NCBI GenBank assembly: GCA_041661545.1 | Contig: JBAZUH010000001.1 | Location: forward strand, 403,877-467,876 | Direction: 5' to 3' | Origin: Candidatus Staskawiczbacteria bacterium | Lineage (GTDB): Bacteria > Patescibacteriota > Minisyncoccia > Minisyncoccales > Staskawiczbacteraceae | Length of the DNA stretch: 64,000 nt | Shown: piece after piece, positions 1 to 64,000 of the stretch | How positions within the stretch are numbered: the stretch's first letter is position 1 | Layout: each line of letters starts with the position of its first letter | Made by a program: the position numbers and the translations under genes | Notes under the pieces: generated by a model | Seen by the model: the letters and a program-made list of their open reading frames with translations, nothing else | The model's database searches: none | What the model was told of the DNA's origin: nothing

Positions 1-23
1 ACCAACCAACGGAAACAACCAAA

Positions 24-584
24 ATGAAAAATTTCCTAGTTCTATTGGGCACGCCAATCGTATCGGCCATTATCTTTTACTACGCGCTGGAATATGAATA
101 TTACATATTGGGGTACATCCTTTCTTCGCTAGTAGTTATCTGTGGGGTTACTATCATTTTATTCCCTCGCCGGTCTAAGCCAATTTGCTTAGCAATACCA
201 AAATCGGCCAGCGAGCCAGCGAAAGTGCCAATGAAATGCATGGAATTTGTTGATGCTATGTGGCCCGTGACAGAGCAATTCCCCAATGCCAGCGTATATC
301 TCAACGATTGGTACGACGGTCTATTGCCAGCCGAATGGGACACAATTAGCAGCCAACAGCTCGATGAAAAATGGCTGGCTAAATTTGTTGAAGATATAAC
401 TGACTTTTTCCAAAAATCAATAGCGTCGGCTGATGACGAACTCGGCCAAAAGCTGATGCTTGAGGGTCATGCCTTTATTCTAGCTATCGCCGTGAAGTGC
501 ACCCTGCTTGAACTCAACGTAAGTAGTATCAATTTCAACCCACCGCTTTCACCAAGGGAAGCTTTTGCCGGAGCCACTGGCTAG
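24..584 (+). CDS. hypothetical membrane protein on a G+C-elevated segment
   Basis: 186-aa ORF with two hydrophobic N-terminal helices (FLVLLGTPIVSAIIFYYAL, ILGYILSSLVVICGVTIILF). No recognisable family. Followed by a strong terminator at 636-676. Confidence 0.5.
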   Translation: MKNFLVLLGTPIVSAIIFYYALEYEYYILGYILSSLVVICGVTIILFPRRSKPICLAIPKSASEPAKVPMKCMEFVDAMWPVTEQFPNASVYLNDWYDGLLPAEWDTISSQQLDEKWLAKFVEDITDFFQKSIASADDELGQKLMLEGHAFILAIAVKCTLLELNVSSINFNPPLSPREAFAGATG

Positions 585-635
585 TTTTGTCGCGACAGAT
601 ATAATCTGTATTCGCGATTTTTTTTATAAGAACTT

Positions 636-676
636 GCCCCGTTAGAAAACAAGCTTTCTAACGGGGCTTGCTTTTT
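636..676 (+). terminator. rho-independent terminator
   Basis: 13-bp stem gccccgttagaaa / tttctaacggggc followed by ttgcttttt. Confidence 0.75.
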
Positions 677-722
677 GGCAATAAATATGGTATCTTTAAA
701 TACCTAGTAATTAAAGTCAATT

Positions 723-986
723 ATGATATTAATAAGCAAGGAACAATTTTTAGAGGAACATAATAAGCTATCTCCCTCTAACTTACAGGCTACTCTAACT
801 TTGCTTGATAGATTTAAAGAAGAAAAAAAACCTCTTATAAAAGATGACAGCTGGTGTTTAGATAAACACAGAATTCCCTTTATCTCTTGGCTAACATCTA
901 TTCAAAAAGAACCAGCTAAAAGTGGCTACATATCTAAGAAAAAAGAAATATTTAGAAATTACCCCGAAACTCACTACGAAAGTTAA
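723..986 (+). CDS. hypothetical protein
   Basis: 87-aa ORF bounded by terminators at 636-676 and 991-1019. No family recognised. Confidence 0.4.
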   Translation: MILISKEQFLEEHNKLSPSNLQATLTLLDRFKEEKKPLIKDDSWCLDKHRIPFISWLTSIQKEPAKSGYISKKKEIFRNYPETHYES

Positions 987-990
987 AACA

Positions 991-1019
991 AAAAAATCGC
1001 CCTTTTAGGGCGGTTTTTT
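991..1019 (+). terminator. rho-independent terminator
   Basis: Hairpin cgccc-tttta-gggcg followed by a T-run. Confidence 0.7.
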
Positions 1020-1076
1020 AATCCGCCTTCGCTTGAAAGCTTCGGCGAGACAAGGTAAAATGAATTAATAAAAATT

Positions 1077-1877
1077 ATGTTTGATTATATCTCGGCAATA
1101 ATATTGGGCATTGTAGAAGGGTTTACAGAATTTTTACCCATTTCTTCTACTGGTCACCTTATTTTAGTAAATCAATTTATAACTTTTGATAAAGATTTTA
1201 CCTTCTTATTTGATATTGTTATACAACTAGGAGCAATTCTAGCTGTTGTTGTTTATTTCTGGAAAAGACTTTGGCCATTCAAAAAAGATATTACTGAAGG
1301 TAAAAAAATATGGGCAATTTGGTTTAAAACAATAATAGGAGTATTGCCAGCTGTATTATTGGGGGCATTATTTGCTAGCAAAATAGAAGAAAAATTATTT
1401 AATCCCTGGACAGTTGCCATTACCCTATTAATTGGTGGAATAATTATTTTATTTATTGAAAATAAAAATCATCAACCAAAAATTACAGATATTACTAATT
1501 TAAGCTATAAAATGGCTTTTTTAATAGGATTGGTTCAGTGCTTGTCTATGATTCCTGGAACTTCACGGGCTGGAGCAACAATTATAGGTGCTATGATTTT
1601 TGGAGCTTCGCGATTAGTGGCAACAGAATTTTCTTTCTTTTTGGCTATTCCAACAATGATTGCTGCATCAACCTGGAGCTTATTTAAGTATAAAGCACTT
1701 TTAAATGTTAACCAGAGCATTACCCTTTTAATTGGCTTTATTGTGTCTTTTATTGTAGCATTAGCAGTAGTAAAGTTTTTGATAAATTACGTTCAAAAAA
1801 ATAACTTTAAAATATTTGGTTATTATAGAATAATATTAGGAATAATAATTATTTTATCTTTTTTATGGATATATTAA
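1077..1877 (+). CDS. uppP: undecaprenyl-diphosphate phosphatase (BacA/UppP)
   Basis: 266 aa, multi-TM. N-terminal EGFTEFLPISSTGHLIL motif and PGTSRAGATI motif typical of UppP. Confidence 0.9.
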   Translation: MFDYISAIILGIVEGFTEFLPISSTGHLILVNQFITFDKDFTFLFDIVIQLGAILAVVVYFWKRLWPFKKDITEGKKIWAIWFKTIIGVLPAVLLGALFASKIEEKLFNPWTVAITLLIGGIIILFIENKNHQPKITDITNLSYKMAFLIGLVQCLSMIPGTSRAGATIIGAMIFGASRLVATEFSFFLAIPTMIAASTWSLFKYKALLNVNQSITLLIGFIVSFIVALAVVKFLINYVQKNNFKIFGYYRIILGIIIILSFLWIY

Positions 1878-2173
1878 TTGTAGGTTTAGTAATTGTTCTT
1901 GCATCAGGATTTTTGGGGTATATTATAGGAAGACTTGGGCATTATTATGTTAATTTTTGGATTGGTGACCCTAATTGGGCTCCTGACCATTGGATATATG
2001 GATTAATATTAATGATAATAGGCCTTGCTTTCTTTAGCGATAATATAGAATTATTAATTTTTTCTTTTGGTGCGGGGGTGCTTATAAGTGATTTAAGAGA
2101 TTTTTGCAAATTAAAATTCTACGGCTCAGACAATGAAACCAAAGAATCTAGAAAATTTTGGCACATAGATTAA
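1865..2173 (+). CDS. small integral membrane protein
   Basis: 102-aa ORF overlapping the uppP stop by 13 nt. Two to three hydrophobic helices. Confidence 0.5.
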   Translation: MDILIVGLVIVLASGFLGYIIGRLGHYYVNFWIGDPNWAPDHWIYGLILMIIGLAFFSDNIELLIFSFGAGVLISDLRDFCKLKFYGSDNETKESRKFWHID

Positions 2174-2194
2174 TTTTGTTAAACAAATAAAAAT

Positions 2195-4183
2195 ATGATG
2201 AAATATATAGAATCCCATGTTCCCGGTGATGATTCCGAAGAAATTCCAGAGGCTACCATTCCGCACGCTGAAGAAACGCCAGAACTTGATAAGCCCAAAA
2301 GCGAACCAAGAGGACAAAACCTCAAAAAAGCCGAGGAGCTTAAAGAATTATTTATTAATTTAACTATTGATAAAGGGGAAGGAGATAAGAAAGAATCTGT
2401 CTTTTTTAGCGAAGAAGAAGCAATCGCCCTGTCTCAAAATGAAAGGTTGCAGGCGCATCTTTCAACAACCTTGCAACTATTTATTACCCAACGGTTTATT
2501 CAAAATACTGATAATCTAAAAGTATCTTTAACAGAATGGAAAAAAGCTGTGATGAAAGCACCACAACTTCTGCAACAAAAACCCGAGGCTCTCAACGCTA
2601 ATGCTGAGGAGTCTGCTGTAGCTTTGGGGATAACAAAACAACAGTTTATGGAAGCTGTGATGAAAAAACCATCGCTGTTGCAACAAAAACCCGAGACTCT
2701 CAACGCTAATGCCGAGAATTCTGCCGTAGCTTTGGGGATAACAAAACAACAGTTTATGGAAGCTGTGATGAAATCGCCACAATTATTGCAACAAAAACCC
2801 GAAACTCTCAACGCTAATACTGAAGAGTCTGCTGTAGCTTTGGGGATAACAAAACAACAGTTTGTAGAAGCTACGATGAAGGCACCATCACTATTACAAC
2901 GGAAACCCGAGACGCTCAACGCTAATGCCGAAGAGTCTGCTGTAGCTTTGGGAATAACAAAACAGCAGTTTGTAGAAGCTACGATGAAGGCACCAGCACT
3001 ATTACAACAAAAACCCGAGACGCTCAACGCTAATGCTGAGGAGTCTGCTATAGTTTTGGGAGTATCGAAACAACAGTTTGTAGAAGCGGCGATGAAAGCA
3101 CCACAACTTCTGTATCAAAAACCTGAAACTCTTAACGCCAATGCTGAGGAATCTGCTGTAGCTTTGGGAGTATCGAAACAGCAGTTTATAAAAACTGCGA
3201 TGAAGATGCCACCACTATTGCAACGGAAGCCCGAGGCTCTCAACGCCAATGCTGAAGAGTCTGCTGTAGCTTTGGGAGTATCGAAACAGCAGTTTATAAA
3301 AACTGCGATGAAGGCACCACCACTATTGCAACGGAAACCCGAGGCTCTCAACGCTAATGCTGAGGAGTCTGCTGTAGCTTTGGGAGTATCAAAACAGCAG
3401 TTTGTGAAAACTGCGATGAAGGCACCAGCACTATTACAACAAAAACCCGAGACGCTCAACGCTAATGCCGAAGAGTCTGCTGTAGCTTTGGGAATAACAA
3501 AACAACAGTTTGTGGAAGCTGTGATGAAGGCACCAGGGCTATTATACCAAAAACCCGAGACTCTTAACGCTAATGCTGAGGAGTCTGCCGAGGCTCTAGG
3601 TATAACCAAACAGCAGTTTATAGAAGCTGTGATGAAGATGCCACCACTATTGCAACGGAAGCCCGAGGCTCTCAACGCCAATGCTGAGGAGTCTGCTGTA
3701 GCTTTGGGAATAACAAAACAGCAGTTTGTAGAAGCTGTGATAAATATGCCAGCACTATTACAACAAAAATCCGAGACTCTTAAAAATAAATTTAATATAT
3801 ATGAAAATATGATAGACCGTCCGCTGGAGATTGTACTTAACCACCCGATCTTACTTGGTATGGCCCCTGAGAGAATACTAGGTAGCTATATTGTATGTAA
3901 AATAAATCATAAAGAATTGTCAGCGAGAAGTTTTATGCCTAATCCATTGACATCTGCGCATAAAATATTAGCCGAATCTGATTTTAAAAAATTTGAACTA
4001 GCCTACAACTATCTCAATGAATTATCAAGAAAAATTAGAGATAGGAGCAGAAGGGGGGGTAGCGAAACTGAAGTTTATAACGAAATGCTTAAATTTACAG
4101 AAAGATTTTTTGGCAAAAAGAACGAACCTATAACACAAGAGCAACTTAACACGTTTGAAAGATACATTGAAAAACATTTATAA
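2195..4183 (+). CDS. tandem 36-residue helical-repeat protein (mTERF-like repeat spacing), function unknown
   Basis: 662-aa ORF with an acidic N-terminus, 11 near-identical 36-aa repeats plus degenerate flanking repeats, and a roughly 130-aa unique C-terminal region. Confidence 0.85.
   Translation: MMKYIESHVPGDDSEEIPEATIPHAEETPELDKPKSEPRGQNLKKAEELKELFINLTIDKGEGDKKESVFFSEEEAIALSQNERLQAHLSTTLQLFITQRFIQNTDNLKVSLTEWKKAVMKAPQLLQQKPEALNANAEESAVALGITKQQFMEAVMKKPSLLQQKPETLNANAENSAVALGITKQQFMEAVMKSPQLLQQKPETLNANTEESAVALGITKQQFVEATMKAPSLLQRKPETLNANAEESAVALGITKQQFVEATMKAPALLQQKPETLNANAEESAIVLGVSKQQFVEAAMKAPQLLYQKPETLNANAEESAVALGVSKQQFIKTAMKMPPLLQRKPEALNANAEESAVALGVSKQQFIKTAMKAPPLLQRKPEALNANAEESAVALGVSKQQFVKTAMKAPALLQQKPETLNANAEESAVALGITKQQFVEAVMKAPGLLYQKPETLNANAEESAEALGITKQQFIEAVMKMPPLLQRKPEALNANAEESAVALGITKQQFVEAVINMPALLQQKSETLKNKFNIYENMIDRPLEIVLNHPILLGMAPERILGSYIVCKINHKELSARSFMPNPLTSAHKILAESDFKKFELAYNYLNELSRKIRDRSRRGGSETEVYNEMLKFTERFFGKKNEPITQEQLNTFERYIEKHL
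2579..3766 (+). repeat. 11 x 108-bp in-frame tandem repeat array
   Basis: Each unit starts aaacccgag (KPE). The period is exactly 108 bp from 2579 to 3766. Unit 12 (from 3767, KSETLKNKF) is degenerate. Confidence 0.95.
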
Positions 4184-4199
4184 TAATTAAATAAATTCA

Positions 4200-4310
4200 C
4201 CCCCACACCAATCTCAAAAATGTATAATGTATTACCATAATAAAAAAGCGAAGCGACTTCGTCTATCATTGATGGTGTTACCTAGTCAATTAAAAAGATT
4301 GGTGTGGGGG
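4200..4310. repeat. 15-bp perfect inverted repeat pair bracketing the trxA upstream region
   Basis: cccccacaccaatct at 4200-4214 and agattggtgtggggg at 4296-4310. The interior contains tgtataatg (an extended -10-like box). Confidence 0.8.
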
Positions 4311-4318
4311 CAAAAGAT

Positions 4319-4639
4319 ATGAATATAACAGATAAAAATTTTGAAGAACAACTTAATGCTACAGATAAATTTGTTTTAGTAGATTTTTTTGCTACTTGGT
4401 GTGGGCCATGCCAAGTTTTAGGCCCAATTTTAGAAAGAGTGACGGAACATTTTAAAGATAGTGTTGTTTTATGGAAAATTGATGTAGATGTCTTCCCTAC
4501 CACCTCTCAAAAATTTGGCGTTGAAAAAATTCCCACAGTTTTTTTATTTAAAAATGGAAAGCCAGTAAATAATTTTGTGGGCTTAATCCCAGAAAATTCC
4601 ATTAAAGACTGGGTAGAAAATACCATTAAATCTAACTAA
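4319..4639 (+). CDS. trxA: thioredoxin
   Basis: WCGPC active site and thioredoxin fold length. ATG at 4319; the ORF track start at 4304 is a GTG lying inside the inverted-repeat arm. Confidence 0.9.
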   Translation: MNITDKNFEEQLNATDKFVLVDFFATWCGPCQVLGPILERVTEHFKDSVVLWKIDVDVFPTTSQKFGVEKIPTVFLFKNGKPVNNFVGLIPENSIKDWVENTIKSN

Positions 4640-4640
4640 T

Positions 4641-4916
4641 ATGACAGACAAAAAAGACATTGTAGAAAAATTAAAAAAAGATTTTACCGAGCACGCAAAA
4701 AATAATGGCTTTCAATTAAACCCCGACGAGAAAGTAGTAGAAAGAATCATAGACGGCCTTTTAAGGAATGAAGAAAAATATGGCGCACAATATTGCCCAT
4801 GCAGAAGAGTTTCTGGCGATAAAGAAGAAGATGCAAAAAAAATATGCCCATGTATTTGGCACAAAGATGAAGTAGAAAAAGGTGGGCATTGTTTTTGTAA
4901 CTTATACGTAAAATAA
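4641..4916 (+). CDS. ferredoxin:thioredoxin reductase catalytic-subunit-like protein
   Basis: 91 aa with the cysteine pattern YCPCRR...ICPCIWH...GHCFCNLY characteristic of the FTR catalytic chain. The ATG lies 1 nt after the trxA stop. Confidence 0.75.
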   Translation: MTDKKDIVEKLKKDFTEHAKNNGFQLNPDEKVVERIIDGLLRNEEKYGAQYCPCRRVSGDKEEDAKKICPCIWHKDEVEKGGHCFCNLYVK

Positions 4917-4920
4917 AAAT

Positions 4921-5910
4921 ATGATTGTAGATGATGTAAAAATAATGGTTTATGCTGGTCATGGCGGAAAGGGCATGTCAACTTTTAGTAAAATAAAATT
5001 TGTTAAAGGCCCAACTGGTGGAAATGGCGGAATAGGAGGAAATGTATTTCTTGAGGGTTGTGCTGATTTGGGGGCTTTACGACAATTTAGATTCAAAAAA
5101 GACTATAAAGCCAAAGATGGTGAAAATGGTAAATCTGGTTTACACGATGGTAGTAATGCCGAAGATTTTATTTTAAAGGTTCCCGTAGGTACTGTTTGTC
5201 ATAATTTGACTAAGCATACAGATATTGAAATTACTAAAATTGGGCAACGAGAAATGGTAGCAAAAGGTGGAATAGGAGGAAAAGGAAATTGGTACTTTAG
5301 AAGTGCAATTAATACAAGCCCAAAAGAATTCCAAACAGGAAAGCCTGGCGAGTGTTTTGAATTGCATCTAGAATTAAAAATGATTGCTGACGTTGGATTT
5401 GTTGGCTTACCAAACGTAGGAAAATCAAGTCTGTTAAACGAATTAACCAAAGCCAACGTAAAAGTAGCTAATTACCCTTTTACTACGCTAGAGCCCAATT
5501 TAGGCGTATATTACGACCTAATATTAGCCGACATTCCCGGCATTATTGAGGGTGCATCTACCGGCAAAGGACTTGGCATTAAATTTTTACGCCACATAGA
5601 AAGAACAAAAGTTTTATTTCATTTTATTTCTGCTGAATCTGTTGACCCCCTATTAGATTACAAAACTATAAGAAACGAACTTGAAACGTATAGCAATGTC
5701 TTGTTAGAAAAACCTGAATATATATTTTTGAGCAAAGCAGATATTATAGATAAAAATACTATTTTAAAAATAGAAAAAGATTTCAAAAAAATAAAAAAGG
5801 AAATTATACCTATTTCAATAATAGATATAGAAAGCTTAGATTTTATCAAAAAAACACTAAATACTTTAATTAAAGAAAAAACAGTGGTAAAATTAAATAA
5901 AGATTATTAA
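4921..5910 (+). CDS. obg: GTPase Obg/CgtA
   Basis: Gly-rich Obg fold (GGNGGIGGNVFL), G1 GLPNVGKSS, G3 DIPG, and the NK/SKAD region. Confidence 0.9.
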   Translation: MIVDDVKIMVYAGHGGKGMSTFSKIKFVKGPTGGNGGIGGNVFLEGCADLGALRQFRFKKDYKAKDGENGKSGLHDGSNAEDFILKVPVGTVCHNLTKHTDIEITKIGQREMVAKGGIGGKGNWYFRSAINTSPKEFQTGKPGECFELHLELKMIADVGFVGLPNVGKSSLLNELTKANVKVANYPFTTLEPNLGVYYDLILADIPGIIEGASTGKGLGIKFLRHIERTKVLFHFISAESVDPLLDYKTIRNELETYSNVLLEKPEYIFLSKADIIDKNTILKIEKDFKKIKKEIIPISIIDIESLDFIKKTLNTLIKEKTVVKLNKDY

Positions 5911-5922
5911 CAAAAAATAAAT

Positions 5923-6234
5923 ATGGACACTACTTTACTCATAGAAATAGTTATTGCTATTATTGTTGCATACTTTCTAATAAAATTTATTGTAAGCCCC
6001 TTAATTAAGCTAGTCGTTGGTATTTTAGCTGTTCTGACTATAATATATCTTTTACAACGATTTTTTGGTTTTGATATAGACAAAATAACAGAGCCTTTTG
6101 GAATATCTCTAAACTCTAGCGAATGGGGACAAAATTTTAGCTGGATTATAAATCCTATAAATTACGTTATAAACCAAATAGAAAGTTTTATAAAATTTGT
6201 TTTTGGCAACATAAGCGAAACAATAAATAATTAA
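5923..6234 (+). CDS. small membrane protein
   Basis: 103-aa ORF with two hydrophobic helices. Confidence 0.5.
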   Translation: MDTTLLIEIVIAIIVAYFLIKFIVSPLIKLVVGILAVLTIIYLLQRFFGFDIDKITEPFGISLNSSEWGQNFSWIINPINYVINQIESFIKFVFGNISETINN

Positions 6235-6245
6235 AAACATAAATT

Positions 6246-6371
6246 ATGGTTGGAGATATATTTTTATCAATAATTAACTTTTTAACTTATCCAACTTGGC
6301 ACTTGGTGGTATTATATGTAATTATATTTTTGATTGTAATTTGGTCAATGATAAAATCGTGGGGTTTTTAA
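6246..6371 (+). CDS. possible 41-aa membrane peptide
   Basis: ATG at 6246, TAA at 6369-6371. Translates to MVGDIFLSIINFLTYPTWHLVVLYVIIFLIVIWSMIKSWGF. Below the ORF-track length cutoff. Confidence 0.3.
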   Translation: MVGDIFLSIINFLTYPTWHLVVLYVIIFLIVIWSMIKSWGF

Positions 6372-6385
6372 TTTAAAATTAAACA

Positions 6386-6415
6386 AAAAGGACTAGGTTT
6401 AACCCAGTCCTTTTT
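6386..6415. terminator. bidirectional terminator (convergent with rpoD)
   Basis: aaaaaggactagg-tttaa-cccagtccttttt, with an A-run and a T-run on either side. Confidence 0.7.
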
Positions 6416-6417
6416 GT

Positions 6418-7638
6418 TTAGTAATAATCTTTAACTTTTTTGAGTTCTTTATGTTTTCTTAGTTTTTCTAGGGCTTTTGCTTGGATTTGACGAATTCTTT
6501 CTCTAGTTACGCCAAATTCTTCTCCAGTTTCCTCTAAAGTGTGCATTACGCCATCATCCAAACCAAACCTCATTCCTAAAATTTTCAATTCTCTTGGGGT
6601 TAGTTCACTAGAAATTTCTTTTAACCTGCTTTTTAACATTTTTCTAGAAGCTTCTGTATTGGGCGCTATAGTTTTATCATCTCTTATAAATTCAGCTAAA
6701 ACACTGTCTTGCTTATCTTTGTCTTCTCCAACAGGAGTTTCTAAAGAAACAGCTTTTTGAGCAATTTTTCTAATATGATGCACTTTATCAACTTCTAAAT
6801 CCATTTCAGCTGCAATTTCTTCGGCTAGTGGCTCTCTACCTAGTTCTTGTAAAAGATTTTTTCTAACTTTAGTATATTTAGAAATTGTTTCTATCATGTG
6901 CACAGGAATTCTAATTGTTCTAGCTTGATCGGCCAAAGCTCTTGTAATAGATTGTCTAATCCACCATGTAGCATAAGTAGAAAATTTATATCCCCGCCTC
7001 CAATCAAATTTTTTAACTGCTTTAAAAAGCCCCAGGTTTCCTTCTTGAATTAAATCTAACATTGTTAAATTAGGAGATCTTCCAACATATTTTTTAGCAA
7101 TAGAAACAACTAGTCTTAAATTTGCTAAAGCAAGCCTATTTTTTGCATCTTCATCTCCTGCTTCTATCCTTTTTGCTAATTCTTTTTCTTCTTTGGCAGA
7201 CAAAAAACTAGACTTTCCAATTTCTTTTAAATACATTTGTATTGGATCAATTTTACCAATAAGTGCTTTTTTAACTTTAGCTCCCTTAGCCCCTTTTTTA
7301 GGTTTTACCTCTAAAAACTCTTGCATCTCTTTTACTTGTACCCCTCTTTCTTTAAAATCATCATAAACTTTTTCTAATCCTTCTATATTATGTTCTATTT
7401 TGGGAAAAGCATATAAAATTTCCGAGGTTGTAACAAAACCCCTTTCTTCTCCCTTTTTTAAAAGGGTCTCTAATTGAACAGGGTCGATAACAGTTTTTTT
7501 ATGAACCCTTACAGTTTTATGAGCCTTTTTTATTTTTGCCTTTTTGCTTTTTTTTACCCTCTTAAGCTTTCCTTTAGAAAGTTTTGGCGGGTTAACCTTT
7601 TTTAATTTTGAGGCTTTCTTCTTTTTTTTCTTTGGCAT
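6418..7638 (-). CDS. rpoD: RNA polymerase sigma factor RpoD (sigma-70)
   Basis: Region 2 ([13 protein letters not shown]) and region 4 HTH ([24 protein letters not shown]). Lys-rich N-terminus. Confidence 0.95.
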
Positions 7639-7650
7639 ATATTTATTTCT

Positions 7651-9477
7651 TTATATTTTTTTATGAAGCTCTTTTGCTTGCTTAGTAAATTCTTTAATTA
7701 ACTCATCTCTTTTTTGCTCATTATCTTCGAGCTTCACTTCTCCAAATAGGTTACTTAAGTTGTTTCTCAATTCTATATCTTTTAACAAAGAAAGGCAAAG
7801 TTGAATTTCTTCTGAGTTGTCTTCTCCATATTCTACTTCAGCTTTTAGTGCTAATTCGTCTAATACATTTTTATATTCATTTTTAGCTTTGCCCACAGAG
7901 CTAGATATATCGGCAAAAATTGCTTCTGGGTCATTACCTCTTTGTTGCGCACTTGCCTTAATGCTGTTTATTAAATTTTTTGTTTCATCACAAAAAAGAC
8001 AGTGATGCGACTCTTCAATTAAATCTAAATTTTCTGGATTTTTTAAAACTAATGAAACTATTTTATCTTCTAATAATTTTTTGCGCCCTTCGGCTGTAAA
8101 ATTATTTTTATTAATTGGTAAAATCTTTTCTAGGCCAGCTTTATTTGTTAATTTATCATTACTTTGATTATTCTTTTTCCAATCATTAAAATCTGCTCTT
8201 ACATCTTCTTCTTTAACATTAAATATTTGAGATAGTTTTTGAAATTGCTTTGCTTGTTCAATTATGTTTGGAATTATATTTATTCTAGGATAAAGAGCAT
8301 ATTTTATTTCTTTTCTTCCCTGAGAAGTATCTTTATCAAACTTTAAAAGGGCAGAGTTAAAAGAAAAATCCATTATCTCTACAATAGTTTTTAATGATTC
8401 TTCCCAAATTTTAGGATTTTCTAAAATAATTTCTGCGGGGTCTTTTGCCCCTAAATAACTGTGTATTACTTTAATATTAAAACCTTGAAATATAGCTAAA
8501 TCAATTCCTCTTTTTGTTGCTGTGTCTCCGGCAGAATCCATATCAAAAGCTAAAACTAAATTATCTGTGTACCTTTTTAAAATGTTTAAATGCCTTTCTG
8601 TTAAAGCAGTGCCAGAAACTGCAACTGTATTTTCAAACCCTGCTTGCTGACACATTATTGCGTCTGTATTGCCTTCTGTTAAAACACACTGATTGTTCTT
8701 TCTAATAGCTAATTTTGCAAAATTTAATCCATAGAGAACATTGCTTTTATCGTAAAGTAGTGTCTGGGGCGTATTAATATATTTGGCTATTACTGCATCT
8801 TTTCCCCCTACGGGGGATCTCCCGAAGGGAGAAAAGACTCGGGCAGTAAAACCAACTACTTGCGAATTTAAATCAAAAATAGGAAAAATAATCCTTCCAC
8901 GAAATCTGTCGTAAGGGTTATTTCCCTTGTCAGATGGCACAGCTAAACCAGCTTTTACAATTTCTTGGCGATTGTATCCCCTGCCCACCAAAAAATCAGA
9001 TAGCCCCTGCCAAGTATCTGGAGAATAACCTAGTCTCCATTTTTTTATACTTTCTTCTATAATGCCTCTTTTCAACAAATACTCTTTGGCCTCTTTGCCA
9101 TAACCTGAACCTTCTAATTGTTTTTCAAAAAAAGAACAAGCTAGGTCGCAAATTTCATATAACCTTTTTCTTTCACTAGTTGCTTGAGGATTTTCGCGCT
9201 TTAATTCCACCCCTGCTTTATTAGCTAAAAGCCTTAAAGCATCTCCAAATTCAATGCCCTCAATTTCTTTTATAAATTCAAAAATGTCTCCACCCTTTCC
9301 ACAGCCAAAACATTTCCACATTTGCCTGCCCGGACTTACAAAAAAAGAGGGCCCTTTTTCAGAATGAAATGGGCAAATTCCTCTATAGTTAATTCCCGTT
9401 TTTGAAAGCTTAACATATGAACCCACAACATCTAAAACATTAAGCTTGCTCTTTATTTCTTCTATTTGTGAATCCAT
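7651..9477 (-). CDS. dnaG: DNA primase
   Basis: Zn ribbon CPFHSEKGPSF...CFGCG and TOPRIM motifs (EGNTDAI, DMDSAGD). Confidence 0.95.
   Translation of the reverse strand: MDSQIEEIKSKLNVLDVVGSYVKLSKTGINYRGICPFHSEKGPSFFVSPGRQMWKCFGCGKGGDIFEFIKEIEGIEFGDALRLLANKAGVELKRENPQATSERKRLYEICDLACSFFEKQLEGSGYGKEAKEYLLKRGIIEESIKKWRLGYSPDTWQGLSDFLVGRGYNRQEIVKAGLAVPSDKGNNPYDRFRGRIIFPIFDLNSQVVGFTARVFSPFGRSPVGGKDAVIAKYINTPQTLLYDKSNVLYGLNFAKLAIRKNNQCVLTEGNTDAIMCQQAGFENTVAVSGTALTERHLNILKRYTDNLVLAFDMDSAGDTATKRGIDLAIFQGFNIKVIHSYLGAKDPAEIILENPKIWEESLKTIVEIMDFSFNSALLKFDKDTSQGRKEIKYALYPRINIIPNIIEQAKQFQKLSQIFNVKEEDVRADFNDWKKNNQSNDKLTNKAGLEKILPINKNNFTAEGRKKLLEDKIVSLVLKNPENLDLIEESHHCLFCDETKNLINSIKASAQQRGNDPEAIFADISSSVGKAKNEYKNVLDELALKAEVEYGEDNSEEIQLCLSLLKDIELRNNLSNLFGEVKLEDNEQKRDELIKEFTKQAKELHKKI
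8804..8832. repeat. G+C-rich double hairpin embedded in frame in dnaG
   Basis: ccccc-tac-ggggg then tctccc-gaa-gggaga. Encodes FSPFGRSPVGGK at a position where E. coli DnaG is shorter (comparison from memory). Confidence 0.8.
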
Positions 9478-9531
9478 TGGAAAATTGACCGATTTTATAT
9501 CGATTTTATATTACCACTAAATTTATAAAAA

Positions 9532-10032
9532 TCAACCTGCTTTACTTCTAATTTCCTCAGCTAGTTTTTTTAGCTCTTCTGAGTCAGCCATGGGTCCACT
9601 TCCAGACGAAATCCATCCTTCATATTTATCAAACCAAAAATTTTTACCGCTAAGAATTTGCGACCATCCACCATTTTTAAAAGATTCTGTTCCATGCATA
9701 GGTACAAGCTTTATGTGAACGTGATCTACGCCCATGCCCTCTACTATCATGCCCACTCTACCAACATCGTCAAAATGATTCTCTAATATTTTGCCAACTT
9801 TTTGAGCTGCAATAATAAATTTTTGCAAATCAGCTTCTGGCATCTTAAAAATATCACTTCCAAAGTGCTGTTTTGGAATTACGCACGAAAAACCTTTTGT
9901 ATTGGGGTCAATTGATAAAAATGCTATAAATTCTTTGTCTTCCCAAAATATGCCTGGCGTTTTTATTTTTCCAGAAACTATCTCGCAAAAAATGCACTTA
10001 TCATCTTCTGTTTTTGAACTATATTCTGCCAT
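9532..10032 (-). CDS. HIT family hydrolase
   Basis: Histidine-triad region GVDHVHIKLVP and an N-terminal CIFCEI motif. Confidence 0.85.
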   Translation of the reverse strand: MAEYSSKTEDDKCIFCEIVSGKIKTPGIFWEDKEFIAFLSIDPNTKGFSCVIPKQHFGSDIFKMPEADLQKFIIAAQKVGKILENHFDDVGRVGMIVEGMGVDHVHIKLVPMHGTESFKNGGWSQILSGKNFWFDKYEGWISSGSGPMADSEELKKLAEEIRSKAG

Positions 10033-10033
10033 T

Positions 10034-10840
10034 TTATTTAATCTTATAAGTTAAATTGATTATCACATTAATTTCTTGCTGGCCTGGTTCAATAGTTGGC
10101 ACTGGAGCAGATTCTGCCACACCCATGCCCTTGCTTGCATCGCTATACATTACAGGATATGGATTATAATTTTCATAAACATTAATTATTTTTCCTAAAC
10201 TTATTCCGGATTCTTTAGCTAAGTTTTTGGCATTATTTTTAGCTTTTTTAATTGCTTCTGCTCTGGCTTGTTCTCTAAATTGTTCTGGATTATCAATTGT
10301 AAACTGCAAATTGCCAACTGTGTTGGCTCCACTCTTGGTAGCTTGATCTAATGCATCACCAATTTTTGTAAAATCTCTTATTTTAACTTCAATACTCTGT
10401 TCTAGTCTATACCCTTTAATAGTGGTTGTGCTGGTTCTTGAAACAGCAATATCTGGTGCTGGATACATCATAGGAACTGGAGTATATACAGTTGAATCTT
10501 CATAAACTGGTGTTAGGCTATAATTTGTTGATTTAATATCTTTTTGGTCAATTTTTAATGCTTTCATTGCATCAATTATGGTATTCATTTTAGTTGTACC
10601 AGTTTTTGTAACTTCAGCCACTGTGGCATCTTGAGTTGTAACTCCAATACTAACTACCGCTATATCTGGTTTAACATAAACCTTACCCTCACCCGAAACT
10701 GTAATTTGATTTTGATTTTGTATGTCTAACAGTTGAGAATGATAAATCATTTGCCCAACTAAAAAAACTAAAATGCCCACCACTAAAACTTGCGCAAGCA
10801 TAAAAGTTTTGCTTAATAAATTTTTTGTATCTTGTTCCAT
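10034..10840 (-). CDS. SIMPL / DUF541 domain protein
   Basis: N-terminal TM, then ITVSGEGKVYVKPDIAVVSIGV and the overall SIMPL pattern. Confidence 0.8.
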   Translation of the reverse strand: MEQDTKNLLSKTFMLAQVLVVGILVFLVGQMIYHSQLLDIQNQNQITVSGEGKVYVKPDIAVVSIGVTTQDATVAEVTKTGTTKMNTIIDAMKALKIDQKDIKSTNYSLTPVYEDSTVYTPVPMMYPAPDIAVSRTSTTTIKGYRLEQSIEVKIRDFTKIGDALDQATKSGANTVGNLQFTIDNPEQFREQARAEAIKKAKNNAKNLAKESGISLGKIINVYENYNPYPVMYSDASKGMGVAESAPVPTIEPGQQEINVIINLTYKIK

Positions 10841-10880
10841 ATTTTTTTATCGATTCATTATTTTATTTTGAACCGAATGA

Positions 10881-11957
10881 TTATTTTCCTAAAATGTTTA
10901 AAGTAACTTCCATTTGTCTGACCGTATACTCCATATCTTCTTCTGGCCTTCCGTCTTGTCTGCCTCTTTGATATGAACCCATCAAATCAGTCAAATAATC
11001 TATCAACTTGGCTTGCCGGTCTTCTAATTTTGCTTCTTTTTTTGTTTTAAGGCTTTCTTCATTTTGGTGCACCTTGTGCCATTCTTCAATTGCTTCATTA
11101 ACCTTATCTGTAATCTCTTTTGCCCGTGCAACTTCGGGCGCAGAGGGAGTTCTATCAAAATATTTTTTTTCGGGATTTCTTACTACAGAAAATTCATTAT
11201 AAAATGTTCTGCCAAACTGCTCAGCCATCATTGTTGCAAATTCGTCGGGAGCTAAATATTCGCTGGTTACAGCAACGGCTTTTGTCCACTCGCCTTCTTT
11301 TCTTTGACACGAAGCCACATCTCTAAAATGTAACTGGTCATAATTAGAATTTCCATTTTCATCATCATGAAACTTTAATTCTCTCAGCAATAATTCTCTT
11401 TCTTTTTCTAATGCGCCCAATTTTCCCATTTTTGTTTCCGTAAGTCGTTTCTGTTTAATAGTTCGCGCTATACCGGTGTTTAATTTTTTTATTTCGTCGT
11501 TTTTTACCCTAATTGCCAAAACAAATGGTTCTCGTTCTTTGAAAAACTTTTCGTAGTATACTTTATTAAAAAGCTCAACATCATCACTCTTTTTTCTGTT
11601 GCCCCACAATACATCCAGCATTCTATATATTTCTTTTTTTAATTCTTGATGTTCCACAGCATCCAATCTCTCCTTAAATTTTCCACTTTCAAAAAGACTG
11701 TGCAAACACCTTGCCATGAATTCCTCTCTCGTCTTCTCGTCAAGCCCAGCTACAACTTCACCCAAGCTTCTCTCGCGTTTTTCTGAAGAATCACTAAATC
11801 TTCCATCGTCTGTTTGAGGGAAAATCTTTTCTCTAATAAATTCTGGCAAACTTCTAAAAAGCGCCGAAACACTTCCAGGAAAATCTTTCAGTTCTGCAAT
11901 TTCTTGCTCTTGGACTAAAACATTGTCTGTATTGTCACTTTTACTAATTTCTCCCAT
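10881..11957 (-). CDS. hypothetical highly charged helical protein
   Basis: 358-aa ORF with no recognisable motifs. Moderately elevated G+C. Divergent from the ATP-grasp gene. Confidence 0.6.
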   Translation of the reverse strand: MGEISKSDNTDNVLVQEQEIAELKDFPGSVSALFRSLPEFIREKIFPQTDDGRFSDSSEKRERSLGEVVAGLDEKTREEFMARCLHSLFESGKFKERLDAVEHQELKKEIYRMLDVLWGNRKKSDDVELFNKVYYEKFFKEREPFVLAIRVKNDEIKKLNTGIARTIKQKRLTETKMGKLGALEKERELLLRELKFHDDENGNSNYDQLHFRDVASCQRKEGEWTKAVAVTSEYLAPDEFATMMAEQFGRTFYNEFSVVRNPEKKYFDRTPSAPEVARAKEITDKVNEAIEEWHKVHQNEESLKTKKEAKLEDRQAKLIDYLTDLMGSYQRGRQDGRPEEDMEYTVRQMEVTLNILGK

Positions 11958-12126
11958 AATCTAATAAATTTATAATTGAATAAATTGTATCTCCTGTATT
12001 ATATTTATATCTCAAATTTAGACAAAATGCCATAGTGAATTTTAATATAGACCATCATTGATAAAAACAAATAATGGTGTATTATAGAAGCCAATAGATA
12101 TTCTTTGACAATAGAAAGGAATCACC

Positions 12127-13137
12127 GTGAAAAAGAAAAATAAAACGCCACTGATTGGGCAACTTTTCCAGAAAGTTGCTCCTAAAATTGGAGCTACAGT
12201 AGTGATAGAGCCAAAATGGAAAATTGTTGGACAAATTACTTACAAAAATGGAAAAAAACGATATTTTCGAGGTTCTAGCCTTGACTTAAACTCACTTGGG
12301 GCTTCTGAAATAGCTCGAGACAAAGATTACGCCAATTTCTTCATGAAAACAATGGGATACCCCATTGTTCCTGGAGGAAAAACTTTCTACTCTAGCCAAT
12401 GGGCTAAGGCAATCGCAGAAACTGGTCGTGATATTCATGCGGGGTATAAGCACGCCGTTAAATTGGGCTTTCCGGTTATTGTGAAACCAAATGGTGGCAG
12501 CCAGGGATCTGGCGTTGCATTGGTCAAAAATAAACGTGAATTTTATCGAGCAATGCGCGAGATATTCAAGCACGACAGAATCGCTATCGTACAAAAACCC
12601 GTTAAAGGCAAAGATTATCGAATAGTCGTTCTAGATAATCGGGTTATCTCTGCCTACGAAAGAATACCCTTGAATATAATTGGGGATGGCTCTCATACCA
12701 TAAGACAGTTACTCCATAAAAAACAGCGAGAATTTACGGCTTCAGGCCGAGACACCAAGGTTGAGCCAAACGACCCTCGCATAGCAAATAAGCTAAAACG
12801 CCAAAAGATGAATATGAATTCGGTCCCCGGCAAGGGCGAACGAATCCATCTATTGGACAATGCCAACCTTTCAACGGGCGGAGATTCTATTGATGTTACC
12901 TCTACAATGCATCCTGATTTTAAACTCATCGCAATCAAACTAACCAAAGATATGGGATTACGTCTTTGTGGCGTTGACCTTATGATTGCCGATGATATAA
13001 CTAAAAAACCCGGCGAATATTGGGTTTTAGAAATCAATTCTGCGCCCGGGCTTGACCATTATGCCAAATCGGGCAGAGCTCAAGAAAAAATTGTTGGAAA
13101 ACTATACCTCGAGGTTCTCAAAAGTATGGGCGAATAG
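12127..13137 (+). CDS. ATP-grasp ligase (RimK / cyanophycin-synthetase / GshB-like)
   Basis: 336 aa with a GTG start. Has the DKDYANFFMKTMGYPIVPG, FPVIVKPNGGSQGSGV and VLEINSAPGL motifs of the ATP-grasp fold. Confidence 0.75.
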   Translation: MKKKNKTPLIGQLFQKVAPKIGATVVIEPKWKIVGQITYKNGKKRYFRGSSLDLNSLGASEIARDKDYANFFMKTMGYPIVPGGKTFYSSQWAKAIAETGRDIHAGYKHAVKLGFPVIVKPNGGSQGSGVALVKNKREFYRAMREIFKHDRIAIVQKPVKGKDYRIVVLDNRVISAYERIPLNIIGDGSHTIRQLLHKKQREFTASGRDTKVEPNDPRIANKLKRQKMNMNSVPGKGERIHLLDNANLSTGGDSIDVTSTMHPDFKLIAIKLTKDMGLRLCGVDLMIADDITKKPGEYWVLEINSAPGLDHYAKSGRAQEKIVGKLYLEVLKSMGE

Positions 13138-13147
13138 TCCGCTACCA

Positions 13148-13175
13148 ACCAAGACAAAAATCTTGGTCTTTTTTT
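13148..13175 (+). terminator. rho-independent terminator
   Basis: accaaga-caaaaa-tcttggt followed by cttttttt. Confidence 0.7.
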
Positions 13176-13182
13176 ATAGGTG

Positions 13183-13266
13183 CGGAGGAGGTGGGACTCG
13201 AACCCACGAGACCCGTGAAGGTCACAGCTTTCCAAGCTGTTGTAATGGCCACTATACGACTCCTCC
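13183..13266 (-). tRNA. tRNA-Ser (anticodon GGA)
   Basis: Hand-folded cloverleaf. Acceptor GGAGGAG/CTCCTCC, anticodon stem ACAGC/GCTGT with loop TTGGAAA, long variable arm, T arm GTGGG-TTCGAGT-CCCAC, discriminator G. No encoded CCA. Confidence 0.9.
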
Positions 13267-13282
13267 TTGTTTATTTTTTTGA

Positions 13283-13867
13283 TTACTTGCTATATTTTTC
13301 CGGATACTGAAGAAAAAACTTAAACAGAACGCCCAACGTCCTGTCTTCATTTATCTTTCCATCTTTACATAATTCTTTTACTTCATCAAATGATTTCCAC
13401 TCGGTATTTATTACTTCGCCAGTTTCAAGCTCCTGCCCAACTTCATTTTCTTCAAATTCATCCACAATAAAATAGAATAAATCCCAAATAACCGTTGCTC
13501 CCGATTTTGCAGTTGCATAGTGTTTTATGTTTTTAGCAACTAATCCGGTTTCCTCTCTGCACTCTTTTTTAGCAGCATTAGTGGCAAATAACAAAATATC
13601 TTCTGAAATATTTTTATTATATTCTTCTAAGGTGTCAAAAACTTTTCCGCCCGGCAAACGATAGTCGTAATCGTTCAATTCAGACCGAAATTCTTTAGAA
13701 ATTAAAATTTTGTTCTCTTTTACAATAATCAAACGTGTTCCCGGAGATCTGCGGGCAATTTCAAAAACAATGCTTTTATCACCAACCTTCATGGGTTGTT
13801 CTACAACCTCAAATATTCTTCCCTTATAAACAATTTTTTCCGGCCCATTTTTTTGTAAATTATCCAT
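13283..13867 (-). CDS. NUDIX hydrolase
   Basis: Nudix box GGKV...AAKKECREETGL. Confidence 0.85.
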   Translation of the reverse strand: MDNLQKNGPEKIVYKGRIFEVVEQPMKVGDKSIVFEIARRSPGTRLIIVKENKILISKEFRSELNDYDYRLPGGKVFDTLEEYNKNISEDILLFATNAAKKECREETGLVAKNIKHYATAKSGATVIWDLFYFIVDEFEENEVGQELETGEVINTEWKSFDEVKELCKDGKINEDRTLGVLFKFFLQYPEKYSK

Positions 13868-13874
13868 TTTAAGT

Positions 13875-13928
13875 TTATGTACTTCTTAATGCTTTTATTC
13901 TTTCTTCAACTGGTGGGTGGGTCACCCC
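13875..13928 (-). pseudogene. relic of the htpX 3' end (GVTHPPVEERIKALRST*)
   Basis: Translating the minus strand gives a second copy of the HtpX C-terminus, in AT-rich codons. It lies 110 bp from the functional copy at 13979-14035. Confidence 0.6.
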
Positions 13929-13958
13929 GAAAAAATTTGCTTCGCAAATTTTACGGGG
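13925..13958. repeat. hairpin module ccccga-stem/loop-ttttacgggg(caag)
   Basis: ccccgaaaaaatttgcttcgcaaattttacgggg. A homologous module lies inside ligA at 51156-51188. Confidence 0.8.
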
Positions 13959-13978
13959 CAAGACTCATTTCAACATAA

Positions 13979-14884
13979 TTATATATCCGTTCCACGAAGC
14001 GCACGTATCCGTTCTTCGACTGGTGGGTGGGTCATAAATAATTTTATAAACCAGCTTGTTTTTTGTTTTCCTTTATATGGCGAATTAATAAATAACGAAG
14101 CTGTTGCATCATTAGTAACTTTTAATGGAGTTGCATCTTGAGAAATTTTTTCTAATGCTCTAGCCAATCCTTCGGGATGTCTAGTAAGTAAAACAGCGCT
14201 TGCGTCGGCTAAAAATTCTCTTTTTCTTGAAATAGCTAATTGAACCAAAGTTGCTGCTATTGGAGCTAAAATTGCTGCAAAAATTCCAAGCACCATTAAA
14301 ATTACTCCTGCTTTTCCATTATCATCGTTAGACCCTCTGTTGCCTCCCCAAAAACTAACTCTCATAAACATATTAGCTAACATTGCAATGACTCCTGCTA
14401 AAATTGCTACAACTGTAGCTAATAGCATATCTTTGTTTCCAATATGCGACATTTCGTGAGCTAAAACTCCTTCTAGCTCTACTTTATCTAGCCGGTTTAA
14501 AAGCCCTTGTGTTACAGCTACAACCGCATGTTTTGCATTTCTACCTGTGGCAAAAGCATTTGGTTGCATTTCTGGAATAATATAAATTTTGGGAACCGGC
14601 AAACCTGCAGTTATACAAAGATTTTCTACAATATGATAAAGCTCTGGATTTTTATTATGTTCTACTGGTATGGCTTTATACATTGATAAAACAATTTTAT
14701 CTGACCACCAATAACTTCCAAAAGACATAAAAACGCTTAAAAATGTAGCAAAATATAAAATTGAGCTATCGTTTAACAAATAACTAAACAGCCAGCCTAA
14801 AGCTATAATAAAGACCAAAAACCCAGTTAATAGAAACCAGGTTTTTCTAGTGTTGGAACTTGCTTGTGTATATATTGTAGCCAT
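13979..14884 (-). CDS. htpX: zinc metalloprotease HtpX (M48)
   Basis: HEMSHIGNKDM zinc site, four TM segments and a THPPVEERI C-terminal motif. Confidence 0.9.
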   Translation of the reverse strand: MATIYTQASSNTRKTWFLLTGFLVFIIALGWLFSYLLNDSSILYFATFLSVFMSFGSYWWSDKIVLSMYKAIPVEHNKNPELYHIVENLCITAGLPVPKIYIIPEMQPNAFATGRNAKHAVVAVTQGLLNRLDKVELEGVLAHEMSHIGNKDMLLATVVAILAGVIAMLANMFMRVSFWGGNRGSNDDNGKAGVILMVLGIFAAILAPIAATLVQLAISRKREFLADASAVLLTRHPEGLARALEKISQDATPLKVTNDATASLFINSPYKGKQKTSWFIKLFMTHPPVEERIRALRGTDI

Positions 14885-14923
14885 ATTAACTATTTTATTT
14901 CATTCTATAATAAAATTATAATT

Positions 14924-16861
14924 TTACCACCCCCCTCCTCCTCCGCCACCACCGCCACCACCAGAAGAACCGCCTCCGCCACCACCAGAGCTAGATCCAG
15001 GAGGCGTAGAGGCAGATGCTATAGAACTTGAAAATCCAGAATTAAAGTTTGATAATGCTCCAGCTGTATATATTGGACCAGAAAACCATGCTGGATGATG
15101 GTCTTGCATTTGATTCTTATTAAAAATATCTGTAAATTGCTCGGCCCATTCATTTTCAACGCCTAAAGCTAAAGCATATGGTAAATATTTCTCAAAAAGT
15201 TCTGGTGTTCTCTCTGGAGGATTAAAAAAATTCATTCTATCTTTTTCTGTTACCGATAAAAACCATTTAAATCCTTTTACTTCTTCCACTAATCGCAATC
15301 CCATTTCTGTATATTGCCTTAATAAGAAATAAAAAATAATAGCCAATAAAATAACCACTGCTAGTAAAATTACAGTGCCCATAGAAGCCATACTATAAAC
15401 AATTGTAATTGCAAAAATTTCTCCAGCTAAAAATGGCAGAAAAAATAAACTTAGAAAAATTGCACCAAAAAGGTTTTTAATTTTATTTTTTTGGTTATTA
15501 AAAAACTTTTTCCACAACGCTGTTATTTGTCCAAAAATTACTACTATTCCAAAACTCCATCCAATCAACCAAACTATTATAAAAATTAAAGGAAAAATCA
15601 TACCAGCTTCACTGCTGTTAATAACCGACAATAATAATGGTATAAAAGATAAAACAATTCCTAAGAATAGCCAATTAATATTATTTGAAAAATAATTTTT
15701 GTCATACTCTTTCATCAAGGAAATGGTTAACTCCTCAGAAGCATCTTTTACTTCTAAAGTATAACCATCTAAATCAACTATTTCTTTTTTAACAAATAGT
15801 TGGGTCATCATATTTTTCTGAATTTTGTTTAAACTGCTATCTGGTTCTTTTACTTTTGTTATATAATAATGAACTTTCTTTTTATCAATTTTTATAAAAC
15901 CTTTAACTGCTAAATTAATAATTTCTGAAGTAAAACATTTGTTATCAAACCTTCTATTCACCAAATATCTAATTGATGAAGGAATCATTTTTGAAGGGGG
16001 TTTGTACATGGGTATAATACTTTTGGGTTTTGGATCTCTGCCAAATTTATTCCAAACGTACAAATAATAGAAAAAAACTAACAATAATCCAAATATCCCC
16101 AAAATAAATCCCAAATTATCTTGAAACCACCAAATTCTTTTCTGAAACAACGAAGGCTCAACAATTAATCCCTTGGGCCAACCAACAACAATTGTAAAAT
16201 CTTCTCCATTGTTTATTACTTGAGAATTTTTGAATTCAATTATACTTTTATTTCCTTCTGCATAGATGTTTGCTTGAGCGGGCACCCCCTTGCTCCCAAC
16301 ATAGCCCACATAAGAGGCTGTTGTTAGTTGATTTTTTACAGAATTAAAATCAAAGGGCAAAATAACTGTTGCGCTTGATTTAATTATAGGAAAACTCCAG
16401 TCACTACCAGTAACATTCCAATATAATTCGTCGTGATCTGAAAAAAATCCAATTTCCCTATTAACTCTATAAGAAAGCTTATAATCATAAACTCCAGGAT
16501 AAATTAAAACGTCAGAAGCTCCAATATATATTCTTATTCCATTTTTTAAATTTTCTGTGTGATAAGGTTCACTATTACCATTTCTTTGCACCCCAAGCAA
16601 ATCAAATTTAATCTTATAGTTATTGCCTAATTTATCTTTATATTTTGTTGGGAAATCTCTATATATACCATGCTCAATGGAATTGCCTGTTGCAATAACA
16701 CTTATTTCTTCTGTAACTAAAAGAGAACCAGATTTTTCAACGGTTATATTGCTAGAAAAATTAGTTATCTGCTCTTGATTATAGTTCTGAGCAAAAACAA
16801 AACTACCCGTTGCAAAACAGGATGCAACAACGACAAAGATTATGAATAATTTTTTGAACAT
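14924..16861 (-). CDS. DUF2207 domain membrane protein
   Basis: 645 aa with a signal/TM, a central TM cluster and a Gly/Ser-rich C-terminal tail. Located immediately downstream of lemA, as is typical for this pair. Confidence 0.8.
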   Translation of the reverse strand: MFKKLFIIFVVVASCFATGSFVFAQNYNQEQITNFSSNITVEKSGSLLVTEEISVIATGNSIEHGIYRDFPTKYKDKLGNNYKIKFDLLGVQRNGNSEPYHTENLKNGIRIYIGASDVLIYPGVYDYKLSYRVNREIGFFSDHDELYWNVTGSDWSFPIIKSSATVILPFDFNSVKNQLTTASYVGYVGSKGVPAQANIYAEGNKSIIEFKNSQVINNGEDFTIVVGWPKGLIVEPSLFQKRIWWFQDNLGFILGIFGLLLVFFYYLYVWNKFGRDPKPKSIIPMYKPPSKMIPSSIRYLVNRRFDNKCFTSEIINLAVKGFIKIDKKKVHYYITKVKEPDSSLNKIQKNMMTQLFVKKEIVDLDGYTLEVKDASEELTISLMKEYDKNYFSNNINWLFLGIVLSFIPLLLSVINSSEAGMIFPLIFIIVWLIGWSFGIVVIFGQITALWKKFFNNQKNKIKNLFGAIFLSLFFLPFLAGEIFAITIVYSMASMGTVILLAVVILLAIIFYFLLRQYTEMGLRLVEEVKGFKWFLSVTEKDRMNFFNPPERTPELFEKYLPYALALGVENEWAEQFTDIFNKNQMQDHHPAWFSGPIYTAGALSNFNSGFSSSIASASTPPGSSSGGGGGGSSGGGGGGGGGGGW

Positions 16862-17418
16862 TAAAACTTAACGCTTACCGGTTGTTTTTCTGCTTCGCTA
16901 GTTGTTTGGAACAATTCCATTTGCTTAAATCCAAATATATTTGCAACTATGCTGTCTGGAAAACTTTCTACTTTAATATTTAAGTCTCTAACATTACCAT
17001 TATAAAATCTTCTTGATGCTTGAATTTTATCTTCTGTGTCAGAGATTTCTCTTTGTAATTCTAAAAAGTTTGCAGAAGCTTTTAAATCGGGGTAATTTTC
17101 AGATACTGCAAATAAACTTTTTAATGTGTCGGAAAGCATATTTTCGGCATTTGCTTTATTGGCAAGACCACTAGCTGACATAGCAGATGCTCTAGCTTGT
17201 GTTACTTTTTCAAACAACTCTCTTTCATGAGTGGCATATCCTTTTACTGTTTCTACTAAATTTGGAATCAAATCGTATCTTCTTTTTGTTTGCACATCAA
17301 TGTCAGATAAAGCTTCTTTTGCTCTATTTTTTAATACTACAAACCCATTAAAAATTGCTATTATCCATAAAATAGCAACCACTGCTACTGCTAATATAAT
17401 CCACAATATTGTTGTCAT
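16861..17418 (-). CDS. lemA: LemA family protein
   Basis: N-terminal TM plus the RRYDLIPNLVETVKGYATHERELFEKVTQARA LemA signature. Confidence 0.9.
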   Translation of the reverse strand: MTTILWIILAVAVVAILWIIAIFNGFVVLKNRAKEALSDIDVQTKRRYDLIPNLVETVKGYATHERELFEKVTQARASAMSASGLANKANAENMLSDTLKSLFAVSENYPDLKASANFLELQREISDTEDKIQASRRFYNGNVRDLNIKVESFPDSIVANIFGFKQMELFQTTSEAEKQPVSVKF

Positions 17419-17420
17419 GT

Positions 17421-17951
17421 TTATTTTGGCAAATTATCAATCAACTCCCTTAAATAAGGATGCTGAGTGGTAAATTTGTAATTAAATAATTTTAATAACA
17501 TTAAAAAGTCTCCTAGCTCAGAGCGCAATGCTTCTGGCCCAGAAAAAACTTCCCATAATTCTGATATAAGATTTTTTGTATAGCGATGCAAAATCTCATA
17601 ATCAGATTTATTTTTTAAATAATTTATTATTTGTTTAAACTCTCCCCTGTCTAGCCAAATTCCGTTACACATTTTACAAAAATCAATTCTTGTTTTTGAT
17701 TGGTCATATTTAACTTCTTGCAAACCAGCTCTGCAAGCGGGGCAATGTTTATGATTACGCAAAACTTGAAACTTTGATTTATCTCTCCATAAATCAATAT
17801 CTAACCAATTTAATTGCTCATCTTTATTGTCTTTTGCTTGGCGCAATTCATCTTCATTAAACCACATACCTAAACACATTGGACAATAATCTACCTCCAC
17901 ATTATGAAATAAAATTTTCTCTAAATATTCATTATCTTTTGGACAGTTCAT
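17421..17951 (-). CDS. zinc-ribbon (zf-TFIIB-type) domain protein
   Basis: Two CPxC...W(F/L)(N/D)xxE(L/F) modules (CPMCLGMWFNEDEL and CKMCNGIWLDRGEF). Confidence 0.7.
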   Translation of the reverse strand: MNCPKDNEYLEKILFHNVEVDYCPMCLGMWFNEDELRQAKDNKDEQLNWLDIDLWRDKSKFQVLRNHKHCPACRAGLQEVKYDQSKTRIDFCKMCNGIWLDRGEFKQIINYLKNKSDYEILHRYTKNLISELWEVFSGPEALRSELGDFLMLLKLFNYKFTTQHPYLRELIDNLPK

Positions 17952-18089
17952 GGCGAAAATTTCTAATTTTTAATTTTAAATTTTTAATCAATTTATAATG
18001 ATTAAATTTTAAACAACGCTTACTTATACTATAACTAAAAATATAAAAAAACACAATAAAAAAAGAGCCCGGCGAAGTTTCGCAAGGCA

Positions 18090-18383
18090 TCAACTGAGTT
18101 TTTTAAATTTGCAACAGATAGCATCAACCATTGGCATCTCCCTTTCGTCTTCTAACAGGCCACAAGACTCGTCTTCAAACGAGGGGTCGGCCATTTTAAA
18201 CACCTCGGCACCAACATCCACTACTTCGGCAACGCCAGAAACATTGGGTCCAAATTCACACCCCAGTTCATCTCCAACTGTCAGACCGTAAGCAACAGGG
18301 ATGCTGTCACTGATTACTTCGCCAGCATCAAATTGCCGCAGCAATGACGCCGGAAATTGCCAGAGAATATTTTTGTATGACAT
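18090..18383 (-). CDS. hypothetical acidic protein (islet 1, gene 4)
   Basis: 97-aa ORF in a G+C-elevated block. No family recognised. Confidence 0.5.
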   Translation of the reverse strand: MSYKNILWQFPASLLRQFDAGEVISDSIPVAYGLTVGDELGCEFGPNVSGVAEVVDVGAEVFKMADPSFEDESCGLLEDEREMPMVDAICCKFKKLS

Positions 18384-18399
18384 CGTTTTTTTCTATCTG

Positions 18400-18708
18400 C
18401 TATTCGCGAAACCAAAATCCGGAGAGATTGCCCCACTCTCGACCATCAGGGCCTCGCACGGAAACAAACTGATTCTGGTCAGATGTTATAGCATAGTTAA
18501 GGGGACAATTTGAAGCATGTTTTTCCAAATCTAGCTCTTCGTTCCCAATGCCACAATTACAGTTATATATATCCCGAAGAAGATCGCGCGCAACAATAAC
18601 AGTATATGGACCGGGGCCCATCTTCGCTTTCTTCATCGCTATAAAACGCTCATCACATGTGCGCGGCGGCGCAAAAGAAACCGGGTCACCTACTTTGAAG
18701 TTTGTCAT
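18400..18708 (-). CDS. Cys/His-motif small protein, paralog B (islet 1, gene 3)
   Basis: 102 aa. Shares MTNFKVG..V.FAPP.TC...MGPGPY...CNCG...H...CP...NQNQ...SG..F.E with the upstream paralog. Confidence 0.6.
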   Translation of the reverse strand: MTNFKVGDPVSFAPPRTCDERFIAMKKAKMGPGPYTVIVARDLLRDIYNCNCGIGNEELDLEKHASNCPLNYAITSDQNQFVSVRGPDGREWGNLSGFWFRE

Positions 18709-18726
18709 TTCTTTGTTCCTTTCTAT

Positions 18727-19041
18727 TTAGGCTTCTTGGAAATAAGATCCTGACCAATTAGACACTTGGCCATGATTATCTGCTACCAACACCGCTTGAT
18801 TTTGATTTCTTTCAAGCAACCACCTAACAGGACAATCTTTTTTGTGCCTTTTCCACCTCATCACGGTATTCGTCACCAAACCACAGTTACAACACCACTC
18901 TGGACTGCCAATCAAACTTTCCACTTTTATAATTTCGTAGGGACCGGGGCCCATTTCTTTTATGCAATTGGCAATATAGCCCACTTCACATGTGCATGGT
19001 GGCGCAAAAACCACCATACCTCCCACTTTAAAGTTTGTCAT
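18727..19041 (-). CDS. Cys/His-motif small protein, paralog A (islet 1, gene 2)
   Basis: 104 aa. Tandem paralog of 18400..18708. Confidence 0.6.
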   Translation of the reverse strand: MTNFKVGGMVVFAPPCTCEVGYIANCIKEMGPGPYEIIKVESLIGSPEWCCNCGLVTNTVMRWKRHKKDCPVRWLLERNQNQAVLVADNHGQVSNWSGSYFQEA

Positions 19042-19052
19042 TTCTTTTTTTC

Positions 19053-19346
19053 TTACTTTGGTTCCAGCGCGATTTGCATTGTATAACCACCACAGTCCGT
19101 TCTTTGAGCGGGTAACACATACCCAATTCCATAATTTGCTATAATAGTTGAAAGTATCTTCAAAACTTCACTGCCTTCGGGAAATTCAGTCACAAGAACA
19201 TCCAAACTCTGTGGCTCTTGGCCATCATCACTGAGCAATTCTGCTATACGATCCAAAATAGGTGATGCCCCCTGGCAACTGTCAAAAACTATAACATTAA
19301 CAAACAAATCACCGCCAGCGGTGAAAACTGTGAATTGTGCTTTCAT
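19053..19346 (-). CDS. hypothetical acidic protein (islet 1, gene 1)
   Basis: The ORF is open to 19409, but MKAQFTVF at 19346 is the more plausible start. No family recognised. Confidence 0.45.
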   Translation of the reverse strand: MKAQFTVFTAGGDLFVNVIVFDSCQGASPILDRIAELLSDDGQEPQSLDVLVTEFPEGSEVLKILSTIIANYGIGYVLPAQRTDCGGYTMQIALEPK

Positions 19347-19447
19347 GGCTCTCTTCTCTCTGCGCGTTAATTTCAAAGGGCTGTTTGCGTTGTGGCACCA
19401 ATGCCACATTATTTAGAGATTAACGTAAACCATGTTTTATGTCAACC

Positions 19448-19474
19448 AAAAAGAGGCTCTCGCCCTCTTTTTTT
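19448..19474. terminator. bidirectional hairpin aaaaagagg-ctctcgc-cctcttttt
   Basis: Short stem flanked by A- and T-runs. It is the second hairpin downstream of groEL. Confidence 0.55.
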
Positions 19475-19516
19475 AAACAGCGAGTGTTTTGCCACGTGGC
19501 AAAACACTCGCTGTTT
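19475..19516 (-). terminator. 42-bp perfect palindrome immediately downstream of groEL
   Basis: aaacagcgagtgttttgccac|gtggcaaaacactcgctgttt, centred on CACGTG. Confidence 0.7.
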
Positions 19517-19527
19517 CATCTTGAAAT

Positions 19528-21183
<1,656 letters not shown>

Positions 21184-21207
21184 CTATAGCGAGGCAACAA
21201 ACTATTG

Positions 21208-21290
21208 TAGCGAGCCAAATAAATTTTTGGAGGAGGGGCAATCGCCTTGGGGACATTCCCCCGACGAGCAAAAATTTGATTTGGCGAGCG
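21208..21290. repeat. 83-bp interspersed palindromic repeat, copy A (groES-groEL spacer)
   Basis: tagcgagccaaataaatttttggaggaggggcaatcgccttggggacattcccccgacgagcaaaaatttgatttggcgagcg. Differs by about 5 nt from copy B at 31695-31776. Confidence 0.9.
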
Positions 21291-21332
21291 AAAATAAAAG
21301 TTTGTTACCGAGCGAAGAAATTATTTTGAGCG

Positions 21333-21623
21333 CTATTCAATTATTGCTAATATATCGCTTTCACAAGCAATTAAATATTCTTTACCTCCTATTTTGATAT
21401 CGTGAGGCCCATATTTTGTAAACAAAACTTTGTCGCCAGGTTTTACCGACATTATCATCATTTTTCCATCTTCCATTTTTTTTCCTGGCCCAACTGCAAT
21501 TACTTTGCCCTCTTCTGACTTTTCTTTATTTGCTGTTTCTGGTAAAAAAATACCAGCTTTTGTTTTTTCTTCTTCTTTAATTGGCTCAATTAAAATGTGA
21601 TCTGACAATGGTCTTATTTGCAT
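21333..21623 (-). CDS. groS: co-chaperonin GroES
   Basis: 96 aa. Starts MQIRPLSDHILIEP and has the mobile loop EKTKAGIFLPE. Confidence 0.95.
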   Translation of the reverse strand: MQIRPLSDHILIEPIKEEEKTKAGIFLPETANKEKSEEGKVIAVGPGKKMEDGKMMIMSVKPGDKVLFTKYGPHDIKIGGKEYLIACESDILAIIE

Positions 21624-21860
21624 AATGATAATATTGTTTAATTAATAATTTTCTATAATGTAATTTAATCAATTAAAAAATCTTTGTCAATAATTTATAA
21701 ATATTTTCCTGTATAACATTTGTCGCTCGTCTTATCGCCATCGCTTCGCTCTGGCTAGCTCTTCGGTTCCGGCTCACGACTTTCAAAACCCTCGGTTTTG
21801 AATAATTTCCTACACGGGAGGATACCCAATCCTCCCGACCCCTCCTGTGAAAAGTTATAC

Positions 21861-24680
21861 CTACAGATACCTTCCGGTATAACTTTTCTTTATTTTTGCA
21901 ATATCGCCAGGCGTTCCCTCGCCAACAATTGTACCGCCACCATCACCTCCTTCGGGGCCCAAGTCTATTAACCAATCAGCATTTTTAATTAATTCTATAT
22001 TATGCTCAATTACCAAAACTGTATTTTTTTTATCAACTAATCCCCCCAATACAGAAATTAATTTTTTAATATCGTCAAAATGCAACCCAGTTGTAGGCTC
22101 GTCTAAAATATAAAGAGTTTTTCCAGTGCCCTTGCGCGAAAGTTCTGTGGCTAATTTTACTCTTTGTGCTTCTCCTCCAGACAACGAAGTTGCTGCTTGC
22201 CCTAATTCAACATAAGAAAGTCCAACCTCTTTTAATGTTTTTAACTTTTCATACAGGCCTGTGATATTTTTAAAAAACTCCATTCCTTCTTCAACTGTCA
22301 TTTCTAAAACTTCGGCAATGTTTTTGTCTTTATAAGTTACTTCTAAAACTTCTTTGCTATATCTTTTACCATGACATTCTTCACATTCAACATAAATATC
22401 TGGTAAAAAATACATTTCTACTTTTTTTTGCCCCTGACCTTCGCAAGCCTCACATCTTCCTCCCTTTACATTAAAAGAAAACCTGCCAGCTGAATAACCT
22501 CTAACTCTTGCTTCTTTTGTTTTAGTAAAAATATCTCTTATATGAGAAAAAGCTCCGGTATATGTTGCCGGGTTGCTTCTTGGAGTTCGGCCAATAGGTG
22601 ACTGGTCAACTAAAACAACTTTATTTATGTTTTCAATTCCTAAAATTTCTTTATGAGCTCCTGGCTCATCTTTGGCTCTATAAAATTTCTTTAACAAAAA
22701 TTTTGCTAAAATATCATTTACCAAAGACGATTTTCCAGATCCTGAAACACCAGTAACACAAACAAATTTTTCTAAAGGAATTTTAACATCTATATTTTTT
22801 AAATTATGTTCGCTGGCTCCTACGATAGTCAAATAATTTTGAGCCCTATCCCGCCCCTTTGGGGCGAGGCTCGCCCGCCCTTTGGGCGAGGCGGCTACTT
22901 TTAATTTACCAGATAAATATTTTCCAGTTAAACAATCTGATTTTAAAATTTCTTTATATGTTCCTTCAAAAACAACTTTGCCACCGTGTTTCCCAGCTCC
23001 TGGCCCTATATCAACAACCCAATCAGCTGCTTGCATTGTTTGGGGGTCGTGCTCAACAACCACAACTGTGTTGCCTAATTCTTTTAGTTTTTCTAATGTT
23101 TCTATTAATTTATGTTGATCTCTTGCATGCAAACCAATAGAAGGTTCATCTAATATATACAAAACTCCAGATAATTTAGAGCCAATTTGAGTGGCCAATC
23201 TTATTCTTTGCTCTTCTCCGCCAGCAAGTGTGCCAGCTTTCCTAGATAGAGTTAGATAGGACAAACCAACATCATTTAAAAACTGTGTCCTATCAATTAT
23301 TTCTTTTAAAATTGGCTGACAAATTTTTGTTTCCCCGGCATTTAATTTTTGCCCCGCCGATTGCGGGGTCCCGCTGAGGCGGGAAAAGAAATCTCTTACT
23401 TTATCTATAGGCAAATCAACAATTTTATCAATTGATAAGTCATTAACTGTAACTGCTAAAACTTCTTGTTTTAATCTTTTGCCTTTACATTTTGGACAAA
23501 CTTTTATAACCATGTATTGTTCAATTTCTTGTCTTGTCCAATCAGAATCTGTTTCATGATATCGTTTTTCTAAATTAGGAATTACTCCTTGAAATTCTCC
23601 ATCACCATTTAAAATAATATCAACAAATTTTTTGGGCAATTCTCCTATTTCTTCATCTAAAGAAAACTTATATTTTTCTGCCAAACCAGACAAAATAGAA
23701 TAATAATATCCTTGTCTGCCAACTTTATGCGAAGCTCTGCTCCATGGCCATATTGCACCTTCAGCAATTGTTAGTCTTTTGTTTGGAATTACCAATTCTG
23801 GGTCAACTTCTAGTTTTTCTCCAAGGCCCGTGCACTCTGAGCAAGCACCATAAGGATTATTAAAAGAAAATAACCTAGGCTCTAATTCTGGCAAAGAAAT
23901 TCCACATTCTTCACAAGCAAAATGCTCAGAGAAAATTAAATCATCTTTTTTACTTTGACCAACAATAACTATTCCTTTGCCAAGATGCAAAGCTGTTTCT
24001 AAAGAATCTACTAGCCTAGATCTTTCTAAATCTTTATTTAAAATTAATCTATCAACAACAACTTCTATATCGTGTTTTTTTTGCTTATCCATTGGTCTAT
24101 CAAGAGATTCTTCAATCAAAAAAACCGTTCCGTCAATTCTTACTCTAACAAATCCACCTCTTTGAATTTCTTCTAAAACTCCATGATGTTCTCCTTTTTT
24201 ATTTCTTATAACTGGCCCTAAAATTGTAATCTCAGAGTTTTTTGGTAATTTTAAAACTTGCGTAACAATTTGGTCAACTGTTTGCCTAGAAATTAATTTT
24301 CCACACTTTGGGCAATGAGGTTTTCCTATTCTTGCATACAAAAGGCGCAAATAATCATAAATTTCTGTAATTGTGCCCACAGTTGAACGTGGATTATGAG
24401 TTGATTTTCTTTGGTCTATAGAAATTGCCGGAGAAATTCCTTCTATTTTATCTACATCGGGCTTGTCCATTACTCCTAAAAACTGTCTTGCATAAGCAGA
24501 CAAACTTTCTACATATCTTCTTTGCCCTTCGGCATAAAGCGTATCAAAAGCCAGCGATGATTTTCCCGAGCCAGAAAGCCCAGTAATAACAATCAACTTA
24601 TTTTTAGGTAAATCTAAGTCTATATTTTTTAGATTATGAACTCTTGCCCCTCGAATTTTAATGAATTCGTTTTGTGACAT
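21861..24680 (-). CDS. uvrA: excinuclease ABC subunit A
   Basis: Two ABC modules ([18 protein letters not shown]), two LSGGE signatures and zinc-finger cysteines. Confidence 0.97.
22852..22890. repeat. tandemly duplicated G+C-rich hairpin unit in frame in uvrA
   Basis: cgcccctttggggcgagg followed by ctcgcccgccctttgggcgagg. Encodes [13 protein letters not shown]. Confidence 0.8.
23352..23384. repeat. G+C-rich double hairpin in frame in uvrA
   Basis: ccccgc-cgatt-gcgggg then tcccgc-tgag-gcggga. Encodes [12 protein letters not shown]. Confidence 0.8.
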
Positions 24681-24772
24681 AAATAAAGTGGTTTGTCATT
24701 ATACAACTTTATTTTATGACTTTCAAGCCTAACTATTGAAAATATCAACGATTTAGTCTTAAATAGATACAT

Positions 24773-26062
24773 ATGGAGAAGTTTAAATTTATCACTGGGC
24801 TAAACTTTGAGAAGCTCCCTAAAACATCGGGGGTGTATTTATTTTATGGACCAAACCCTAAGCCCTATGCTCTAAGCCCTATTTATATAGGAAAAGCTAT
24901 AAATATAAAAAGTAGGGTTAAAAATCATTTTCAACAGTCAAGCTACCGCGACAATCTTTTTATAGATAAAGTTAACAAAATTGGCTATATAGAAACTAAT
25001 TCAGAAATTGAGGCTTTAATTTTAGAAGCAAATTTAATTAAAAAACACCAGCCAAAATTTAATGTTGTATGGAAAGATGACAAAAACTATTTTTATGTGG
25101 CCATTGTCCAGAATAAAGATAAAATTCCTTTTGTCTACATAACCCACCAACCCTCCTTCGCTAAAGCTTCGGAAGGGCAAGCCCCAAAATACATTGGGCC
25201 TTTTGTTGAGGGCACAGCACTTAAAAAAACATTAAAATATTTGAGACGGGCATTTCCCTACTACACACAGGCAAAACATCCAAAAACTCAATGCACTTGG
25301 TGCCATTTGGGGCTTTGCCCCGGCCCTCACCCAGATTTACCTGCATATAAAAATAATCTTAAAAAATTAACCTTAATCCTTCAAGGAAAGCGAAGCGCTG
25401 TTTTAAATAGTTTAAAACGAGAGATGAGGCAATTTTCAAATGAACATAAATTTGAAGAAGCTGGAAAAATAAGAGACCGAATTTCTAATTTACAGCAAAT
25501 TATGTCTCACAGGGGCGTAATAAGCAACTCAAAAGAAATAGTCACAAATTTGACGGCCGTCAAAAATGCACCATTTTCTTCTTTGACCAAAATTCAGAAT
25601 GCACACAGAATTGAATGTTATGATATCTCAAATATACAAGGCAAATTTGCAACCGGATCTATGGTTGTATTTACTAATGGCGTAGCCGACAAGGGCCAAT
25701 ACAAAAAATTTAAAATAAAAATGGGGGATACTCCTAACGATATCGCCATGCTAAAAGAAGTTTTAACAAGAAGGTTTAATCACCCCGAGTGGAAGTATTC
25801 CGAAGTAATTTTAATTGATGGAGGAAAAGCTCAATTAAACATAGCCATAAAAGTTAAAAAACAATTTAATAAAATTATTCCATTAATTATTTCCATTGCA
25901 AAAGGCCGGCGAGAATTATTTATTGAAGGCAAAGACAAACCAATACCTCTAAAAAATTTGCCACGTGAAATTTATAACTTAGTTTTGCAATTAGACAACG
26001 AAGCCCACCGCTTTGCTGTTACTTATCATAAGAAGTTAAGAAAAAAATCTTTGTTGCAATAA
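24773..26062 (+). CDS. uvrC: excinuclease ABC subunit C (short form lacking the C-terminal HhH)
   Basis: GIY-YIG (GVYLFYG...IYIGKA), a UVR-like helix region (EHKFEEAGKIRDRI) and an RNase H-like endonuclease domain (IECYDISN). Ends at 429 aa. Confidence 0.9.
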   Translation: MEKFKFITGLNFEKLPKTSGVYLFYGPNPKPYALSPIYIGKAINIKSRVKNHFQQSSYRDNLFIDKVNKIGYIETNSEIEALILEANLIKKHQPKFNVVWKDDKNYFYVAIVQNKDKIPFVYITHQPSFAKASEGQAPKYIGPFVEGTALKKTLKYLRRAFPYYTQAKHPKTQCTWCHLGLCPGPHPDLPAYKNNLKKLTLILQGKRSAVLNSLKREMRQFSNEHKFEEAGKIRDRISNLQQIMSHRGVISNSKEIVTNLTAVKNAPFSSLTKIQNAHRIECYDISNIQGKFATGSMVVFTNGVADKGQYKKFKIKMGDTPNDIAMLKEVLTRRFNHPEWKYSEVILIDGGKAQLNIAIKVKKQFNKIIPLIISIAKGRRELFIEGKDKPIPLKNLPREIYNLVLQLDNEAHRFAVTYHKKLRKKSLLQ

Positions 26063-26098
26063 TTGTTGATTTTCATCAATAATTGTGCTATCATATAA

Positions 26099-26491
26099 AT
26101 GATGCGAAGACTAATCTCTAACATTATTGCTGCTACATTAGGATTGTGGCTAGCACTCTTATTTGTATCTCAAATTGAAATAAAAGCCTACCCTTCGTCA
26201 CATTTTTTTGGAATTCCCCTAACAGCTCAATGGCAAATTATTTTAGTTTTAGGAATTGTTTTAGGTTTGCTAAATTATTTTTTAAAACCTATTTTAAAGG
26301 CACTAGCTCTTCCATTAGAAATACTTTCTTTAGGACTATTTACCATAGTTATAAATATGGCTTTAATATGGCTTTTAGACCTAATTTTTGACGAAATTTA
26401 TACCCCATTTTTCCTGCCAATGCTATATACCACCCTAATTGTTTGGGGGTTAAATATTATTATTGGACTATTCTTAATTAAAAAAAATTAA
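26099..26491 (+). CDS. DUF360 / phage-holin-4-family-like membrane protein
   Basis: 130 aa with four TM helices. Central PILKALALPLEILSLGLFTIVINMALIWLL pattern. Confidence 0.65.
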   Translation: MMRRLISNIIAATLGLWLALLFVSQIEIKAYPSSHFFGIPLTAQWQIILVLGIVLGLLNYFLKPILKALALPLEILSLGLFTIVINMALIWLLDLIFDEIYTPFFLPMLYTTLIVWGLNIIIGLFLIKKN

Positions 26492-26506
26492 CATTAAAAA
26501 CTTAAC

Positions 26507-26725
26507 ATGAATCAAATTTTATTTTATTCACAAATCATTATATCTATAATTTTAATCGTGCTTATTGTAATTCAGCAAAGAGGCGCTGCCCTAGGTGCTG
26601 GTTTTGGAGGAGGTGGCGAAATATACTCTACAAAGCGCGGAGCTCAAAAGAAAATATATTATGCTACAGTTGTAGCGGTAACTATTTTTCTTGTTTTGGG
26701 TGTATCAAATATATTTATACAATAA
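26507..26725 (+). CDS. secG: preprotein translocase subunit SecG
   Basis: 72 aa with two TM helices and a Gly-rich loop QQRGAALGAGFGGGG. Confidence 0.8.
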   Translation: MNQILFYSQIIISIILIVLIVIQQRGAALGAGFGGGGEIYSTKRGAQKKIYYATVVAVTIFLVLGVSNIFIQ

Positions 26726-26728
26726 TAA

Positions 26729-28726
26729 ATGGCAAAGTTTCCTAAGTTTTCTCAGTGGAAACAATTTTTTAAAGTGCTCAGGGGCAAAGAAAGAACATCT
26801 TTCTTAATTTTTGTTGTTTTAGCAATTATTTCTGGAGGATATCTTTTAACAAATTTATATTTAAATAATACAAAAATAGCTCCTGGATATGGCGGAGTAT
26901 ATACCGAGGGCATAGTAGGACAACCAAGATTTATAAATCCTATTTATGGAGAAACAAATGATGTTGACCGAACGTTGATAGATTTAATTTATTCTGGCTT
27001 AATGACCTATGACAAAGACGGAAAAATAATAAATGATTTAGTAAAAAATTATAAAATATCTGACAACGGAAAAACTTATACTTTTGAACTAAAAGAAAAT
27101 ATGTTTTGGCAAGATGGCGTGCCACTTACTGTTGACGATGTTATTTATACAATAGAAACAATTCAAAATTCAGATTATAAGAGTCCTTTACGAGCTAATT
27201 GGTTGAATGTGGCAGTAGAAAAAATATCTACTAAATCTTTTGCTTTATCTCTTGGCTCACCATATAATTCTTTCTTAGAAAATTGTACATTAAAGATAAT
27301 TCCCCAACACATTTGGGAAAAAATTTCTCCTGAGAATTTTGCTCTTTCGCCATATAATTTACAACCAATTGGCTCTGGACCATATGCCTTGTCTGATATA
27401 AAAGAAAATAATAGCAGTTTTATAAAAGAAATAACTTTATCTTCTAATCATAAATATTACGGCAGATTGCCATATATATCAGATATTAATTTTAAATTTT
27501 TTGAAAATAAAGAAGACTTAATAAGTGCTGCCAATCAAAAAATTATCGATGGCTTTTCTGTTTCTGATTTAGATGATAATCAGGCTTTAGCCGAAAAAGA
27601 AATAAGGCAAGGATGGAATACAAATGAAAAATTTAAAGTTTATTCTCTAGATATTCCTAGATACTTTGCAGTATTTTTTAATACTCAAGATTCTAAAATA
27701 TTAGATGATAATAATATTGCCCAAGGACTTATTCATTCAGTTAATAAGCAAGAACTAGCACAAAAAATTGAAGGAGAATATAAACAAAAAGTATCTATTG
27801 TAAATTCGCCAATCCTGCCAGAATATTTTGGTTATTTGCAACCAACAACGATTTATAATTATGATATAGATACCGCAAATAACCTTTTAGACAAGTCGGG
27901 GTACAAAAATGCTGGAAGTGGACCAAGAACACAAGCTAATACCAAAAAACCAGCTTTCCAATTTAAAAGTTATTTATCTACTAAGTCTTCAGGAAACGAA
28001 GTTATAGAGCTTCAAGGCTGTTTATCTAGATTAGATGAAAGCTTTAAAAATCTTATACAAGCAGATAGCAACGGCAAATATGGCACAGGCACAGAGGCTG
28101 CTGTTACTGCATTTCAACAAAAATATCTGCCAGGAGTGCCAACAACAGGAGAAGTTGGAACAGGAACAAGAAAACAACTTAATACTCTGTGTTTTGTTCA
28201 GCAAAGTAGCTCTTTAACGCTACAATTTACCCTTACAACAATTAATCAAGCACAAATGGTTTATACGGCCAATCTTTTAAAATATTATTGGGAAAAGGTT
28301 GGAGTAACTGTTCAGATAAAAGCAGTAGAACTTTCTGAGTTAAAAGATATTATCAAAAACAGAAACTATGAAGCTCTGTTATATGGAGAAGCTCTTAGAA
28401 ATTTACCCGACTTATATCCATTTTGGCATTCTACACAAATTAGTGATCCAGGATTAAATCTTTCTGGCTATCAAGATAAAAATGCTGATCAATTACTTAA
28501 AGACGCAAGAGAAACCATGGATGAAGATATAAAGGCCCAAAAATACGACACTCTACAAAATACCATCATTTCTAGTGCTCCTGCCCTATTTTTATATAAC
28601 CCTAATTATCTTTACTGGGTCTCGGAAAAAATAAAAGGAATTGATACAATTAAAATAGTTGATCCAGCTAAAAGATTTGAAAATATTTCAAATTGGTATA
28701 TAAAAACTAAAAGAGCTTGGAAATAG
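26729..28726 (+). CDS. ABC-transporter family-5 substrate-binding protein with an inserted peptidoglycan-binding-like module
   Basis: 665 aa with an N-terminal TM anchor. SBP_bac_5-like regions (FELKENMFWQDGVPLTVDDV...). Insert LQGCL...GKYGTGTEAAVTAFQQKY...TGEVGTGTRKQLNTLC. Confidence 0.8.
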   Translation: MAKFPKFSQWKQFFKVLRGKERTSFLIFVVLAIISGGYLLTNLYLNNTKIAPGYGGVYTEGIVGQPRFINPIYGETNDVDRTLIDLIYSGLMTYDKDGKIINDLVKNYKISDNGKTYTFELKENMFWQDGVPLTVDDVIYTIETIQNSDYKSPLRANWLNVAVEKISTKSFALSLGSPYNSFLENCTLKIIPQHIWEKISPENFALSPYNLQPIGSGPYALSDIKENNSSFIKEITLSSNHKYYGRLPYISDINFKFFENKEDLISAANQKIIDGFSVSDLDDNQALAEKEIRQGWNTNEKFKVYSLDIPRYFAVFFNTQDSKILDDNNIAQGLIHSVNKQELAQKIEGEYKQKVSIVNSPILPEYFGYLQPTTIYNYDIDTANNLLDKSGYKNAGSGPRTQANTKKPAFQFKSYLSTKSSGNEVIELQGCLSRLDESFKNLIQADSNGKYGTGTEAAVTAFQQKYLPGVPTTGEVGTGTRKQLNTLCFVQQSSSLTLQFTLTTINQAQMVYTANLLKYYWEKVGVTVQIKAVELSELKDIIKNRNYEALLYGEALRNLPDLYPFWHSTQISDPGLNLSGYQDKNADQLLKDARETMDEDIKAQKYDTLQNTIISSAPALFLYNPNYLYWVSEKIKGIDTIKIVDPAKRFENISNWYIKTKRAWK

Positions 28727-28731
28727 AATTT

Positions 28732-29730
28732 ATGCAAAAAAATATCATCGATAAATTAAATATGAGGGAGGTTATTATTAAATCTCCAGAGCAACTTATA
28801 AAAGGTTTAGAAATAGCAAAAAATATAAAAATAGAAGGAACATTTAAAAATGTTATTATTTGTGGAATTGGGGGCTCTGCTTTGCCAGCTAATATTTTAA
28901 GTTCGGTTGTAACTACAAAAGTTCCATTGTATGTTCACAGAGACTATAATTTGCCAGTAACAGCTAATGAAGACAGTTTAATTGTTTGCATTTCTTATTC
29001 GGGAAACACCGAAGAAACGGTCTCGGCTTTAGAAGAAGCTCTAAATAAAAATATTACTGCCGTAGCAATTGCAACTGGAGGTAAAATTGAAAAAATATGC
29101 GAGCAACATAACATAGCTTTAGCTAAAATTCCCGCAGGAATTCAACCAAGGTCAGCAACAGGATATTTATTTTCAACATTATCAACCATTTTAAATAATT
29201 GCGGGATAATTGACGATTTGTCAGAAGACATTTTAAATACAGCCAAAGAATTAGAAAAAAAGAATTTAGATTTAGAAAAAGAAGGAAAAACTCTTGCCAA
29301 GAAAATGGCTAAAAAAATTCCTATTGTTTATGCTTCAAATAATTTTAAAATAGCTGCCAGAATTTGGAAAATAAAATTTAACGAAAATTCTAAAATTCCG
29401 GCATTTCATAATTATTTTCCAGAACTTAATCATAATGAAATGGTTGGCTTCACAGATAAAAAAAATGTTGAGGCATTTTATGTTTTAATTATAAAAGACA
29501 AGCAAGATCACGCAAGAACACTTAAAAGAATGAACTTGATGTCTTTAATTTTAAAGAAAAAAGGCGTAAAAAATAGTTTCATAGAAACCGTAGAAGGCTC
29601 AATGATGTTAAGACTATTTGAAGTTTTACTTTTAGGAGACTGGACTTCTTATTATATTGCTATAAATAATAACGTTGACCCTACTCCAGTAGAAATGGTA
29701 GAAGAGTTTAAATTGATGCTTAACAAATAG
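28732..29730 (+). CDS. bifunctional phosphoglucose/phosphomannose isomerase (SIS domain)
   Basis: GIGGSALPA and SYSGNTEET SIS motifs. The ATG at 28732 is preferred over the TTG at 28717. Confidence 0.8.
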   Translation: MQKNIIDKLNMREVIIKSPEQLIKGLEIAKNIKIEGTFKNVIICGIGGSALPANILSSVVTTKVPLYVHRDYNLPVTANEDSLIVCISYSGNTEETVSALEEALNKNITAVAIATGGKIEKICEQHNIALAKIPAGIQPRSATGYLFSTLSTILNNCGIIDDLSEDILNTAKELEKKNLDLEKEGKTLAKKMAKKIPIVYASNNFKIAARIWKIKFNENSKIPAFHNYFPELNHNEMVGFTDKKNVEAFYVLIIKDKQDHARTLKRMNLMSLILKKKGVKNSFIETVEGSMMLRLFEVLLLGDWTSYYIAINNNVDPTPVEMVEEFKLMLNK

Positions 29731-29755
29731 TCCCCTCGCAGTTGTCGCGGTGGCG

Positions 29756-29775
29756 CCTGCCTGCCGGCAGGCAGG
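29756..29775. repeat. 20-bp perfect G+C palindrome cctgcctgccggcaggcagg
   Basis: Lies 15 bp upstream of tRNA-Leu. A near-identical palindrome lies in frame at 53504-53523. Confidence 0.85.
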
Positions 29776-29789
29776 GAACTGGTAAGCCT

Positions 29790-29871
29790 GTCCGGGTGGT
29801 GAAATTGGCAAACACGTACGCTTCAGAAGCGTATGCCGTAAGGCTTGCGGGTTCAAGTCCCGCCCTGGGCA
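29790..29871 (+). tRNA. tRNA-Leu (anticodon CAG)
   Basis: Hand-folded. Acceptor GTCCGGG/CCTGGGC (two G-T pairs), anticodon stem TACGC/GCGTA with loop TTCAGAA, 13-nt variable arm, T arm GCGGG-TTCAAGT-CCCGC, discriminator A. Confidence 0.9.
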
Positions 29872-29896
29872 CACTTTAAATTAAAATAAAAAACTT

Positions 29897-31666
29897 ATGA
29901 TAACACACAGACGTCCGGTCTCTACCGGAAGAACGCCAAGACCTGTTCAAAAGACTTGGCATGATACAAACCCTGCACCCAAGAAACCCTGGCATGGGGA
30001 TGACAGTTTAAAAATAATTCCTCTAGGAGGATGTGAAGAAGTTGGAAGAAACATGACTTGTTTTGAATATGGACAAGATATTGTTCTTTTAGATATGGGC
30101 TTACAATTTCCTGAAGAAGACATGCCAGGAATTGATTATGTAATTCCAAATGTAGAATATTTAAAAGGTAAAGAAAAAAATATTCGTGCAGTTATATTTT
30201 CTCACGGTCACTTAGACCACATAGGAGCTGCCGCCATATTATTGCCCAAATTAGGAAATCCACAAATAATTGGCCGACCTCTTACATTAGAAATGGTAAA
30301 ACATCGCGTTGAAGATTTGCAAAGAGGCGCTTCTAAAAAATTAAAAACTCTTTATATAGAAAGCTTAAACCAAAAAATAAGTTTAGGAGCTTTTACTTTA
30401 TCTTTTTTCCAAATTGAACACGCAATTATGGATGCTGTTGGTGTTATTTTAGAAACTCCAACAGGCACAATAATACATCCTGGTGACTGGACAATAGAAA
30501 AAAATCCTCAAGGCAGAGCTGAAGTTGACTATTCGCATTTATCTAAAATAAAAAGGCCAACTATTTTGATGTTAGAGTCTTTGGGAGCTACAAACTCTAA
30601 AGAACCAGTTACCGAAGAAGAAATGATAAAAAATCTTCAAGGTTTAATATTAAATGCACCTGGAAGAATTATTATTGCTACATTTTCTTCGCAAATTCAA
30701 AGAATAAGACAAATCTTAGAATATGCAACAAAAGTAAATAAAAAAGTAGCTCTTGATGGATTTTCAATGAAATTAAATATAGAGCTTGCAACAAAGCTTG
30801 GATATATTAAAATACCAAAAGGAGTAATAATCCCCATAGACAAAGCACACACTTACCCCGACAATAAAGTTGTTGTAGTTTGTACCGGCGGACAAGGTGA
30901 AGAAATGGCAGCTCTTTCAAGAATTGTTGCAGGCAACCACAGGTTTATAAAAATTAAAAAAGAAGATACTGTGGTGTTTTCTTCTTCTGTTATTCCAGGA
31001 AACGAACGCACAGTTCAAAGAGTAAAAGACAACCTTTATAGACAAAGTGACAATGTTTATCACTCAGACATTATTGATGTGCATATTTCTGGACACAGCA
31101 ACATAGAAGGAATAAAATATATGCTAAAAGAAATTAAGCCAGATTATTTTATTCCAGTTTATGCTAACCATTATTTCTTAAAAGAAGCATCTAAAATTGC
31201 CCAAGGAATGGGTTTTAGAAAAGACAGAATTTTTGTGCCAGACAACGGTTCTATTATAAAATTCTCTCAAAATAACGCCGAGATATTAAAAGAAAAAGTA
31301 CCGGTAAATTATGTTTTTGTTGACGGCTTGGGGGTTGGAGATGTTGGAGAAATTGTTTTGCGTGACAGACAAATGTTGGCAGAAGATGGAATGTTTGTTA
31401 TTGTAGCAGTAATAGACAAAAGAACCGGACAAGTTAGGGGATCACCAGATATTATTTCTCGAGGATTTATTTATTTGCGCGAATCTAAAGATTTACTTAG
31501 CCAAACACGTAAAAAAGTTATTGAAATTGTAGATAAATCAGCTGGTCATGGTGGGGCTATAAATTGGACTTATGTTAAAGACGAAATTCGTAATAAAGTT
31601 GGCGACTTTTTAGCCACCAAAACCTCCCGCCGCCCAATGATATTACCAGTAGTAATAGAAGTTTAA
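29897..31666 (+). CDS. rnj: ribonuclease J
   Basis: Metallo-beta-lactamase HGHLDH, beta-CASP architecture, 589 aa. Has a roughly 37-aa basic N-terminal extension. Confidence 0.92.
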   Translation: MITHRRPVSTGRTPRPVQKTWHDTNPAPKKPWHGDDSLKIIPLGGCEEVGRNMTCFEYGQDIVLLDMGLQFPEEDMPGIDYVIPNVEYLKGKEKNIRAVIFSHGHLDHIGAAAILLPKLGNPQIIGRPLTLEMVKHRVEDLQRGASKKLKTLYIESLNQKISLGAFTLSFFQIEHAIMDAVGVILETPTGTIIHPGDWTIEKNPQGRAEVDYSHLSKIKRPTILMLESLGATNSKEPVTEEEMIKNLQGLILNAPGRIIIATFSSQIQRIRQILEYATKVNKKVALDGFSMKLNIELATKLGYIKIPKGVIIPIDKAHTYPDNKVVVVCTGGQGEEMAALSRIVAGNHRFIKIKKEDTVVFSSSVIPGNERTVQRVKDNLYRQSDNVYHSDIIDVHISGHSNIEGIKYMLKEIKPDYFIPVYANHYFLKEASKIAQGMGFRKDRIFVPDNGSIIKFSQNNAEILKEKVPVNYVFVDGLGVGDVGEIVLRDRQMLAEDGMFVIVAVIDKRTGQVRGSPDIISRGFIYLRESKDLLSQTRKKVIEIVDKSAGHGGAINWTYVKDEIRNKVGDFLATKTSRRPMILPVVIEV

Positions 31667-31694
31667 TAAAATTAATATAGCAAAGTAATAAATA

Positions 31695-31776
31695 AGCGAG
31701 CCAAATAAATTTTTGAAGAAGGGGCAATCGCCTTGGGGACATTCCCCCGACGAGCAAAAATTTGATTTAGCGAGCG
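31695..31776. repeat. 83-bp interspersed palindromic repeat, copy B (8 nt upstream of the trpS ATG)
   Basis: agcgagccaaataaatttttgaagaaggggcaatcgccttggggacattcccccgacgagcaaaaatttgatttagcgagcg. Confidence 0.9.
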
Positions 31777-31783
31777 TCATAAT

Positions 31784-32761
31784 ATGAGAATATTTTCGGG
31801 AATAAGGCCAACCGGAGGCCTACATATAGGAAATTATTTAGGAGCCATAAAGCAATGGATTGACTTACAAGAAAAAAATGAATGTATTTTTTGTATTGTT
31901 GATTTACATGCAATTACAACTCCTTATGACCCAAAAGAACTTCAAAAAAATATCTTAGAAGCCACAGCAATTTATTTGGCAGCTGGCATAGACCCTGAAA
32001 AATCTATTATATTTGTGCAATCAGATGTAAAAGAACATGCAGAATTAGCTTGGCTTTTAGAAACTATAACCCCAATGGGCGAACTTTCTAGAATGACTCA
32101 ATTTAAAGAAAAATCTAAACAATATAAAGATTATATAAATGCAGGATTATTTAACTACCCAGTTTTAATGGCCGGTGATATTTTATTATATAGATCAAAG
32201 GCCGTACCTGTTGGCAAAGACCAAGAGCAACATGTTGAATTATCACGCACAATTGCCAGAAAGTTTAACCAAAAATTTGGGCAAATTTTTCCAGAGCCAG
32301 AAACCATTTTGCCTAAAACCGGAGCTAAGATAATGAGCTTAACAAATCCAAAGAAAAAAATGTCTAAGTCTGACGACCCTAAAAGCTGTATTTCACTTTT
32401 TGATACGCCAGAAGATATTACAAAAAAAATAATGTCTGCAGAAACTGATTCTGGCAAAGATGTTGTTTATAATGTTACCAAAAAACCTGGCATTTCTAAC
32501 CTTTTGACTATTTATAGCTTGCTAACAAATACGCCAATTCCTGAAATTGAAAAACAATTTAAAGGAAAAGGCTATGGAGATTTTAAAAAATCTTTAGCCA
32601 AAGTTATAGTTGAATATTTAGAACCATTTAGACGCAAACAAAAAGAGCTACAAACCCGCGACGTTTATGTAAAAGATATTTTAGACAAAGGCGCTGCTCG
32701 CGCCCGCACAATTGCCGAAACTACAATGGCCGAAGTCCGCTCCAAAATGGGATTAGTATAA
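31784..32761 (+). CDS. trpS: tryptophan--tRNA ligase
   Basis: Class I HIGH variant (GGLHIGNYLG) and KMSKS. Confidence 0.95.
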   Translation: MRIFSGIRPTGGLHIGNYLGAIKQWIDLQEKNECIFCIVDLHAITTPYDPKELQKNILEATAIYLAAGIDPEKSIIFVQSDVKEHAELAWLLETITPMGELSRMTQFKEKSKQYKDYINAGLFNYPVLMAGDILLYRSKAVPVGKDQEQHVELSRTIARKFNQKFGQIFPEPETILPKTGAKIMSLTNPKKKMSKSDDPKSCISLFDTPEDITKKIMSAETDSGKDVVYNVTKKPGISNLLTIYSLLTNTPIPEIEKQFKGKGYGDFKKSLAKVIVEYLEPFRRKQKELQTRDVYVKDILDKGAARARTIAETTMAEVRSKMGLV

Positions 32762-32775
32762 ATTAAAACAAATAA

Positions 32776-32806
32776 AAACAGCCCCGCTAAGGCGGGGCCA
32801 TTTTTT
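32776..32806. terminator. bidirectional terminator between trpS and the PMM/PGM gene
   Basis: gccccgc-taag-gcggggc with flanking A- and T-runs. Confidence 0.8.
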
Positions 32807-32811
32807 AATGT

Positions 32812-34239
32812 TTACTCGAAGGCTTCGGTGTTTACATTTATTTTAGGATTCCAATCTATCTCCGGATATTTTTTAAGTAAATTTTTTATATATTTTTTAA
32901 GATATTCATATTTTTCTTGCTCTTTTGCCTCAAATTTTATTGTTAAATATGGTCCATTTTGAGAATAGCGCACCACAAACATTCCATAATCTAAATTTAG
33001 TCTTAAACCATCACCCGCTCTTTGGTCGGTTATAATTTCTGCATCGGGAAAATCTTTTTGCAAAACAGGAATTAATTTATTTATTAAATCAACCTTTTTT
33101 TCATCTGTGCAAAATAATTTTATTTCTGGACTAGATATATATTTAGGAAGCGAGTTAACAGCTTCTGCTAAAGATTGCCCTGTTTTTCCTAAATACTCTA
33201 ACAAATACAAAGATGAATAAATACCATCATCGTGGTTATAAAAATCTTTTGAGAAAAAGAAATGCCCCGACAATTCACCAACAAAAGCTGCTTTAACTTC
33301 TTGATTTTTCTTTTTTAAAAATGAATGACCAGTTCTCCACATAAATGGCACTCCTCCCTCATTTTTTATAGTATCTTCAACAACCTTTGAACAAAGCGTA
33401 TTAAACATTATCTTGTCGCCCGGATGTTTTTTTAAAACTCCTTTAGCAAAAAGAGCAACTAAAACATCATTCCAAATTATTCCACCTTTTCCATCTACAA
33501 TGCCCATTCTGTCGCCATCAGCATCATAAGATAATCCCACATCGGCTGTTTCTTCTATAACTTCTTCACTTAAGCGCTTAGCAACTACCATTTCTGTTGG
33601 GTCTGGTGTGCCCAAAGGAAAAGTTGGGTCTATTTTACAATTCTTTTCAACCACCTCAAAACCTGCTTGTCTTAAAATTTGAGGCACAATTTCTCCTGCA
33701 GTAGAACAACTTGGATCAACTACAATCTTAAATTTATTTACAAATTCAAACCTTTTCAATATATCATCAAAATAATCTTGCCTTATGTTTTTTTCTTCAA
33801 CTGTGCCTTCATTTTCACCTTTTACATAGTTTTCTTCTTCGACAATTTTTCTAAGCTCCTGGATACCTTCAGAAACCATTGTTTCTGAAAAATCAATTGC
33901 TAACTTAAATCCATTATACTGTTTTGGATTATGAGAGGCAGTTACATAAACTCCTCCTTTAGAATTTAAAAAATATTGGCTCCAATAAAAAGTGCCCACC
34001 ATTTCCATGCCAATAAATACAACATCAATACCAGCCCAATTTAAGCCTTTTATTACAGCTTTGCTATATTCTAAGCTTGTTTGCCTGCAGTCATGGCCCA
34101 CAATCGCCTTTTTTATGCCCAATTTGCCTAAAATAGTTCCATGGGCTCTACCAATATGCTCTACTATCTCAGGATTAAGGTCTTCCCCTACTAAACCTCT
34201 AATATCGTAGCCTCTAAATATATAAGGATTAATTTTCAT
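32812..34239 (-). CDS. phosphomannomutase/phosphoglucomutase
   Basis: TASHNP phosphoserine loop and the DADGDRMG metal site. 475 aa. Confidence 0.9.
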   Translation of the reverse strand: MKINPYIFRGYDIRGLVGEDLNPEIVEHIGRAHGTILGKLGIKKAIVGHDCRQTSLEYSKAVIKGLNWAGIDVVFIGMEMVGTFYWSQYFLNSKGGVYVTASHNPKQYNGFKLAIDFSETMVSEGIQELRKIVEEENYVKGENEGTVEEKNIRQDYFDDILKRFEFVNKFKIVVDPSCSTAGEIVPQILRQAGFEVVEKNCKIDPTFPLGTPDPTEMVVAKRLSEEVIEETADVGLSYDADGDRMGIVDGKGGIIWNDVLVALFAKGVLKKHPGDKIMFNTLCSKVVEDTIKNEGGVPFMWRTGHSFLKKKNQEVKAAFVGELSGHFFFSKDFYNHDDGIYSSLYLLEYLGKTGQSLAEAVNSLPKYISSPEIKLFCTDEKKVDLINKLIPVLQKDFPDAEIITDQRAGDGLRLNLDYGMFVVRYSQNGPYLTIKFEAKEQEKYEYLKKYIKNLLKKYPEIDWNPKINVNTEAFE

Positions 34240-34424
34240 AGATTTAATTTAATTTATACTTATTATACATATAACCAACCCTAAAATCCAGCATTAATAT
34301 TTGCTTGACAAAAACGATAAAATAATTTAAATATTAAATACGAACAAAAATCGTTCTTTCACAACTTGGAGCTTAAAATATAAAATTCCTGTCTCGGGAG
34401 GCAGGGGGCTCAACGAGTGAAAGA

Positions 34425-34907
34425 ATGACCAATCACAACACCTCCATGAAAAACTTTACACCTAACGCACAGCAAGTTTTAGCATTCGCCCGTAGAGAGG
34501 CATCTGGGCTTAAGCACAGCTATGTCGGCACTGAGCATCTACTCCTGGGTTTTCTGAAATTGAGGGGGTGTAAGGCCGACAAGATTTTGAGAAAGAAAGG
34601 ACTCCTACTTGGCTCCCTCCGCAAGGAGGTGATACATCTTGTGGGCAAAGGCAAATCAGCCCGCCCTGGTCCTGCCCAATACACAAACAATGCAAAGACG
34701 GCGCTCGCCTATGCAAATCGTGAGGCCGTGAGACTTAAGGCTTCTTATGTGGACACAATGATTCTGCTCGACGGCCTTCTCCGATTAACAGATTGTGTCG
34801 CAATAAGAGCTCTTAGAAACTTTGACGTGTCAAATACCCGCCTTTACATGGAAATCCTGGAGGAGGACAACCTAGGCCAGCGCTCCGCAAAGCGAGACAC
34901 TCGCTGA
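34425..34907 (+). CDS. stand-alone Clp N-terminal (double Clp_N repeat) domain protein
   Basis: 160 aa. Two repeats (FTPNAQQVLAFARREASGLKHSYVGTEHLLLGFL and YTNNAKTALAYANREAVRLKASYVDTMILLDGLL). No AAA+ module. Strongly elevated G+C. Confidence 0.75.
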   Translation: MTNHNTSMKNFTPNAQQVLAFARREASGLKHSYVGTEHLLLGFLKLRGCKADKILRKKGLLLGSLRKEVIHLVGKGKSARPGPAQYTNNAKTALAYANREAVRLKASYVDTMILLDGLLRLTDCVAIRALRNFDVSNTRLYMEILEEDNLGQRSAKRDTR

Positions 34908-34919
34908 TCAATCTTTATG

Positions 34920-34963
34920 CCTCTGTTTGAAGTCACCAAACTTCTATGCAGAGGATTTTTTTT
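34920..34963 (+). terminator. rho-independent terminator
   Basis: cctctg...cagagg stem followed by attttttttg. Confidence 0.7.
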
Positions 34964-35125
34964 GCATACATTATCAAGTATATGACCAAATCAATGGAGG
35001 GTTGATTTTATAGACATATTCTGTTATAATGCGTTATAATTAAATTAATAGAATATGGTCTTCCACGTGCTTATTTATAAGCATCTTAGGGTCTGGTAGC
35101 CCTAGGATTCTATATTCACAAACAA

Positions 35126-35620
35126 ATGAAAACATACGAATTAGTATATATAGTTTCTCCAGAAATAACATCTGAAGAAGCAGAGTCTAAAGCAAAAGAA
35201 ATAGAATCTACCATACAAGAAAGAGAGGGTAAAATTTTAAAAAATTCAAACCCTATTGCTAAAACACTTTCTTACCAAATTGAGAAAAGAGCTTCTGGTT
35301 ATTTTGGAGTTATAGAATTTCAGTTAGAACCAGAAAAATTATTAGAAGTAAAAGACATTGTTGTAAAAGATAAAAAAATCGTACGACACATGCTTGTAAT
35401 AAAAGAGGCTGTTGAATTTAAAAAACAAAGAAGAACTCGTGAAAATACAAAAGAAAAAACATTAATAGAAGAAAAGCCATCTTTTACAATAGAAAGCAAG
35501 AAAATAGAAACTGATTCTCCTAAAACAGAACAAGAAGAAGCTCTTGCTAAAAACGAGAGCAAGCCAAAGGTCGAGTTAAAAGACATAGAACATGAATTAG
35601 ATGAACTACTCGGCGAGTAG
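35126..35620 (+). CDS. rpsF: 30S ribosomal protein S6 with a charged C-terminal extension
   Basis: Starts MKTYELVYIVSPE. Sits in the rpsF-ssb-rpsR arrangement. Confidence 0.85.
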   Translation: MKTYELVYIVSPEITSEEAESKAKEIESTIQEREGKILKNSNPIAKTLSYQIEKRASGYFGVIEFQLEPEKLLEVKDIVVKDKKIVRHMLVIKEAVEFKKQRRTRENTKEKTLIEEKPSFTIESKKIETDSPKTEQEEALAKNESKPKVELKDIEHELDELLGE

Positions 35621-35635
35621 CTTATCTGCAAATCT

Positions 35636-36157
35636 ATGAACCTAAATAAAGCATTTATTTTAGGAAATGTCACCCGCGAACCAGAGGTAAGAAATTTACC
35701 ATCTGGGCAACAAGTTACCAGCTTTAGCATAGCAACAAATAGATTTTACACTGCCAATGGAGAAAAAAAACAAGAAGCAGAATTTCATAATATTGTTTGC
35801 TTTGGCAAATTGGCCGATATTTCAGCAAGATATTTAAATAAGGGTGGATTGGTCTTAATTGAAGGAAGAATAAAAACAAGAAATTGGACCAACACAGCCG
35901 GAGTAAAACAATATAGAACCGAAATTATTGCTGATAGTTTGCAGTTAGGCCCAAAGGGTGCTGGCACCTCAACAGGGTCTAGTGGATATTCTCAAGGACA
36001 ATCGTCTTTCTCTGCAGAATCAAATAATTCTGCTAAACAAGAAGAAATTCCAGTAATTGAAGAAAATTATACTCCATCATCTAACGATGGCCCAGAAATT
36101 GTTTCTTTTGAGAATAACTCTTCCGACGAAATAGACGTTAAAGACATTCCTTTCTAA
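35636..36157 (+). CDS. ssb: single-stranded DNA-binding protein
   Basis: OB fold (LNKAFILGNVTREPEVR) and an acidic tail ending DIPF. Confidence 0.92.
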   Translation: MNLNKAFILGNVTREPEVRNLPSGQQVTSFSIATNRFYTANGEKKQEAEFHNIVCFGKLADISARYLNKGGLVLIEGRIKTRNWTNTAGVKQYRTEIIADSLQLGPKGAGTSTGSSGYSQGQSSFSAESNNSAKQEEIPVIEENYTPSSNDGPEIVSFENNSSDEIDVKDIPF

Positions 36158-36255
36158 CTTTAAACTCGAAATTAAAAAAAACAAACTAGCGGAACAAGAA
36201 ATATTTTCTGGCATATATTACTATAAAATATTTTCGCCCTCTGCTTAAAAATAAA

Positions 36256-36450
36256 ATGTGTTACTTTTGTCAAAAAAATATTGATAGCGTAGATTTTAAA
36301 AATATAGAATTACTATCAAAATTTATTTCCGGTTTTTATAAAATAAAACCAAGAAAAAAAACAAACCTTTGCATGTACCACCAAAAAAAGGTGGCCACAG
36401 CAGTAAAACGAGCAAGACAAATGGGACTTTTACCATTTACCCCTAAATAA
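36256..36450 (+). CDS. rpsR: 30S ribosomal protein S18
   Basis: 64 aa. Contains DFKNIELLSKFIS...KVATAVKRARQMGLLPF. Confidence 0.85.
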   Translation: MCYFCQKNIDSVDFKNIELLSKFISGFYKIKPRKKTNLCMYHQKKVATAVKRARQMGLLPFTPK

Positions 36451-36461
36451 GATTACCAAAC

Positions 36462-36489
36462 AAAAAAAACCGCCTTCCGGCGGTTTTTT
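36462..36489. terminator. bidirectional terminator between rpsR and recA
   Basis: aaaaaaaa-ccgcc-ttcc-ggcgg-tttttt. Confidence 0.8.
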
Positions 36490-36494
36490 GTTAT

Positions 36495-37544
36495 TTATTT
36501 TTCTTCTTTTTCTTTTTCGTCATTTGCTTTTAGGGCGGCAGTTCTAACTTCTTTTAATAAATCTTTATCTGCTTTTAAAGCATTTTTTGCTTGCTCTACG
36601 CCAACTCCAAGCTTTCTTTCGCCAAAAGAAAATGTGTTACCTGTTTGTTTTATTACTCCATTAAGCAAAGCCACCCGCAACACATCTGCAGATTTTGAAA
36701 TGCCCTCATTATAATAAATATCAAACTCTGCTGTTTTAAATGGTGCAGCTACTTTATTTTTTACAATTTTAGCTTTTACCCTGTTTCCTATAATTTCATC
36801 TCCAGCTTTTATTTGAGCAGTTCTGGCTAAATTAATTCTTACAGAAGCATAAAATTTTAATGCCAAACCACCAGGAGTTGTTTCGGGGTTTCCAAAAACC
36901 ATTCCTATTTTCATTCTTGTTTGGTTTAAAAATATAACCATTGTGTTTGTTTTAGACATTATAGCAGAAAGTTTTCTACAAGCTTGGCTCATAAGCCTGG
37001 CCTGCAAACCCATATGCTGGTCGCCTATTTCTCCTTCAATTTCTCTTTGAGGGGTTAAGGCAGCAACTGAGTCAACAACAATCACATCAATTGTTCCTGT
37101 TTTTACCAATGTTTCAACAATTTGCAAAGCTTGCTCGCCCGAATCTGGCTGAGAAATCAGCAAATCATCTACATTAACTCCAATACGTCCTGCATAATCG
37201 GGGTCCATTGCATGCTCTGCGTCAACAAAGGCGCAGGTGCCCCCCTTTTTTTGCGCCTCAGCTATCACATGCAGTGACAATGTAGTTTTACCAGAAGATT
37301 CTGCTCCATATATTTCTATTATTCTACCCCTTGGCATTCCTCCAACGCCCAAAGCTAAATCCATAGCAATAGAACCTGTCGGCACTATGTCAACATTAAC
37401 TGCATGAATTTCTCGCATTGTCATAATTGCCCCCTCTCCAAACCGCTCTTTAATTTCATCGAGCGCACTATTTAACGCCTTATTTTCCCCCGGTGCTGTA
37501 ACTTTTTTTTCTTTTTTAGATTTTTTTTCTTCTGCCATGTTCAT
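36495..37544 (-). CDS. recA: recombinase RecA
   Basis: Walker [10 protein letters not shown] and L1/L2 loop regions. 349 aa. Confidence 0.97.
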
Positions 37545-37578
37545 AGAATCTAGAATCTAGTAATTAGAATCTAGAATA
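37544..37578. repeat. five tandem heptamers (tagaatc-like) abutting the recA start codon
   Basis: tagaatc tagaatc tagtaat tagaatc tagaata. Creates spaced TCTAGA palindromes. Confidence 0.8.
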
Positions 37579-37599
37579 TTAATTTTTAAATACTAATAA

Positions 37600-38244
37600 T
37601 TATTTTGTAAATTTAAAAGTGGAAAGCATTTTATCAAAAATGTCTGACTCATACGAAAGGTCACCATCGGTTATCATAGTTGATAATCTAATTAAATATC
37701 TATAATCATTATTAAAAGTAAAATAATTAACCGACTGATCTTTCTCTCCACCCATATCTGGTGAAATTTCTATATATCTACAAAATTTCAAACCATTAAT
37801 TTCTTTTCTGCCGAGTATTGTGCTATATATGCCCGTTCCGCCGAGTCCAGGACAACCATTAGTTATTACCCCACCAGCTTCATTAGAATACGCAACCACG
37901 TCTATAGAAACATTTTCCTGTATCGGAGAAGCCCAAGAAGAATATTCTCCGATTTTTTTCCAGTCTGTCGGATATTTTATTTCATATCCATATTGTACAT
38001 CTGTATATGTTTTCCATCCGGCAGTTTCATTTTGAACTTGTGGGGCTTCAACAACTGCTGGAACTTTTACAAAAAAATATTGCCAAGCAAAAACTCCGCC
38101 AAAAATAATTACTATAAAAATAGTAATTATTACAAAACCTAACCAGCTAGGAATTTGCTTTTTTTGCCTCGGCATCATTGGTTGAACCGGCTGATTAGTA
38201 TTATTCGGCTGGCTACTATTATCTTGAATTATGTTTGGTTCCAT
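37600..38244 (-). CDS. membrane-anchored secreted hypothetical protein
   Basis: 214 aa with a Pro/Gln-rich N-terminus and a single TM (WLGFVIITIFIVIIFGGVFAW). No family recognised. Confidence 0.55.
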   Translation of the reverse strand: MEPNIIQDNSSQPNNTNQPVQPMMPRQKKQIPSWLGFVIITIFIVIIFGGVFAWQYFFVKVPAVVEAPQVQNETAGWKTYTDVQYGYEIKYPTDWKKIGEYSSWASPIQENVSIDVVAYSNEAGGVITNGCPGLGGTGIYSTILGRKEINGLKFCRYIEISPDMGGEKDQSVNYFTFNNDYRYLIRLSTMITDGDLSYESDIFDKMLSTFKFTK

Positions 38245-38296
38245 ATTTTTTACTTGCCCGCCTAAATGCCTTAGCTTTTGACGGGTTTTTTAATTC

Positions 38297-40576
38297 TTAA
38301 ACTTTTTTCCAGTTTTCGTCTTCTTCGGGGATAGCTTCTTGTGATTCTGATTCATCTGGGCCACCGCCGGGTACTAATTCTACATTACCAGATGTTCTAG
38401 TTCTTTCTGCCGAAACACCATAAACTTCACGTGGTTTTGCTCCATCAGCCGGACCTACAATTCCCTTGTCTTCAAGAATATCAATTAAGCGCGCAGCGCG
38501 CGAATAACCAATTCTTAAACGTCTTTGCAAAAATGATGCGCTAGCTTTTTGAGTTTCTATAACAATTTTTTTAACTTCTTCAAATAATGGGTCTTCACCA
38601 GCTCCACCAGAAAATTCTCCTACTCCGCCGTCTTCTCTTCCTCCTTCAACTTTTTCAAGGCTTTCTTCTAAGCTATGACTTAAAGCTTCTTGAGGGTCTC
38701 CACATTTTTTACCTTGCTCAACAATAAATGCAGCCACTTTTTGAACTTCTTTTTCAGAAATATATGGCCCCTGAATTCTAGTAATTTTAGATGACTTAGA
38801 AGATAAAAATAGCATATCTCCTGCACTTAACAATTTTTCAGCACCCGAAGTATCTATAACAGTTCGTGAATCAATTTGCGAAGACACTTGAAAGGTGATT
38901 CTTGTAGGAACATTAGCCTTAATTAAACCTGTAATAACTTCCACTGATGGCCTTTGTGTGGCCAATACCAAGTGAATTCCAGTTGCTCTAGCCATTTGAG
39001 CTAATCTTACAATTCCAGCTTCAATTTCTCTGCCTTTTGCAGCCATTAAATCAGCCAATTCGTCAACTACAAAAACAATGTAAGGCATTTGCAAGCCCGA
39101 AGCAATTATAGATTTATTTGAATTATAAGAACCAATATTTCTTGCCGGAACTTCTGAAAATACTTCAAAACGTCTTTCCATTTCATGAGTTAGCCAAGTT
39201 AAAGCATTAATAGTTTTTGTTGCGTCATAAATAACCGGGCACAATAAATGGGGCATATCATTATAATGCTGAAACTCAACTCTTTTTGGGTCAACCATTA
39301 TCATTCTTAAATTTTCTGGAGTACATTTATATAATAAACTTAAAATTAAAGTATTTAAGAAAATAGTTTTTCCTGTACCAGTTGCTCCAGCCACCAATAA
39401 GTGTGGGCCATCTGTAATGTCTGTAAACACAGCCGAGCCAGACACATTTCTACCCAACGCAACAGTTAGTGGGCTAGTGGGGCTTTGATAAGCTGGCTGA
39501 GATATTAAATTTCTTAATGTAACAATAGATCTAACTTTATTTGGAACTTCAATTCCAACCAAAGATTTGCCAGGAATTGGAGCTTCAATTCTAATTGGGT
39601 GAGCTGCCAAAGCCAAGGCTAAATTGTTAGATAATGTTGTAATTTTTGAAAGCTTTACACCCTCGGCTGGCTTAAATGCATACTGAGTAACTGTTGGACC
39701 AACATTAACCTCTGCCATTTCAACTGGAATACCAAAATTTTCTAAAGTGCTCTTAATTATCATCGAGTTTTCTTTGATATTTCCAGAAGTTGGAGCTACT
39801 TCATTTTTATTTAATAAATCTAGTGGAGGCAACATATAATTATTCTTATTGGCAGTGACTGGTTTTTTTATATCTGCTTTTTCTATTTCTTCATTTCCTT
39901 TTCTAAATAAAGTTATTCTTGAAGCAACCACGGGTCTTGCTTTGTCTTGTTTATCTGCCTCCATGCCCTTAATTTTAGGACCATCTTCTTCTTGCTTGTT
40001 AGGCGCAAAAGTTGGTTTTTCTTCTTTCTCTTTTTTGGGCATTTCTGACCATATAAATTGTAAGAAAATAAATAATCCAATTAGTAAAATTGTAGCAAAT
40101 ATAATATTAGCAACTAAAACTCCAAAAAGCCCAGCAAATAGTTTTGCCAATAATAATCCTACCCATCCTCCGTTCATTAATGCTTCGGGCCAATCTTTAA
40201 CAGCTAAAATGCCCGCGATGCCCACTAAAGAAATCAAAACAGCTAATGCCATTGCCAAATCTTTGCCCTTTTTTCTAGTTCTTAAAAAAATTAACCCAGC
40301 AACAAATAAAAACAATGGAATTGTAAAAAAAGCTCTTCCAATTAAAAAATCACAAACTTGTGCAAAAATTTCTCCTGCATAACCAGCTTTGTCAAAACGA
40401 GGGAAAGATAAAACAATAATTATAGCAACCAAAAATAACAAAGTTGCCTTTATCCACCTTTTAGTGGAATTACTCAAAATGGAATCTTTTTTTACCTCTT
40501 TCCCATCTTTACTATTTTTCCCGTTTCTTAAGTCTAAATTTTTATTTTTACCGTTTCTTTGATTATTTTTTGCCAT
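38297..40576 (-). CDS. ftsK: DNA translocase FtsK/SpoIIIE
   Basis: N-terminal TM domain, Walker A GATGTGKT, and a C-terminal gamma winged helix (LQRRLRIGYSRAARLIDILE). Confidence 0.95.
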   Translation of the reverse strand: MAKNNQRNGKNKNLDLRNGKNSKDGKEVKKDSILSNSTKRWIKATLLFLVAIIIVLSFPRFDKAGYAGEIFAQVCDFLIGRAFFTIPLFLFVAGLIFLRTRKKGKDLAMALAVLISLVGIAGILAVKDWPEALMNGGWVGLLLAKLFAGLFGVLVANIIFATILLIGLFIFLQFIWSEMPKKEKEEKPTFAPNKQEEDGPKIKGMEADKQDKARPVVASRITLFRKGNEEIEKADIKKPVTANKNNYMLPPLDLLNKNEVAPTSGNIKENSMIIKSTLENFGIPVEMAEVNVGPTVTQYAFKPAEGVKLSKITTLSNNLALALAAHPIRIEAPIPGKSLVGIEVPNKVRSIVTLRNLISQPAYQSPTSPLTVALGRNVSGSAVFTDITDGPHLLVAGATGTGKTIFLNTLILSLLYKCTPENLRMIMVDPKRVEFQHYNDMPHLLCPVIYDATKTINALTWLTHEMERRFEVFSEVPARNIGSYNSNKSIIASGLQMPYIVFVVDELADLMAAKGREIEAGIVRLAQMARATGIHLVLATQRPSVEVITGLIKANVPTRITFQVSSQIDSRTVIDTSGAEKLLSAGDMLFLSSKSSKITRIQGPYISEKEVQKVAAFIVEQGKKCGDPQEALSHSLEESLEKVEGGREDGGVGEFSGGAGEDPLFEEVKKIVIETQKASASFLQRRLRIGYSRAARLIDILEDKGIVGPADGAKPREVYGVSAERTRTSGNVELVPGGGPDESESQEAIPEEDENWKKV

Positions 40577-40698
40577 TTTATTTATTAAATTATTTTATTA
40601 TATTACAATTGAACAATCCATTCAAGCCAATTTCTACCCAATAAAAATTTTAAGCAAAAAAAGACCGCCGGTGAACCGTACGGTATGAACTAGAAAAA

Positions 40699-40980
40699 TT
40701 AAGCGAAGTTTTGGAGAGGAATAATCTCCGTCCTACCTAACCGATTAATACAAATCCTTACCTCATTATTGTCTCTTAGCTCCGGAAGCTCTTCAATCTC
40801 TCCAAGATTGACAACAGCCGACAACCCTCCCCCAAGAAAACAACGGAGACCCGTGGAAGAATCTTCTGACTCTGTGAAACCCAATCTTCTAATTGCTTCT
40901 TCTCTCGACCTAACAGCAATAGTGCCAACGGGCCGAAATGATCCATCCTGAATACGAATGCTGACGAGAATTTTTGTCAT
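40699..40980 (-). CDS. hypothetical protein (islet 3, gene 2)
   Basis: Start MTKILVSIRIQDG is preceded by AAGGAGG. Its ATG overlaps the upstream stop (ATGA). G+C elevated. Confidence 0.5.
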   Translation of the reverse strand: MTKILVSIRIQDGSFRPVGTIAVRSREEAIRRLGFTESEDSSTGLRCFLGGGLSAVVNLGEIEELPELRDNNEVRICINRLGRTEIIPLQNFA

Positions 40981-41303
40981 GGAGACCTCCTTCTTCCTGT
41001 TTGGCGACGAGGGCAATGTATGCGCGCAGACAGCTGGTCTCTTGCGCTCATTTCCTGTTTGGTTATCTCCGCCAATGAGAGCGGTTTTCCGTGGCGACGA
41101 GTCAACTCATCAACTATAATCCTGAGCATGATGGGCAACGAAAAATCGGTGTCTAACAAATGGCTAGCAACTAACGCGCATGAAGCCTCGCCAAATTGCT
41201 CTGGCGTGAGATTAGGCCACATTTTTTTTGCACACTCATAGATAGCTACTTCCCAAAACATCAAAACTTTGTCGTCATCTTTAGTATACGGTCTGCTATT
41301 CAT
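40977..41303 (-). CDS. hypothetical protein (islet 3, gene 1)
   Basis: 108-aa ORF with an Arg-rich C-terminus. Translationally coupled to the next gene. Confidence 0.5.
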   Translation of the reverse strand: MNSRPYTKDDDKVLMFWEVAIYECAKKMWPNLTPEQFGEASCALVASHLLDTDFSLPIMLRIIVDELTRRHGKPLSLAEITKQEMSARDQLSARIHCPRRQTGRRRSP

Positions 41304-41396
41304 TGATTATTTTTTTCTAGTATTGTTTCCATTGTCAATGTGCAGGAAATACACAATATGAAAACTTTATCATATTTTAGCACTATTGTCAATCAA

Positions 41397-41426
41397 AAAG
41401 CGCCCCGATTTTCATCGGGGCGCTTT
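41397..41426 (-). terminator. rpoC terminator
   Basis: aaagcgccccga-ttttca-tcggggcgcttt, a 12-bp stem. Confidence 0.8.
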
Positions 41427-41434
41427 AAATTATC

Positions 41435-44400
41435 TTATTCTTCCTCTTTTATTCTAGGTATAAAACCTGTTCCAACTGGAATAAGTTTTCCAATAATTAC
41501 GTTTTCTTTTAATCCTCGTAGTTTATCTTCTTTGCCTTCAAGAGATGCCTTAATTAACACTCTAGATGTTTGTTGGAAAGAAGCTGCCGATAAGAATGAT
41601 TCTGAGTTTAATGCAACTTCAGAAATACCAAGCAACATTTGAACTCCAACTGGTGGTTCTTTTTTCTCTTTCTTAAGTCTATCAACTTCTTCATTGAATA
41701 TTTCTCTTTCAATAACTTCGCCCCTAATCCAACCCGAATCACCTTCTTCTTTAACCTTTATTCTTGAAAACATTTTCTGAATAATTACTTCAACGTGCTT
41801 GTCATTAATATCAACACCCTGAGAAGAATAAATTTTTTGAACTTCTTGCAAAATATATCTTTGAGTTGCTTGGACTCCTGCAGACTTATAAAGCTTTTTC
41901 AAATCTAAACTTCCATCACATAATGGTTGATTTTCTTTAACTTCTTGCCCTTTGCTTACTAAAATTGCAATTCTTCCAGGAATTTTATATTCCATTATAT
42001 CTTTTTTAGCGCCTGCTTTCTTAGCTGATTGAATTTTAACAATTCTAGTTTCTTCACTAACATCAATTACTTTTCCTTCAACTAAAGACATAATAGCTTC
42101 TCCTTTTGGAGCTCTACATTCAAAAATTTCTTCAATTCTTGGCAAACCGCTAGTAATGTCACCTGCACCCACAATACCTCCTAAGTGGTGGGTTCTAAGT
42201 GTTAACTGTGTACCAGGTTCTCCAATTGCCTGAGCTGCAACAATTCCAACTGCTTCACCAGCTTTTACTAAATCATTTCTTCCCATATCCCAACCATAAC
42301 ATTTCTGACAAACTTTTTGAGAAGATTTACAAGTTAATGGTGAGGCCACAACAACTCTTTCAATTCCCTTTTCTTCGGCAATTGCTTTAGCCATTTGCCA
42401 ATTTATTGACTCGTTCTTTTTAACAAAAACAAGCTTACCATGTTCAACTGTTTCTAAAGCAGTTCTACCAACTATCTTAAAGACAAAATCCTGCTCAATG
42501 GCCTCGGCATCTTTTTTATAAATAGTTAAACCTGTTTTATCTCCACAGTCTGCTTCGGCAATAATTACATCGTGAGCTACATCAACTAATCTTCTAGTTA
42601 AATATCCAGCAGAAGAAGTTCTTAAAGCAGTGTCAGCTGTACCTTTTCGGGCTCCGTGAGTTGAAATAAAATATTCCAAAACATTAAATCCTTCTGTAAA
42701 AGACGACTTAACTGGAAGCTCTATAATATCTCCTGATGGATTATTTACCAAACCCTTCATTCCAGCCATCTGAACTGGTTGTGCCCAAGTAGCTCTAGCT
42801 CCAGCAGTAATAATAGACATAACTGGTCCATCTTTTGGCAATGTTGATTTTAACAAAGCTTCTAATTTTGTTTTAACTGTTTGCCAAATCAAAATCTTTT
42901 GAGAAGTTTTTTCATCTGCTGATAAAAGTCCTTTTTCAAAATGATTATCAATTTTTCTTACTTCATCTTCAGCTGCATCTATTAAGCCTTTCTTTTCTTT
43001 TGGAACAATTAAATCATCCATGCCCCAACTTACTCCAGATAGTGTGCAGTATTCAAACCCTAACATTTTTATTTTATCAATAATGTTTACTGCGTCTTCA
43101 TTAGGGTATTTTTCAATAATTTCTCTTACAATTCCCTTTAATGCTTTGTTATCAACTAATCTATTTATATAAGGATAATCTTCTGGAAAAACTTCATTTA
43201 AAATTAACCTTCCAACAGTTGTTTCAAGTAATTCCATTTTTCCAGATATAGGCTTAGGATGAGGAACTTTAATTACATCATTTTGACCTAAAAATCCATA
43301 ATTAAAGGCTGTTGTGGCTTCAGATGAACTAGAATATACCTTTATATTTTTTGGATCTGAAACATCTTGAGTGTTGCTTAATTTTGTTAAATAATAACAA
43401 CCTAAAGCAATATCACGAAATGGTCCCATTACAGGCATACCTGTGGCTGGCCTTAAAAGATTTAAAGTTGAAAGCATTATTTCTCTTGCTTCTTTTTGAG
43501 CTTCGTCAGATAAAGGCAAATAAACAGCCATTTGGTCGCCGTCAAAGTCAGCATTAAAAGCTTCGCAAACTAAAGGATGCAATTTAATTGTTTCTCCTTC
43601 AGTTAAAATTGGCCTAAATGCCTGAATACCAAGCCTGTGCAAAGTTGGAGCTCTGTTTAACAAAACCAACTTATCTTTAATAATTTCTTCTAATATAGCC
43701 CAAACTTCAGGAGTTTTTTCTTCAACCAATCTAGCTGCTCCCCTAATATTATAAGCTAATTCTTTATCTAAAATTCTTTTAATTACAAACGGTTTGAAAA
43801 TTTCTAAAGCCAATGTTTTTGGCAAACCACATTGCGAAAAGTGTAATTCTGGAACAACTGAAATAACAGATCTTCCGGAGTAATCTACACGTTTTCCTAA
43901 AAGATTTTGTCTGAATCTTCCTTGTTTTCCAGCCAACATTGCGGCTAAAGACTTCAACAATCTTTTTCCGCCAGTTGTAGCAGTTGTTGTAACTCCTTTT
44001 CTCATTTCATTATCAATTAAAGCGTCAACTGCTTCTTGCAACATTCTTTTTTCGTTTCTAACAATAACTGGAGGAGCTTTTATTTCTTGTAAATATTTTA
44101 ACCTATTATTTCTATTTATAACTCTTCTATATAAATCATTTAAATCAGATGAAGCATATCTTCCTCCATCTAACTGAACCATTGGTCTTAAATCTGGTGG
44201 CAAAACAGGCAAAACATCCATAAACATCCATTCTGGTCTTACGTTTGCCCTTAACATTCCTTGAAAAAGTTTTAATCTTCTTAAAATTTTCTTTTTTGTA
44301 GCTGGTGGAGCATTTTTTGCTTCTTCTGCTATTAAGTCAGTTTCCTTTTTTAAATCAATTTTTGTGAACAACTCTCTAACTACTTCAGCTCCTGTTCCTG

Positions 44401-45022
44401 CTTCAAAAACTTCTCCGTATTTCATTGAAATGGTATGATATACAACCTCTGATAAAATTCTTAATGGTTTTATATCTAAAAGTTCTTCCTTGGCTTTTTC
44501 TTTTGCTTGTTTTAATTCTGTTTTTGCAGCTTCAGTTTTTTCTTTTTTAACCTTTGTTTTATATTCTTGCTCAATTGCTTCCATAATTGCATCGCGAGCT
44601 GCTTCATTAACACTAGTAACAATATAAGAAGAAAAATAAATAACTTTTTCTAATTGCTGAGAGCTTTTGTCTAAAACCAAACCCATTCTTGATGGAACTC
44701 CTCTTAAAAACCAAATATGAGATACTGGAGTATGCAACTTAATATGGCCCATTCTTTCTCTTCTTACAGAAGACTTGGTTACTTCAACTCCACATCTGTC
44801 ACAAACAACTCCTTTATATCTTATTCTTTTATATTTTCCGCAAGCACATTCATAATCTTTTTCTGGTCCAAAAATTCTTTCATCAAAAAGCCCGTCCTTT
44901 TCAGGTTTTTGTGTGCGGTAATTAATTGTTTCTGGCTTGATTACTTCACCATGAGACCAGGACATAATGTCCTCGGGTGAAGCAATTTTAATTCTTATTG
45001 ATTCTAAGTCTAGTACTCGCAT
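41435..45022 (-). CDS. rpoC: DNA-directed RNA polymerase subunit beta'
   Basis: NADFDGDQM catalytic motif and Zn-binding cysteines near the N-terminus. 1195 aa. Confidence 0.97.
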   Translation of the reverse strand: MRVLDLESIRIKIASPEDIMSWSHGEVIKPETINYRTQKPEKDGLFDERIFGPEKDYECACGKYKRIRYKGVVCDRCGVEVTKSSVRRERMGHIKLHTPVSHIWFLRGVPSRMGLVLDKSSQQLEKVIYFSSYIVTSVNEAARDAIMEAIEQEYKTKVKKEKTEAAKTELKQAKEKAKEELLDIKPLRILSEVVYHTISMKYGEVFEAGTGAEVVRELFTKIDLKKETDLIAEEAKNAPPATKKKILRRLKLFQGMLRANVRPEWMFMDVLPVLPPDLRPMVQLDGGRYASSDLNDLYRRVINRNNRLKYLQEIKAPPVIVRNEKRMLQEAVDALIDNEMRKGVTTTATTGGKRLLKSLAAMLAGKQGRFRQNLLGKRVDYSGRSVISVVPELHFSQCGLPKTLALEIFKPFVIKRILDKELAYNIRGAARLVEEKTPEVWAILEEIIKDKLVLLNRAPTLHRLGIQAFRPILTEGETIKLHPLVCEAFNADFDGDQMAVYLPLSDEAQKEAREIMLSTLNLLRPATGMPVMGPFRDIALGCYYLTKLSNTQDVSDPKNIKVYSSSSEATTAFNYGFLGQNDVIKVPHPKPISGKMELLETTVGRLILNEVFPEDYPYINRLVDNKALKGIVREIIEKYPNEDAVNIIDKIKMLGFEYCTLSGVSWGMDDLIVPKEKKGLIDAAEDEVRKIDNHFEKGLLSADEKTSQKILIWQTVKTKLEALLKSTLPKDGPVMSIITAGARATWAQPVQMAGMKGLVNNPSGDIIELPVKSSFTEGFNVLEYFISTHGARKGTADTALRTSSAGYLTRRLVDVAHDVIIAEADCGDKTGLTIYKKDAEAIEQDFVFKIVGRTALETVEHGKLVFVKKNESINWQMAKAIAEEKGIERVVVASPLTCKSSQKVCQKCYGWDMGRNDLVKAGEAVGIVAAQAIGEPGTQLTLRTHHLGGIVGAGDITSGLPRIEEIFECRAPKGEAIMSLVEGKVIDVSEETRIVKIQSAKKAGAKKDIMEYKIPGRIAILVSKGQEVKENQPLCDGSLDLKKLYKSAGVQATQRYILQEVQKIYSSQGVDINDKHVEVIIQKMFSRIKVKEEGDSGWIRGEVIEREIFNEEVDRLKKEKKEPPVGVQMLLGISEVALNSESFLSAASFQQTSRVLIKASLEGKEDKLRGLKENVIIGKLIPVGTGFIPRIKEEE

Positions 45023-45062
45023 GGGTTTTTAATTTAGTTTAATTTTAGAAACTCTTTAAATT

Positions 45063-48000
45063 CTATTGCCTGTTGTCTCGTCTATTTTCTCTTTCGTCGT
45101 CGCGATCAATTCTTGGTCTTTCTTTAACTTCAACCGACATACCAAGAGATTTTAATTCAGCAACAAGTAAATTAAACGATGCTGGAATATTTGGATTCCT
45201 AATTGGCTCGCCTTTTAATATAGACTCATAGGCTGCAGCCCTTCCCTGAACATCATCAGATTTTATGGTTAACATTTCCTGCAAAATATGAGACACTCCA
45301 TAACCTTCAAGTGCCCACACCTCCATTTCTCCAAATCTCTGACCTCCAAATTGAGCTTTTCCGCCCAATGGCTGTTGAGTGATTAAAGAATAAGGCCCAA
45401 TAGATCTGGCGTGAACTTTATCATCAACCATGTGAATTAATTTCATCACATACATATATCCAACTGTAACTGGTGTAGGAAATGGCAAGCCTGTTCTTCC
45501 ATCATAAAGTGTCATTTGTCCAGATTCTGGCAAACCAGCTAATTTTAGCTCTCTTTTAACATCTTCTTGGTTAGCTCCAATTAATGCTGGGGTAATAGCT
45601 AAATATCCTAACTTATGAGCTGCCAAACCTAAGTGAGTTTCTAAAATTTGACCCAAGTTCATACGAGAAGGAACTGACAATGGAGAAATTACCAAATCAA
45701 CAGGAGTTCCATCTTCTAAAAATGGCATTTCTGCTTCTGGCAAAACTCTTGAAACAACTCCTTTGTTTCCGTGTCTTCCTACTAATTTATCTCCTACTTT
45801 AGCTTTTCGAGATTCTGCAACTTCAACTTTAATTCTTTTTATAACTCCTGGTTCTAATTTATGTCCTAAGTCTCTTGAGAATATTGTGACATTAATAACT
45901 TTTCCATTTTTTCCGTGCTCCATTCTTAAAGAAGAATCTTTAACATCTTTGGCTTTTTCGCCAAAAATAGCTCTTAACAATCTTTCTTCTGGAGTTAATT
46001 CTGCTTCTCCTTTTGGTGAAATTTTTCCAACCAAAATATCATTGGGGCCAACAGCTGCTCCAACTCTTATAATTCCCTCTTCATCTAAATCTTTTAATTT
46101 TTCTTCTCCAACATTTGGAATATCAGATGTTGTAACTTCGGGCCCAAGTTTTGTTTCTCTAACGTCACAAGTAAAATCTTCAATGTGAATTGATGTAAAT
46201 TCATCTTCCTTTCCTAATCTTTCCGAAATTGTCATTGAGTCCTCAAATCCTCCTCCTCTTAATGGCAAAAAACAAACTAGCACGTTTCTGCCCAAAGCTA
46301 ATCTGCCTTGCGAAATAGCAGCTCCATCGGCCATAACATCTCCTTTTTTAACCTTCTCTCCTTTTTCAACAATTGGTTTTTGGTGAAAACATGAATATTG
46401 GTTAGTTCTAACAAAAGTTTGCAATTCGTAATCTTCTTCTCTTGCTGGTTTTTTTCCAGAAGCTTCATATTTAACTAAAATATGTTGTCCATCTACTTCT
46501 TTTACAACTCCATCAGCTTCTGCAAGTATTACTTGACCCGAATCTCTGGCAACATTTCTTTCTGTTCCTGTTCCAACCAAAGGAGCCTCTGGTTTTATAA
46601 GAGGCACTGCCTGACGTTGCATATTAGAACCCATAAGCGCACGAGATGCATCGTCATGATTTAAAAATGGAATTAAGGAAGTAGCAACAGAAATAAATTG
46701 CTTAGAAGAAACATCTATATAATCAATATCTGCAATTTTAACTTCTTCTGGCTCTCCTTTAACTCTAGCCTCAACTTTATCTGGAGCAATTTCTGGTGTA
46801 ATTTTTAATGAATCTGTTAGTGGCACCGAAGCTGGGGCAACATTATGTCTTTCTTCTTCCTGAGCTGATAAATATTCTACTTGATCTGTAACTTTTCCAT
46901 TTTTAACTTTAAAATAAGGAGCTTCAATAAATCCATATGGATTAATTTTAGCAAAAGTAGCCAAATGTCCCACCAAACCAACATTAGGACCTTCTGGGGT
47001 TTCAATAGGACAAATTCTACCATAGTGAGATGGCTGAACGTCTCTAACTTCAAATCCAGCTCTTTCTCTTGTTAATCCTCCAGGACCTGTTGTTGTTAAC
47101 CTTCTTTTATGCTCTAATTCTGCTAATGGATTTTCGTTATCCATAAACTGCGAAAATTGAGAAGAAGTAAAAAATTCTTTAACAACAGCAATTAGTGGTC
47201 TTGGGTTTATAAGTTGTACAGGTGTTATTGTAGAAGCTTCCAATGTAGACATCTTGTCTTTTATAATTCTTTCCATTCTCATTAATCCAACTCTTAGCCT
47301 ATTTTGCAAAAGCTCTGATAATGTCCTAACCCTTCTGTTTCCCAAATGGTCAACTTGGTCGGCTTTAGCCATTGGGTCGTTGTTTAACCTAATAACCTCT
47401 TTGACAACTTCTATTATATCTTCTATAGATAAAATTCTGTCTTCTTTTTTAATTTCTTTATCTAAATCTTTTGGAGCTAAATTGGGTAATCTTAACCATG
47501 TTTTCCATCGTCCAACTTTTGATAAATCATATCTATCAAAATTAAAAAACATATTAAAAATTAAATCTTGAGCTGTATCTGGGGTAACCAAATCACCTGG
47601 GCGCAACCTTCTGTAAACTTCTACCAAGGCTTCTTTTTGGTCTTTGCAGGTGTCGCGCCTTAAAGTTTCTTTTATATATCTTATTTCACCAGTATCAACA
47701 TCTTTAAATGTTTTTTCAACTTTTTCTATATTATCAATACCCAAAGCCATTAAAAGTGTTGTGGCAGGAACTTTTCTTTTTCTATTTATTTTAACTCCAA
47801 TAAATCCAGATTCTTCTGTTTCAAATTCAAGCCAAGCTCCTCTATTTGGAATAATTTTAGAACCAAAATAATTTTTGCCTCTCCATAATCTTGCTGTAAA
47901 AAATGCTCCAGGAGATCTAATAAGTTGAGAAACAATAACTCTTTCTACTCCATTTACAACAAAAGTAGCCCTTTCTGTCATAATTGGGAAATCTGCTAAA

Positions 48001-48323
48001 TAAACCTCTTGTTCTTTAACTTCTTTGGTTTTAAGGTTTACTAATTTAATTTTTGCTCTTAAAGACGCTTCAAGAGACCCGTTATTTTTTTTAGCGTCTA
48101 AACCATTTTTGTAGTTTGGTTTTGAAAGCTTGTAATCTCCGAAAAAAAGTTCAAATTCTTTACCGGTATAATCTCTAATAGGAGAGATTTCTTCTAATAA
48201 TTCTTTTACTCTAACCTCCCAAAAATCTTCATACGCGTCCTTTTGCATTGTCAAAAGGTGAGGAGTTGAAAAAGACAACTTAGATTTTGAAAAGTTCTTT
48301 ACTTTACTTATAATTTCTGCCAT
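45063..48323 (-). CDS. rpoB: DNA-directed RNA polymerase subunit beta
   Basis: 1086 aa with conserved blocks (GRHGNKGVVS, FGEMEVWALE). Confidence 0.97.
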   Translation of the reverse strand: MAEIISKVKNFSKSKLSFSTPHLLTMQKDAYEDFWEVRVKELLEEISPIRDYTGKEFELFFGDYKLSKPNYKNGLDAKKNNGSLEASLRAKIKLVNLKTKEVKEQEVYLADFPIMTERATFVVNGVERVIVSQLIRSPGAFFTARLWRGKNYFGSKIIPNRGAWLEFETEESGFIGVKINRKRKVPATTLLMALGIDNIEKVEKTFKDVDTGEIRYIKETLRRDTCKDQKEALVEVYRRLRPGDLVTPDTAQDLIFNMFFNFDRYDLSKVGRWKTWLRLPNLAPKDLDKEIKKEDRILSIEDIIEVVKEVIRLNNDPMAKADQVDHLGNRRVRTLSELLQNRLRVGLMRMERIIKDKMSTLEASTITPVQLINPRPLIAVVKEFFTSSQFSQFMDNENPLAELEHKRRLTTTGPGGLTRERAGFEVRDVQPSHYGRICPIETPEGPNVGLVGHLATFAKINPYGFIEAPYFKVKNGKVTDQVEYLSAQEEERHNVAPASVPLTDSLKITPEIAPDKVEARVKGEPEEVKIADIDYIDVSSKQFISVATSLIPFLNHDDASRALMGSNMQRQAVPLIKPEAPLVGTGTERNVARDSGQVILAEADGVVKEVDGQHILVKYEASGKKPAREEDYELQTFVRTNQYSCFHQKPIVEKGEKVKKGDVMADGAAISQGRLALGRNVLVCFLPLRGGGFEDSMTISERLGKEDEFTSIHIEDFTCDVRETKLGPEVTTSDIPNVGEEKLKDLDEEGIIRVGAAVGPNDILVGKISPKGEAELTPEERLLRAIFGEKAKDVKDSSLRMEHGKNGKVINVTIFSRDLGHKLEPGVIKRIKVEVAESRKAKVGDKLVGRHGNKGVVSRVLPEAEMPFLEDGTPVDLVISPLSVPSRMNLGQILETHLGLAAHKLGYLAITPALIGANQEDVKRELKLAGLPESGQMTLYDGRTGLPFPTPVTVGYMYVMKLIHMVDDKVHARSIGPYSLITQQPLGGKAQFGGQRFGEMEVWALEGYGVSHILQEMLTIKSDDVQGRAAAYESILKGEPIRNPNIPASFNLLVAELKSLGMSVEVKERPRIDRDDERENRRDNRQ

Positions 48324-48573
48324 TAATTATTTGTGCGAAGAATAGTTCATGCTCCGCGTTAAAATTATTAAAAAAATATTTTATTATTAAAATTTTAGAG
48401 ATCAATAAATTCCGGCTCTTACAACAAAAAATTCGGTATTCAAAATAACCGAAAATGAGGGGTTTGATTTTCCTTAGAATAAATTTTGTGTGGCCACTGC
48501 TTTTTAACGGCTTGTTGATCAGACAAACCTAATGTAAATATATCTTATTACTTTATGTTTGATATGTCAATAG

Positions 48574-49449
48574 TTAAACAGTTTGCGCGGGTGCTTGTGC
48601 TTCAATTTTATTCAAATTTAGCCATGCAAATATTATTAACAATATTGAATCCACGATTAAAAAGGGGGATACAAGTTTAGATGAAATTAAACTAAGAATA
48701 CTGGTTATTATAATCACAGGAATTATTAAATGCACTCCTAATTGATATGCTTTTTGATAGCCTATTTTTATTCCTTTAATTTTAGCAACTAGCCATATTA
48801 GCAAAGCCCCAATTAAAAGATAAATCATTTCAAGCATGACGATAATAAAACCCACTATGTACGCTCCAACAAAAACAATTGGATATAAAACAGCTATAAA
48901 CGGTTTTAAGGTATTTATAAAATTAACTATCACTCCCCTGTCTAAGTAAAAGTTATCCACTTCAGAAAGAGAGCTTATAGAAACTTTATTATTGTCGTCC
49001 ATATAAATAACACTGTCGGCTGTTAGCCAAGCAATTGTTTTATAAGAACTAAAAGTATCTAAGTCAAATTTATTTTTTGTGTCTATTACAATGAAATTTT
49101 CCAATGTTTTTGGCTCTACACCATTTACTATCGCACTTTTTGCCATTTCATTTTTTAGTTCTTCTGGCATTTTTATAAAATATGGCTCAACAACATTTGT
49201 TGAGGCTATTCCATCTTTAATAGTTACTTTAAGTTCTTCTGGAAAATAGTTTGCCAGTTGTGGCGCTTTTTCAGCCAACATGTTTGCTAAAGGTATAAAT
49301 TTTATAGTAACAACAATAGTAAAAACTAAAGCAAAAAGCAAAGCAAAAACTAATAAAAACTTAAAAGAATAAGAAAATGGTTTTTCTAAAATTTCTTTAT
49401 AATATTTGGGACCATAAATACTATCTTTTATTTTTTCTATTATATTCAT
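48574..49449 (-). CDS. DUF1189-like polytopic membrane protein
   Basis: N-terminal IKDSIYGPKYYKEI pattern, a TM, an extracytoplasmic domain and a C-terminal TM cluster. Confidence 0.55.
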   Translation of the reverse strand: MNIIEKIKDSIYGPKYYKEILEKPFSYSFKFLLVFALLFALVFTIVVTIKFIPLANMLAEKAPQLANYFPEELKVTIKDGIASTNVVEPYFIKMPEELKNEMAKSAIVNGVEPKTLENFIVIDTKNKFDLDTFSSYKTIAWLTADSVIYMDDNNKVSISSLSEVDNFYLDRGVIVNFINTLKPFIAVLYPIVFVGAYIVGFIIVMLEMIYLLIGALLIWLVAKIKGIKIGYQKAYQLGVHLIIPVIIITSILSLISSKLVSPFLIVDSILLIIFAWLNLNKIEAQAPAQTV

Positions 49450-49512
49450 AATTCTCTATTTAATTATATTTTTAATTATTATATTATACCACAACTATTT
49501 TACAGCACGCAA

Positions 49513-50604
49513 CTACCCTCTAATTCTAATATTTTGTAAAATTCCTAATGATATAAAGTTTCCTATTAAACCAGAACCTCCATAACTAACAAAAGGCAAA
49601 TAAATTCCCACAACGGGCAGTAAAGAAAGGTTCATTCCTATATTAATAAAAAATTGGGCAATTAAAATCATTGCAAAACCAGAAGCAAACAAGCGCGGAA
49701 AATTAGAGCTAGATTGAATTGCAGTTTTTAACACTCGCCACACCAAAGCACCATATGCCAAAAACAACGCCAAAACCCCCAACATTCCCCATTCTTCAGC
49801 TATAACAGAAAAAATAAAGTCTGTATGAGGCTCGGGCAAAAACCCATATTGCACCTGACTACCCTTGGCTAAGCCTTCTCCAAAAATTTGCCCCGAGCCA
49901 ATAGAAATTTTTGTTTGATTTTGACTCCACGAAGCTCCTAAATAATCATATGGCACTAAAAATGCTGTTACCCTTTCTTTTTGATAATCTTTTAATAAAA
50001 AAACCCATGCAAAACCAGCAACTAACAAAAAACACAAAGAAAGAATTACAAAGTGCTTTATTTTAATACCAGATATTAATAAAATGCCCAGCCATATTGA
50101 AACCAACACTGCTGTGCCCCCCAAGTCTGGCTTTGTAAAAACAAATATAGCTGGGATTAAAACATATAAGCCAGAATAAAAAATATGTCTAAATTTATAC
50201 ATTTCTACGTGACGCATTGAAAAATATTTTGCTAACAAAATTACCAAAACAATTTTGGCTGGTTCTATTGGGTCTAAAGACAATACACCTATTTTATACC
50301 ACCCCCTTGTTCCCCGGATAACTGGAGCAAAAAAATGAAGCCCTACAAGCAATAGTATACATATGGCGTAAAAAATTAAAATTATATAAGAATTATTTCT
50401 TAAAATTCTATAATCAAAAAAACTTACAATAAACATTATCAACAAGCCCGCTACAAAAAAAATAATTTGTTTAGTAAAATTTGAAAAATCTGCTTTAGCA
50501 ACTGCCACACTATAAAGTGCCAACAAACCAAAACACACCAGCACTACCGCCGGTAAAATTAACCCCCAATCTAGTTTTTTAATCTGACTTGATATTATAC
50601 CCAT
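49513..50604 (-). CDS. ftsW: SEDS family protein (FtsW/RodA)
   Basis: 363 aa, about 10 TM. Contains PEPHTDFIFSVIAEEWG and SYGGSG motifs. Confidence 0.9.
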   Translation of the reverse strand: MGIISSQIKKLDWGLILPAVVLVCFGLLALYSVAVAKADFSNFTKQIIFFVAGLLIMFIVSFFDYRILRNNSYIILIFYAICILLLVGLHFFAPVIRGTRGWYKIGVLSLDPIEPAKIVLVILLAKYFSMRHVEMYKFRHIFYSGLYVLIPAIFVFTKPDLGGTAVLVSIWLGILLISGIKIKHFVILSLCFLLVAGFAWVFLLKDYQKERVTAFLVPYDYLGASWSQNQTKISIGSGQIFGEGLAKGSQVQYGFLPEPHTDFIFSVIAEEWGMLGVLALFLAYGALVWRVLKTAIQSSSNFPRLFASGFAMILIAQFFINIGMNLSLLPVVGIYLPFVSYGGSGLIGNFISLGILQNIRIRG

Positions 50605-52655
50605 TATTTGATTAATTCTAAGAATTGTTGTTCAGTTAAAATTGTTACACCAAGTTGGCGGGCGCGGTCGGCCTTGCTTCCTGGTTCTGAACCAACTATA
50701 ACATAACTAGTATTTTTTGAAACAGATTCTGCGGTGTCGCCACCCAATTCTCTTATTTTTGCTTTTGCTTGGTCACGGCTCATTGTTTCTAGGCTTCCAG
50801 TTAAGACGAAGGTTTTGCCTACTAATTTCGCCGAAGCACCGGCTGAGGCGCCCGGTCGAATGACCGGGTCAATTTTCACAAATTTTTCTAATTTATCTAT
50901 AAATCTAGTATTATCTTTGTCGGCAAACCATTCATAAATTGATTTTGAAACAACTGGCCCAATATCTAAAATTGCTTCAAAATCTTCTAATTTTGCATCT
51001 TTAATTTTTTTAATATTACCAAAATGTTTTGCCAAATCAATTGCAGTTTCTTCGCCAACATTTCTAATGCCCAAAGCATAAATAAACTTTGCTAAAGAAA
51101 TTTCTCTTTTTTCTTGTATTGATTTTATTAAATTTTCTGCCGATTTTTCTGCAAACCCCGATACAAAAGCCTCCGGCTTTTTACGGGGCAAGCCGTCTTC
51201 TAAATTCACGATGTCTCCCACTTTAAGCTCAAATAAGTCCGAGGAATCATTAACTAAGCCATAATCAAATAGTTTATCAATAATTTTGGGGCCCAAGCCA
51301 TCTATATTAAAAGCTGTGCGCGAAACAAAATGATAAAAATTTCTTCTTTGTTTGGCAATACATTTTACATTTGGGCACCGCAAAATTGCTTCACCTTCTA
51401 ATTTTACCAGCTTTGCCGAACAGCTAGGGCACTTTTCTGGCATTTTAAAAGTTTTTTCATGACCAGTTCTTAGTTCTGGCAAAACTTTTATAACATTTGG
51501 AATAACATCTCCCGCCCTTCCCACTATTACAGTATCTCCAATTTTTAAACCTAGTCTTTTAATTTCGTCTTCGTTGTGCAAAGTTGCCCTTGTTATTGTA
51601 ATTCCAGTTACTTGCACGGGCTCTAGCACTGCAACAGGCGTAATGGCCCCTGTTCTGCCCACCTGGACCCTTACATCTACAACTTTAGTAGTTGCCTCAG
51701 CTTGCGGAAATTTATAAGCTATAGCCCCCCTTGGCGCCTTGCCAACAACTCCTAATTCTTCAAAAATTTTATTATTATTTATTATTACCACCACGCCATC
51801 AATTTCATAATCTAATTTTTCTCTTTCTTGTATCCAATGCTCTCTAAATTCAAAAACTTCTTTTAGCGATTTGCAATATTTATTATGTTTATTAGTTTTA
51901 AACCCTAATTCTTTTAATATTTTATGTTTTTCTTCGTGAGTAACAACTTCGTTGCTAATTAAATCATAAGCAAAAGAATCTAACTTTCTACCTGATGTTA
52001 TTTTGGGGTCTAACTGCCTAACCGAACCTGCTGCGATATTTCTTGGATTAGCATAAACTGGCAAACCTTTTGCTTGTTGCTCTTTATTTATTCTATTAAA
52101 TTCTTTTTTAGTAATAAAAACCTCACCCCTCACAACAAGTTGTTCGGGAATTTTCAATTTTAAATTTTCAATTTTCAATGGAACTGCCTCAACTGTTTTT
52201 AAATTTTGAGTGATATCTTCACCAACACTGCCGTCCCCCCTAGTAGAACCTGTTATAAAATTTCCATTTTTATAAATTAGCTCAATGGCTAAGCCATCAA
52301 TTTTTAATTCACAGTAATAATTTATATTGGATTTTTCTTTTTCGGGCACTAATTTTATAAATCTTTCTTGCCAATCTTGCATATCTTCTTGCGAGAAAGC
52401 ATCATTAAAAGAAAGCATTTTATGCAAATGTTTTATTTTTTTAAATTCTTTTAAAGGCTTGCCCCCAATTCTCTGAGTTGGCGAATCTGAAGTTATTAGC
52501 TCAGGATATTGTTGCTCTAAATCAAAAAGTTCCTTTTTCAAGGAGTCTAGTGCAAAATCAGAAATTTCTTGCTTATCTAAAACATGATAAAGATAACGAT
52601 GATGATTTATCGTTTCTCTTAATTTTTTTACTCTTTGCTCAATATCTTGTTTCAT
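50604..52655 (-). CDS. ligA: NAD-dependent DNA ligase
   Basis: Adenylation motif CELKIDGLA, a Zn finger (CPSC...C), HhH repeats and a C-terminal BRCT (GKTFVLTGSL). Confidence 0.97.
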   Translation of the reverse strand: MKQDIEQRVKKLRETINHHRYLYHVLDKQEISDFALDSLKKELFDLEQQYPELITSDSPTQRIGGKPLKEFKKIKHLHKMLSFNDAFSQEDMQDWQERFIKLVPEKEKSNINYYCELKIDGLAIELIYKNGNFITGSTRGDGSVGEDITQNLKTVEAVPLKIENLKLKIPEQLVVRGEVFITKKEFNRINKEQQAKGLPVYANPRNIAAGSVRQLDPKITSGRKLDSFAYDLISNEVVTHEEKHKILKELGFKTNKHNKYCKSLKEVFEFREHWIQEREKLDYEIDGVVVIINNNKIFEELGVVGKAPRGAIAYKFPQAEATTKVVDVRVQVGRTGAITPVAVLEPVQVTGITITRATLHNEDEIKRLGLKIGDTVIVGRAGDVIPNVIKVLPELRTGHEKTFKMPEKCPSCSAKLVKLEGEAILRCPNVKCIAKQRRNFYHFVSRTAFNIDGLGPKIIDKLFDYGLVNDSSDLFELKVGDIVNLEDGLPRKKPEAFVSGFAEKSAENLIKSIQEKREISLAKFIYALGIRNVGEETAIDLAKHFGNIKKIKDAKLEDFEAILDIGPVVSKSIYEWFADKDNTRFIDKLEKFVKIDPVIRPGASAGASAKLVGKTFVLTGSLETMSRDQAKAKIRELGGDTAESVSKNTSYVIVGSEPGSKADRARQLGVTILTEQQFLELIK
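51156..51188. repeat. hairpin module ccccga-stem/loop-ttttacgggg(caag) in frame in ligA
   Basis: ccccgatacaaaagcctccggctttttacgggg. Encodes LPRKKPEAFVSG. Confidence 0.8.
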
Positions 52656-52657
52656 AA

Positions 52658-53572
52658 TTAATTACTACAATAAAACTCAGCAATATCGGATTTATTTTCA
52701 TTGCCCCCGTTATCTGTAGCTATAAGATAAACCCAATACGATGTATTATTATCCATGTTTGACCAAGGCTTGCTATAATTTCCATCTCCCAGCGACTTCA
52801 ATGTTAATTCAGACGTCTCGCTATCTACTATGTACATCTTAACGGTGTTTACTCCATCCTTATCATACACATCGGCTGAAACTGTATTATCGCCTCCGCA
52901 ATCAATTTGAAAATTACTTATCGTTGGTTCTATATTTTTTGTTTCTATAACTATTTGAATTTGCCTACCAGCTCCACCGTAAAAACCCTTTGAACTAATT
53001 TCAAATTTATCAACATCCCCCGCACTATAAACTCTGGCTTCTGTAGAATAAGATATATCGTCGTCAGAGCTGTTTGTATCGCCAGCGTTGATAACAGAAC
53101 TAAAAGAAATTGTACAATCGTCACAAACTTCTGGATTGCAACCAATAGTAGGATTGTTGTCCCCTGGTTGCGGAGATTCAAAACCATTGTTGGGCTGGCA
53201 ATAAATACTATGCTCTGTGGGCGAGGTGCTGTTAGGATCAGACTTACAAGCAGTATTATAATTATTGCTTATATCATACATAGAGCATAAACCTCTTTCT
53301 GCTTTTTTGCCATTTGTTATTGTTGGCCTAACATTCCAATCATAATAAAGAACTTTTTCAATTCCGCTATCAGCGGCGTAAAGTCCAATTACAGAATTGC
53401 CTATATTTCTTATAACTTTTATTTCGCTGTATAAAAGCGCGCTTATAGACAAAACCACAGATAAAATAATTATCATTATAAACAGCGTGATAATTAATGA
53501 AACGCCTGCCTGCGCAGGCAGGCCATTTTTATTTCTTTTTAATTTTTCTTTATTGTTCTGCATCATATACAT
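52658..53572 (-). CDS. PilX-like minor pilin / pilus-associated protein
   Basis: N-terminal hydrophobic helix GVSLIITLFIMIIILSVVLSISALLYSEI, as in the PilX N-domain. The start could be at M3/M4. Last gene of the minor-pilin set. Confidence 0.6.
   Translation of the reverse strand: MYMMQNNKEKLKRNKNGLPAQAGVSLIITLFIMIIILSVVLSISALLYSEIKVIRNIGNSVIGLYAADSGIEKVLYYDWNVRPTITNGKKAERGLCSMYDISNNYNTACKSDPNSTSPTEHSIYCQPNNGFESPQPGDNNPTIGCNPEVCDDCTISFSSVINAGDTNSSDDDISYSTEARVYSAGDVDKFEISSKGFYGGAGRQIQIVIETKNIEPTISNFQIDCGGDNTVSADVYDKDGVNTVKMYIVDSETSELTLKSLGDGNYSKPWSNMDNNTSYWVYLIATDNGGNENKSDIAEFYCSN
53504..53523. repeat. G+C palindrome gcctgcctgcgcaggcaggc in frame in the PilX-like gene
   Basis: Encodes GLPAQAGV just before the TM helix. 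Twin of 29756-29775. Confidence 0.85.
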
Positions 53573-54233
53573 TAAGATTTCTTTGCGAAACAGTTGATTG
53601 AATTATTCTATCTGGTTGCTGGCTGTCTCCCGCCACTTTTATATTAAAAACAATAGTTAAGCGTGGTTGAATTTTATCTTTATTTGAAGCTCCGCATTGT
53701 TCTGGGCCCTCGCAACTAGCAGAATTACTAAAAGTAGATCCTCCAGAGCCATTAATAGAAAATTTAATTTCATTTATTTCTAAATTTAAAGAAGTTATTT
53801 CTGTGGCATTTGCACTTTCGTTTTCTAAAGGAACCTTACGTCCAGAACTACCTTTTAATTCTTTTAAAACAGGGCCATTGGCGCCAGACACATCTAAAAA
53901 GAATTCTTGGCAATCTCCAGTTGATTGATTCAAAAATCTTACACCTCTAAATAAGTTTTCTTCTGTATCGGGCCTAGTTAACAAATAAATATATCCATTA
54001 GGAACACAGTCACCGTTTGGCGACATGTCTGTGGCTGCCATTCTTAAAGCTTTAGACATATATTCTTCTACATAACTAATTTGGTTAATAAGTTGTTGTT
54101 CGGCTAAAACTTTTTTCTGGTTTTGAACAACAGAAATAAAAATACTAATAGCAGCTCCAACAATAAACAAAAACACGCCCATAACCACAATTACCTCTAT
54201 TAATGTAAACCCTTTATTATTTTTTATATTCAT
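53550..54233 (-). CDS. type IV minor pilin (PilW-like)
   Basis: Prepilin signal KG|FTLIEVIVVMGVFL. Confidence 0.75.
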   Translation of the reverse strand: MNIKNNKGFTLIEVIVVMGVFLFIVGAAISIFISVVQNQKKVLAEQQLINQISYVEEYMSKALRMAATDMSPNGDCVPNGYIYLLTRPDTEENLFRGVRFLNQSTGDCQEFFLDVSGANGPVLKELKGSSGRKVPLENESANATEITSLNLEINEIKFSINGSGGSTFSNSASCEGPEQCGASNKDKIQPRLTIVFNIKVAGDSQQPDRIIQSTVSQRNLNVYDAEQ

Positions 54234-54254
54234 TATTTAAATAAACTAAATTTT

Positions 54255-55220
54255 CTATGGATTAGAAGCAACTTGAATTGTAATTGTGTCAGAGTCTCCA
54301 CGATCGGCAGAGGTTACCGTAATTTCTGCATAATCCCCAGATGGAGCTTCGTCCGAAACTGTAACTAATCCTTGATCACTAACGGTAACTTCTGGATTAT
54401 TTGACGACCACGATACGTCTTTAATAGTTGCATTAGCGGGATATATTTTAGAATAAAATTGTTTTGCTGATGTGGTGCCCTTGCCAATTATCTCACTCAC
54501 CGTGGTACTTCCTGGATATGCAACGTCAAAACCATCTACAATTTCTACGCTTTTTACGAAAATTTTAGTATTATACCAATTATAAAGCGTGCCCTCTGTT
54601 ATAATGCAATTTGAAACACCAGCCGGGCAGTAATCTGGACCGTCGTTAGGACAACATTTATTAGCTAAAACCCCTTCAGATAAAACTGTTGATTTTCTGT
54701 CCCAAGATACTTGAGATTTTACTTTTATAATATGATAACCTTGCGATAATGGAGCATTATCAACATCTTGAATTGGAATAACTGTAATTCTTCTTTGAAA
54801 TTTTGTTTCTGTGCCAACAGTTTCGCTATAAAAACCATTTGTATCTAAACGTAAATAATCATTTCTAGTTGCACTAGATAGTTTAGTTGATGTATAGTCC
54901 GCCTTACATTTTACGTTGTCTTGCTTACAATCAACGGGGTAGTTATAACCTTCTAGCGTAAGACCATCAACCCATGAGTAGGATGACCCCAGCTCGTTAG
55001 AAGCATCAGCAGAGTCCATATTTAGCCAATTGGTATCTCTTATATTTCTAACTATTTCCATGCCTTCTTGGGCTAAATAAGTTGCCGTAAGTCTATCTGA
55101 TGCATCAGACGTTAAAATAATAACTATTGAAAGAGCATTAAAAATTCCTATTACAGCAATAGATAAAATAAATATAGAAATTGCAAGTTCTATAATTGTA
55201 AAACCCTTTTGTTTATTCAT
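54255..55220 (-). CDS. type IV minor pilin (PilV-like) with a C-terminal Ig-like (Big_2-type) domain
   Basis: Prepilin signal KG|FTIIELAISIFIL. C-terminal VSWSSNNPEVTVSDQGLVTV...ITVTSADRGDSDTITIQV. Confidence 0.75.
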   Translation of the reverse strand: MNKQKGFTIIELAISIFILSIAVIGIFNALSIVIILTSDASDRLTATYLAQEGMEIVRNIRDTNWLNMDSADASNELGSSYSWVDGLTLEGYNYPVDCKQDNVKCKADYTSTKLSSATRNDYLRLDTNGFYSETVGTETKFQRRITVIPIQDVDNAPLSQGYHIIKVKSQVSWDRKSTVLSEGVLANKCCPNDGPDYCPAGVSNCIITEGTLYNWYNTKIFVKSVEIVDGFDVAYPGSTTVSEIIGKGTTSAKQFYSKIYPANATIKDVSWSSNNPEVTVSDQGLVTVSDEAPSGDYAEITVTSADRGDSDTITIQVASNP

Positions 55221-55224
55221 TTTT

Positions 55225-55860
55225 TTATTGTATATCTATTAATCCAGAAGAATTTACTAAAACCCCTCTTTCTACACTATCGGTATTTTGCAAAACAACA
55301 CTCGTAGCAGAAATTTCTCCAACATCAGTTGTTATTGTTGTTTTGGGGCTTGGCGGACTAAAATTTATACTAACAAAACTATAACTTGTTCCCTGGGTAT
55401 TAGTAATATCTTTTATAGATAATCTGGAATTTTCATCTTTAATATCAACCATTTTTATAATACAATCGTCTTCTTGCGAAGTTGAAACATATTCTTGACT
55501 CTCACAAAAATATGTATCAAAATTACCACCGTATTGTTGGTTGCCAGATCTAACCCCATTTTCATCTTCAGCTTCTGCTACATCAGCATATATTAAATAT
55601 TTTGTATCTGAATTAGTTACATAAATACCATAGCCTTTTACTACTATTGCATTACCATTAGCATTATTTAAGGCAATTCCCGACAAACCCAAATCTTGGG
55701 TTTTTCTTAAATCTTGCGCAAAGTTATATGTGGCCCTAGAAAGAGCCAATTGTCTTAACATTTTAGGAAAATCTGAAATCAAAATAACCATAAACATAGC
55801 AATGATAAAAAGAACAACGACAATTTCTACTAAAGTAATTCCTTTTTCAAGATTTTTCAT
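55225..55860 (-). CDS. GspH/FimT-like pseudopilin
   Basis: Prepilin signal KG|ITLVEIVVVLFII, then a GspH-like helix (RQLALSRATYNFAQDLRKTQ). Confidence 0.75.
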   Translation of the reverse strand: MKNLEKGITLVEIVVVLFIIAMFMVILISDFPKMLRQLALSRATYNFAQDLRKTQDLGLSGIALNNANGNAIVVKGYGIYVTNSDTKYLIYADVAEAEDENGVRSGNQQYGGNFDTYFCESQEYVSTSQEDDCIIKMVDIKDENSRLSIKDITNTQGTSYSFVSINFSPPSPKTTITTDVGEISATSVVLQNTDSVERGVLVNSSGLIDIQ

Positions 55861-55869
55861 ATTTATAAA

Positions 55870-56718
55870 TTAAAAAACTAAAAACCTGTTTAAATACCAA
55901 TTTACTATTTGATTGCCCCACAACATTGCTATAAATGTTCCTGTAATTAAAAATGGACCAAATGGTATTTCACTCTTTAAGTTTTTGCCTTCAAAAACCA
56001 TCAATATTAACCCTATTATAGCACCAAAAAAGAATGCTAAAAATAGGGCTACCAAAACATTGGGCAATCCCAATAACAACCCCATTAAAATAGCCAATTT
56101 TACATCTCCAAAACCCATGGCTTTGCCTTTGGATATTAAAAATATAGCTAAAAATAAACCTGCTCCAATGGCTACTGCTAATAAATAATTTATAAAACTT
56201 ATATTTTGATATTTTAAAACTATGGCCAAAATGTTATAAATAAAAGTTATTATAATGGCTGGAATTAGAACTTTGTCCGGAATTATATAATGCTTTAAAT
56301 CGTAAACAAAAATAACAATTAGCGCACTTGCTATATAAAATAAAAATGCCAAATTTAAAAATTGAGAAATTGAAAATTGATTGTAAATTGAAAATTGAAA
56401 ATTGAAAATTAGTAGGAGTATCAAAGCTGTGGCCAATTCTACTAGTGGGTATTGAATTGAAATTTTTGCCTTACAATATCTACATTTTCCTTTTAAAAAT
56501 AAAAAGCTAAAAACAGGGAATAAATCCTTCCAAGATAATTGATGCTTGCAATGTGGGCAGAAAGAATTTCCACGCAAAAAACTGACCTTTTTTCTTTCTG
56601 GACTATTTTCTGGCATATCTTCTTGGAGCTCGGTTCTATATATTACGCAATTCAAAAAACTGCCAATACACACACCAAACAAAAAGATAAGTGCACCAAT
56701 TATTATATTTAAAATCAT
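55870..56718 (-). CDS. pilD: prepilin peptidase (A24)
   Basis: Cys-rich N-domain (FCPHCKHQL...CRYCK) and polytopic A24 aspartyl protease motifs (YDLKHYIIPD, GFGDVKL). Confidence 0.92.
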   Translation of the reverse strand: MILNIIIGALIFLFGVCIGSFLNCVIYRTELQEDMPENSPERKKVSFLRGNSFCPHCKHQLSWKDLFPVFSFLFLKGKCRYCKAKISIQYPLVELATALILLLIFNFQFSIYNQFSISQFLNLAFLFYIASALIVIFVYDLKHYIIPDKVLIPAIIITFIYNILAIVLKYQNISFINYLLAVAIGAGLFLAIFLISKGKAMGFGDVKLAILMGLLLGLPNVLVALFLAFFFGAIIGLILMVFEGKNLKSEIPFGPFLITGTFIAMLWGNQIVNWYLNRFLVF

Positions 56719-56729
56719 TAAATTATTTT

Positions 56730-56773
56730 ATCATTTTTTCCGCCCAACACAAAGACCCCAACAAAAAACACCC
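56730..56773. repeat. 44-bp direct repeat, left copy (flanks the PaaX-like cassette)
   Basis: atcattttttccgcccaacacaaagaccccaacaaaaaacaccc. About 40 of 45 positions match 57619-57663. Confidence 0.85.
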
Positions 56774-56808
56774 TTCAAAAGATACCAGCAAAAAGCTACT
56801 AATAAAAA

Positions 56809-56844
56809 TAGGCGCGTTTTTGACGGCCGTCAAAAACGCGCCTA
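56809..56844. repeat. 36-bp perfect palindrome downstream of the PaaX-like gene
   Basis: taggcgcgtttttgacgg|ccgtcaaaaacgcgccta. Confidence 0.9.
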
Positions 56845-56859
56845 AAATTTAAAACTATT

Positions 56860-57438
56860 TCACTCAAGCTTAAAATGCCTCCTTAAAAGATCTTCATTAT
56901 CAATAAATTCCAATAAAGCAAACCGAATATATTTTTCTAGTTTAAATAATTTAGAAAATGCCTCTATTTCCCCTCTACAGTCGTATGGATACAAAAATAA
57001 ACTTTCCTGCAACTCGTAAAACCCAGCAAGACACATTTTATATCGCAGAGCATTCCTGCCCTTCCGACATTCTTCGGGAATGTCAAAAGCCACCATTCGC
57101 CATTTCCCATCCCAGGCTTCTTTTTTGTTGGCAAGCCTTCTAAACTTTGAATTGAGTACTCGCAACATACCCTTTTCTGTCAAAGAAATTAAAATTGACC
57201 CATCATAATTTCTCTTTTTTTCAATAAATCTAAATTTTTTAAGATCCGTTATACTGTTTTTAAAGTCCTTCTCATTAACTTTAATCAAATCTCTAAATAT
57301 TCTGCCCGGAAATTGCGGGAGTCCAAATTTTTTGTTAAATCTATAAGAAAAACCAAAATCAGCACAATTACCAAGGTGCAATAAAATCCTTTCTGATAAT
57401 TTTTGCTTTTCATGATTTTCTTTTTTTCCAACCATCAT
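56860..57438 (-). CDS. PaaX-family-like small regulator (Cas2-like fold C-domain)
   Basis: 192 aa. Contains WDGKWRMVAFDIPEECRKGRNALRYKMCLAGFYELQESLFLYPY, the motif recalled from PaaX-type proteins common in CPR genomes. Confidence 0.6.
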   Translation of the reverse strand: MMVGKKENHEKQKLSERILLHLGNCADFGFSYRFNKKFGLPQFPGRIFRDLIKVNEKDFKNSITDLKKFRFIEKKRNYDGSILISLTEKGMLRVLNSKFRRLANKKEAWDGKWRMVAFDIPEECRKGRNALRYKMCLAGFYELQESLFLYPYDCRGEIEAFSKLFKLEKYIRFALLEFIDNEDLLRRHFKLE

Positions 57439-57494
57439 ATTTTTTACAATCTTTTGTTAACTATACTTTTATTATAGCACCAGCCATAACAATT

Positions 57495-57578
57495 AAAATA
57501 GTAGCGTTTTTGGCGTTCGCCAAAAACGCTACTATTTTAATAAAGTTTTTTATGTTATTCGGTAAAAACGCTACTATT
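57495..57578. promoter_or_regulatory. 44-bp palindrome plus a third half-site upstream of the PaaX-like gene
   Basis: aaaatagtagcgtttttggcg/ttcgccaaaaacgctactatttt at 57495-57538, and taaaaacgctactatt again at 57563-57578. Confidence 0.6.
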
Positions 57579-57618
57579 CCGCCTGCTTCACTTGTTTATT
57601 TAACTTAATTAAACATAA

Positions 57619-57663
57619 ATCATTTTTTCTAACCAACACAAAGACCCCAATAAAAAAACACCC
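57619..57663. repeat. 44-bp direct repeat, right copy
   Basis: atcattttttctaaccaacacaaagaccccaataaaaaaacaccc. Overlaps the pilin terminator. Confidence 0.85.
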
Positions 57664-57682
57664 CAACAAAGGGGTGTTTTTT
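57652..57682 (-). terminator. terminator of pilin gene 57696..58103
   Basis: acacccc-aacaaa-ggggtgt with a T-run on the minus strand. Confidence 0.75.
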
Positions 57683-57695
57683 ATATTTAAACTAA

Positions 57696-58103
57696 TTATG
57701 GGCAAACTCCCGAAGCACAAGTCGCGGAAGCAGTTACTGCTTCTACTTTTTTCCCGGTAGAATCAACGCAGAAACTATTTGTCGTGGTTGCTTTTAAAAC
57801 AACGCTTGCGCACCAGCCCGTGCCTCCAGAGACGATGCTAGAAGTCGTTGCGTATCCTGCATTAGTCAAAGCAGTAGTAACTGATGTAAAACCTGTTGAT
57901 GTCAAGAAGTTAGTGTAATTACCATTAGTATCAAAATAAACTGCTCCATTCGTTAACGCAGAAGTCAAATTTCCTTTTGCAGCGGCATCTTTTCCTTTAT
58001 TAATATAATTTGTTACGTTAACTAATACAATTCCGGCTAAGACTGCGATAATTGCAATAACCACGATTAACTCAATGATTGTAAATCCTCTTTGTTTGTT
58101 CAT
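57696..58103 (-). CDS. type IV pilin
   Basis: Start MNKQRG|FTIIELIVVIAIIAVLAG gives a short class III leader. The ORF is open to 58160, but that would give a 25-aa leader. Confidence 0.8.
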   Translation of the reverse strand: MNKQRGFTIIELIVVIAIIAVLAGIVLVNVTNYINKGKDAAAKGNLTSALTNGAVYFDTNGNYTNFLTSTGFTSVTTALTNAGYATTSSIVSGGTGWCASVVLKATTTNSFCVDSTGKKVEAVTASATCASGVCP

Positions 58104-58330
58104 ATTTTTTAGATAAGCATCCTCCCAAATAGCGATTTGCGACACGCAAATTGCTACCATTTGGGGGGAATTATTTAATTTTAATTATTATTTTATTTTT
58201 GATTTTTCGAAAAGTTTCTAACTCGACCTTTATTTAGTTAAATTAAATAAATTTAACTAAACAGATATATATTTTCTTTATTTTACAAAATTTAAAAAAT
58301 CTATGCAATAGATAAGTGTGGATAAATATA

Positions 58331-58843
58331 TCAAGGACATTTTGTAGAGGCATCATTAATAGCCGTAGACGCTACTTCTTTTCTTATGCCCCTGCTATCT
58401 ACACAATAAACCATTGAGGAGTCGGCAAATTTTCTAGCCCAAGCTACCCAGGATTGACCAGAAACGGTCTCAACATTGCAACAAAGACCAGCTGGATTTC
58501 CATTTCCAATCGTAGTTCCCCATTGAGTTGGGTCTTGATTGCCTTCAGACATAGGATTTTTATAACAAGAGCCGTTAACATTAGTAGGCATTTGAACAAT
58601 AATATTGCTTATAACATTGTTAGAGCTAGGGGTACAAAAACCTTTATAAGTATTGGCGTCAATTCCGCTATTACCATTATAAAAAATTTCTCCAGCTGTA
58701 ATTAGAGTGGCTAAATTGCCAGATATATTAGAATCTTTGCCTTGGTTAACATATTGGGTAACAGTAAATAAAATCATGCCCGACAAAACAGCTATTATTG
58801 CTACTACAACTACTAATTCTATTAAAGTAAATCCATTTTTCAT
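58331..58843 (-). CDS. type IV pilin (likely the major pilin; first after pilC)
   Basis: MKNG|FTLIELVVVVAIIAVLSG. C-terminal Cys pair. Confidence 0.85.
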   Translation of the reverse strand: MKNGFTLIELVVVVAIIAVLSGMILFTVTQYVNQGKDSNISGNLATLITAGEIFYNGNSGIDANTYKGFCTPSSNNVISNIIVQMPTNVNGSCYKNPMSEGNQDPTQWGTTIGNGNPAGLCCNVETVSGQSWVAWARKFADSSMVYCVDSRGIRKEVASTAINDASTKCP

Positions 58844-60051
58844 TATATTGTGCCTAGCGCGCCATAAAGTGGCTGTATAACAGAAACAGCCAATAAAGCT
58901 ACGCCAATGCCCATAAAAACTATTAAAATAGGCTCTAGAAGAGCGGTAAATGTTGCTATTGCTCTTTGCACCTCTTTATTATAAAAATTAACTATTTGCA
59001 TTAAATTTTTATCTAAAGTTCCCGTTTCTTCTCCCACCTGAATCATTTGCACTACAAAAGCTGGCGCGTACTCGGGGTATCTTACTAAAACAGAACTTAT
59101 TTTTTCTCCCTCTCCTACCTTTTGCTCAGTTTCAGCTAAAATTTTAACATAAACAGAATTACCTACTATATCTTTTGTAATTTTTAATGCATTAGTAATA
59201 GAAAGTCCTGCGCTAATTAATGTAGAAATATTTTCGGCAAATTTTATAAGAAATGTTTTTTTCAAAAATCCCCCAAAAAATGGAATTTTTAACGACCATT
59301 CGTCCCATGTTTTTTTGCCCTCTTTGGTTCTAAAATAATAAATTAAAAATAATGCAAAGGCAAAAATAACTAAAACTATAACCCAACCAAAACTTCCCAA
59401 AAAACCATAAAAATTAATCATTGCTTGAGTAAATGGAGGTGGGTTGGTTGTGGTTTCTTTTAATAAATCTACTAATTTAGGCATAACAAACAGTATAACT
59501 ACTGGGAGCACTACAAGCATAACCACAATAACGAAAACCGGATAAATTAATGCTCCTGTTATTTGAGATGATATATCAGCCTCTCTTTCTAAGTGATCTG
59601 AAAGATAAGATAAAGAATCGGCAATTTTTCCAGATGCTTCACCTGTTTTTATTAAACTAATGTAAAAAACGTTAAAAACATCTGGGAAATTGCCCATTGC
59701 TTCTGACAAAGGGCTACCTTCTTCAACTAACTGAGCTACTTTAAAAACTTTTTCTTTAAAATTTGGATTTTTTATTTGCACAGATAAACTTTTTAAGCTT
59801 TGCGTAACTGGAACGCGGGCCTGCAACATAACAGCTAATTCTCTAGAAAAAACTGCTAAATCTTTTTTAGATATTTTATTTAAAAAACTAATTTGTTCTG
59901 TGCGAATAAAAAAGGGAGTTTGCTCTTTTAAAGATGTCACAAAAACATTATATTTTTGCAAAAGAAGAGCGGCAGCTTCTTTAGAAGACGCTTCAACTGT
60001 GCCTGTTTCTACCTTTCCTTCTTTAGATCTTGCTTGATAAAAATACTTCAT
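58843..60051 (-). CDS. pilC: type IV pilus platform protein PilC (GspF family)
   Basis: 402 aa, duplicated GspF domain, three TM helices. Confidence 0.92.
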   Translation of the reverse strand: MKYFYQARSKEGKVETGTVEASSKEAAALLLQKYNVFVTSLKEQTPFFIRTEQISFLNKISKKDLAVFSRELAVMLQARVPVTQSLKSLSVQIKNPNFKEKVFKVAQLVEEGSPLSEAMGNFPDVFNVFYISLIKTGEASGKIADSLSYLSDHLEREADISSQITGALIYPVFVIVVMLVVLPVVILFVMPKLVDLLKETTTNPPPFTQAMINFYGFLGSFGWVIVLVIFAFALFLIYYFRTKEGKKTWDEWSLKIPFFGGFLKKTFLIKFAENISTLISAGLSITNALKITKDIVGNSVYVKILAETEQKVGEGEKISSVLVRYPEYAPAFVVQMIQVGEETGTLDKNLMQIVNFYNKEVQRAIATFTALLEPILIVFMGIGVALLAVSVIQPLYGALGTI

Positions 60052-60064
60052 AATTTGTGTAGCC

Positions 60065-61129
60065 TTACCTGAGTAGATTTCTCACTTCAGATGGGTCTAG
60101 CGCATAATCCATGGCATTTTTTAGAGATATTTCTTTTCTTCTTACTAAATCAACTATGGCTCTATTTGAAGAAATCATCCCCTCTTTAGCCGATGTTTCT
60201 ATAACAGCAGGAATTTCATGTATTTTATTTTCTCTTATTAAATTAGAAATTGCATTATTACAAATTAGAACTTCGCAAACCGGTATAAAACCACCCTTAA
60301 TCCTTGGAACTAATCTCTGAGATATTACTCCCAATAAAGAAGAAGATAGCTGAAACTTTATTTGATCTTGTTGTTCTGCGGGAAAAACATCTACTATTCT
60401 ATGAATTGTTTGTGCTGCTGAATTGGTGTGCAACGTAGCAAACACTAAATGACCTGTTTCAGCAGCTGTAATTGTTGTAGCAATTGTTTCTAAGTCTCTC
60501 ATTTCTCCTACCATAATTACGTCTGGATTTTGACGAAGAGTAGACCTTAAAGCATTATTAAAATTTAACGTATCTATTAAAACTTCCCGTTGATCAATAA
60601 TTGCTCTGTCTATAGGATAAGTATATTCAATTGGATCTTCAACTGTAATTATGTGCACAGCTCTTGTATGGTTTATTTCATCTATCATTGCAGCTAAAGT
60701 TGTAGACTTTCCTTGGCTAGTTGCGCCAGTTACTAAAATAAGCCCCTGCGGACGATTTAAAAAATCATGTAATATGGGGGGTAAACTTAATTCTTCTATT
60801 GTTCTAATTTTTGAAGGAATAAAACGCAAAGCCAAGCTTATAGTTCCTCTTTGATAAAAAATATTTACTCTAAACCTACCCTTGTCATCATGTTGATAAG
60901 AAAAATCTACTTCTTTTTCTGTTAAAAGTTTTTGTTTCTGGGTTTCTGACATTATAGCAAAAGCCATGCCTTCAGAATCTTTTGCATCAACTATTTTTTC
61001 TTGGCTTAACGGCACAAGCTGACCAGTTATACGTATATTTGGGGCATGACCAACAGAAATATCTATATCAGATGCTTCTTCTTCTACAGCTGTATCTAAG
61101 AGTTTTTTAATATAAGTTAAATAGTCCAT
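60065..61129 (-). CDS. pilT: twitching-motility retraction ATPase PilT
   Basis: Walker A GATSQGKST, Asp box, His box (TLHT). 354 aa. Confidence 0.92.
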   Translation of the reverse strand: MDYLTYIKKLLDTAVEEEASDIDISVGHAPNIRITGQLVPLSQEKIVDAKDSEGMAFAIMSETQKQKLLTEKEVDFSYQHDDKGRFRVNIFYQRGTISLALRFIPSKIRTIEELSLPPILHDFLNRPQGLILVTGATSQGKSTTLAAMIDEINHTRAVHIITVEDPIEYTYPIDRAIIDQREVLIDTLNFNNALRSTLRQNPDVIMVGEMRDLETIATTITAAETGHLVFATLHTNSAAQTIHRIVDVFPAEQQDQIKFQLSSSLLGVISQRLVPRIKGGFIPVCEVLICNNAISNLIRENKIHEIPAVIETSAKEGMISSNRAIVDLVRRKEISLKNAMDYALDPSEVRNLLR

Positions 61130-61140
61130 ATTTTTTTAAA

Positions 61141-62880
61141 TTAGATTTCTCTTTCTTCTGTAACTCTAACTACTTCTTCAATAGTAGTTATACCACTTAA
61201 TACTTTTAAAATTCCTTCTTGCTCCATAGTAAGCATGCCCTGTTTTTGAGCTACTTTAAAAATTAAGCTTTCTAATGGATTAGTTTGTATTAATTGAGAC
61301 AATTCTTCTGTCATAGATAAAACTTCATATAACCCCACCCTACCCTTATAACCAATAAAATCACAAAGTTCACACCCTTTGGCAGTATATAATAATAGTG
61401 GATCTTCTATTTTTATATTCTTTTTTTCTGAAACAGGGATACTTTTTACTCTTTCTAAAATATAATTTTTTATTTTTGCTGAAGGACTTATTTTTATTTT
61501 GCAATTATTACATAGCGTTCTAACTAATCTTTGAGAAATAACTACTCTTAAAGTAGATGGAATTAAAAACTGTTTTACACCCATATCTATTAATCTAGGA
61601 ATAACGCCCGTAGAAGAGTTGGTATGCAGTGTAGATAAAACAATATGGCCAGTTAGAGCAGCATTTATAACTAAATTAGCTGTTTCTTCATCTCTAACCT
61701 CTCCAACCATAATAACATTTGGATCTTGTCTTAAAATTTGTCTTAAACCATGAGCAAAGGTATATCCTATTTCTGGTTTTACTTGAGATTGGTTTATTCC
61801 GGCAATAGAATATTCTACTGGGTCTTCAACTGTAACAATGTTAACTGCATCTTGGTTTAAAATACGCAAAATTGCGTATTGGGTTGTTGTTTTTCCTGAA
61901 CCAGTTGGCCCAGTAAATAAAATCATTCCGTATGGTTTTTTAATTGCATCTTTAACTATGTCTAAACTTCTTGTAGATAAACCCAGCTCTTCAAAGGTTC
62001 TTAAACCAGTAGAAGGATCTAATACTCTAAGCACAACCTTTTCTCCATAAAGAGTGGGAAACGTAGAAATTCTAAAATCAATATCTTTATTATTTATTTT
62101 TGCAGAAAATCTTCCATCTTGAGGAACTCTGTTTTCATCAATCTTTAATCCAGAAAGAATTTTAATTCTAGCAACAATTGCCAAATGAACTTTAGAAGGC
62201 AAAGATAAACTTGGATATAAAATGCCACCTATGCGAAAACGAACAACTAACTTCTCTCTAACTGGCTCTATGTGTATATCAGAGGCTCCGCCCTCAACTG
62301 CATGCCTTAATATAACTAATACCATTTTTATAATTGGGGCTTCTTCTGTTTTTATTTCACCTATTTCTTTGGCACCTAAGTTATCTAAAATTTTATCGGT
62401 TTCTTCGGGCAAAGATTCTAAAACTTTTTTTGTTTCTAGCGATATATTTTTTCGCTGTTTTAATAATTTTGATAAATCACCAGGAGTTATTAAACAAGTT
62501 TTATATGTAAAATTTTCTTGATTAGATAAAAATCTTAAAGCATTTTGAGCAACTATGTCTTCTGGATAAACCATACCAATTTTTAGTTTATTTGGCTGGC
62601 CGTCTAATCCTTTTTCTATAGCCGACATTTTATAATTAATAGCTGCTTCTTCTGGTATTAACTCTAAAACGCCCGAAGGAATCTTATCAACATCAATCTT
62701 CTCAAATGGAATGCCTACAATTTTGCTCTTTAAATTAAAAAGTATATCTTCTGATACTATATTATTACTTAAAATAATTTCTTCTTCGGTTTTGCCAAGT
62801 TTTTTAATTTGTTTTTTAAAATCCTCCAGCTTGTTTTCTGATATTAACCCTTGAGCAAATAATTCTTGTAATAGTTTCAT
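61141..62880 (-). CDS. pilB: type IV pilus assembly ATPase PilB (GspE family)
   Basis: Walker A GPTGSGKTT and a tetracysteine motif (CNNC...CELC). 579 aa. Confidence 0.95.
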   Translation of the reverse strand: MKLLQELFAQGLISENKLEDFKKQIKKLGKTEEEIILSNNIVSEDILFNLKSKIVGIPFEKIDVDKIPSGVLELIPEEAAINYKMSAIEKGLDGQPNKLKIGMVYPEDIVAQNALRFLSNQENFTYKTCLITPGDLSKLLKQRKNISLETKKVLESLPEETDKILDNLGAKEIGEIKTEEAPIIKMVLVILRHAVEGGASDIHIEPVREKLVVRFRIGGILYPSLSLPSKVHLAIVARIKILSGLKIDENRVPQDGRFSAKINNKDIDFRISTFPTLYGEKVVLRVLDPSTGLRTFEELGLSTRSLDIVKDAIKKPYGMILFTGPTGSGKTTTQYAILRILNQDAVNIVTVEDPVEYSIAGINQSQVKPEIGYTFAHGLRQILRQDPNVIMVGEVRDEETANLVINAALTGHIVLSTLHTNSSTGVIPRLIDMGVKQFLIPSTLRVVISQRLVRTLCNNCKIKISPSAKIKNYILERVKSIPVSEKKNIKIEDPLLLYTAKGCELCDFIGYKGRVGLYEVLSMTEELSQLIQTNPLESLIFKVAQKQGMLTMEQEGILKVLSGITTIEEVVRVTEEREI

Positions 62881-62916
62881 GCTATTAAAATATTAACGTT
62901 TTAATAATTTATATTT

Positions 62917-63381
62917 TTATTGTTCTGCTTCGGGGAGCACAGGTGTTTCAGGAGGGGTTGGGGCTGGTGGCGGGACAACAATTACAGAATAATATCTTAC
63001 AAAAGGGTTATCTCTGCCTGGCTCTACTTTAGTTACTACTATTTGAGAAAAGCCCATTTCCTGCAATGCTTTTGTTGCCTCTTCTTCAGATGTTGCAGAT
63101 ACAAAACCTTCTTGAGCCTTGTTACTTCTAGAAATAGCCTTATAACTATATTGCCAATCCATTTTGAAAGAAGATTCTAAATTTTTGAATTTCTCAGAAG
63201 TAAAAACTGTCATGTCTATATTAATTTTTGATTGGTTTAAAACTAAAGTTGGCTCTGCTTTTTTTGGTTCAGATAAAAATACTCCAAGAAAAGAAATTAT
63301 CAAAAATGACAAAAATATTAATGTGATTACCACAAAAAACATTTTTTGCCTCTTTTTTGGTGATATAAAAACTACTGCCAT
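62917..63381 (-). CDS. membrane-anchored pilus-cluster protein of unknown function
   Basis: 154 aa with one TM and a Pro-rich C-terminus (PPPAPTPPETPVLPE). Sits between the PilO-like gene and pilB. Confidence 0.5.
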   Translation of the reverse strand: MAVVFISPKKRQKMFFVVITLIFLSFLIISFLGVFLSEPKKAEPTLVLNQSKINIDMTVFTSEKFKNLESSFKMDWQYSYKAISRSNKAQEGFVSATSEEEATKALQEMGFSQIVVTKVEPGRDNPFVRYYSVIVVPPPAPTPPETPVLPEAEQ

Positions 63382-63393
63382 ATATGATAATTT

Positions 63394-63924
63394 TTAATAT
63401 GAATATGTTTTTATTTGTAAATTAAAGTCGTACGGTGGTTCAGAATTAGACCCAAAAGAAATACTAGTAATTTCAAAAATTCGTGAAGAATTTTCTAAAG
63501 AAATTAAAAATCCGCCCAAAGAAGGATAATTCCCTAATAAAGATATTGAAAAAATTATCTCTTTAACAGTTTTATTGCTAGAATCGTTGCTACCTCCAGA
63601 AGATTTAGAAAGAAATAAATTTTTTATAATTAAACCGCTATTATTTGCCATTTCTTGCAAAGAATAAACTGTTTGACCAAGATTTGGGTCGCTAGTCAGT
63701 GCAGTATCAATTTTTGCTATATCATCTTTTCTGCTTTGTAAGTCTGCATAAACTTTGTCTATATTTGCATAATAATCGTGCTGATAAGCATACTCTCCCC
63801 TTTTTTCACTCAATTCTGCTTGTAATTGTTTAAACTTATTATATTCTGGAACCACCAAAAAGAATACCAAAGATAAAATGATAATCACAATTAAACCAAT
63901 AGCAATAGTTCGATCAATTGTCAT
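63394..63924 (-). CDS. PilO-like pilus alignment protein
   Basis: N-terminal TM, a coiled coil (EYNKFKQLQAELSEKR) and a C-terminal ferredoxin-like region (ISLLGNYPSLGGFLISLENSSRIFEI). Confidence 0.6.
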   Translation of the reverse strand: MTIDRTIAIGLIVIIILSLVFFLVVPEYNKFKQLQAELSEKRGEYAYQHDYYANIDKVYADLQSRKDDIAKIDTALTSDPNLGQTVYSLQEMANNSGLIIKNLFLSKSSGGSNDSSNKTVKEIIFSISLLGNYPSLGGFLISLENSSRIFEITSISFGSNSEPPYDFNLQIKTYSY

Positions 63925-63928
63925 AAAA

Positions 63929-64000
63929 TCATATTTTACTAATATTATTTATATCTTTTTTTCTTTTTCTTTTTAAAAATATCCAAACTGATAAAGCCAC
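63929..64000 (-). CDS. 3' end of an upstream ORF truncated by the window edge
   Basis: The minus-strand frame is open from the window edge (…VALSVWIFLKRKRKKDINNISKI*). The TGA at 63929-63931 lies 4 nt before the PilO-like ATG. Identity unknown. Confidence 0.3.
   Translation of the reverse strand: MALSVWIFLKRKRKKDINNISKI

Follow-up and report, generated by a model that had tools for sequence, protein, structure and literature searches.

Do the G+C-rich double hairpins that lie in frame in the primase gene dnaG and in uvrA of Candidatus Staskawiczbacteria, a bacterium of the Candidate Phyla Radiation (CPR) with 34% GC, belong to these genes, or were they inserted into them, and if so, from what source? 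The window, by which we mean the whole stretch of DNA analysed, is 64 kb that were visible out of a 738-kb contig. An Rfam scan of the window returned two tRNAs and nothing else. The window contains 40 GC-rich hairpins, where dinucleotide-preserving shuffles give 11.4 +/- 2.9, and 3 adjacent double hairpins, where the same shuffles predict 0.07; the third double is also located within uvrA. Both the hairpins and the adjacent doubles exceed chance. The features discussed below are collected in Table 1.

Table 1. Host genes, hairpin inserts and candidate element in the window (type letters are our own labels; a slash marks the point of insertion)
Feature	Position	Strand	Description
dnaG, DNA primase, 608 aa	7651..9477	(-)	host gene of one insert
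dnaG double-hairpin insert, type D	8803..8832	(-)	30 nt = 10 codons; ancestral TTT/AAA junction
uvrA, 939 aa	21861..24680	(-)	host gene of two elements
uvrA hairpin cluster, type E (second cluster)	22848..22895	(-)	linker between two ATPase halves; third adjacent double of the window
uvrA double-hairpin insert, type C	23352..23384	(-)	33 nt = 11 codons, after TTC TTT
ligA candidate element	50828..50870	(-)	hairpin + second GC stem; linker between HhH and BRCT domains

The dnaG and uvrA inserts

On the coding strand, the dnaG site reads GTC TTT (TCTCCC-TTC-GGGAGA)(TCCCCC-GTA-GGGGGA) AAA GAT, which is two directly abutting 15-nt hairpins with 6-bp stems, flanked by a T-run on the 5' side and an A-run on the 3' side, and encodes SPFGRSPVGG between F and K. 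The predicted RNA folding energy of the insert is -27.7 kcal/mol (z = -4.2). The original prediction of an in-frame GC-rich double hairpin in dnaG is real, although the span of 8804-8832 had to be corrected to that in Table 1, and the "ga" spacer described between the hairpins disappears, as these bases belong to the 6-bp stems. The type-C insert of uvrA, TTC TTT (TCCCGC-CTCA-GCGGGA)(CCCCGC-AATCG-GCGGGG) CAA AAA, combines a 16-nt and a 17-nt hairpin in frame, and it too has a T-run 5' and an A-run 3', with a predicted folding energy of -22.9 kcal/mol (z = -3.0). The two genes therefore do carry inserts of the one architecture that had been proposed for them: two in-frame hairpins set between a T-run and an A-run. 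The second cluster in uvrA, type E, reads GCCGCC TCGCCC-AAA-GGGCGG GCGAG CCTCGCCCC-AAA-GGGGCGGG AT on the coding strand. Its core of ~33 nt, GCCGCCTCGCCCnAAAGGGCGGGCGAGCCTCGCCC, is found at another uvrA site (~aa 362) in L053, L059 and L094, and in L018 at the same linker as in the window.

Comparison with relatives shows what these sites look like when they are empty. At the dnaG site, ~105 of 120 DnaG relatives show F-KDADKKET-AKY, with a short loop that is AT-rich and encoded TTT/AAA GAT and onwards, and in 23 of 31 readable related dnaG loci an 8-residue loop (KDADKKET or a close variant) comes right after the Phe codon. The type-D insert is missing from the closest relatives, L001 and L004. 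In a neighbour-joining tree, the DnaG of the window groups among the insert-free sequences P0002-P0006, and insert-bearing sequences are scattered. A scattered minority of relatives has different double hairpins at the same junction, which amounts to at least seven alleles (window/L002, L024, L121, L122, L123, L124 and L017), with the copy in L124 being decayed. The type-D 30-mer itself is 30/30 identical in L002/L003, whereas the dnaG genes of the window and L002 share 73.8% of their nucleotides overall and 53.5% at third positions, with 52-57% third-position identity in the 30-codon blocks that flank the insert. Insert alleles from distant clades have in common an altered downstream loop (KDAVI, KDAVV or KDVAI), a sequence pattern that hints at allele transfer by recombination and not independent insertions.

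At the type-C site of uvrA, 76 of 80 UvrA relatives show an FF-EKLPxKLNAGE-like sequence without a hairpin. Other hairpins occupy this junction in L046, L062/L072 and L056/L058, and four hairpin alleles are seen there. Relative to close relatives, there is a net gain of 7 residues at both focal sites. The orthologue alignments thus bear out the view that the insert peptides are lineage-specific in-frame palindromic insertions in AT-rich genes, with close relatives that lack them. Two outcomes had been named in advance as speaking against insertion, namely that close AT-rich relatives encode the same residues without hairpin potential, or that the pattern is unique to the two sites; neither was found at the focal sites, and further genomic copies exist.

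In L055, the type-C site encodes SALGK in AT-rich codons with no hairpin. We read this from the sequence as a probable decayed hairpin copy; the case leans towards the first of the two adverse outcomes, that of the same residues without hairpin potential.

Both focal inserts are located in stretches of variable length and poor conservation, for which the alignment with solved structures is poor or missing; such positions are consistent with surface exposure. When the protein is aligned with solved DnaG structures, the dnaG insert falls into the loop that precedes the KYxNSP motif. The AlphaFold model (mean pLDDT 67, <50 in the insert region) is too weak to position this loop and depicts no more than coil between two strands.

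Copies, target and reading frame

Related 30-nt units are present at at least eight other sites, including sites in dnaG, uvrA, groEL and bacA. The unit is a hairpin of ~15-17 nt, with a stem of 6-7 bp that is >80% GC, a loop of 3-5 nt, a C-rich 5' arm and a G-rich 3' arm, and it most commonly occurs as two abutting units spanning 30-33 nt. The form TCCGCC-nnn-GGCGGA/CCAGCC-nnn-GGCTGG, with close variants, is found at at least eight unrelated sites (dnaG aa 218, 385, 398 and 534; uvrA aa 362 and 434; groEL aa 435; and a 248-aa ORF), and over at least eight sites the two-hairpin unit keeps the loops CAA and TCG. On a single contig, L046, uvrA and groEL contain an identical 30-mer, TCCGCCCTAGGCGGACCCGCCTCGGGCGGG (positions 11297 and 15211). 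Outside dnaG, the type-D 30-mer of the window has a diverged relative in bacA only: the bacA gene of L001 holds it, the bacA gene of the window is without an insert, and in L003, compared at the protein level, BacA has 10 nearly identical extra residues where L001 has its insert. In groEL of L018, a compensatory pair change keeps the stem (TCCGAC...GTCGGA vs TCCGCC...GGCGGA), and in L054 an insertion is nested within a hairpin. The stem vocabulary is small, consisting of YCC with GCC, CGC or CCC; therefore, some of the likeness between "families" may be convergence.

Counted as coding versus intergenic, the hairpins are predominantly in ORFs (248 of 331), and the main families are there almost entirely (TCCGCC stems 20/20, CCAGCC stems 7/7). 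The terminator-like hairpins between genes form a separate set from these in-ORF families. In 1409 ORFs we find 234 hairpins and 17 adjacent doubles, compared with ~76 and ~0.25 in synonymous-codon shuffles. Because the shuffles remove the doubles, the hairpin structure is a property of the nucleotide sequence rather than of the protein.

The inserts are located at junctions of a T-run with a purine and A residues, with the consensus TTT/RAA, and target-site duplication is absent. At uvrA aa 362, for example, TTT/GAA becomes TTT(30 nt)GAA with no duplication. In a 17-row listing of flanks, in which the type-D element accounts for some duplicate rows, TTT is upstream in 12 rows and AAA or GAA downstream in 10. 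The T-initial hairpin adjoins the T-run and the orientation of the insert follows that run; at the palindromic dnaG target, TTT/AAA, inserts are seen in both orientations. The canonical orientation is on the G-rich strand in 10 of 12 copies, a figure in which strand is confounded with coding direction. Deletions of 9-30 nt are found just downstream of inserts in dnaG, uvrA, groEL and bacA.

Every copy examined is either a multiple of three nucleotides in length or has the frame restored, and is free of stops in the host frame. The copies are therefore read through as Ser/Pro/Ala/Arg/Gly-rich peptides, each unit following the pattern (S/P)-x-x-G-(G/R). In the best-defined family, 8 of 10 sites combine sense orientation with codon phase 0, a class that comprises 23% of the TTT/RAA sites in ORFs; this excess goes beyond target preference, so that peptide selection or another factor is involved.

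A further candidate in the window is the ligA segment of Table 1, which reads CCCGGTC-ATTC-GACCGGG on the coding strand, followed by the second GC stem, and encodes DPVIRPGASAGASA. The stem family xxGGTC-ATTC-GACCxx turns up again near tRNAs and, in L098, in the linker of uvrA. Since the segment has zero net length change relative to E. coli LigA, it stays a candidate insert. A hairpin in uvrC at 25309 was rejected as an insert, as it corresponds to the conserved CPGP motif.

Possible origins of the inserts

We consider it probable that the inserts of dnaG and uvrA are copies of miniature GC-rich hairpin insertion elements, which form a dispersed family, or several related ones, in Candidatus Staskawiczbacteria and related CPR bacteria. 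Such elements would spread by copying and insertion, and would persist as tolerated passengers in protein loops, often with a small compensating deletion downstream. With time they would be replaced, or AT-biased mutation would wear them down, in some cases with the peptide retained. Our guess for the enzyme is single-strand HUH transposition of the IS200/IS605 or REP/RAYT kind, because the elements end in hairpins, leave the target unduplicated and insert 3' of a short motif. The search for a transposase, RAYT or other candidate enzyme, which covered the window (64 kb of the 738-kb contig) and the neighbours, returned none in 37 of the 61 window ORFs of at least 70 aa (Pfam) or in the neighbours' pre-computed Pfam families. 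Presence and absence of inserts is seen between relatives and not at strain level, and no recent event was caught.

If the hairpins were instead host regulatory structures under selection in dnaG and uvrA, serving as an attenuator or terminator, a ribosome pause or an mRNA stabiliser, one could readily understand their strong predicted structures and perfect stems, the compensatory change in groEL of L018, and the 30-mer that is identical in two diverged dnaG genes. The intragenic attenuator that had been suggested fails, however, because no U-tract comes after the hairpins on either strand. Like intrinsic terminators, the inserts are GC-rich stem-loops near a T run, but here the T-run precedes the hairpins and the A-run comes after them on both strands (AAAAGA or CAAAAA on the coding strand, GAAAAGA on the opposite strand in both genes), and the terminator scan was negative at both sites. 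One would not expect a conserved regulator to be wholly missing in some close relatives and exchanged for unrelated hairpins at the same codon in others, as these inserts are. Together with the recurrence of the units at loop positions of many unrelated genes and the existence of decayed copies (dnaG of L124, uvrA of L055), this makes a regulatory role quite improbable. It also seems unlikely that the hairpins were made in place, with no mobility, by error-prone break repair or template switching (e.g., snap-back synthesis) at fragile T-run/A-run junctions, where recurrence would mean that hotspots break often. Repeated use of the same junctions, the downstream deletions in the four genes, the missing target duplication and the small stem vocabulary are all in keeping with such a process. 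Snap-back of AT-rich flanks, however, would yield AT-rich palindromes and not stems of >80% GC, and the identical 30-mers in unrelated genes of one genome, along with a conserved-loop unit at at least eight sites, demand copying from a pre-existing template.

Selection at the protein level, with Gly/Ser/Pro-rich loops kept for flexibility and hairpin potential as a side effect of codon choice, would accommodate small, flexible peptides in variable loops and linkers, and the SALG- retained in AT-rich codons by L055. We find this very hard to accept, given that synonymous-codon shuffling abolishes virtually every double and two thirds of the hairpins, that the peptides vary widely while the hairpin architecture is constant, and that the codons are GC-rich against a genome of 34% GC. 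Equally far-fetched is the notion that the hairpins go untranslated, as mini-introns removed from mRNA or through ribosomal bypass like that of the "byp" inserts of some yeast mitochondria. GC-rich hairpin inserts within AT-rich coding sequence recall those cases, as does the L002 hairpin in a tRNA-like setting described at the end of this report, but a skipped segment would need neither a length divisible by three or a restored frame nor freedom from stops, and the peptide kept by the decayed copy in L055 would be needless.

Returning to mobile hairpin elements, a more specific form of this reading is possible, and we offer it tentatively, as we doubt it more than we believe it. The inserts might represent previously undescribed mobile DNA of the CPR that is adapted to coding regions, in which paired 15-nt modules home to TTT/RAA without duplication, are codon-phased, swap at hotspots, and are moved in trans by a hairpin-recognising enzyme. 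A literature search gave no account of such elements in CPR bacteria. If this form were correct, coding-adapted elements would keep writing new Ser/Pro/Ala/Gly loops into primase, UvrA, GroEL and UppP.

Relation to known palindromic elements

Rickettsia palindromic elements (RPEs) are ~100-150 bp in length, form one long imperfect palindrome and are not GC-rich islands. The resemblance to RPEs that had been pointed out holds for palindromic repeats placed in frame in ORFs of an AT-rich reduced genome, with an extra peptide at tolerated positions; it does not extend to the length of 30-33 nt, the two separate 6-bp-stem hairpins in 15-nt modules, the stems of >80% GC or the CPR host. Also similar in form are the GC clusters of yeast mitochondria and the double-hairpin or repetitive hairpin-forming elements (DHE/RHE) of Allomyces and sponge mitochondria, which are also short GC (double) hairpin repeats in AT-rich genomes, vary in presence between close relatives, and occur as tandem or merged clusters. 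In yeast GC42, variation is concentrated in the loops and the stems are kept (PMC4478555), and our dispersed double hairpins, polymorphic between relatives, likewise have conserved stems and variable loops. A passage of PMC2800124 that cites Paquin et al. 2000 describes mitochondrial hairpin elements that occasionally lie in variable parts of coding genes and are kept in transcripts. Unlike these organellar and mostly intergenic elements, those described here are bacterial and predominantly inside ORFs. The target motif of GC42 has AG at both ends (PMC4478555), whereas our elements follow TTT without duplication and are codon-phased in the best-defined family. The likeness to RPEs and mitochondrial GC clusters is one of concept only, and the inserts are not RPEs.

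The REP/BIME-RAYT and IS200/IS605 palindromes share with our elements a size of 20-40 nt, recognisable hairpins, the lack of duplication and a short motif beside the insertion; as with IS200/IS605, insertion occurs 3' of a short specific motif, here TTT. Orientation in IS200/IS605-type elements depends on the replication strand; the copies described here give a mixed picture, with both orientations at the dnaG target. By definition, REPs lie outside genes, and as a rule they bear a GTAG or CGTC tag (PMC3733652), while our main stem families are almost wholly inside ORFs. Neither a RAYT nor a TnpA gene was seen among the 37 window ORFs scanned or the Pfam families of the neighbours. A GTAG tag arises only through the loop of one dnaG hairpin (CCCCC-GTA-GGGGG), and types A, B, C and E lack it. 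MITEs are characterised by terminal inverted repeats, target-site duplications and a length of roughly 100-400 bp. As small non-autonomous elements landing in ORFs, our inserts resemble the protein-altering MITEs of Coxiella burnetii (PMC5896051), but they are shorter (30-33 nt), clean sites have no duplication, and the arms are hairpin stems rather than element-wide terminal repeats.

If the inserts are indeed mobile elements, active repeat families of just 30 bases would exist in bacterial genomes that are among the smallest and most densely packed with genes. These families would survive through translatability and reshape loops in proteins that are essential and highly conserved. The range of in-frame palindromic elements, which takes in Rickettsia and the mitochondrial GC clusters, would extend to the CPR, and odd low-complexity peptides in proteins predicted from CPR metagenome assemblies would in part be accounted for. 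The inserts would also serve as markers for strain-level population studies, and the mechanistic question would become what places a 30-nt double hairpin after TTT without target duplication. In practice, inserts of this kind can lead to errors when CPR core genes are aligned, divided into domains or used for phylogenies.

The 30-mer of the window is absent from the viral contigs searched; the 30-nt pattern does occur there once, in apparently non-coding sequence immediately before a ribosome-binding site. Finally, in L002 a split tRNA-Ser-like sequence beside a GIY-YIG gene contains, in the region of its anticodon loop, a double hairpin that draws on the same stem vocabulary.

In-frame palindromic inserts in dnaG and uvrA

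The window, with a GC content of 34% and a GC skew that is negative throughout, carries a GC-rich double hairpin in both dnaG (type D) and uvrA (type C). The original prediction of these hairpins is confirmed, and its description of the sequence holds overall; its left end was off by one base, and what it took for a 'ga' spacer between the hairpins is in reality bases of 6-bp stems that abut directly. Predicted folding is strong for the inserts in dnaG (-27.7 kcal/mol, z = -4.2) and uvrA (-22.9 kcal/mol, z = -3.0), and the U-run and A-run bordering the dnaG insert can base-pair with each other in the RNA, enclosing it entirely. GC-rich hairpins number 40 in the window, where dinucleotide-preserving shuffles give 11.4 +/- 2.9, and adjacent doubles number 3, where 0.07 are expected; the third of these doubles lies in uvrA as a second cluster (type E).

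DnaG of the window matches, at 100% identity, a protein ascribed to a metagenome-assembled genome of Candidatus Staskawiczbacteria, on a contig of 738 kb. Alignment with relatives, whose taxon label is also Candidatus Staskawiczbacteria, bears out the proposal that these are in-frame palindromic insertions. Approximately 105 of 120 DnaG relatives read ...ARVF-KDADKKET-AKYINTP, with no insert. In the closest dnaG relatives, L001 and L004 (80.5% nucleotide identity to the window), the empty site is ATT TTT/AAA GAT GCT GAT AAA AAA GAA ACT, where the slash marks the junction. The window gene has 10 additional codons exactly at TTT/AAA, which gives the polarity of insertion, and 3 codons are missing slightly downstream, so that the net gain is 7 residues. 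Similarly, 76 of 80 UvrA relatives read FF-EKLPxKLNAGE, and the window gene has 11 hairpin codons following TTT, with ~4 codons missing downstream. Alignment to solved structures places the dnaG insert in the loop that leads from a conserved strand to the KYxNSP motif, and an AlphaFold model renders it as low-confidence coil; one window uvrA insert falls in an unalignable stretch and one in the inter-half linker. These positions would be consistent with surface loops.

As the table shows, the same junctions hold different hairpins in different relatives. Insert-bearing proteins are scattered in a neighbour-joining tree of DnaG, with the window protein nested among insert-free ones. The 30-mer is identical in the dnaG genes of the window and L002, which are 73.8% identical overall; third-position identity is 53.5%, and 52-57% in the blocks flanking the insert. 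The shared 30-mer may or may not lie within a recombination tract. At the uvrA junction, L055 encodes SALGK from AT-rich codons without a hairpin, which we read as a decayed copy.

Positions of inserts, host genes and other features, with junction alleles
Feature	Locus	Position	Strand	Remark
dnaG	window	7651-9477	-	gene call
dnaG insert, type D	window	8803-8832	-	30 nt; GTC TTT [TCTCCC-TTC-GGGAGA][TCCCCC-GTA-GGGGGA] AAA GAT (coding strand)
uvrA	window	21861-24680	-	gene call
uvrA insert, type C	window	23352-23384	-	33 nt; TTC TTT [TCCCGC-CTCA-GCGGGA][CCCCGC-AATCG-GCGGGG] CAA AAA (coding strand)
second uvrA cluster	window	22848-22895		adjacent double
dnaG junction	L002, L003			type D, as window
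dnaG junction	L024			CCCCGC-GAA-GCGGGG/TCCCGTC-CGGA-GGCGGGA
dnaG junction	L121			CCCGCC-CAC-GGCGGG/TCCGCC-TCG-GGCGGA
dnaG junction	L122			CCCCGCC../TCCCGCC..
dnaG junction	L123			CCCGCC-CGA-GGCGGG/TCCGCC-TTA-GGCGGA
dnaG junction	L017			TCCGCC-CAA-GGCGGA/CTAGCC-TCG-GGCTGG
dnaG junction	L124			decayed copy
uvrA junction	L056, L058			one hairpin
uvrA junction	L046			TCCGCC-CTA-GGCGGA/CCCGCC-TCG-GGCGGG
uvrA junction	L062, L072			TCCGCC-CTA-GGCGGA/TCAGCC-TTT-GGCTGG
nested uvrA insertion	L054	~5200-5270		aa ~362
bacA	window	1077-1877		
bacA/uppP insert	L001	9472-9501		30-nt double hairpin; antisense to coding strand, codon phase 2
BacA	L003	7658-8467		
GGAT...ATGAC hairpin	L016	11312		
GGAT...ATGAC hairpin	L025	11330		
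GGAT...ATGAC hairpin	L058	21571		
GGAT...ATGAC hairpin	L049	6259; 9237		
GGAT...ATGAC hairpin	L009	13442		
viral-contig match	L120	4944-4973		
intergenic or gene-end hairpins	window	29732-29782; 32781-32798; 41397-41426; 53504-53523		T-run after those at 32781 and 53504
split tRNA-Ser-like gene	L002	8570-9150		
split tRNA-Ser-like gene	L046	~22000-22480		
split tRNA-Ser-like gene	L031	4807/5222		
~90-nt repeat	window	~21205-21300; ~31695-31785		
uvrC peptide	window	25154-25186	+	
DUF2207 gene	window	14924-16861		
GC-rich run	window	14926-14964	-	
mTERF-repeat gene	window	2195-4183	+	

Dispersed copies and target sites

In a survey of 114 related loci (1.6 Mb), the most frequent stems were TCCGCC (n = 20), CCCGCC (n = 18), TCCCGC (n = 12), CCAGCC (n = 7) and CCCCGC (n = 7); every TCCGCC and CCAGCC stem lay within an ORF. 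The 30-nt unit TCCGCC-nnn-GGCGGA/CCAGCC-nnn-GGCTGG, which encodes SAQGGPASGW, is dispersed with its close variants over at least 8 unrelated sites (four in dnaG, two in uvrA, one each in groEL and a 248-aa ORF). On the single contig L046, uvrA and groEL share one identical 30-mer, and groEL of the window and most others is without that insert. A relative of the window dnaG element, TCTCCC-TTC-GGGAGA/TGTCCC-GTA-GGGACA, lies in bacA of L001, where it encodes CVPTGHLPKGE and a 10-codon stretch is absent 8 codons downstream. L003 BacA, compared at the protein level only, carries a nearly identical insert of 10 residues there; window bacA has neither insert nor deletion.

The ~33-nt core of the second uvrA cluster is common to the inserts at uvrA aa 362 in L053, L059 and L094, and occurs in the same linker in L018. 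Clean insertion at aa 362 converts TTT/GAA to TTT[30 nt]GAA, with no duplication. In the double element of L054, a 21-nt GC hairpin sits within the first hairpin's 3' arm, a nested insertion of a kind known from mobile repeats.

Across 1409 ORFs, 234 hairpins and 17 adjacent doubles are observed, and synonymous-codon shuffling within genes leaves ~76 and ~0.25, respectively. The hairpin structure is a property of the nucleotide level. Intergenic hairpins form a separate population, mainly terminator-like or tRNA.

The inserts show a target preference: of 17 listed rows, some of them duplicates for the type-D element, TTT is directly upstream in 12 and AAA or GAA downstream in 10. The Phe codon is already present at empty sites. 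When copies are read with the T-initial hairpin first, the T-run is on that side in every one. Non-palindromic TTT/GAA targets show a single orientation and the palindromic dnaG target TTT/AAA shows both; orientation therefore appears to be set by the target, not by the gene or any obvious replication strand. The inserts are compatible with the frame, and the best-defined family is in sense orientation and phase 0 at 8 of 10 sites, a class that makes up only 23% of TTT/RAA sites within ORFs.

Nature of the inserts

The original interpretation is supported in part: in-frame palindromic insertion stands, whereas membership of the Rickettsia palindromic elements (RPEs) and an attenuator role do not. 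The inserts differ from RPEs in size, composition and host. A terminator or attenuator role is rejected: neither strand has a T-tract 3' of the hairpins, and a terminator scan was negative at both sites. Strict REP identity is contradicted by the intragenic location of the copies, which carry neither a GTAG nor a CGTC tag, and the ORFs scanned included no RAYT gene; MITE identity is contradicted by the absence of terminal repeats and of duplication. By analogy, the closest counterparts are mitochondrial GC clusters and double-hairpin elements, which the inserts resemble as short GC hairpins in an AT-rich genome. Published accounts of these (PMC4478555, PMC2800124) describe short GC-rich hairpins within AT-rich genomes, with stems kept and loops variable, in tandem or merged arrays, and with occasional coding-region insertions that the transcript retains.

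We consider it reasonably probable that the inserts are miniature hairpin insertion elements of a new bacterial type; the literature searched, one limited collection, yielded no description of such elements in Candidate Phyla Radiation (CPR) bacteria. These elements would spread by copy-and-insert and be tolerated as translated passengers, then decay or be replaced. Insertion might, as a guess, involve a trans-acting hairpin-recognising enzyme; neither the 37 window ORFs scanned, out of 61, nor the neighbours held a candidate, with less than 10% of the genome covered.

Other hairpins, repeats and genes

A second hairpin type, GGAT-TCCCGC-nnnn-GCGGGA-ATGAC, has conserved flanks and is located in the dnaG C-terminal linker, the uvrA linker and intergenic DNA. 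Its translations (DSRFRGND, VIPAKAG...) presumably match low-complexity peptides of predicted proteins from many phyla. Among viral contigs, the 30-nt family pattern has a single match, in L120 (IMG/VR, 53% GC); it follows AAATTT just 5' of a GGAGG ribosome-binding site and ATG, and is apparently non-ORF. The intergenic or gene-end hairpins of the window are separate from the in-ORF families and probably include ordinary terminators.

In three loci a split-looking tRNA-Ser-like gene has a ~50-nt direct repeat bracketing an intact tRNA-Ser(GGA) together with a GIY-YIG ORF. Within the repeat, a GC double hairpin (CCGCCAGCGGGCGGGG/TCCCGCyAACGGCGGGA) occupies the anticodon-loop region, and the 3' tRNA half comes next, with additional hairpins; the locus may be a mobile cassette within a tRNA gene. 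A near-identical ~90-nt intergenic repeat containing TTGGGGACATTCCCCCGA and spaced GCGAGC motifs has one copy between groES and groEL and the other 5' of a gene for a class I tRNA synthetase, with no Rfam match at the gathering threshold.

Window uvrC has SFAKASEGQAP after THQP, encoded by DNA whose hairpin is no more than imperfect; several relatives have nothing there and others unrelated Gly/Lys-rich peptides, and two more insertion hotspots follow YYT and CPGP in relatives' uvrC. A GC-rich run without a hairpin encodes the Gly-rich C-terminal tail of the DUF2207 protein. Finally, a 662-aa protein has four mTERF repeats (Pfam E = 5e-31), and its gene lies in a stretch whose GC, at 40%, is above the surroundings. 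The mTERF family is chiefly organellar and eukaryotic, so that finding it in a CPR bacterium seems unusual.

Follow-up and report, generated by a model that had tools for sequence, protein, structure and literature searches.

The htpX gene examined here, which codes for an M48 metalloprotease, lies in a 64,000-nt stretch (termed the window throughout, meaning the whole stretch of DNA that was analyzed) of the 738-kb genome of a Candidatus Staskawiczbacteria bacterium. It is followed on the minus strand by a hairpin module, a second version of its own 3′ end, a NUDIX hydrolase gene and a tRNA-Ser(GGA) gene, and a copy of the hairpin alone is found within ligA. The features are listed below; here and in the text, a slash between bases marks a junction.

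13979-14884, minus strand: htpX, the working gene (M48 metalloprotease; ORF, Pfam Peptidase_M48, 2.5e-33)
14034-13979, minus strand: last 56 nt of htpX, part of the inserted unit
13970-14034, minus strand: carried segment ("cargo") of the htpX unit, 65 nt (rare codons, R/T junction, length)
13925-13969, minus strand: conserved module, 45 nt, AATGAGTCTT plus a bulged hairpin (fold, covariance model)
13875-13924, minus strand: predicted relic of the native htpX end, closing with THPPVEERIKALRST and a stop codon (repeat, codons)
13283-13867, minus strand: NUDIX hydrolase gene (ORF, Pfam; context)
13182-13266, minus strand: tRNA-Ser(GGA) (context)
51155-51192, minus strand: hairpin-only copy CTTGCCCCGTAAAAAGCCGGAGGCTTTTGTATCGGGGT inside ligA (match to covariance model R1; ligA ORF 50604-52655)

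The HtpX protein is 100% identical to one Candidatus Staskawiczbacteria protein and has 120 relatives at 80-86% identity; a contig look-up by the exact protein returned no record, and the closest htpX relative used for comparison with this genome is 86% identical. The working C-terminus reads MTHPPVEERIRALRGTDI and a stop codon, and the second end (minus strand, 13924-13875; TGACCCACCCACCAGTTGAAGAAAGAATAAAAGCATTAAGAAGTACATAA, its translation closing with THPPVEERIKALRST and a stop codon) is AT-rich. A repeat search recovers the two as a direct repeat of 29 nt with 90% identity at a spacing of exactly 110 nt. Beside the junction, the relic matches the working copy at 26/29 nt, beyond which the two diverge by ~50%, and, as read from the sequence, the relic is 6 nt shorter by a deletion. 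The full unit (14034-13925, 110 nt) is made up of the 65-nt cargo (14034-13970) and the 45-nt module, with the cargo comprising a replacement end, TGACCCACC...GATATATAA (56 nt including the stop), and a 9-nt trailer, ttatgttga. The first base of the cargo is a T preceded by an A, an R/T junction that is common to 25 other units, and the relic begins immediately after the GGGG of the module. An earlier sequence-only reading had proposed an AT-rich second copy in typical codons 110 nt downstream, a core shared by both copies and an intervening hairpin; all of these are upheld, with the core near-identical over 23-29 nt and the module placed at 13969-13925. Its remark that the second copy ends just before the NUDIX gene is likewise seen in the sequence, the relic stop codon being 7 nt from the NUDIX start (13867), an operon-tight spacing. 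None of 80 related loci has a NUDIX gene within 3 kb of htpX, and the nearest NUDIX homologues (72-78%) are found in unrelated contexts without modules. The tRNA-Ser(GGA) gene lies directly after htpX in many relatives, in either orientation.

The htpX hairpin, GCCCCGTAAAATTTGC-GAA-GCAAATTTTTTCGGGG, displays a base of CCCC and GGGG, a bulged 3′ arm and the loop GCGAAGC; it has a predicted folding energy of -21.5 kcal/mol (z = -3.8 versus shuffles), and its exact sequence occurs once in the window. The covariance model R1 matches the htpX module with 56.4 bits (E = 7e-16). The family consensus is (WTRM)AATGAGTCTY followed by a bulged hairpin of the form GCCCC-GTAG...CTAC-Y-GGGG, in which the interior stem is variable and a 1-nt bulge (Y) separates CTAC from GGGG. 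Across the 25 aligned members, compensatory changes are seen at six interior pairs, and the GCCCC...GGGG base is followed by T in 25/25 modules. Loops of the type C-GNA-G are present on the top strand in 15/38 modules versus 1 for the complement. In the region 13000-15000, Rfam yields the tRNA alone among the matches listed up to E = 10, and the htpX hairpin is not called as a terminator, as it has no T-tract and is followed by TGACCC.

The hairpin within ligA (R1, 31.6 bits, E = 5e-8) is in frame and encodes an extra DGLPRKKPEAFVS, adding 39 nt, i.e., 13 residues, relative to E. coli LigA. Among the LigA relatives, 103/111 are without the insertion, and the eight that have it all display the residues LPR. 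At the DNA level, comparison of empty and filled ligA alleles reveals an insertion without duplication, and the relic at L243 also holds a simple hairpin insertion with no duplication.

The sequence-only reading had further noted rare G+C-rich codons at the htpX end, and this is confirmed by the codon usage of the window genes, in which GTC, CGG, CGT, GCG and ACG each account for 3-7% of their synonymous family: the 13-codon working end ranks among the lowest 0.36% of all 13-codon windows, whereas the relic codons are typical of the genome. At 14 htpX loci of the same architecture, the GC3 of the relic tracks the gene body much better than that of the working end (summed squared deviations from the gene body of 0.36 versus 1.15), a comparison based on 8-12 codons per locus with several loci ambiguous. 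CGN arginine codons are not enriched overall in single-copy htpX ends (odds ratio 1.13, p = 0.58). Single-copy ends tend toward all-CGN or all-AGR usage. The codon evidence supports the view that the working htpX end is of foreign origin and that the relic is the displaced native end. The proposal of a small element that brought in a replacement coding end and left a relic behind likewise finds support in the codon contrast, the GC3 of the relic, the 7-nt spacing and the abrupt divergence.

Most related genomes have a single uninterrupted htpX end with neither hairpin nor duplication, as the sequence-only reading had predicted. A duplicated end is present in 4/~68 analyzable related GTDB loci (L008, L032, L077 and L065), with the copies invariably on one strand and at a spacing of 100-171 nt. 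Three of these four have a homologous module; two copies without a hairpin, the arrangement named in advance as speaking against the insertion, occur in L065 alone, which is decayed. A metagenome scan with AATGAGTCTYGCCCCGTA recovered 43 loci, of which 34 have the hairpin, and since this single 18-nt pattern was the only one scanned, the sample is biased toward one subfamily. In these loci the module occupies the termini of no fewer than nine housekeeping genes. Targets supported by Pfam are htpX (four sites), lepA-like and typA-like GTPases, tsaD (two sites), GAPDH (gap), uvrB, a carbamoyltransferase and gatB; tuf and an S10-like gene are assigned from ORF translations. That >30 independent assemblies, produced by different projects, share the architecture seen here argues against an assembly artefact, an alternative that the sequence-only reading had raised. 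In 2.9 million viral contigs, the 18-nt pattern has zero matches, and the gapped pattern GCCCCGTA-N(12-42)-GGGGTGAC gives 120, all of them chance matches in G+C-rich phages.

The units of the family are 107-171 nt long, lack an ORF and share a strict layout. The module orientation at 3′ ends is opposite to that at 5′ ends, such that the gene body with its working copy lies on the AATGAG side in every unit, at no fewer than 11 independent sites. The relic begins at offset 0 after GGGG, with T as its first base, and in 26/26 units the working copy starts 65-69 nt from AATGAG (76 offsets scanned); the carried segment is of variable length, about 20-56 nt, in the hairpin-only subfamily. At the htpX locus of the window, near-identity of the copies extends for 23-29 nt beside the module and then gives way abruptly to divergence, as would fit a crossover point; near-perfect full-length duplications are found in L238 (63/64 nt) and L204 (60/64 nt). 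Whole units also occur at unrelated sites, beside another module and with no flanking duplication (L223, 577-685; L228, 3483-3598). Other loci show tandem arrays (L235, L239, L210), nested modules (L008, L222, L243) and extra DNA within the hairpin loop (L008). No "proto" state, with the module just outside a gene and no relic, was seen among the loci found.

Several other histories could be proposed for this layout. One is the ordinary transposition of a 45-52-nt module with a long target-site duplication (about 64-67 bp), whereby the copies start out identical and nothing is carried in. The constant length of 65-69 nt and the near-perfect copies of L238 and L204 favor it, but a symmetric duplication predicts both module orientations, and only one is seen relative to the gene body. 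The L223 and L228 units, which have the cargo of one gene at unrelated places without a flanking duplication, the abrupt stop of identity in place of an even decay, and the pairing here of a foreign working end with an intact, typical relic, which divergence at equal rates does not yield, together make this reading rather unlikely. The 3′ region of htpX might instead have been duplicated locally in tandem, with later divergence or selection against recombination between the copies and with the hairpin as the terminator of the gene; this would fit direct repeats 110 nt apart and a hairpin downstream of the stop codon. It is, nevertheless, highly improbable: the spacer after the first copy is unrelated to the sequence after the second, the copies contrast in their codons, most relatives have neither hairpin nor duplication, and the hairpin, which lacks a T-tract, is not picked up by the terminator scan. 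Elsewhere, this module also precedes gene starts, where its orientation is reversed, and lies within ligA, and its recurrence in other genes effectively refutes a local tandem event.

It is also improbable that the htpX 3′ end bears the scar of a large integrase-bearing element (a phage or island) that lost its interior, leaving attL and attR fused around the hairpin. The restored end, displaced native end and shared core are the outcome expected of integrase-borne elements, and the extra DNA in the L008 hairpin loop is in line with such an origin; however, independent deletions would not give the same layout of 65-69 nt plus module in nine genes and dozens of lineages. Neither a long version nor an integrase is present in ~34 loci or the window, the pattern is absent from the 2.9 million viral contigs, and the hairpin-only copies are in frame without duplication. 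The analogy with integrative elements drawn in the sequence-only reading holds for the outcome, but not for an integrase, none having been found, nor for the hairpin-only copies, which insert without duplication. In diversity-generating retroelements (DGRs), the variable repeat is followed by a hairpin, as in the Bordetella phage system, and a DGR-like pair, with the relic as template repeat and the gene end as variable repeat, would match the hairpin placed after the latter and the 12/16 differences that fall at an A of the relic in this window. The chance of this is close to negligible, as the copies differ mostly by synonymous codons (AGA recoded as CGG or CGT, TTA as CTT) and the layout extends to 5′ ends and takes in non-coding DNA. 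For the family it is refuted: the A-bias is confined to this locus and reversed at L218 and L065, and the 64-kb window has no reverse transcriptase. RNA-guided (TnpB/CAST-like) homing, in which the relic would act as guide, was rejected, since the relic comprises the entire homologous gene end, not a short guide, and since the working copy retains the same core and would be targeted itself.

In place of these, we consider it probable that the unit at 14034-13925 is a member of a family of miniature, non-autonomous mobile cassettes that carry replacement gene ends in the Patescibacteria (CPR). The family is apparently undescribed in the literature: searches on CPR/Patescibacteria MITEs, attC, palindromic in-frame elements, GCGAAGC and the motif GCCCCGTAG yielded no published description. 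In this reading, each unit combines ~65-69 nt copied from a host gene end with the conserved module and sits at the R/T junction, immediately 5′ of the matching stretch in the target gene. With the unit in this position, the gene reads into the carried end and stays intact, and the displaced native end persists as a relic directly after the hairpin GGGG. For the htpX unit in this window, we infer arrival by recombination with DNA of another lineage that already carried it, with one exchange point within the near-identical core of 23-29 nt; such an exchange would explain why the codons of the working end are foreign and those of the relic native. Genes for RecA, SSB and FtsK and a type IV pilus cluster are present in the window, and RecA, SSB and the pilus cluster make DNA uptake and homologous recombination plausible in this genome.

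Across the family, the units could be cut or copied out and joined at GGGG/T by a putative trans-acting enzyme, for which integron-integrase-like or HUH-type proteins are candidates and which might recognize the top strand in its folded, single-stranded form; the carried segment would then provide the homology needed for a unit to move between lineages at conserved genes. Pfam detects no transposase, integrase, reverse transcriptase or HUH protein among the 59 ORFs of the window (64 kb of the 738-kb genome), and no autonomous copy of the family was found. To our knowledge, nothing known explains the fixed carried segment of 65-69 nt. We tentatively raise the possibility of a new class of mobile DNA, in which the putative trans-acting enzyme takes the hairpin together with a measured 5′ flank of ~64-67 nt and rejoins it at GGGG/T, the flank serving as both homology arm and replacement terminus. 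By virtue of this double role, such a cassette could invade the ends of essential conserved genes, even in distant CPR lineages, with survival of the host; if true, this would in effect be nuclease-free homing at a scale of 110 nt.

If the cassette reading is correct, the streamlined genomes of the CPR (<1 Mb) would host a selfish element inside essential gene ends that brings its own spare part, and this would offer a new explanation for the persistence of mobile DNA in genomes with so little non-coding space. The strict polarity and the 65-69-nt ruler would suggest an enzyme that measures DNA by a mechanism not known from transposases or integrases, and identifying it could yield a new tool for DNA insertion. 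Such units would also render gene termini mosaic between lineages, which matters for phylogenies, codon-based detection of transfer and gene calling in MAGs; their relics and in-frame hairpins are currently without annotation, and the units could serve as natural markers of DNA exchange among uncultivated bacteria.

Among known systems, TIGR arrays consist of tandem 36-nt units with box C/D motifs beside a Tas (Nop-domain) gene (PMC12045711), and this identity was rejected for dispersed single units with covarying stem arms and no Tas gene in the window. The Rickettsia palindromic elements (RPEs), like other intragenic MITEs, are short palindromic sequences in frame inside essential genes of reduced genomes, with no transposase of their own (PMC10969869). 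In its behavior, the ligA copy can be likened to these, being an in-frame palindromic repeat absent from most LigA relatives and from E. coli LigA. RPEs are, however, ~100-150 bp long and without a duplicated gene end as that review describes them (PMC10969869), whereas most copies here are at gene termini, with a fixed-length replacement end and strict polarity. MITEs differ in that the present family is asymmetric, with AATGAGTCTY on one side only and no terminal inverted repeats, and in that it has no short, fixed target-site duplication, the hairpin-only copies having none and the full units a one-sided copy of 65-69 nt. With REP/REPIN sequences (RAYT, Y1 HUH) and IS200/IS605 elements, the family shares short non-autonomous hairpins, a foot that includes GTAG, a bulged stem and a presumed strand-specific function as single-stranded DNA. 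Yet REPs are extragenic, with GTAG unpaired 5′ of the stem and no flank duplication, while here the copies are genic and the GTAG element (GTAA in this window) is paired within the stem; the two different end hairpins and fixed target tetra- or pentanucleotide of IS200/IS605 derivatives are not seen.

The attC sites of integrons are variable, structured hairpins with a conserved base, an unpaired stem base, G/T joining at the 3′ foot, one active strand and head-to-tail arrays. Comparable features here are the imperfect hairpin with an extrahelical base and variable terminal structure and, at the level of cassettes, hairpin-ended units with a proposed G/T joining, one presumed active strand, arrays and landing beside another hairpin (L223, L228). 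In contrast to attC, the 25 aligned modules have no RYYYAAC...GTTRRRY core sites, featuring the GCCCC...GGGG base instead, and the hairpin is much shorter (35-45 nt). In contrast to integrons, no intI, attI or platform was found (59 window ORFs), the copies are dispersed in housekeeping gene ends, and what the cassettes carry is not an ORF but about 67 nt from the end of a host gene. Integrase-borne islands and prophages, which insert at the termini of tRNA and protein genes and restore them, likewise supply the terminus from the crossover on, displace the native end to the far side and flip orientation between 3′-end and 5′-end targets; they differ in size (kilobases versus 110 nt), in the recombinase gene, none being in or beside the units, and in that here the carried length is fixed wherever the gene ends, with one module serving many targets. 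In the fungal mitochondrial atp6 gene of Allomyces, insertion of a mobile ORF for a homing endonuclease brings in a foreign C-terminal segment and leaves the native one as a pseudogene. It resembles the present case in its hybrid gene, recoded xenologous terminus, native terminus downstream and spread through the homology of a conserved gene, but an endonuclease is encoded there, whereas the units described here have a conserved hairpin in place of any ORF.

The htpX gene of the window, which has two versions of its 3′ end, and its second end are laid out as follows:

13979-14884, minus strand: htpX, a Peptidase_M48 gene by Pfam match
13969-13925, minus strand: hairpin module, closing the 110-nt unit 14034-13925
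13924-13875, minus strand: second, displaced htpX end (the relic)

The working end reads ATG ACC CAC CCA CCA GTC GAA GAA CGG ATA CGT GCG CTT CGT GGA ACG GAT ATA TAA (minus strand). The stop codon is followed by 9 nt, then AATGAGTCTT, then the hairpin GCCCCGTAAAATTTGC-GAA-GCAAATTTTTTCGGGG (minus strand), with the second end, TGACCCACCCACCAGTTGAAGAAAGAATAAAAGCATTAAGAAGTACATAA, immediately 3′ of it and the NUDIX start 7 nt further on. A repeat search recovered the two ends as a direct repeat of 29 nt with 90% identity at a spacing of 110 nt, which bears out the layout of two copies around a hairpin described in the sequence-only reading. The hairpin has a predicted fold of -21.5 kcal/mol (z = -3.8), its exact sequence occurs once in the window, it matched no Rfam family, and a terminator scan was negative, i.e., it is not terminator-like. 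Five codons of the working end (GTC, CGG, CGT, GCG and ACG) each make up 3-7% of their synonymous family in the genes of the window, and by codon usage this end ranks in the bottom 0.36% of all 13-codon windows, whereas the second copy has the usage typical of this Candidatus Staskawiczbacteria (CPR) genome; the same reading had thus correctly called one end unusual and the other ordinary.

In the surroundings, LemA, DUF2207 and HtpX form a cluster, and the DUF2207 protein of this cluster, a membrane protein encoded upstream of htpX (14924-16861, minus strand), has a terminal run of ~25 Gly/Ser (...SSGGGGGGSSGGGGGGGGGGGW). The closest homologs of the NUDIX gene (13283-13867; 58-78% identity) are in records labelled Gracilibacteria, other Patescibacteria and DPANN archaea, with unrelated gene neighborhoods and none adjoining htpX; this gene looks horizontally mobile.

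Across 14 htpX loci, the GC3 of the relic lies closer to that of the gene body than does the GC3 of the working end (summed squared deviations 0.36 vs 1.15), with L216, L218 and L231 from the metagenome scan described below being the clear-cut cases. As an htpX end that remains intact and typical, with 27 nt identical to the working ends of two related species (L011 and L015), the window relic must be young as a pseudogene. About half of the positions differ between the window copies beyond the core, and with so young a relic this requires the working end to be xenologous. Between relic and next gene, the 7-nt gap has also been kept. The foreign vs native codons, GC3 tracking, young relic and conserved spacing support, from sequence comparison, an imported working end and a native relic, in agreement with the earlier proposal that a small element brought a replacement coding end to htpX.

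The 120 nearest HtpX relatives, at 80-86% identity, have the C-terminus ...THPP[IV]EERI[KR]ALRGM[ED][IV] (stop), and, as had been anticipated for related genomes, a single uninterrupted end is present in most of the 80 species-representative loci (L001-L080), among which the DNA 3′ of htpX is highly variable, frequently with tRNA-Ser in either orientation. Four of them (L008, L032, L077 and L065), from hosts whose HtpX is just 59-77% identical to that of the window, have two htpX ends, both on one strand and separated by 100-171 nt. Because these distant loci are two-ended and three of the four have a homologous spacer and hairpin, the duplicated end is recurrent and linked to the module. A further related locus, L022, has a decayed module (tcgagctgaAATGAGCTTGCACCCGAC; ~1420-1450) 3′ of the htpX stop at the expected 65-nt distance, with neither hairpin nor relic beside it, and looks like an old, eroded unit. 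Separately, the arginine codons among the last 12 htpX codons of L001-L080 tend to be uniform, CGN throughout or AGR throughout, irrespective of the body (e.g., L001 and L009, with 2 CGN and 0 AGR in the end and 1 CGN and 9 AGR in the body); these ends have no overall CGN excess (p = 0.58), and the pattern may be a trace of former end replacements.

We sampled the family by a single metagenome scan with the pattern AATGAGTCTYGCCCCGTA, which returned 43 loci: 34 with the module and 9 G+C-rich chance matches without a hairpin. The unit layout is invariant: gene body, working terminal segment, short trailer, module, second terminal copy and other flank. The 3′-end targets in the scan are htpX, at four slightly differing sites, and one small basic protein; the 5′-end targets, at which the module is reversed, are lepA-like and typA-like GTPases, tsaD (two sites), GAPDH, uvrB and a carbamoyltransferase. 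A covariance model made from 25 modules revealed a second, hairpin-only subfamily with the left motif ..gcRCC TGCCCCGT, whose members lie at a gene end (3′ in tuf and an S10-like gene, 5′ in gatB) or in gene interiors. Hairpin-only modules also lie within ORFs of other genes at L077 451-503 (minus strand), L232 4019-4060 and L225 4577-4611. The hairpin base is constant (GCCCC/GGGG, GTAG/CTAC and a 1-nt bulge), and in six interior pairs roughly half of the sequences carry compensatory changes. C-GNA-G loops, mostly GCGAAGC, are present on the top strand of 15 of 38 modules, with the complementary form in 1 of 38; as a DNA mini-hairpin, d(GCGAAGC) is exceptionally stable. This loop asymmetry, the stability of the mini-hairpin and the way the module flips, with respect to transcription, between 3′-end and 5′-end targets point to a module acting as a folded top strand, i.e., as single-stranded DNA rather than RNA.

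Hairpin-only copies are simple insertions without a duplication, the best documented being in the window:

51155-51192, minus strand: hairpin-only family member, in frame within ligA (50604-52655, NAD-dependent DNA ligase)

This copy adds 13 residues, DGLPRKKPEAFVS. We compared empty and filled ligA alleles on the DNA level: 103 of 111 LigA relatives have the empty form (..NLE RFAEKSA..), and the 8 filled ones, all of which encode LPR from CTTGCCCCGT, are dispersed among closer empty relatives.

The second copy begins with T at offset 0 after the module GGGG, and the working copy likewise begins with T, the base before it being A or G and never C. From that first base to AATGAG there are 65, 66, 67, 68 or 69 nt in 3, 4, 16, 2 and 1 cases, respectively, so that this ruler holds in 26/26 units with a detectable duplication (76 offsets scanned), independent of gene identity and gene-end position (65 in the window unit). 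The gene body lies on the AATGAG side without exception at at least 11 independent sites. Identity between the copies peaks beside the module (36/36 nt in L210, 22/22 in L207, 63/64 in L238 and 26/29 in the window) and then breaks off sharply. The two ends could have been made by transposition of a symmetric kind that duplicates 64-67 bp of target, which would account for the ruler and for how nearly perfect the L238 and L204 duplications are; however, the module should then face either way relative to the gene body, whereas one of the two orientations is never seen, and such transposition is at odds with complete units at two sites unrelated to their cargo (the carried gene end), each directly behind the GGGG of another module. 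These are L223, with a 67-nt GTPase-type cargo and module flanked by a hairpin-only module and a gatB relic, and L228, with a carbamoyltransferase-type cargo and module in the fusA-tuf spacer. Together with two-unit arrays (L235, L239 and L210) and modules lodged inside another module's loop (L008 and L222) or inside a relic (L243), they show that cargo plus module behaves as a discrete cassette with the joining point GGGG|T. In L238, an extra stretch ~70 nt after the lepA relic (~7700-7770; ATGAGT, then a small hairpin, GAAGTCCGACTTC), absent in the related L206, may be an older, decayed array module.

For these cassettes, we consider it fairly probable that a putative trans-acting enzyme recognizes the top strand in its folded form, with GGGG|T as the point at which it joins units, and that units already in conserved genes spread between lineages by recombination. 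The gene body would provide the left homology arm and the relic the right, and the abrupt end of identity between the copies would be the exchange point. Such spread would account for why codon usage is mosaic, why the units are patchily distributed and why they are confined to highly conserved motifs (THPP, AHIDHGK, GIETSCD and INGFGRIG). DNA uptake and homologous recombination are plausible in this host, as the window encodes RecA, SSB and FtsK (35.6-40.6 kb) and a type IV pilus/competence-like cluster (53550-63924) with N-methylation-motif pilins, a prepilin peptidase, a PilC-like protein, two T2SSE ATPases and PilO. Pfam searches of the 59 window ORFs turned up neither a transposase or integrase nor a reverse transcriptase or HUH protein.

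Other repeats were also seen. Three perfect, nearly loopless palindromes of 36-50 nt (19475-19516, 56809-56844 and 57492-57541), in short spacers right behind gene ends (e.g., 12 nt past groEL), and an imperfect one (25533-25580) have a common CAAAAACGC-like motif (e.g., TAGGCGCGTTTTTGACGG/CCGTCAAAAACGCGCCTA), and could be bidirectional terminators or a separate repeat family. Spacers near htpX in L009 contain two identical ~75-nt hairpin repeats (2297 and 2953, minus strand; GCGAGCCAAATAGATTTTTTCGAGGAGAGGGTGCCCCGTAGAGAGGCTCTCCCCGCAGAAAAAACTATTCGGCGAGCA) that have GCCCCGTAG in common with the module and a different architecture. Hairpins of the form CCCCGTTAGAAAT...ATTTCTAACGGGGTGA in L032 (~4300) and L064 (~4093), one right behind a tRNA gene and one a tandem pair, may be additional module relatives. 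The window also encodes a 662-residue protein (2195-4183, plus strand) with mTERF (5e-31) and cyclic-nucleotide-binding domains, unusual for a bacterium as mTERF is a mainly organellar (eukaryotic) family.

Our results confirm that the duplicated htpX end is real and support its original interpretation. The window element is a member of a widespread family with unusual regularities, apparently undescribed so far: we found no published description in the literature searched, which covers few subscription journals. We consider it possible, but less likely than not, that the element stands for a categorically new mechanism of insertion. DGRs, TIGR arrays and terminators, and likewise IS200/IS605 derivatives, were rejected on the features tested. 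Compared with REP/RAYT elements, the copies here are genic and have their GTAG paired within the stem (GTAA in the window). The units resemble integron attC cassettes in cassette logic, hairpin architecture, G|T joining point and arrays, but they are devoid of attC core sites and an integron platform was not found. Integrase-borne islands at tRNA or gene ends have the same outcome as the gene-end units, which, however, are one hundredth the size and have no recombinase gene. The in-frame family copies function like RPEs and intragenic MITEs (reviewed in PMC10969869). We rate the family among the small non-autonomous palindromic elements and the integrative elements that restore gene ends.

Follow-up and report, generated by a model that had tools for sequence, protein, structure and literature searches.

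What are two G+C-rich hairpins doing in the reading frame of a DNA ligase gene of Candidatus Staskawiczbacteria, the genome of which contains 34% G+C? The gene lies in a 64-kb stretch of DNA that was analysed as a whole (hereafter, the window). Its product matches a LigA from Candidatus Staskawiczbacteria at 100%, with the complete set of Pfam domains, and aligns with E. coli LigA (2OWO) with an E-value of 1e-171. The features of this locus are as follows.

50604..52655, minus strand: ligA, ORF for an NAD-dependent DNA ligase of 683 aa, host of both inserts.
51156..51197, minus strand: insert (a), 14 codons DGLPRKKPEAFVSG, in place of the single Arg codon of the empty site LER/FAEKSA.
51156-51192, minus strand: hairpin element proper of insert (a), sense strand CTTGCCCCGT-AAAAAGCC-GGA-GGCTTTT-GTAT-CGGGG.
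50829..50867, minus strand: insert (b), 13 codons PVIRPGASAGASA, in the linker preceding the BRCT domain.
50851-50868, minus strand: hairpin b1 of insert (b), CCCGGTC-ATTC-GACCGGG with a CGCC tail.
50830-50843, minus strand: second, weaker hairpin of insert (b), GCCGGTGCTTCGGC.

A preliminary description had placed insert (a) at 51156-51188, in frame and extra with respect to E. coli LigA. Both coordinates and letters were found to match (ccccgatacaaaagcctccggctttttacgggg, then caagcc, with the in-frame product ...LEDGLPRKKPEAFVSGFAEKSA...), and the alignment with 2OWO leaves a gap of 13 residues ('LE----RMG---------PKSA'). The elements described for insert (b) were likewise all present, namely the hairpin (50851-50868, CCCGGTCGAATGACCGGG; repeat CCCGGTCATTCGACCGGG+CGCC), the alternative ACCGG/CCGGT pairing and the peptide before the BRCT domain. 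The peptides encoded at the two sites, LPRKKPEAFVSG and PVIRPGASAGASA, both fall in disordered loops of the AlphaFold model, predicted as coil with pLDDT below 50 (residues 486-500 for insert (a) and 599-608 for insert (b)). Judging from the preserved reading frame, both inserts are probably translated.

Both G+C-rich hairpins are presence/absence polymorphisms among LigA orthologues and true inserts relative to them, as had been proposed. Of 120 orthologues, 112 have an empty site (a), and the remaining eight carry an insert at exactly this position, four of the long type and four of the short type. Carriers are dispersed over the tree, and no insert stands at this site in any of the four nearest relatives (81-83% identity). 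Distant relatives lack insert (a), as do most close ones; the preliminary description had named conservation in distant relatives as evidence against its reading. At the DNA level, the ligA of L002 differs from the empty site by exactly 36 additional nt, and all site (a) alleles have CTTGCCCCGT...GGGG/TTTGC in common. The gene is colinear with its orthologues at this site, and comparison of filled and empty DNA showed no duplication at insert (a). Some form of insert (b) was found in about 10 of the 120 orthologues. The filling of one site in scattered lineages would be explained by spread through homologous recombination, and repeated precise loss could be an alternative source of the patchy occupancy. 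When we looked for co-transfer, similarity to the closest relatives fell over about 30 residues upstream of insert (a); this segment varies among all orthologues, and the alleles that match it best are empty.

The hairpins exceed chance expectation. Across the window and related loci we counted 74 G+C-rich perfect hairpins against about 7 in local shuffles, an approximately ten-fold enrichment. The units measure 18-38 nt, with minimum free energies (MFE) of -17 to -23 kcal/mol and folding z-scores of -3 to -6 (insert (a), -22.2 kcal/mol and z -3.0; insert (b), z -3.0), and their loops include GAA, GAAA and UUCG-like sequences. In the four ligA alleles compared, paired substitutions preserve the stems: 87.5% of stem cells remain paired, compared with 34-59% when partner columns are slid, and in three pairs both partners have changed, in some cases at synonymous codon positions. 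These data agree with the structure-preserving evolution that had been suggested for the locus. All three stem transitions produce a sense-strand G.U (two in L003 and one in L004), a number too small to count. Sense and antisense folding energies showed no consistent bias.

Insert (a) has kin elsewhere. The kinship that had been claimed with a hairpin at 13925-13958 (ccccgaaaaaatttgcttcgcaaattttacgggg, then caagac), near htpX, was borne out, since the two have CTTGCCCCGT...CGGGG in common while their inner stems differ and are each self-complementary. Further copies, on whose existence the earlier reading depended, were found at 633-667, at 23349-23368 in uvrA and, by a strict 23-base pattern scan, at 10 metagenomic loci. 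The hallmarks of this family (a) are a conserved (C/T)TTG tag and a CCCCG/CGGGG clamp around an inner stem that is variable, A+T-rich and self-complementary. Members were found by motif and descriptor searches, as MAFFT left the variable inner stems out of register. Four copies are present in the window: the ligA insert and the three below.

13925..13962, minus strand: copy 2, CTTGCCCCGT-AAAATTTGC-GAA-GCAAATTTT-TT-CGGGG, 20 nt past the htpX stop codon (MFE -20.6 kcal/mol, z -4.9).
633..677, plus strand: copy 3, CTTGCCCCGT-TAGAAA-ACAAGC-TTTCTA-ACGGGG, then CTTGCTTTTT, after the ORF at 24..584; terminator-like (hairpin 633-667, MFE -23 kcal/mol, z -6.0).
23349..23368, plus strand: short copy in uvrA, antisense to the gene, TTG-CCCCGC-CGATT-GCGGGG.

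The pattern CCCCG-N(10-35)-CGGGG has four matches in the window against 0.11 expected, with TTG standing 5' of the stem in all four, and the exact 10-mer CTTGCCCCGT has three against 0.05. CTTGC(C) was seen on both flanks in only three copies of the family. Like copies 2 and 3, several of the metagenomic copies sit downstream of genes. Among the family (a) copies tested in a scan for rho-independent terminators, only 636-667 qualified; neither ligA insert nor the htpX copy was called, and the ligA, uvrA and htpX copies have no T-tail.

Insert (b) also belongs to a mobile family, common to ligA and uvrA. Its consensus is CCCSGTC-ATTC-GACSGGG with a CGCC tail, CGTC falling inside the stem. The ligA copy of the window (CCCGGTCATTCGACCGGGCGCC) and the copy in the uvrA of L034 (CCCCGTCATTCGACGGGGCGCC) differ by a compensatory stem swap, G-C to C-G. 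In reverse orientation the element encodes GAPS[DN]DG in other LigA alleles, and apparent head-to-head dimers, judged from peptides only, were seen in LigA (PVIRPGAPSNDGA) and in UvrA (PVIRQGARSNDRA).

In-frame hairpin inserts are a general phenomenon in the clade. The short uvrA copy of family (a) falls within the insert SGTPQSAGQ of UvrA, which is missing from the closest UvrA orthologues. Two further features of the window are:

22851..22894, minus strand: second G+C-rich insert in uvrA, with several hairpins (MFE -35.3 kcal/mol).
53504..53523, minus strand: hairpin of a distinct family, GCCTGCCTGCGCAGGCAGGC (GLPAQAG), inside a pseudopilin-like ORF.

For the second uvrA insert, the motif APKGR occurs in only a few UvrA orthologues. 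The GCCTGCCTGCGCAGGCAGGC palindrome is also found between genes, at 29756-29775, and LPAQAG recurs in the LigA of L005 and P0084 as well as in UvrA orthologues. SAQGGPASGW is common to LigA, UvrA and UvrC, and IPAKAG and LPAQAG are common to LigA and UvrA; none of these peptides was found among 120 HtpX orthologues.

G+C hairpins also lie in other window genes:

25309-25332: in UvrC, encoding HLGLCPGP.
38488-38503: in FtsK, in the gamma-domain motif RIGYSRAARL.
8803-8817: in DnaG.

The UvrC motif HLGLCPGP is not an insert, because it is also present in the UvrC of L033, and the gamma-domain motif of FtsK is presumably native to its family. As a separate observation, some native conserved motifs, for example APVIRG of FtsW and these UvrC and FtsK motifs, also fold as G+C hairpins.

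At four loci, the hairpin lies against something else. Its 3' end directly adjoins a displaced, diverged duplicate of a gene 3' end, the intact gene end standing 16-26 nt upstream of the hairpin in each case. The genes are htpX (in the window), tRNA-Thr (L025 and L029) and tRNA-Leu (L030). In the window, the two ends of htpX are:

13979..14034, minus strand: htpX 3' end in use, THPPVEERIRALRGTDI and stop, containing one copy of direct repeat D7.
13875..13924, minus strand: displaced old htpX 3' end, THPPVEERIKALRST and stop, with AGA codons, adjoining the 3' end of copy 2.

D7 relates 13896-13924 to 14006-14034 with 90% identity. The end in use has atypical codons, with all three Arg codons being CGN, whereas 84% of Arg codons genome-wide are AGA or AGG. 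In the tRNA-Thr genes of L025 and L029, the hairpin falls precisely where the T-stem meets the T-loop. A CGGGG/TT junction is common to ligA, L025, L029 and L028. No duplicated flank was found at the copies at 633, in uvrA or at L023, L024, L028 and L032.

Searches for mobilising machinery and for other identities were negative. Among about 45 window proteins, none had a Pfam match to a transposase, integrase or reverse transcriptase, and no integrase gene was found near family (a) hairpins. Neither a target-site duplication nor another transposition signature was seen on comparing filled and empty ligA sites. Rfam returned two tRNAs only for the window and tRNAs only for the metagenomic loci, and viral contigs contained no copy of family (a) or (b). 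We rejected an intragenic terminator, as the ligA inserts have no T-tail and were left uncalled by the scan. An integron attC-like site (at least 57 nt, with RYYYAAC / GTTRRRY cores and IntI) was also discarded: the hairpins are 33-38 nt and have no AAC/GTT core pair, their 5' flank is CTTG, the 3' junction is G/TT in several copies, and none of the window proteins scanned is an integrase.

Taken together, we consider it probable that each ligA feature arose when a non-autonomous, G+C-rich palindromic miniature repeat of 18-38 nt was inserted in frame, and that several families of such repeats exist in Candidatus Staskawiczbacteria, whose genomes are AT-rich. Orthologous genes either have or lack a complete hairpin, both arms included, at a precise position; the same elements recur at non-homologous sites (ligA, uvrA, uvrC and intergenic DNA) and across genomes; and the Gly/Pro/Ala/Arg-rich peptides they encode are predicted to form disordered loops between helices or domains. 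A quite different possibility is that the hairpins are functional mRNA structures under selection rather than selfish DNA, acting as pause sites at domain boundaries, as RNase processing or stabilising sites, or as internal attenuators. The position of the inserts at domain or motif boundaries (the HhH inter-helix loop and the HhH-BRCT linker), the compensatory preservation of stems, the three transitions to sense-strand G.U, the GAA, GAAA and UUCG-like loops and the resemblance of copy 3 to an intrinsic terminator would all fit such a role. We nevertheless find it unlikely, given that 112 of 120 orthologues, the closest relatives among them, do without insert (a), that copies of one element lie both with and against the direction of the gene, that folding energies favour neither strand consistently, and that insert (a), having no T-tail, is not called as a terminator.

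The duplicated gene ends raise the further possibility that a site-specific integrative module has the family (a) hairpin as its terminal part or recombination site, the ligA copy being a solo remnant or footprint. Put more fully, the hairpin would be the recognition or recombination structure of an undescribed miniature module of candidate-phyla bacteria, about 60-110 nt long, that brings a replacement 3' end for htpX, tRNA-Thr or tRNA-Leu and inserts with its hairpin against the displaced original end, with the ligA and uvrA copies being off-target or solo. The four loci with displaced duplicates, the foreign-looking codons of the htpX end in use and the shared CGGGG/TT junction speak for it, but ligA is colinear with its orthologues and free of duplication, no duplicated flank is seen at the other copies named (633, uvrA, L023, L024, L028, L032), the vicinity is free of integrase genes, and the elements are far below the size of any known integrative element; both the general proposal and its detailed form thus seem to us improbable. 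Least credible of all is an origin in place, for example by slippage or template-switch quasi-palindrome mutation, which would make the inserts lineage-specific protein loops and the hairpins a by-product of G+C-rich Gly/Ala/Pro/Arg codons. Peptides rich in Gly, Pro, Ala, Arg and Ser do lie in variable linkers, and native motifs of FtsW, UvrC and FtsK also form G+C hairpins. Yet identical nucleotide sequences stand at non-homologous and intergenic sites, shared DNA that already largely refutes this reading; moreover, covariation extends to synonymous positions, and one element gives different peptides in its two orientations. Both arms are missing at empty sites, so that one arm was not copied from the flank, and a template-switch origin is thereby excluded.

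Miniature palindromic insertions have precedents, the closest known kinds being intragenic REPs, Rickettsia palindromic elements (RPEs) and mitochondrial GC clusters. REPs of the GTAG- and CGTC-tagged super-families fold into G+C-rich stem-loops of 20-40 bp, one end of which bears a short unpaired tag; most are found immediately after genes, while a smaller number are contained entirely within ORFs and keep the frame, as single units or head-to-head dimers; these are notably common in replication and repair genes, among them uvrA, uvrB and a DNA ligase, and insertions in different species can affect the same region of a gene (Di Nocera et al, 2013; PMC3733652). Our elements resemble them in unit size, G+C-rich stem-loop structure, in-frame copies within genes and presence in repair genes, and some copies lie downstream of genes. 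They differ in the tag, which is (C/T)TTG for family (a) and a CGCC tail for family (b), with the GTAG/CGTC end motif absent, in the highly variable inner stem of family (a), and in their host, a member of the Patescibacteria with 34% G+C. Tagged REPs have been found mostly in Proteobacteria, at tens to thousands of copies per genome, and only the GTAG families are associated with a RAYT (Y1/HUH transposase) (PMC3733652); no RAYT turned up among about 45 window proteins, and copy numbers counted in its 64 kb are four for family (a) and one for family (b). RPEs are in-frame, palindromic, selfish repeats in unrelated protein genes of a small AT-rich genome, translated at fold-compatible positions (reviewed in PMC10969869). 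The inserts described here similarly all keep the reading frame, with the two in ligA at structurally tolerant positions, but at 18-38 nt are shorter than RPE-1-type elements (about 100-150 bp, with a conserved peptide), and no sequence relationship is expected. Yeast mitochondrial GC clusters such as GC42 are short, G+C-rich palindromes spread sporadically in a very AT-rich genome, which undergo structure-preserving substitutions, merge and shuffle their units, and are exchanged between lineages by homologous recombination (Wu & Hao, 2015; PMC4478555). The base composition and sporadic spread are alike, whereas GC clusters are organellar, mostly intergenic and show putative target-site duplications, of which we saw no consistent sign.

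The copy at 633-677, which resembles a rho-independent terminator within a dispersed repeat family, has a counterpart in SPRITE, the mobile terminator-like elements of Streptococcus pneumoniae. Unlike SPRITE, the ligA, uvrA and htpX copies have no T-tail, and compared with a typical terminator the layout of family (a) is reversed, with the G+C clamp at the stem base and the A+T-rich part inside.

If the ligA features are indeed inserted palindromic repeats, these may be selfish or neutral DNA that the cell reads through and translates, the survivors being only those insertions that fell in frame and in tolerant loops. Within conserved genes, the elements would pass between lineages by homologous recombination. 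New insertions, made without target-site duplication, might depend on a putative enzyme acting on folded single-stranded hairpins, or on a repair or recombination route. Were the integrative module real, a trans-acting recombinase that reads folded hairpins should exist. The association of hairpins with replaced 3' ends at htpX and tRNA genes offers a concrete lead to how the elements move.

The recurrence in ligA, uvrA and uvrC fits an earlier, unexplained observation: intragenic REPs are found preferentially in genes for replication and repair. A preference for DNA-repair genes beyond simple tolerance could exist, and hundreds of natural filled and empty alleles are at hand for testing such a bias. 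Our findings would add the candidate phyla radiation (CPR) to Rickettsia and some Proteobacteria as hosts of in-frame 'selfish' palindromic DNA, with elements that are the smallest among the kinds compared. Many small length differences between CPR protein orthologues would then be nucleic-acid elements and not protein adaptations, which would affect the annotation, alignment, phylogeny and structure prediction of CPR genomes.

The window is AT-rich (G+C about 34%), and its proteins match Candidatus Staskawiczbacteria (candidate phyla radiation, CPR; Parcubacteria). Its ligA gene, with ftsW on one side and a type IV pilus/pseudopilin cluster on the other, contains two in-frame G+C-rich hairpins, inserts (a) and (b), whose sequences were found exactly where the preliminary description had placed them.

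50604-52655, minus strand: ligA, 683 residues
51192-51156, coding strand: insert (a) hairpin, CTTGCCCCGT-AAAAAGCC-GGA-GGCTTTT-GTAT-CGGGG
50867-50829, coding strand: insert (b), peptide PVIRPGASAGASA

Insert (a) is translated as DGLPRKKPEAFVSG (codons 51197-51156), and insert (b) contains the perfect hairpin CCCGGTC-ATTC-GACCGGG together with a second, weaker one; folding of both is stronger than in shuffled controls (z about -3 each). The extra residues previously claimed at (a) relative to E. coli LigA were also recovered, as a 13-residue gap in the alignment to 2OWO, the E. coli LigA structure sequence. AlphaFold (106 aligned sequences) predicted LigA residues 486-500 and 599-608 as coil with pLDDT below 50; these stretches are exactly inserts (a) and (b), and well-predicted helices or domains flank both.

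Both ligA features are true, polymorphic inserts. In an alignment of 120 LigA orthologues (71-100% identity), site (a) was empty in 112, with LER directly followed by FAEKSA, and occupied at exactly this point in eight, four of a long type (GLPRKKPEAFVSG, LPRSKPKALLPG, LPHGEPRRALRG, GLPRSKLKALLPG) and four of a short type (GLPRRMMG or GLPRRMTG, and DSPRRMTG). The carriers are dispersed across a neighbour-joining tree of LigA, and the four nearest relatives of the window protein have an empty site. At the DNA level, all site (a) alleles are G+C-rich hairpins sharing CTTGCCCCGT...GGGG followed by TTTGC; the allele of the related locus L002 differs from the empty site by exactly 36 additional nt, and the short-type hairpin reads CCCCGTC-GAAT-GATGGGG. 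Taken together, the four long-type alleles show pairing in 87.5% of stem cells, compared with 34-59% when partners are slid, and three stem pairs are altered on both sides, third codon positions among them, which supports the structure-preserving evolution suggested earlier. Some form of the (b) element was present in the pre-BRCT linker of about 10 of the 120 orthologues.

Three exact matches to the 10-mer CTTGCCCCGT lie in the window (0.05 expected), each forming the 5' arm of a long hairpin with CGGGG as its closing sequence, and these shared sequences relate the ligA insert to the htpX hairpin, as had been proposed. We refer to these copies, together with the fourth CCCCG...CGGGG hairpin of the window, as family (a).

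ligA: family (a) copy, insert (a)
13962-13925: family (a) copy, 20 nt 3' of the htpX stop codon
633-667: family (a) copy with a T-tail, terminator-like
23349-23368: fourth family (a) hairpin, inside uvrA and antisense to it, TTG 5' of the stem here too

Scanning metagenomic contigs with a 23-base pattern built from the ligA and htpX copies yielded 10 further copies, at sites including the rpsG/fusA and rplR/rpsE gaps, upstream of a uvrB-like gene, after tRNA genes and at the extreme end of an ORF. In this last case (L024, 1752-1785) the hairpin completes a 517-aa ORF, contributing its stop codon and the five codons before it (LPRKM); REP (repetitive extragenic palindrome) termini are reported to supply stop codons likewise.

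Other elements are common to repair genes. The (b) element of the window ligA, CCCGGTCATTCGACCGGGCGCC, reappears in uvrA of a different genome (locus L034) as CCCCGTCATTCGACGGGGCGCC, with a swapped stem pair and an unchanged frame (peptide HPVIRRGA), and when reversed it gives GAPS[DN]DG in other LigA alleles. Judging from the peptides, it also appears to form head-to-head dimers, PVIRPGAPSNDGA in LigA and PVIRQGARSNDRA in UvrA. Another element, of two hairpins and about 30 nt (TCCGCCCAAGGCGGA plus CCAGCCTCGGGCTGG), encodes SAQGGPASGW (TCCGCC-CAA-GGCGGA plus CCAGCC-TCG-GGCTGG) in ligA, uvrA and uvrC of different genomes.

L006, 4576-4605: ligA
L033, gene bases 1372-1405: uvrA
L033: uvrC
P0280: UvrA orthologue

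Where the flank was read (L006 ligA, L033 uvrA and P0280 uvrA), a Phe codon precedes this element. The peptides IPAKAG and LPAQAG each occur in both LigA and UvrA, and none of these or the other shared-element peptides was found in 120 HtpX orthologues. The window uvrA carries hairpin inserts as well.

21861-24680: uvrA, two clusters of G+C-rich hairpin inserts
22851-22894: cluster of 14 residues
23333-23384: cluster of 12 residues

Sporadic inserts of this kind are numerous in UvrA orthologues and account for their spread in length, 917-996 aa. Next to the second site, a different insert (GGSASGG or GGPASGG) is present in other orthologues. A palindrome CCTGCCTGC..GCAGGCAGG was also observed at 29756-29775 and 53504-53523 of the window, L005 14212-14231 and L003 2283-2300, in contexts that include the intergenic position directly upstream of tRNA-Leu and a pseudopilin-like ORF (peptide GLPAQAG).

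Over the window and 22 related loci, perfect G+C-rich hairpins numbered 74 against about 7 in local shuffles, an approximately 10-fold excess, roughly half of them within genes and half intergenic. The window holds further repeats. An 82-nt intergenic repeat (21209-21290 and 31695-31776; copies 96% identical, with a GGGGACATTCCCC hairpin inside) lies upstream of groEL/uvrA and upstream of a Trp/Tyr-tRNA synthetase gene, and has no Rfam match. The palindromic family AATAGnnGCGTTTTTGRCGnnCGYCAAAAACGCnnC has three intergenic copies (56801-56846, 57491-57536, 57549-57578) and one (25531-25572) inside the uvrC ORF coordinates (24773-26062). The dnaG primase gene contains the hairpin TCCCCC-GTA-GGGGGA (8803-8817, peptide SPVGG), G+C-rich 14924-14983 encodes a long Gly/Ser run terminating a DUF2207 membrane protein (14924..16861), and an ORF with an mTERF family match (2195..4183) has a 108-nt (36-aa) repeat 11 times in tandem (2434-3813).

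Several family (a) hairpins adjoin duplicated gene ends. On the htpX coding strand (13875-14034), the in-use 3' end is followed by the 20-nt spacer, the hairpin and a second 3' end, the two ends forming direct repeat D7. All three Arg codons of the in-use end are CGN, compared with 84% AGA or AGG in the genome; the displaced end, THPPVEERIKALRST*, directly adjoins the hairpin, has typical codons (AGA) and is two codons shorter. All 120 HtpX orthologues end like the in-use copy. Three hairpins are associated with tRNA genes.

L025, 845-984: tRNA-Thr
L029, 12191-12319: tRNA-Thr
L030, 273-413: tRNA-Leu

L025 and L029 each have a complete tRNA-Thr and, 17-26 nt beyond it, a diverged duplicate of the tRNA 3' part, with the hairpin exactly at the T-stem/T-loop junction of that duplicate; comparison of these two loci shows covariation in the T-stem (GTCGG/CCGAC versus ATCGG/CCGAT). 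L030 is arranged similarly 3' of tRNA-Leu, with the hairpin within a partial T-arm-like sequence; over the three loci the hairpin lies 16-26 nt from the complete tRNA gene. The geometry at these four loci resembles what site-specific integration, or else homology-facilitated illegitimate recombination, would leave behind on importing a replacement gene end together with the hairpin. ligA has no comparable 3'-end duplication. We regard this as a minority reading of low probability. Simple template switching is excluded, because neither arm derives from flanking sequence.

Complete hairpins are gained or lost at exact points, the same hairpin sequence occurs at unrelated sites in either orientation and in different genomes, base pairing survives substitutions in the stems, and the reading frame is intact in every surviving insert. 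We favour a reading in which the hairpins would be non-autonomous palindromic elements, selfish or neutral, that are translated into flexible loops, selection presumably purging insertions other than in-frame ones at tolerant sites; an element in a conserved gene might move between lineages through homologous recombination. Filled and empty sites, when compared, showed no target-site duplication, and a Pfam scan of the approximately 45 window proteins detected no transposase, integrase or reverse transcriptase. The most natural candidate enzyme, by conjecture, would be a Y1/HUH protein that works on single strands in their folded state, an activity already proposed in the case of REPs.

The closest described kind is the intragenic REP. 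REPs are 20-40 bp tagged stem-loops located mainly directly downstream of genes, a minority lying in frame inside ORFs, and head-to-head dimers are common (Di Nocera et al, 2013; PMC3733652). The ligA-type elements, however, have no defining GTAG or CGTC tag, and no RAYT was seen in the window, so we did not assign them to the tagged REP super-families. Rickettsia palindromic elements are likewise in-frame and fold-compatible, but measure about 100-150 bp. Yeast mitochondrial GC clusters are similarly G+C-rich palindromes in an AT-rich genome that change while preserving structure, with units that merge and are exchanged by recombination. Our literature search found no account of such elements in candidate-phyla bacteria.

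Overall, the observation in the preliminary description was confirmed and its interpretation supported, and the scope is wider, with more than one family, with both inserts of ligA involved, and with uvrA and uvrC affected too. These results help to interpret indels of CPR proteins and bear on the reasons for the preference of such elements for DNA-repair genes, and the htpX and tRNA-gene arrangements offer a mechanistic lead.
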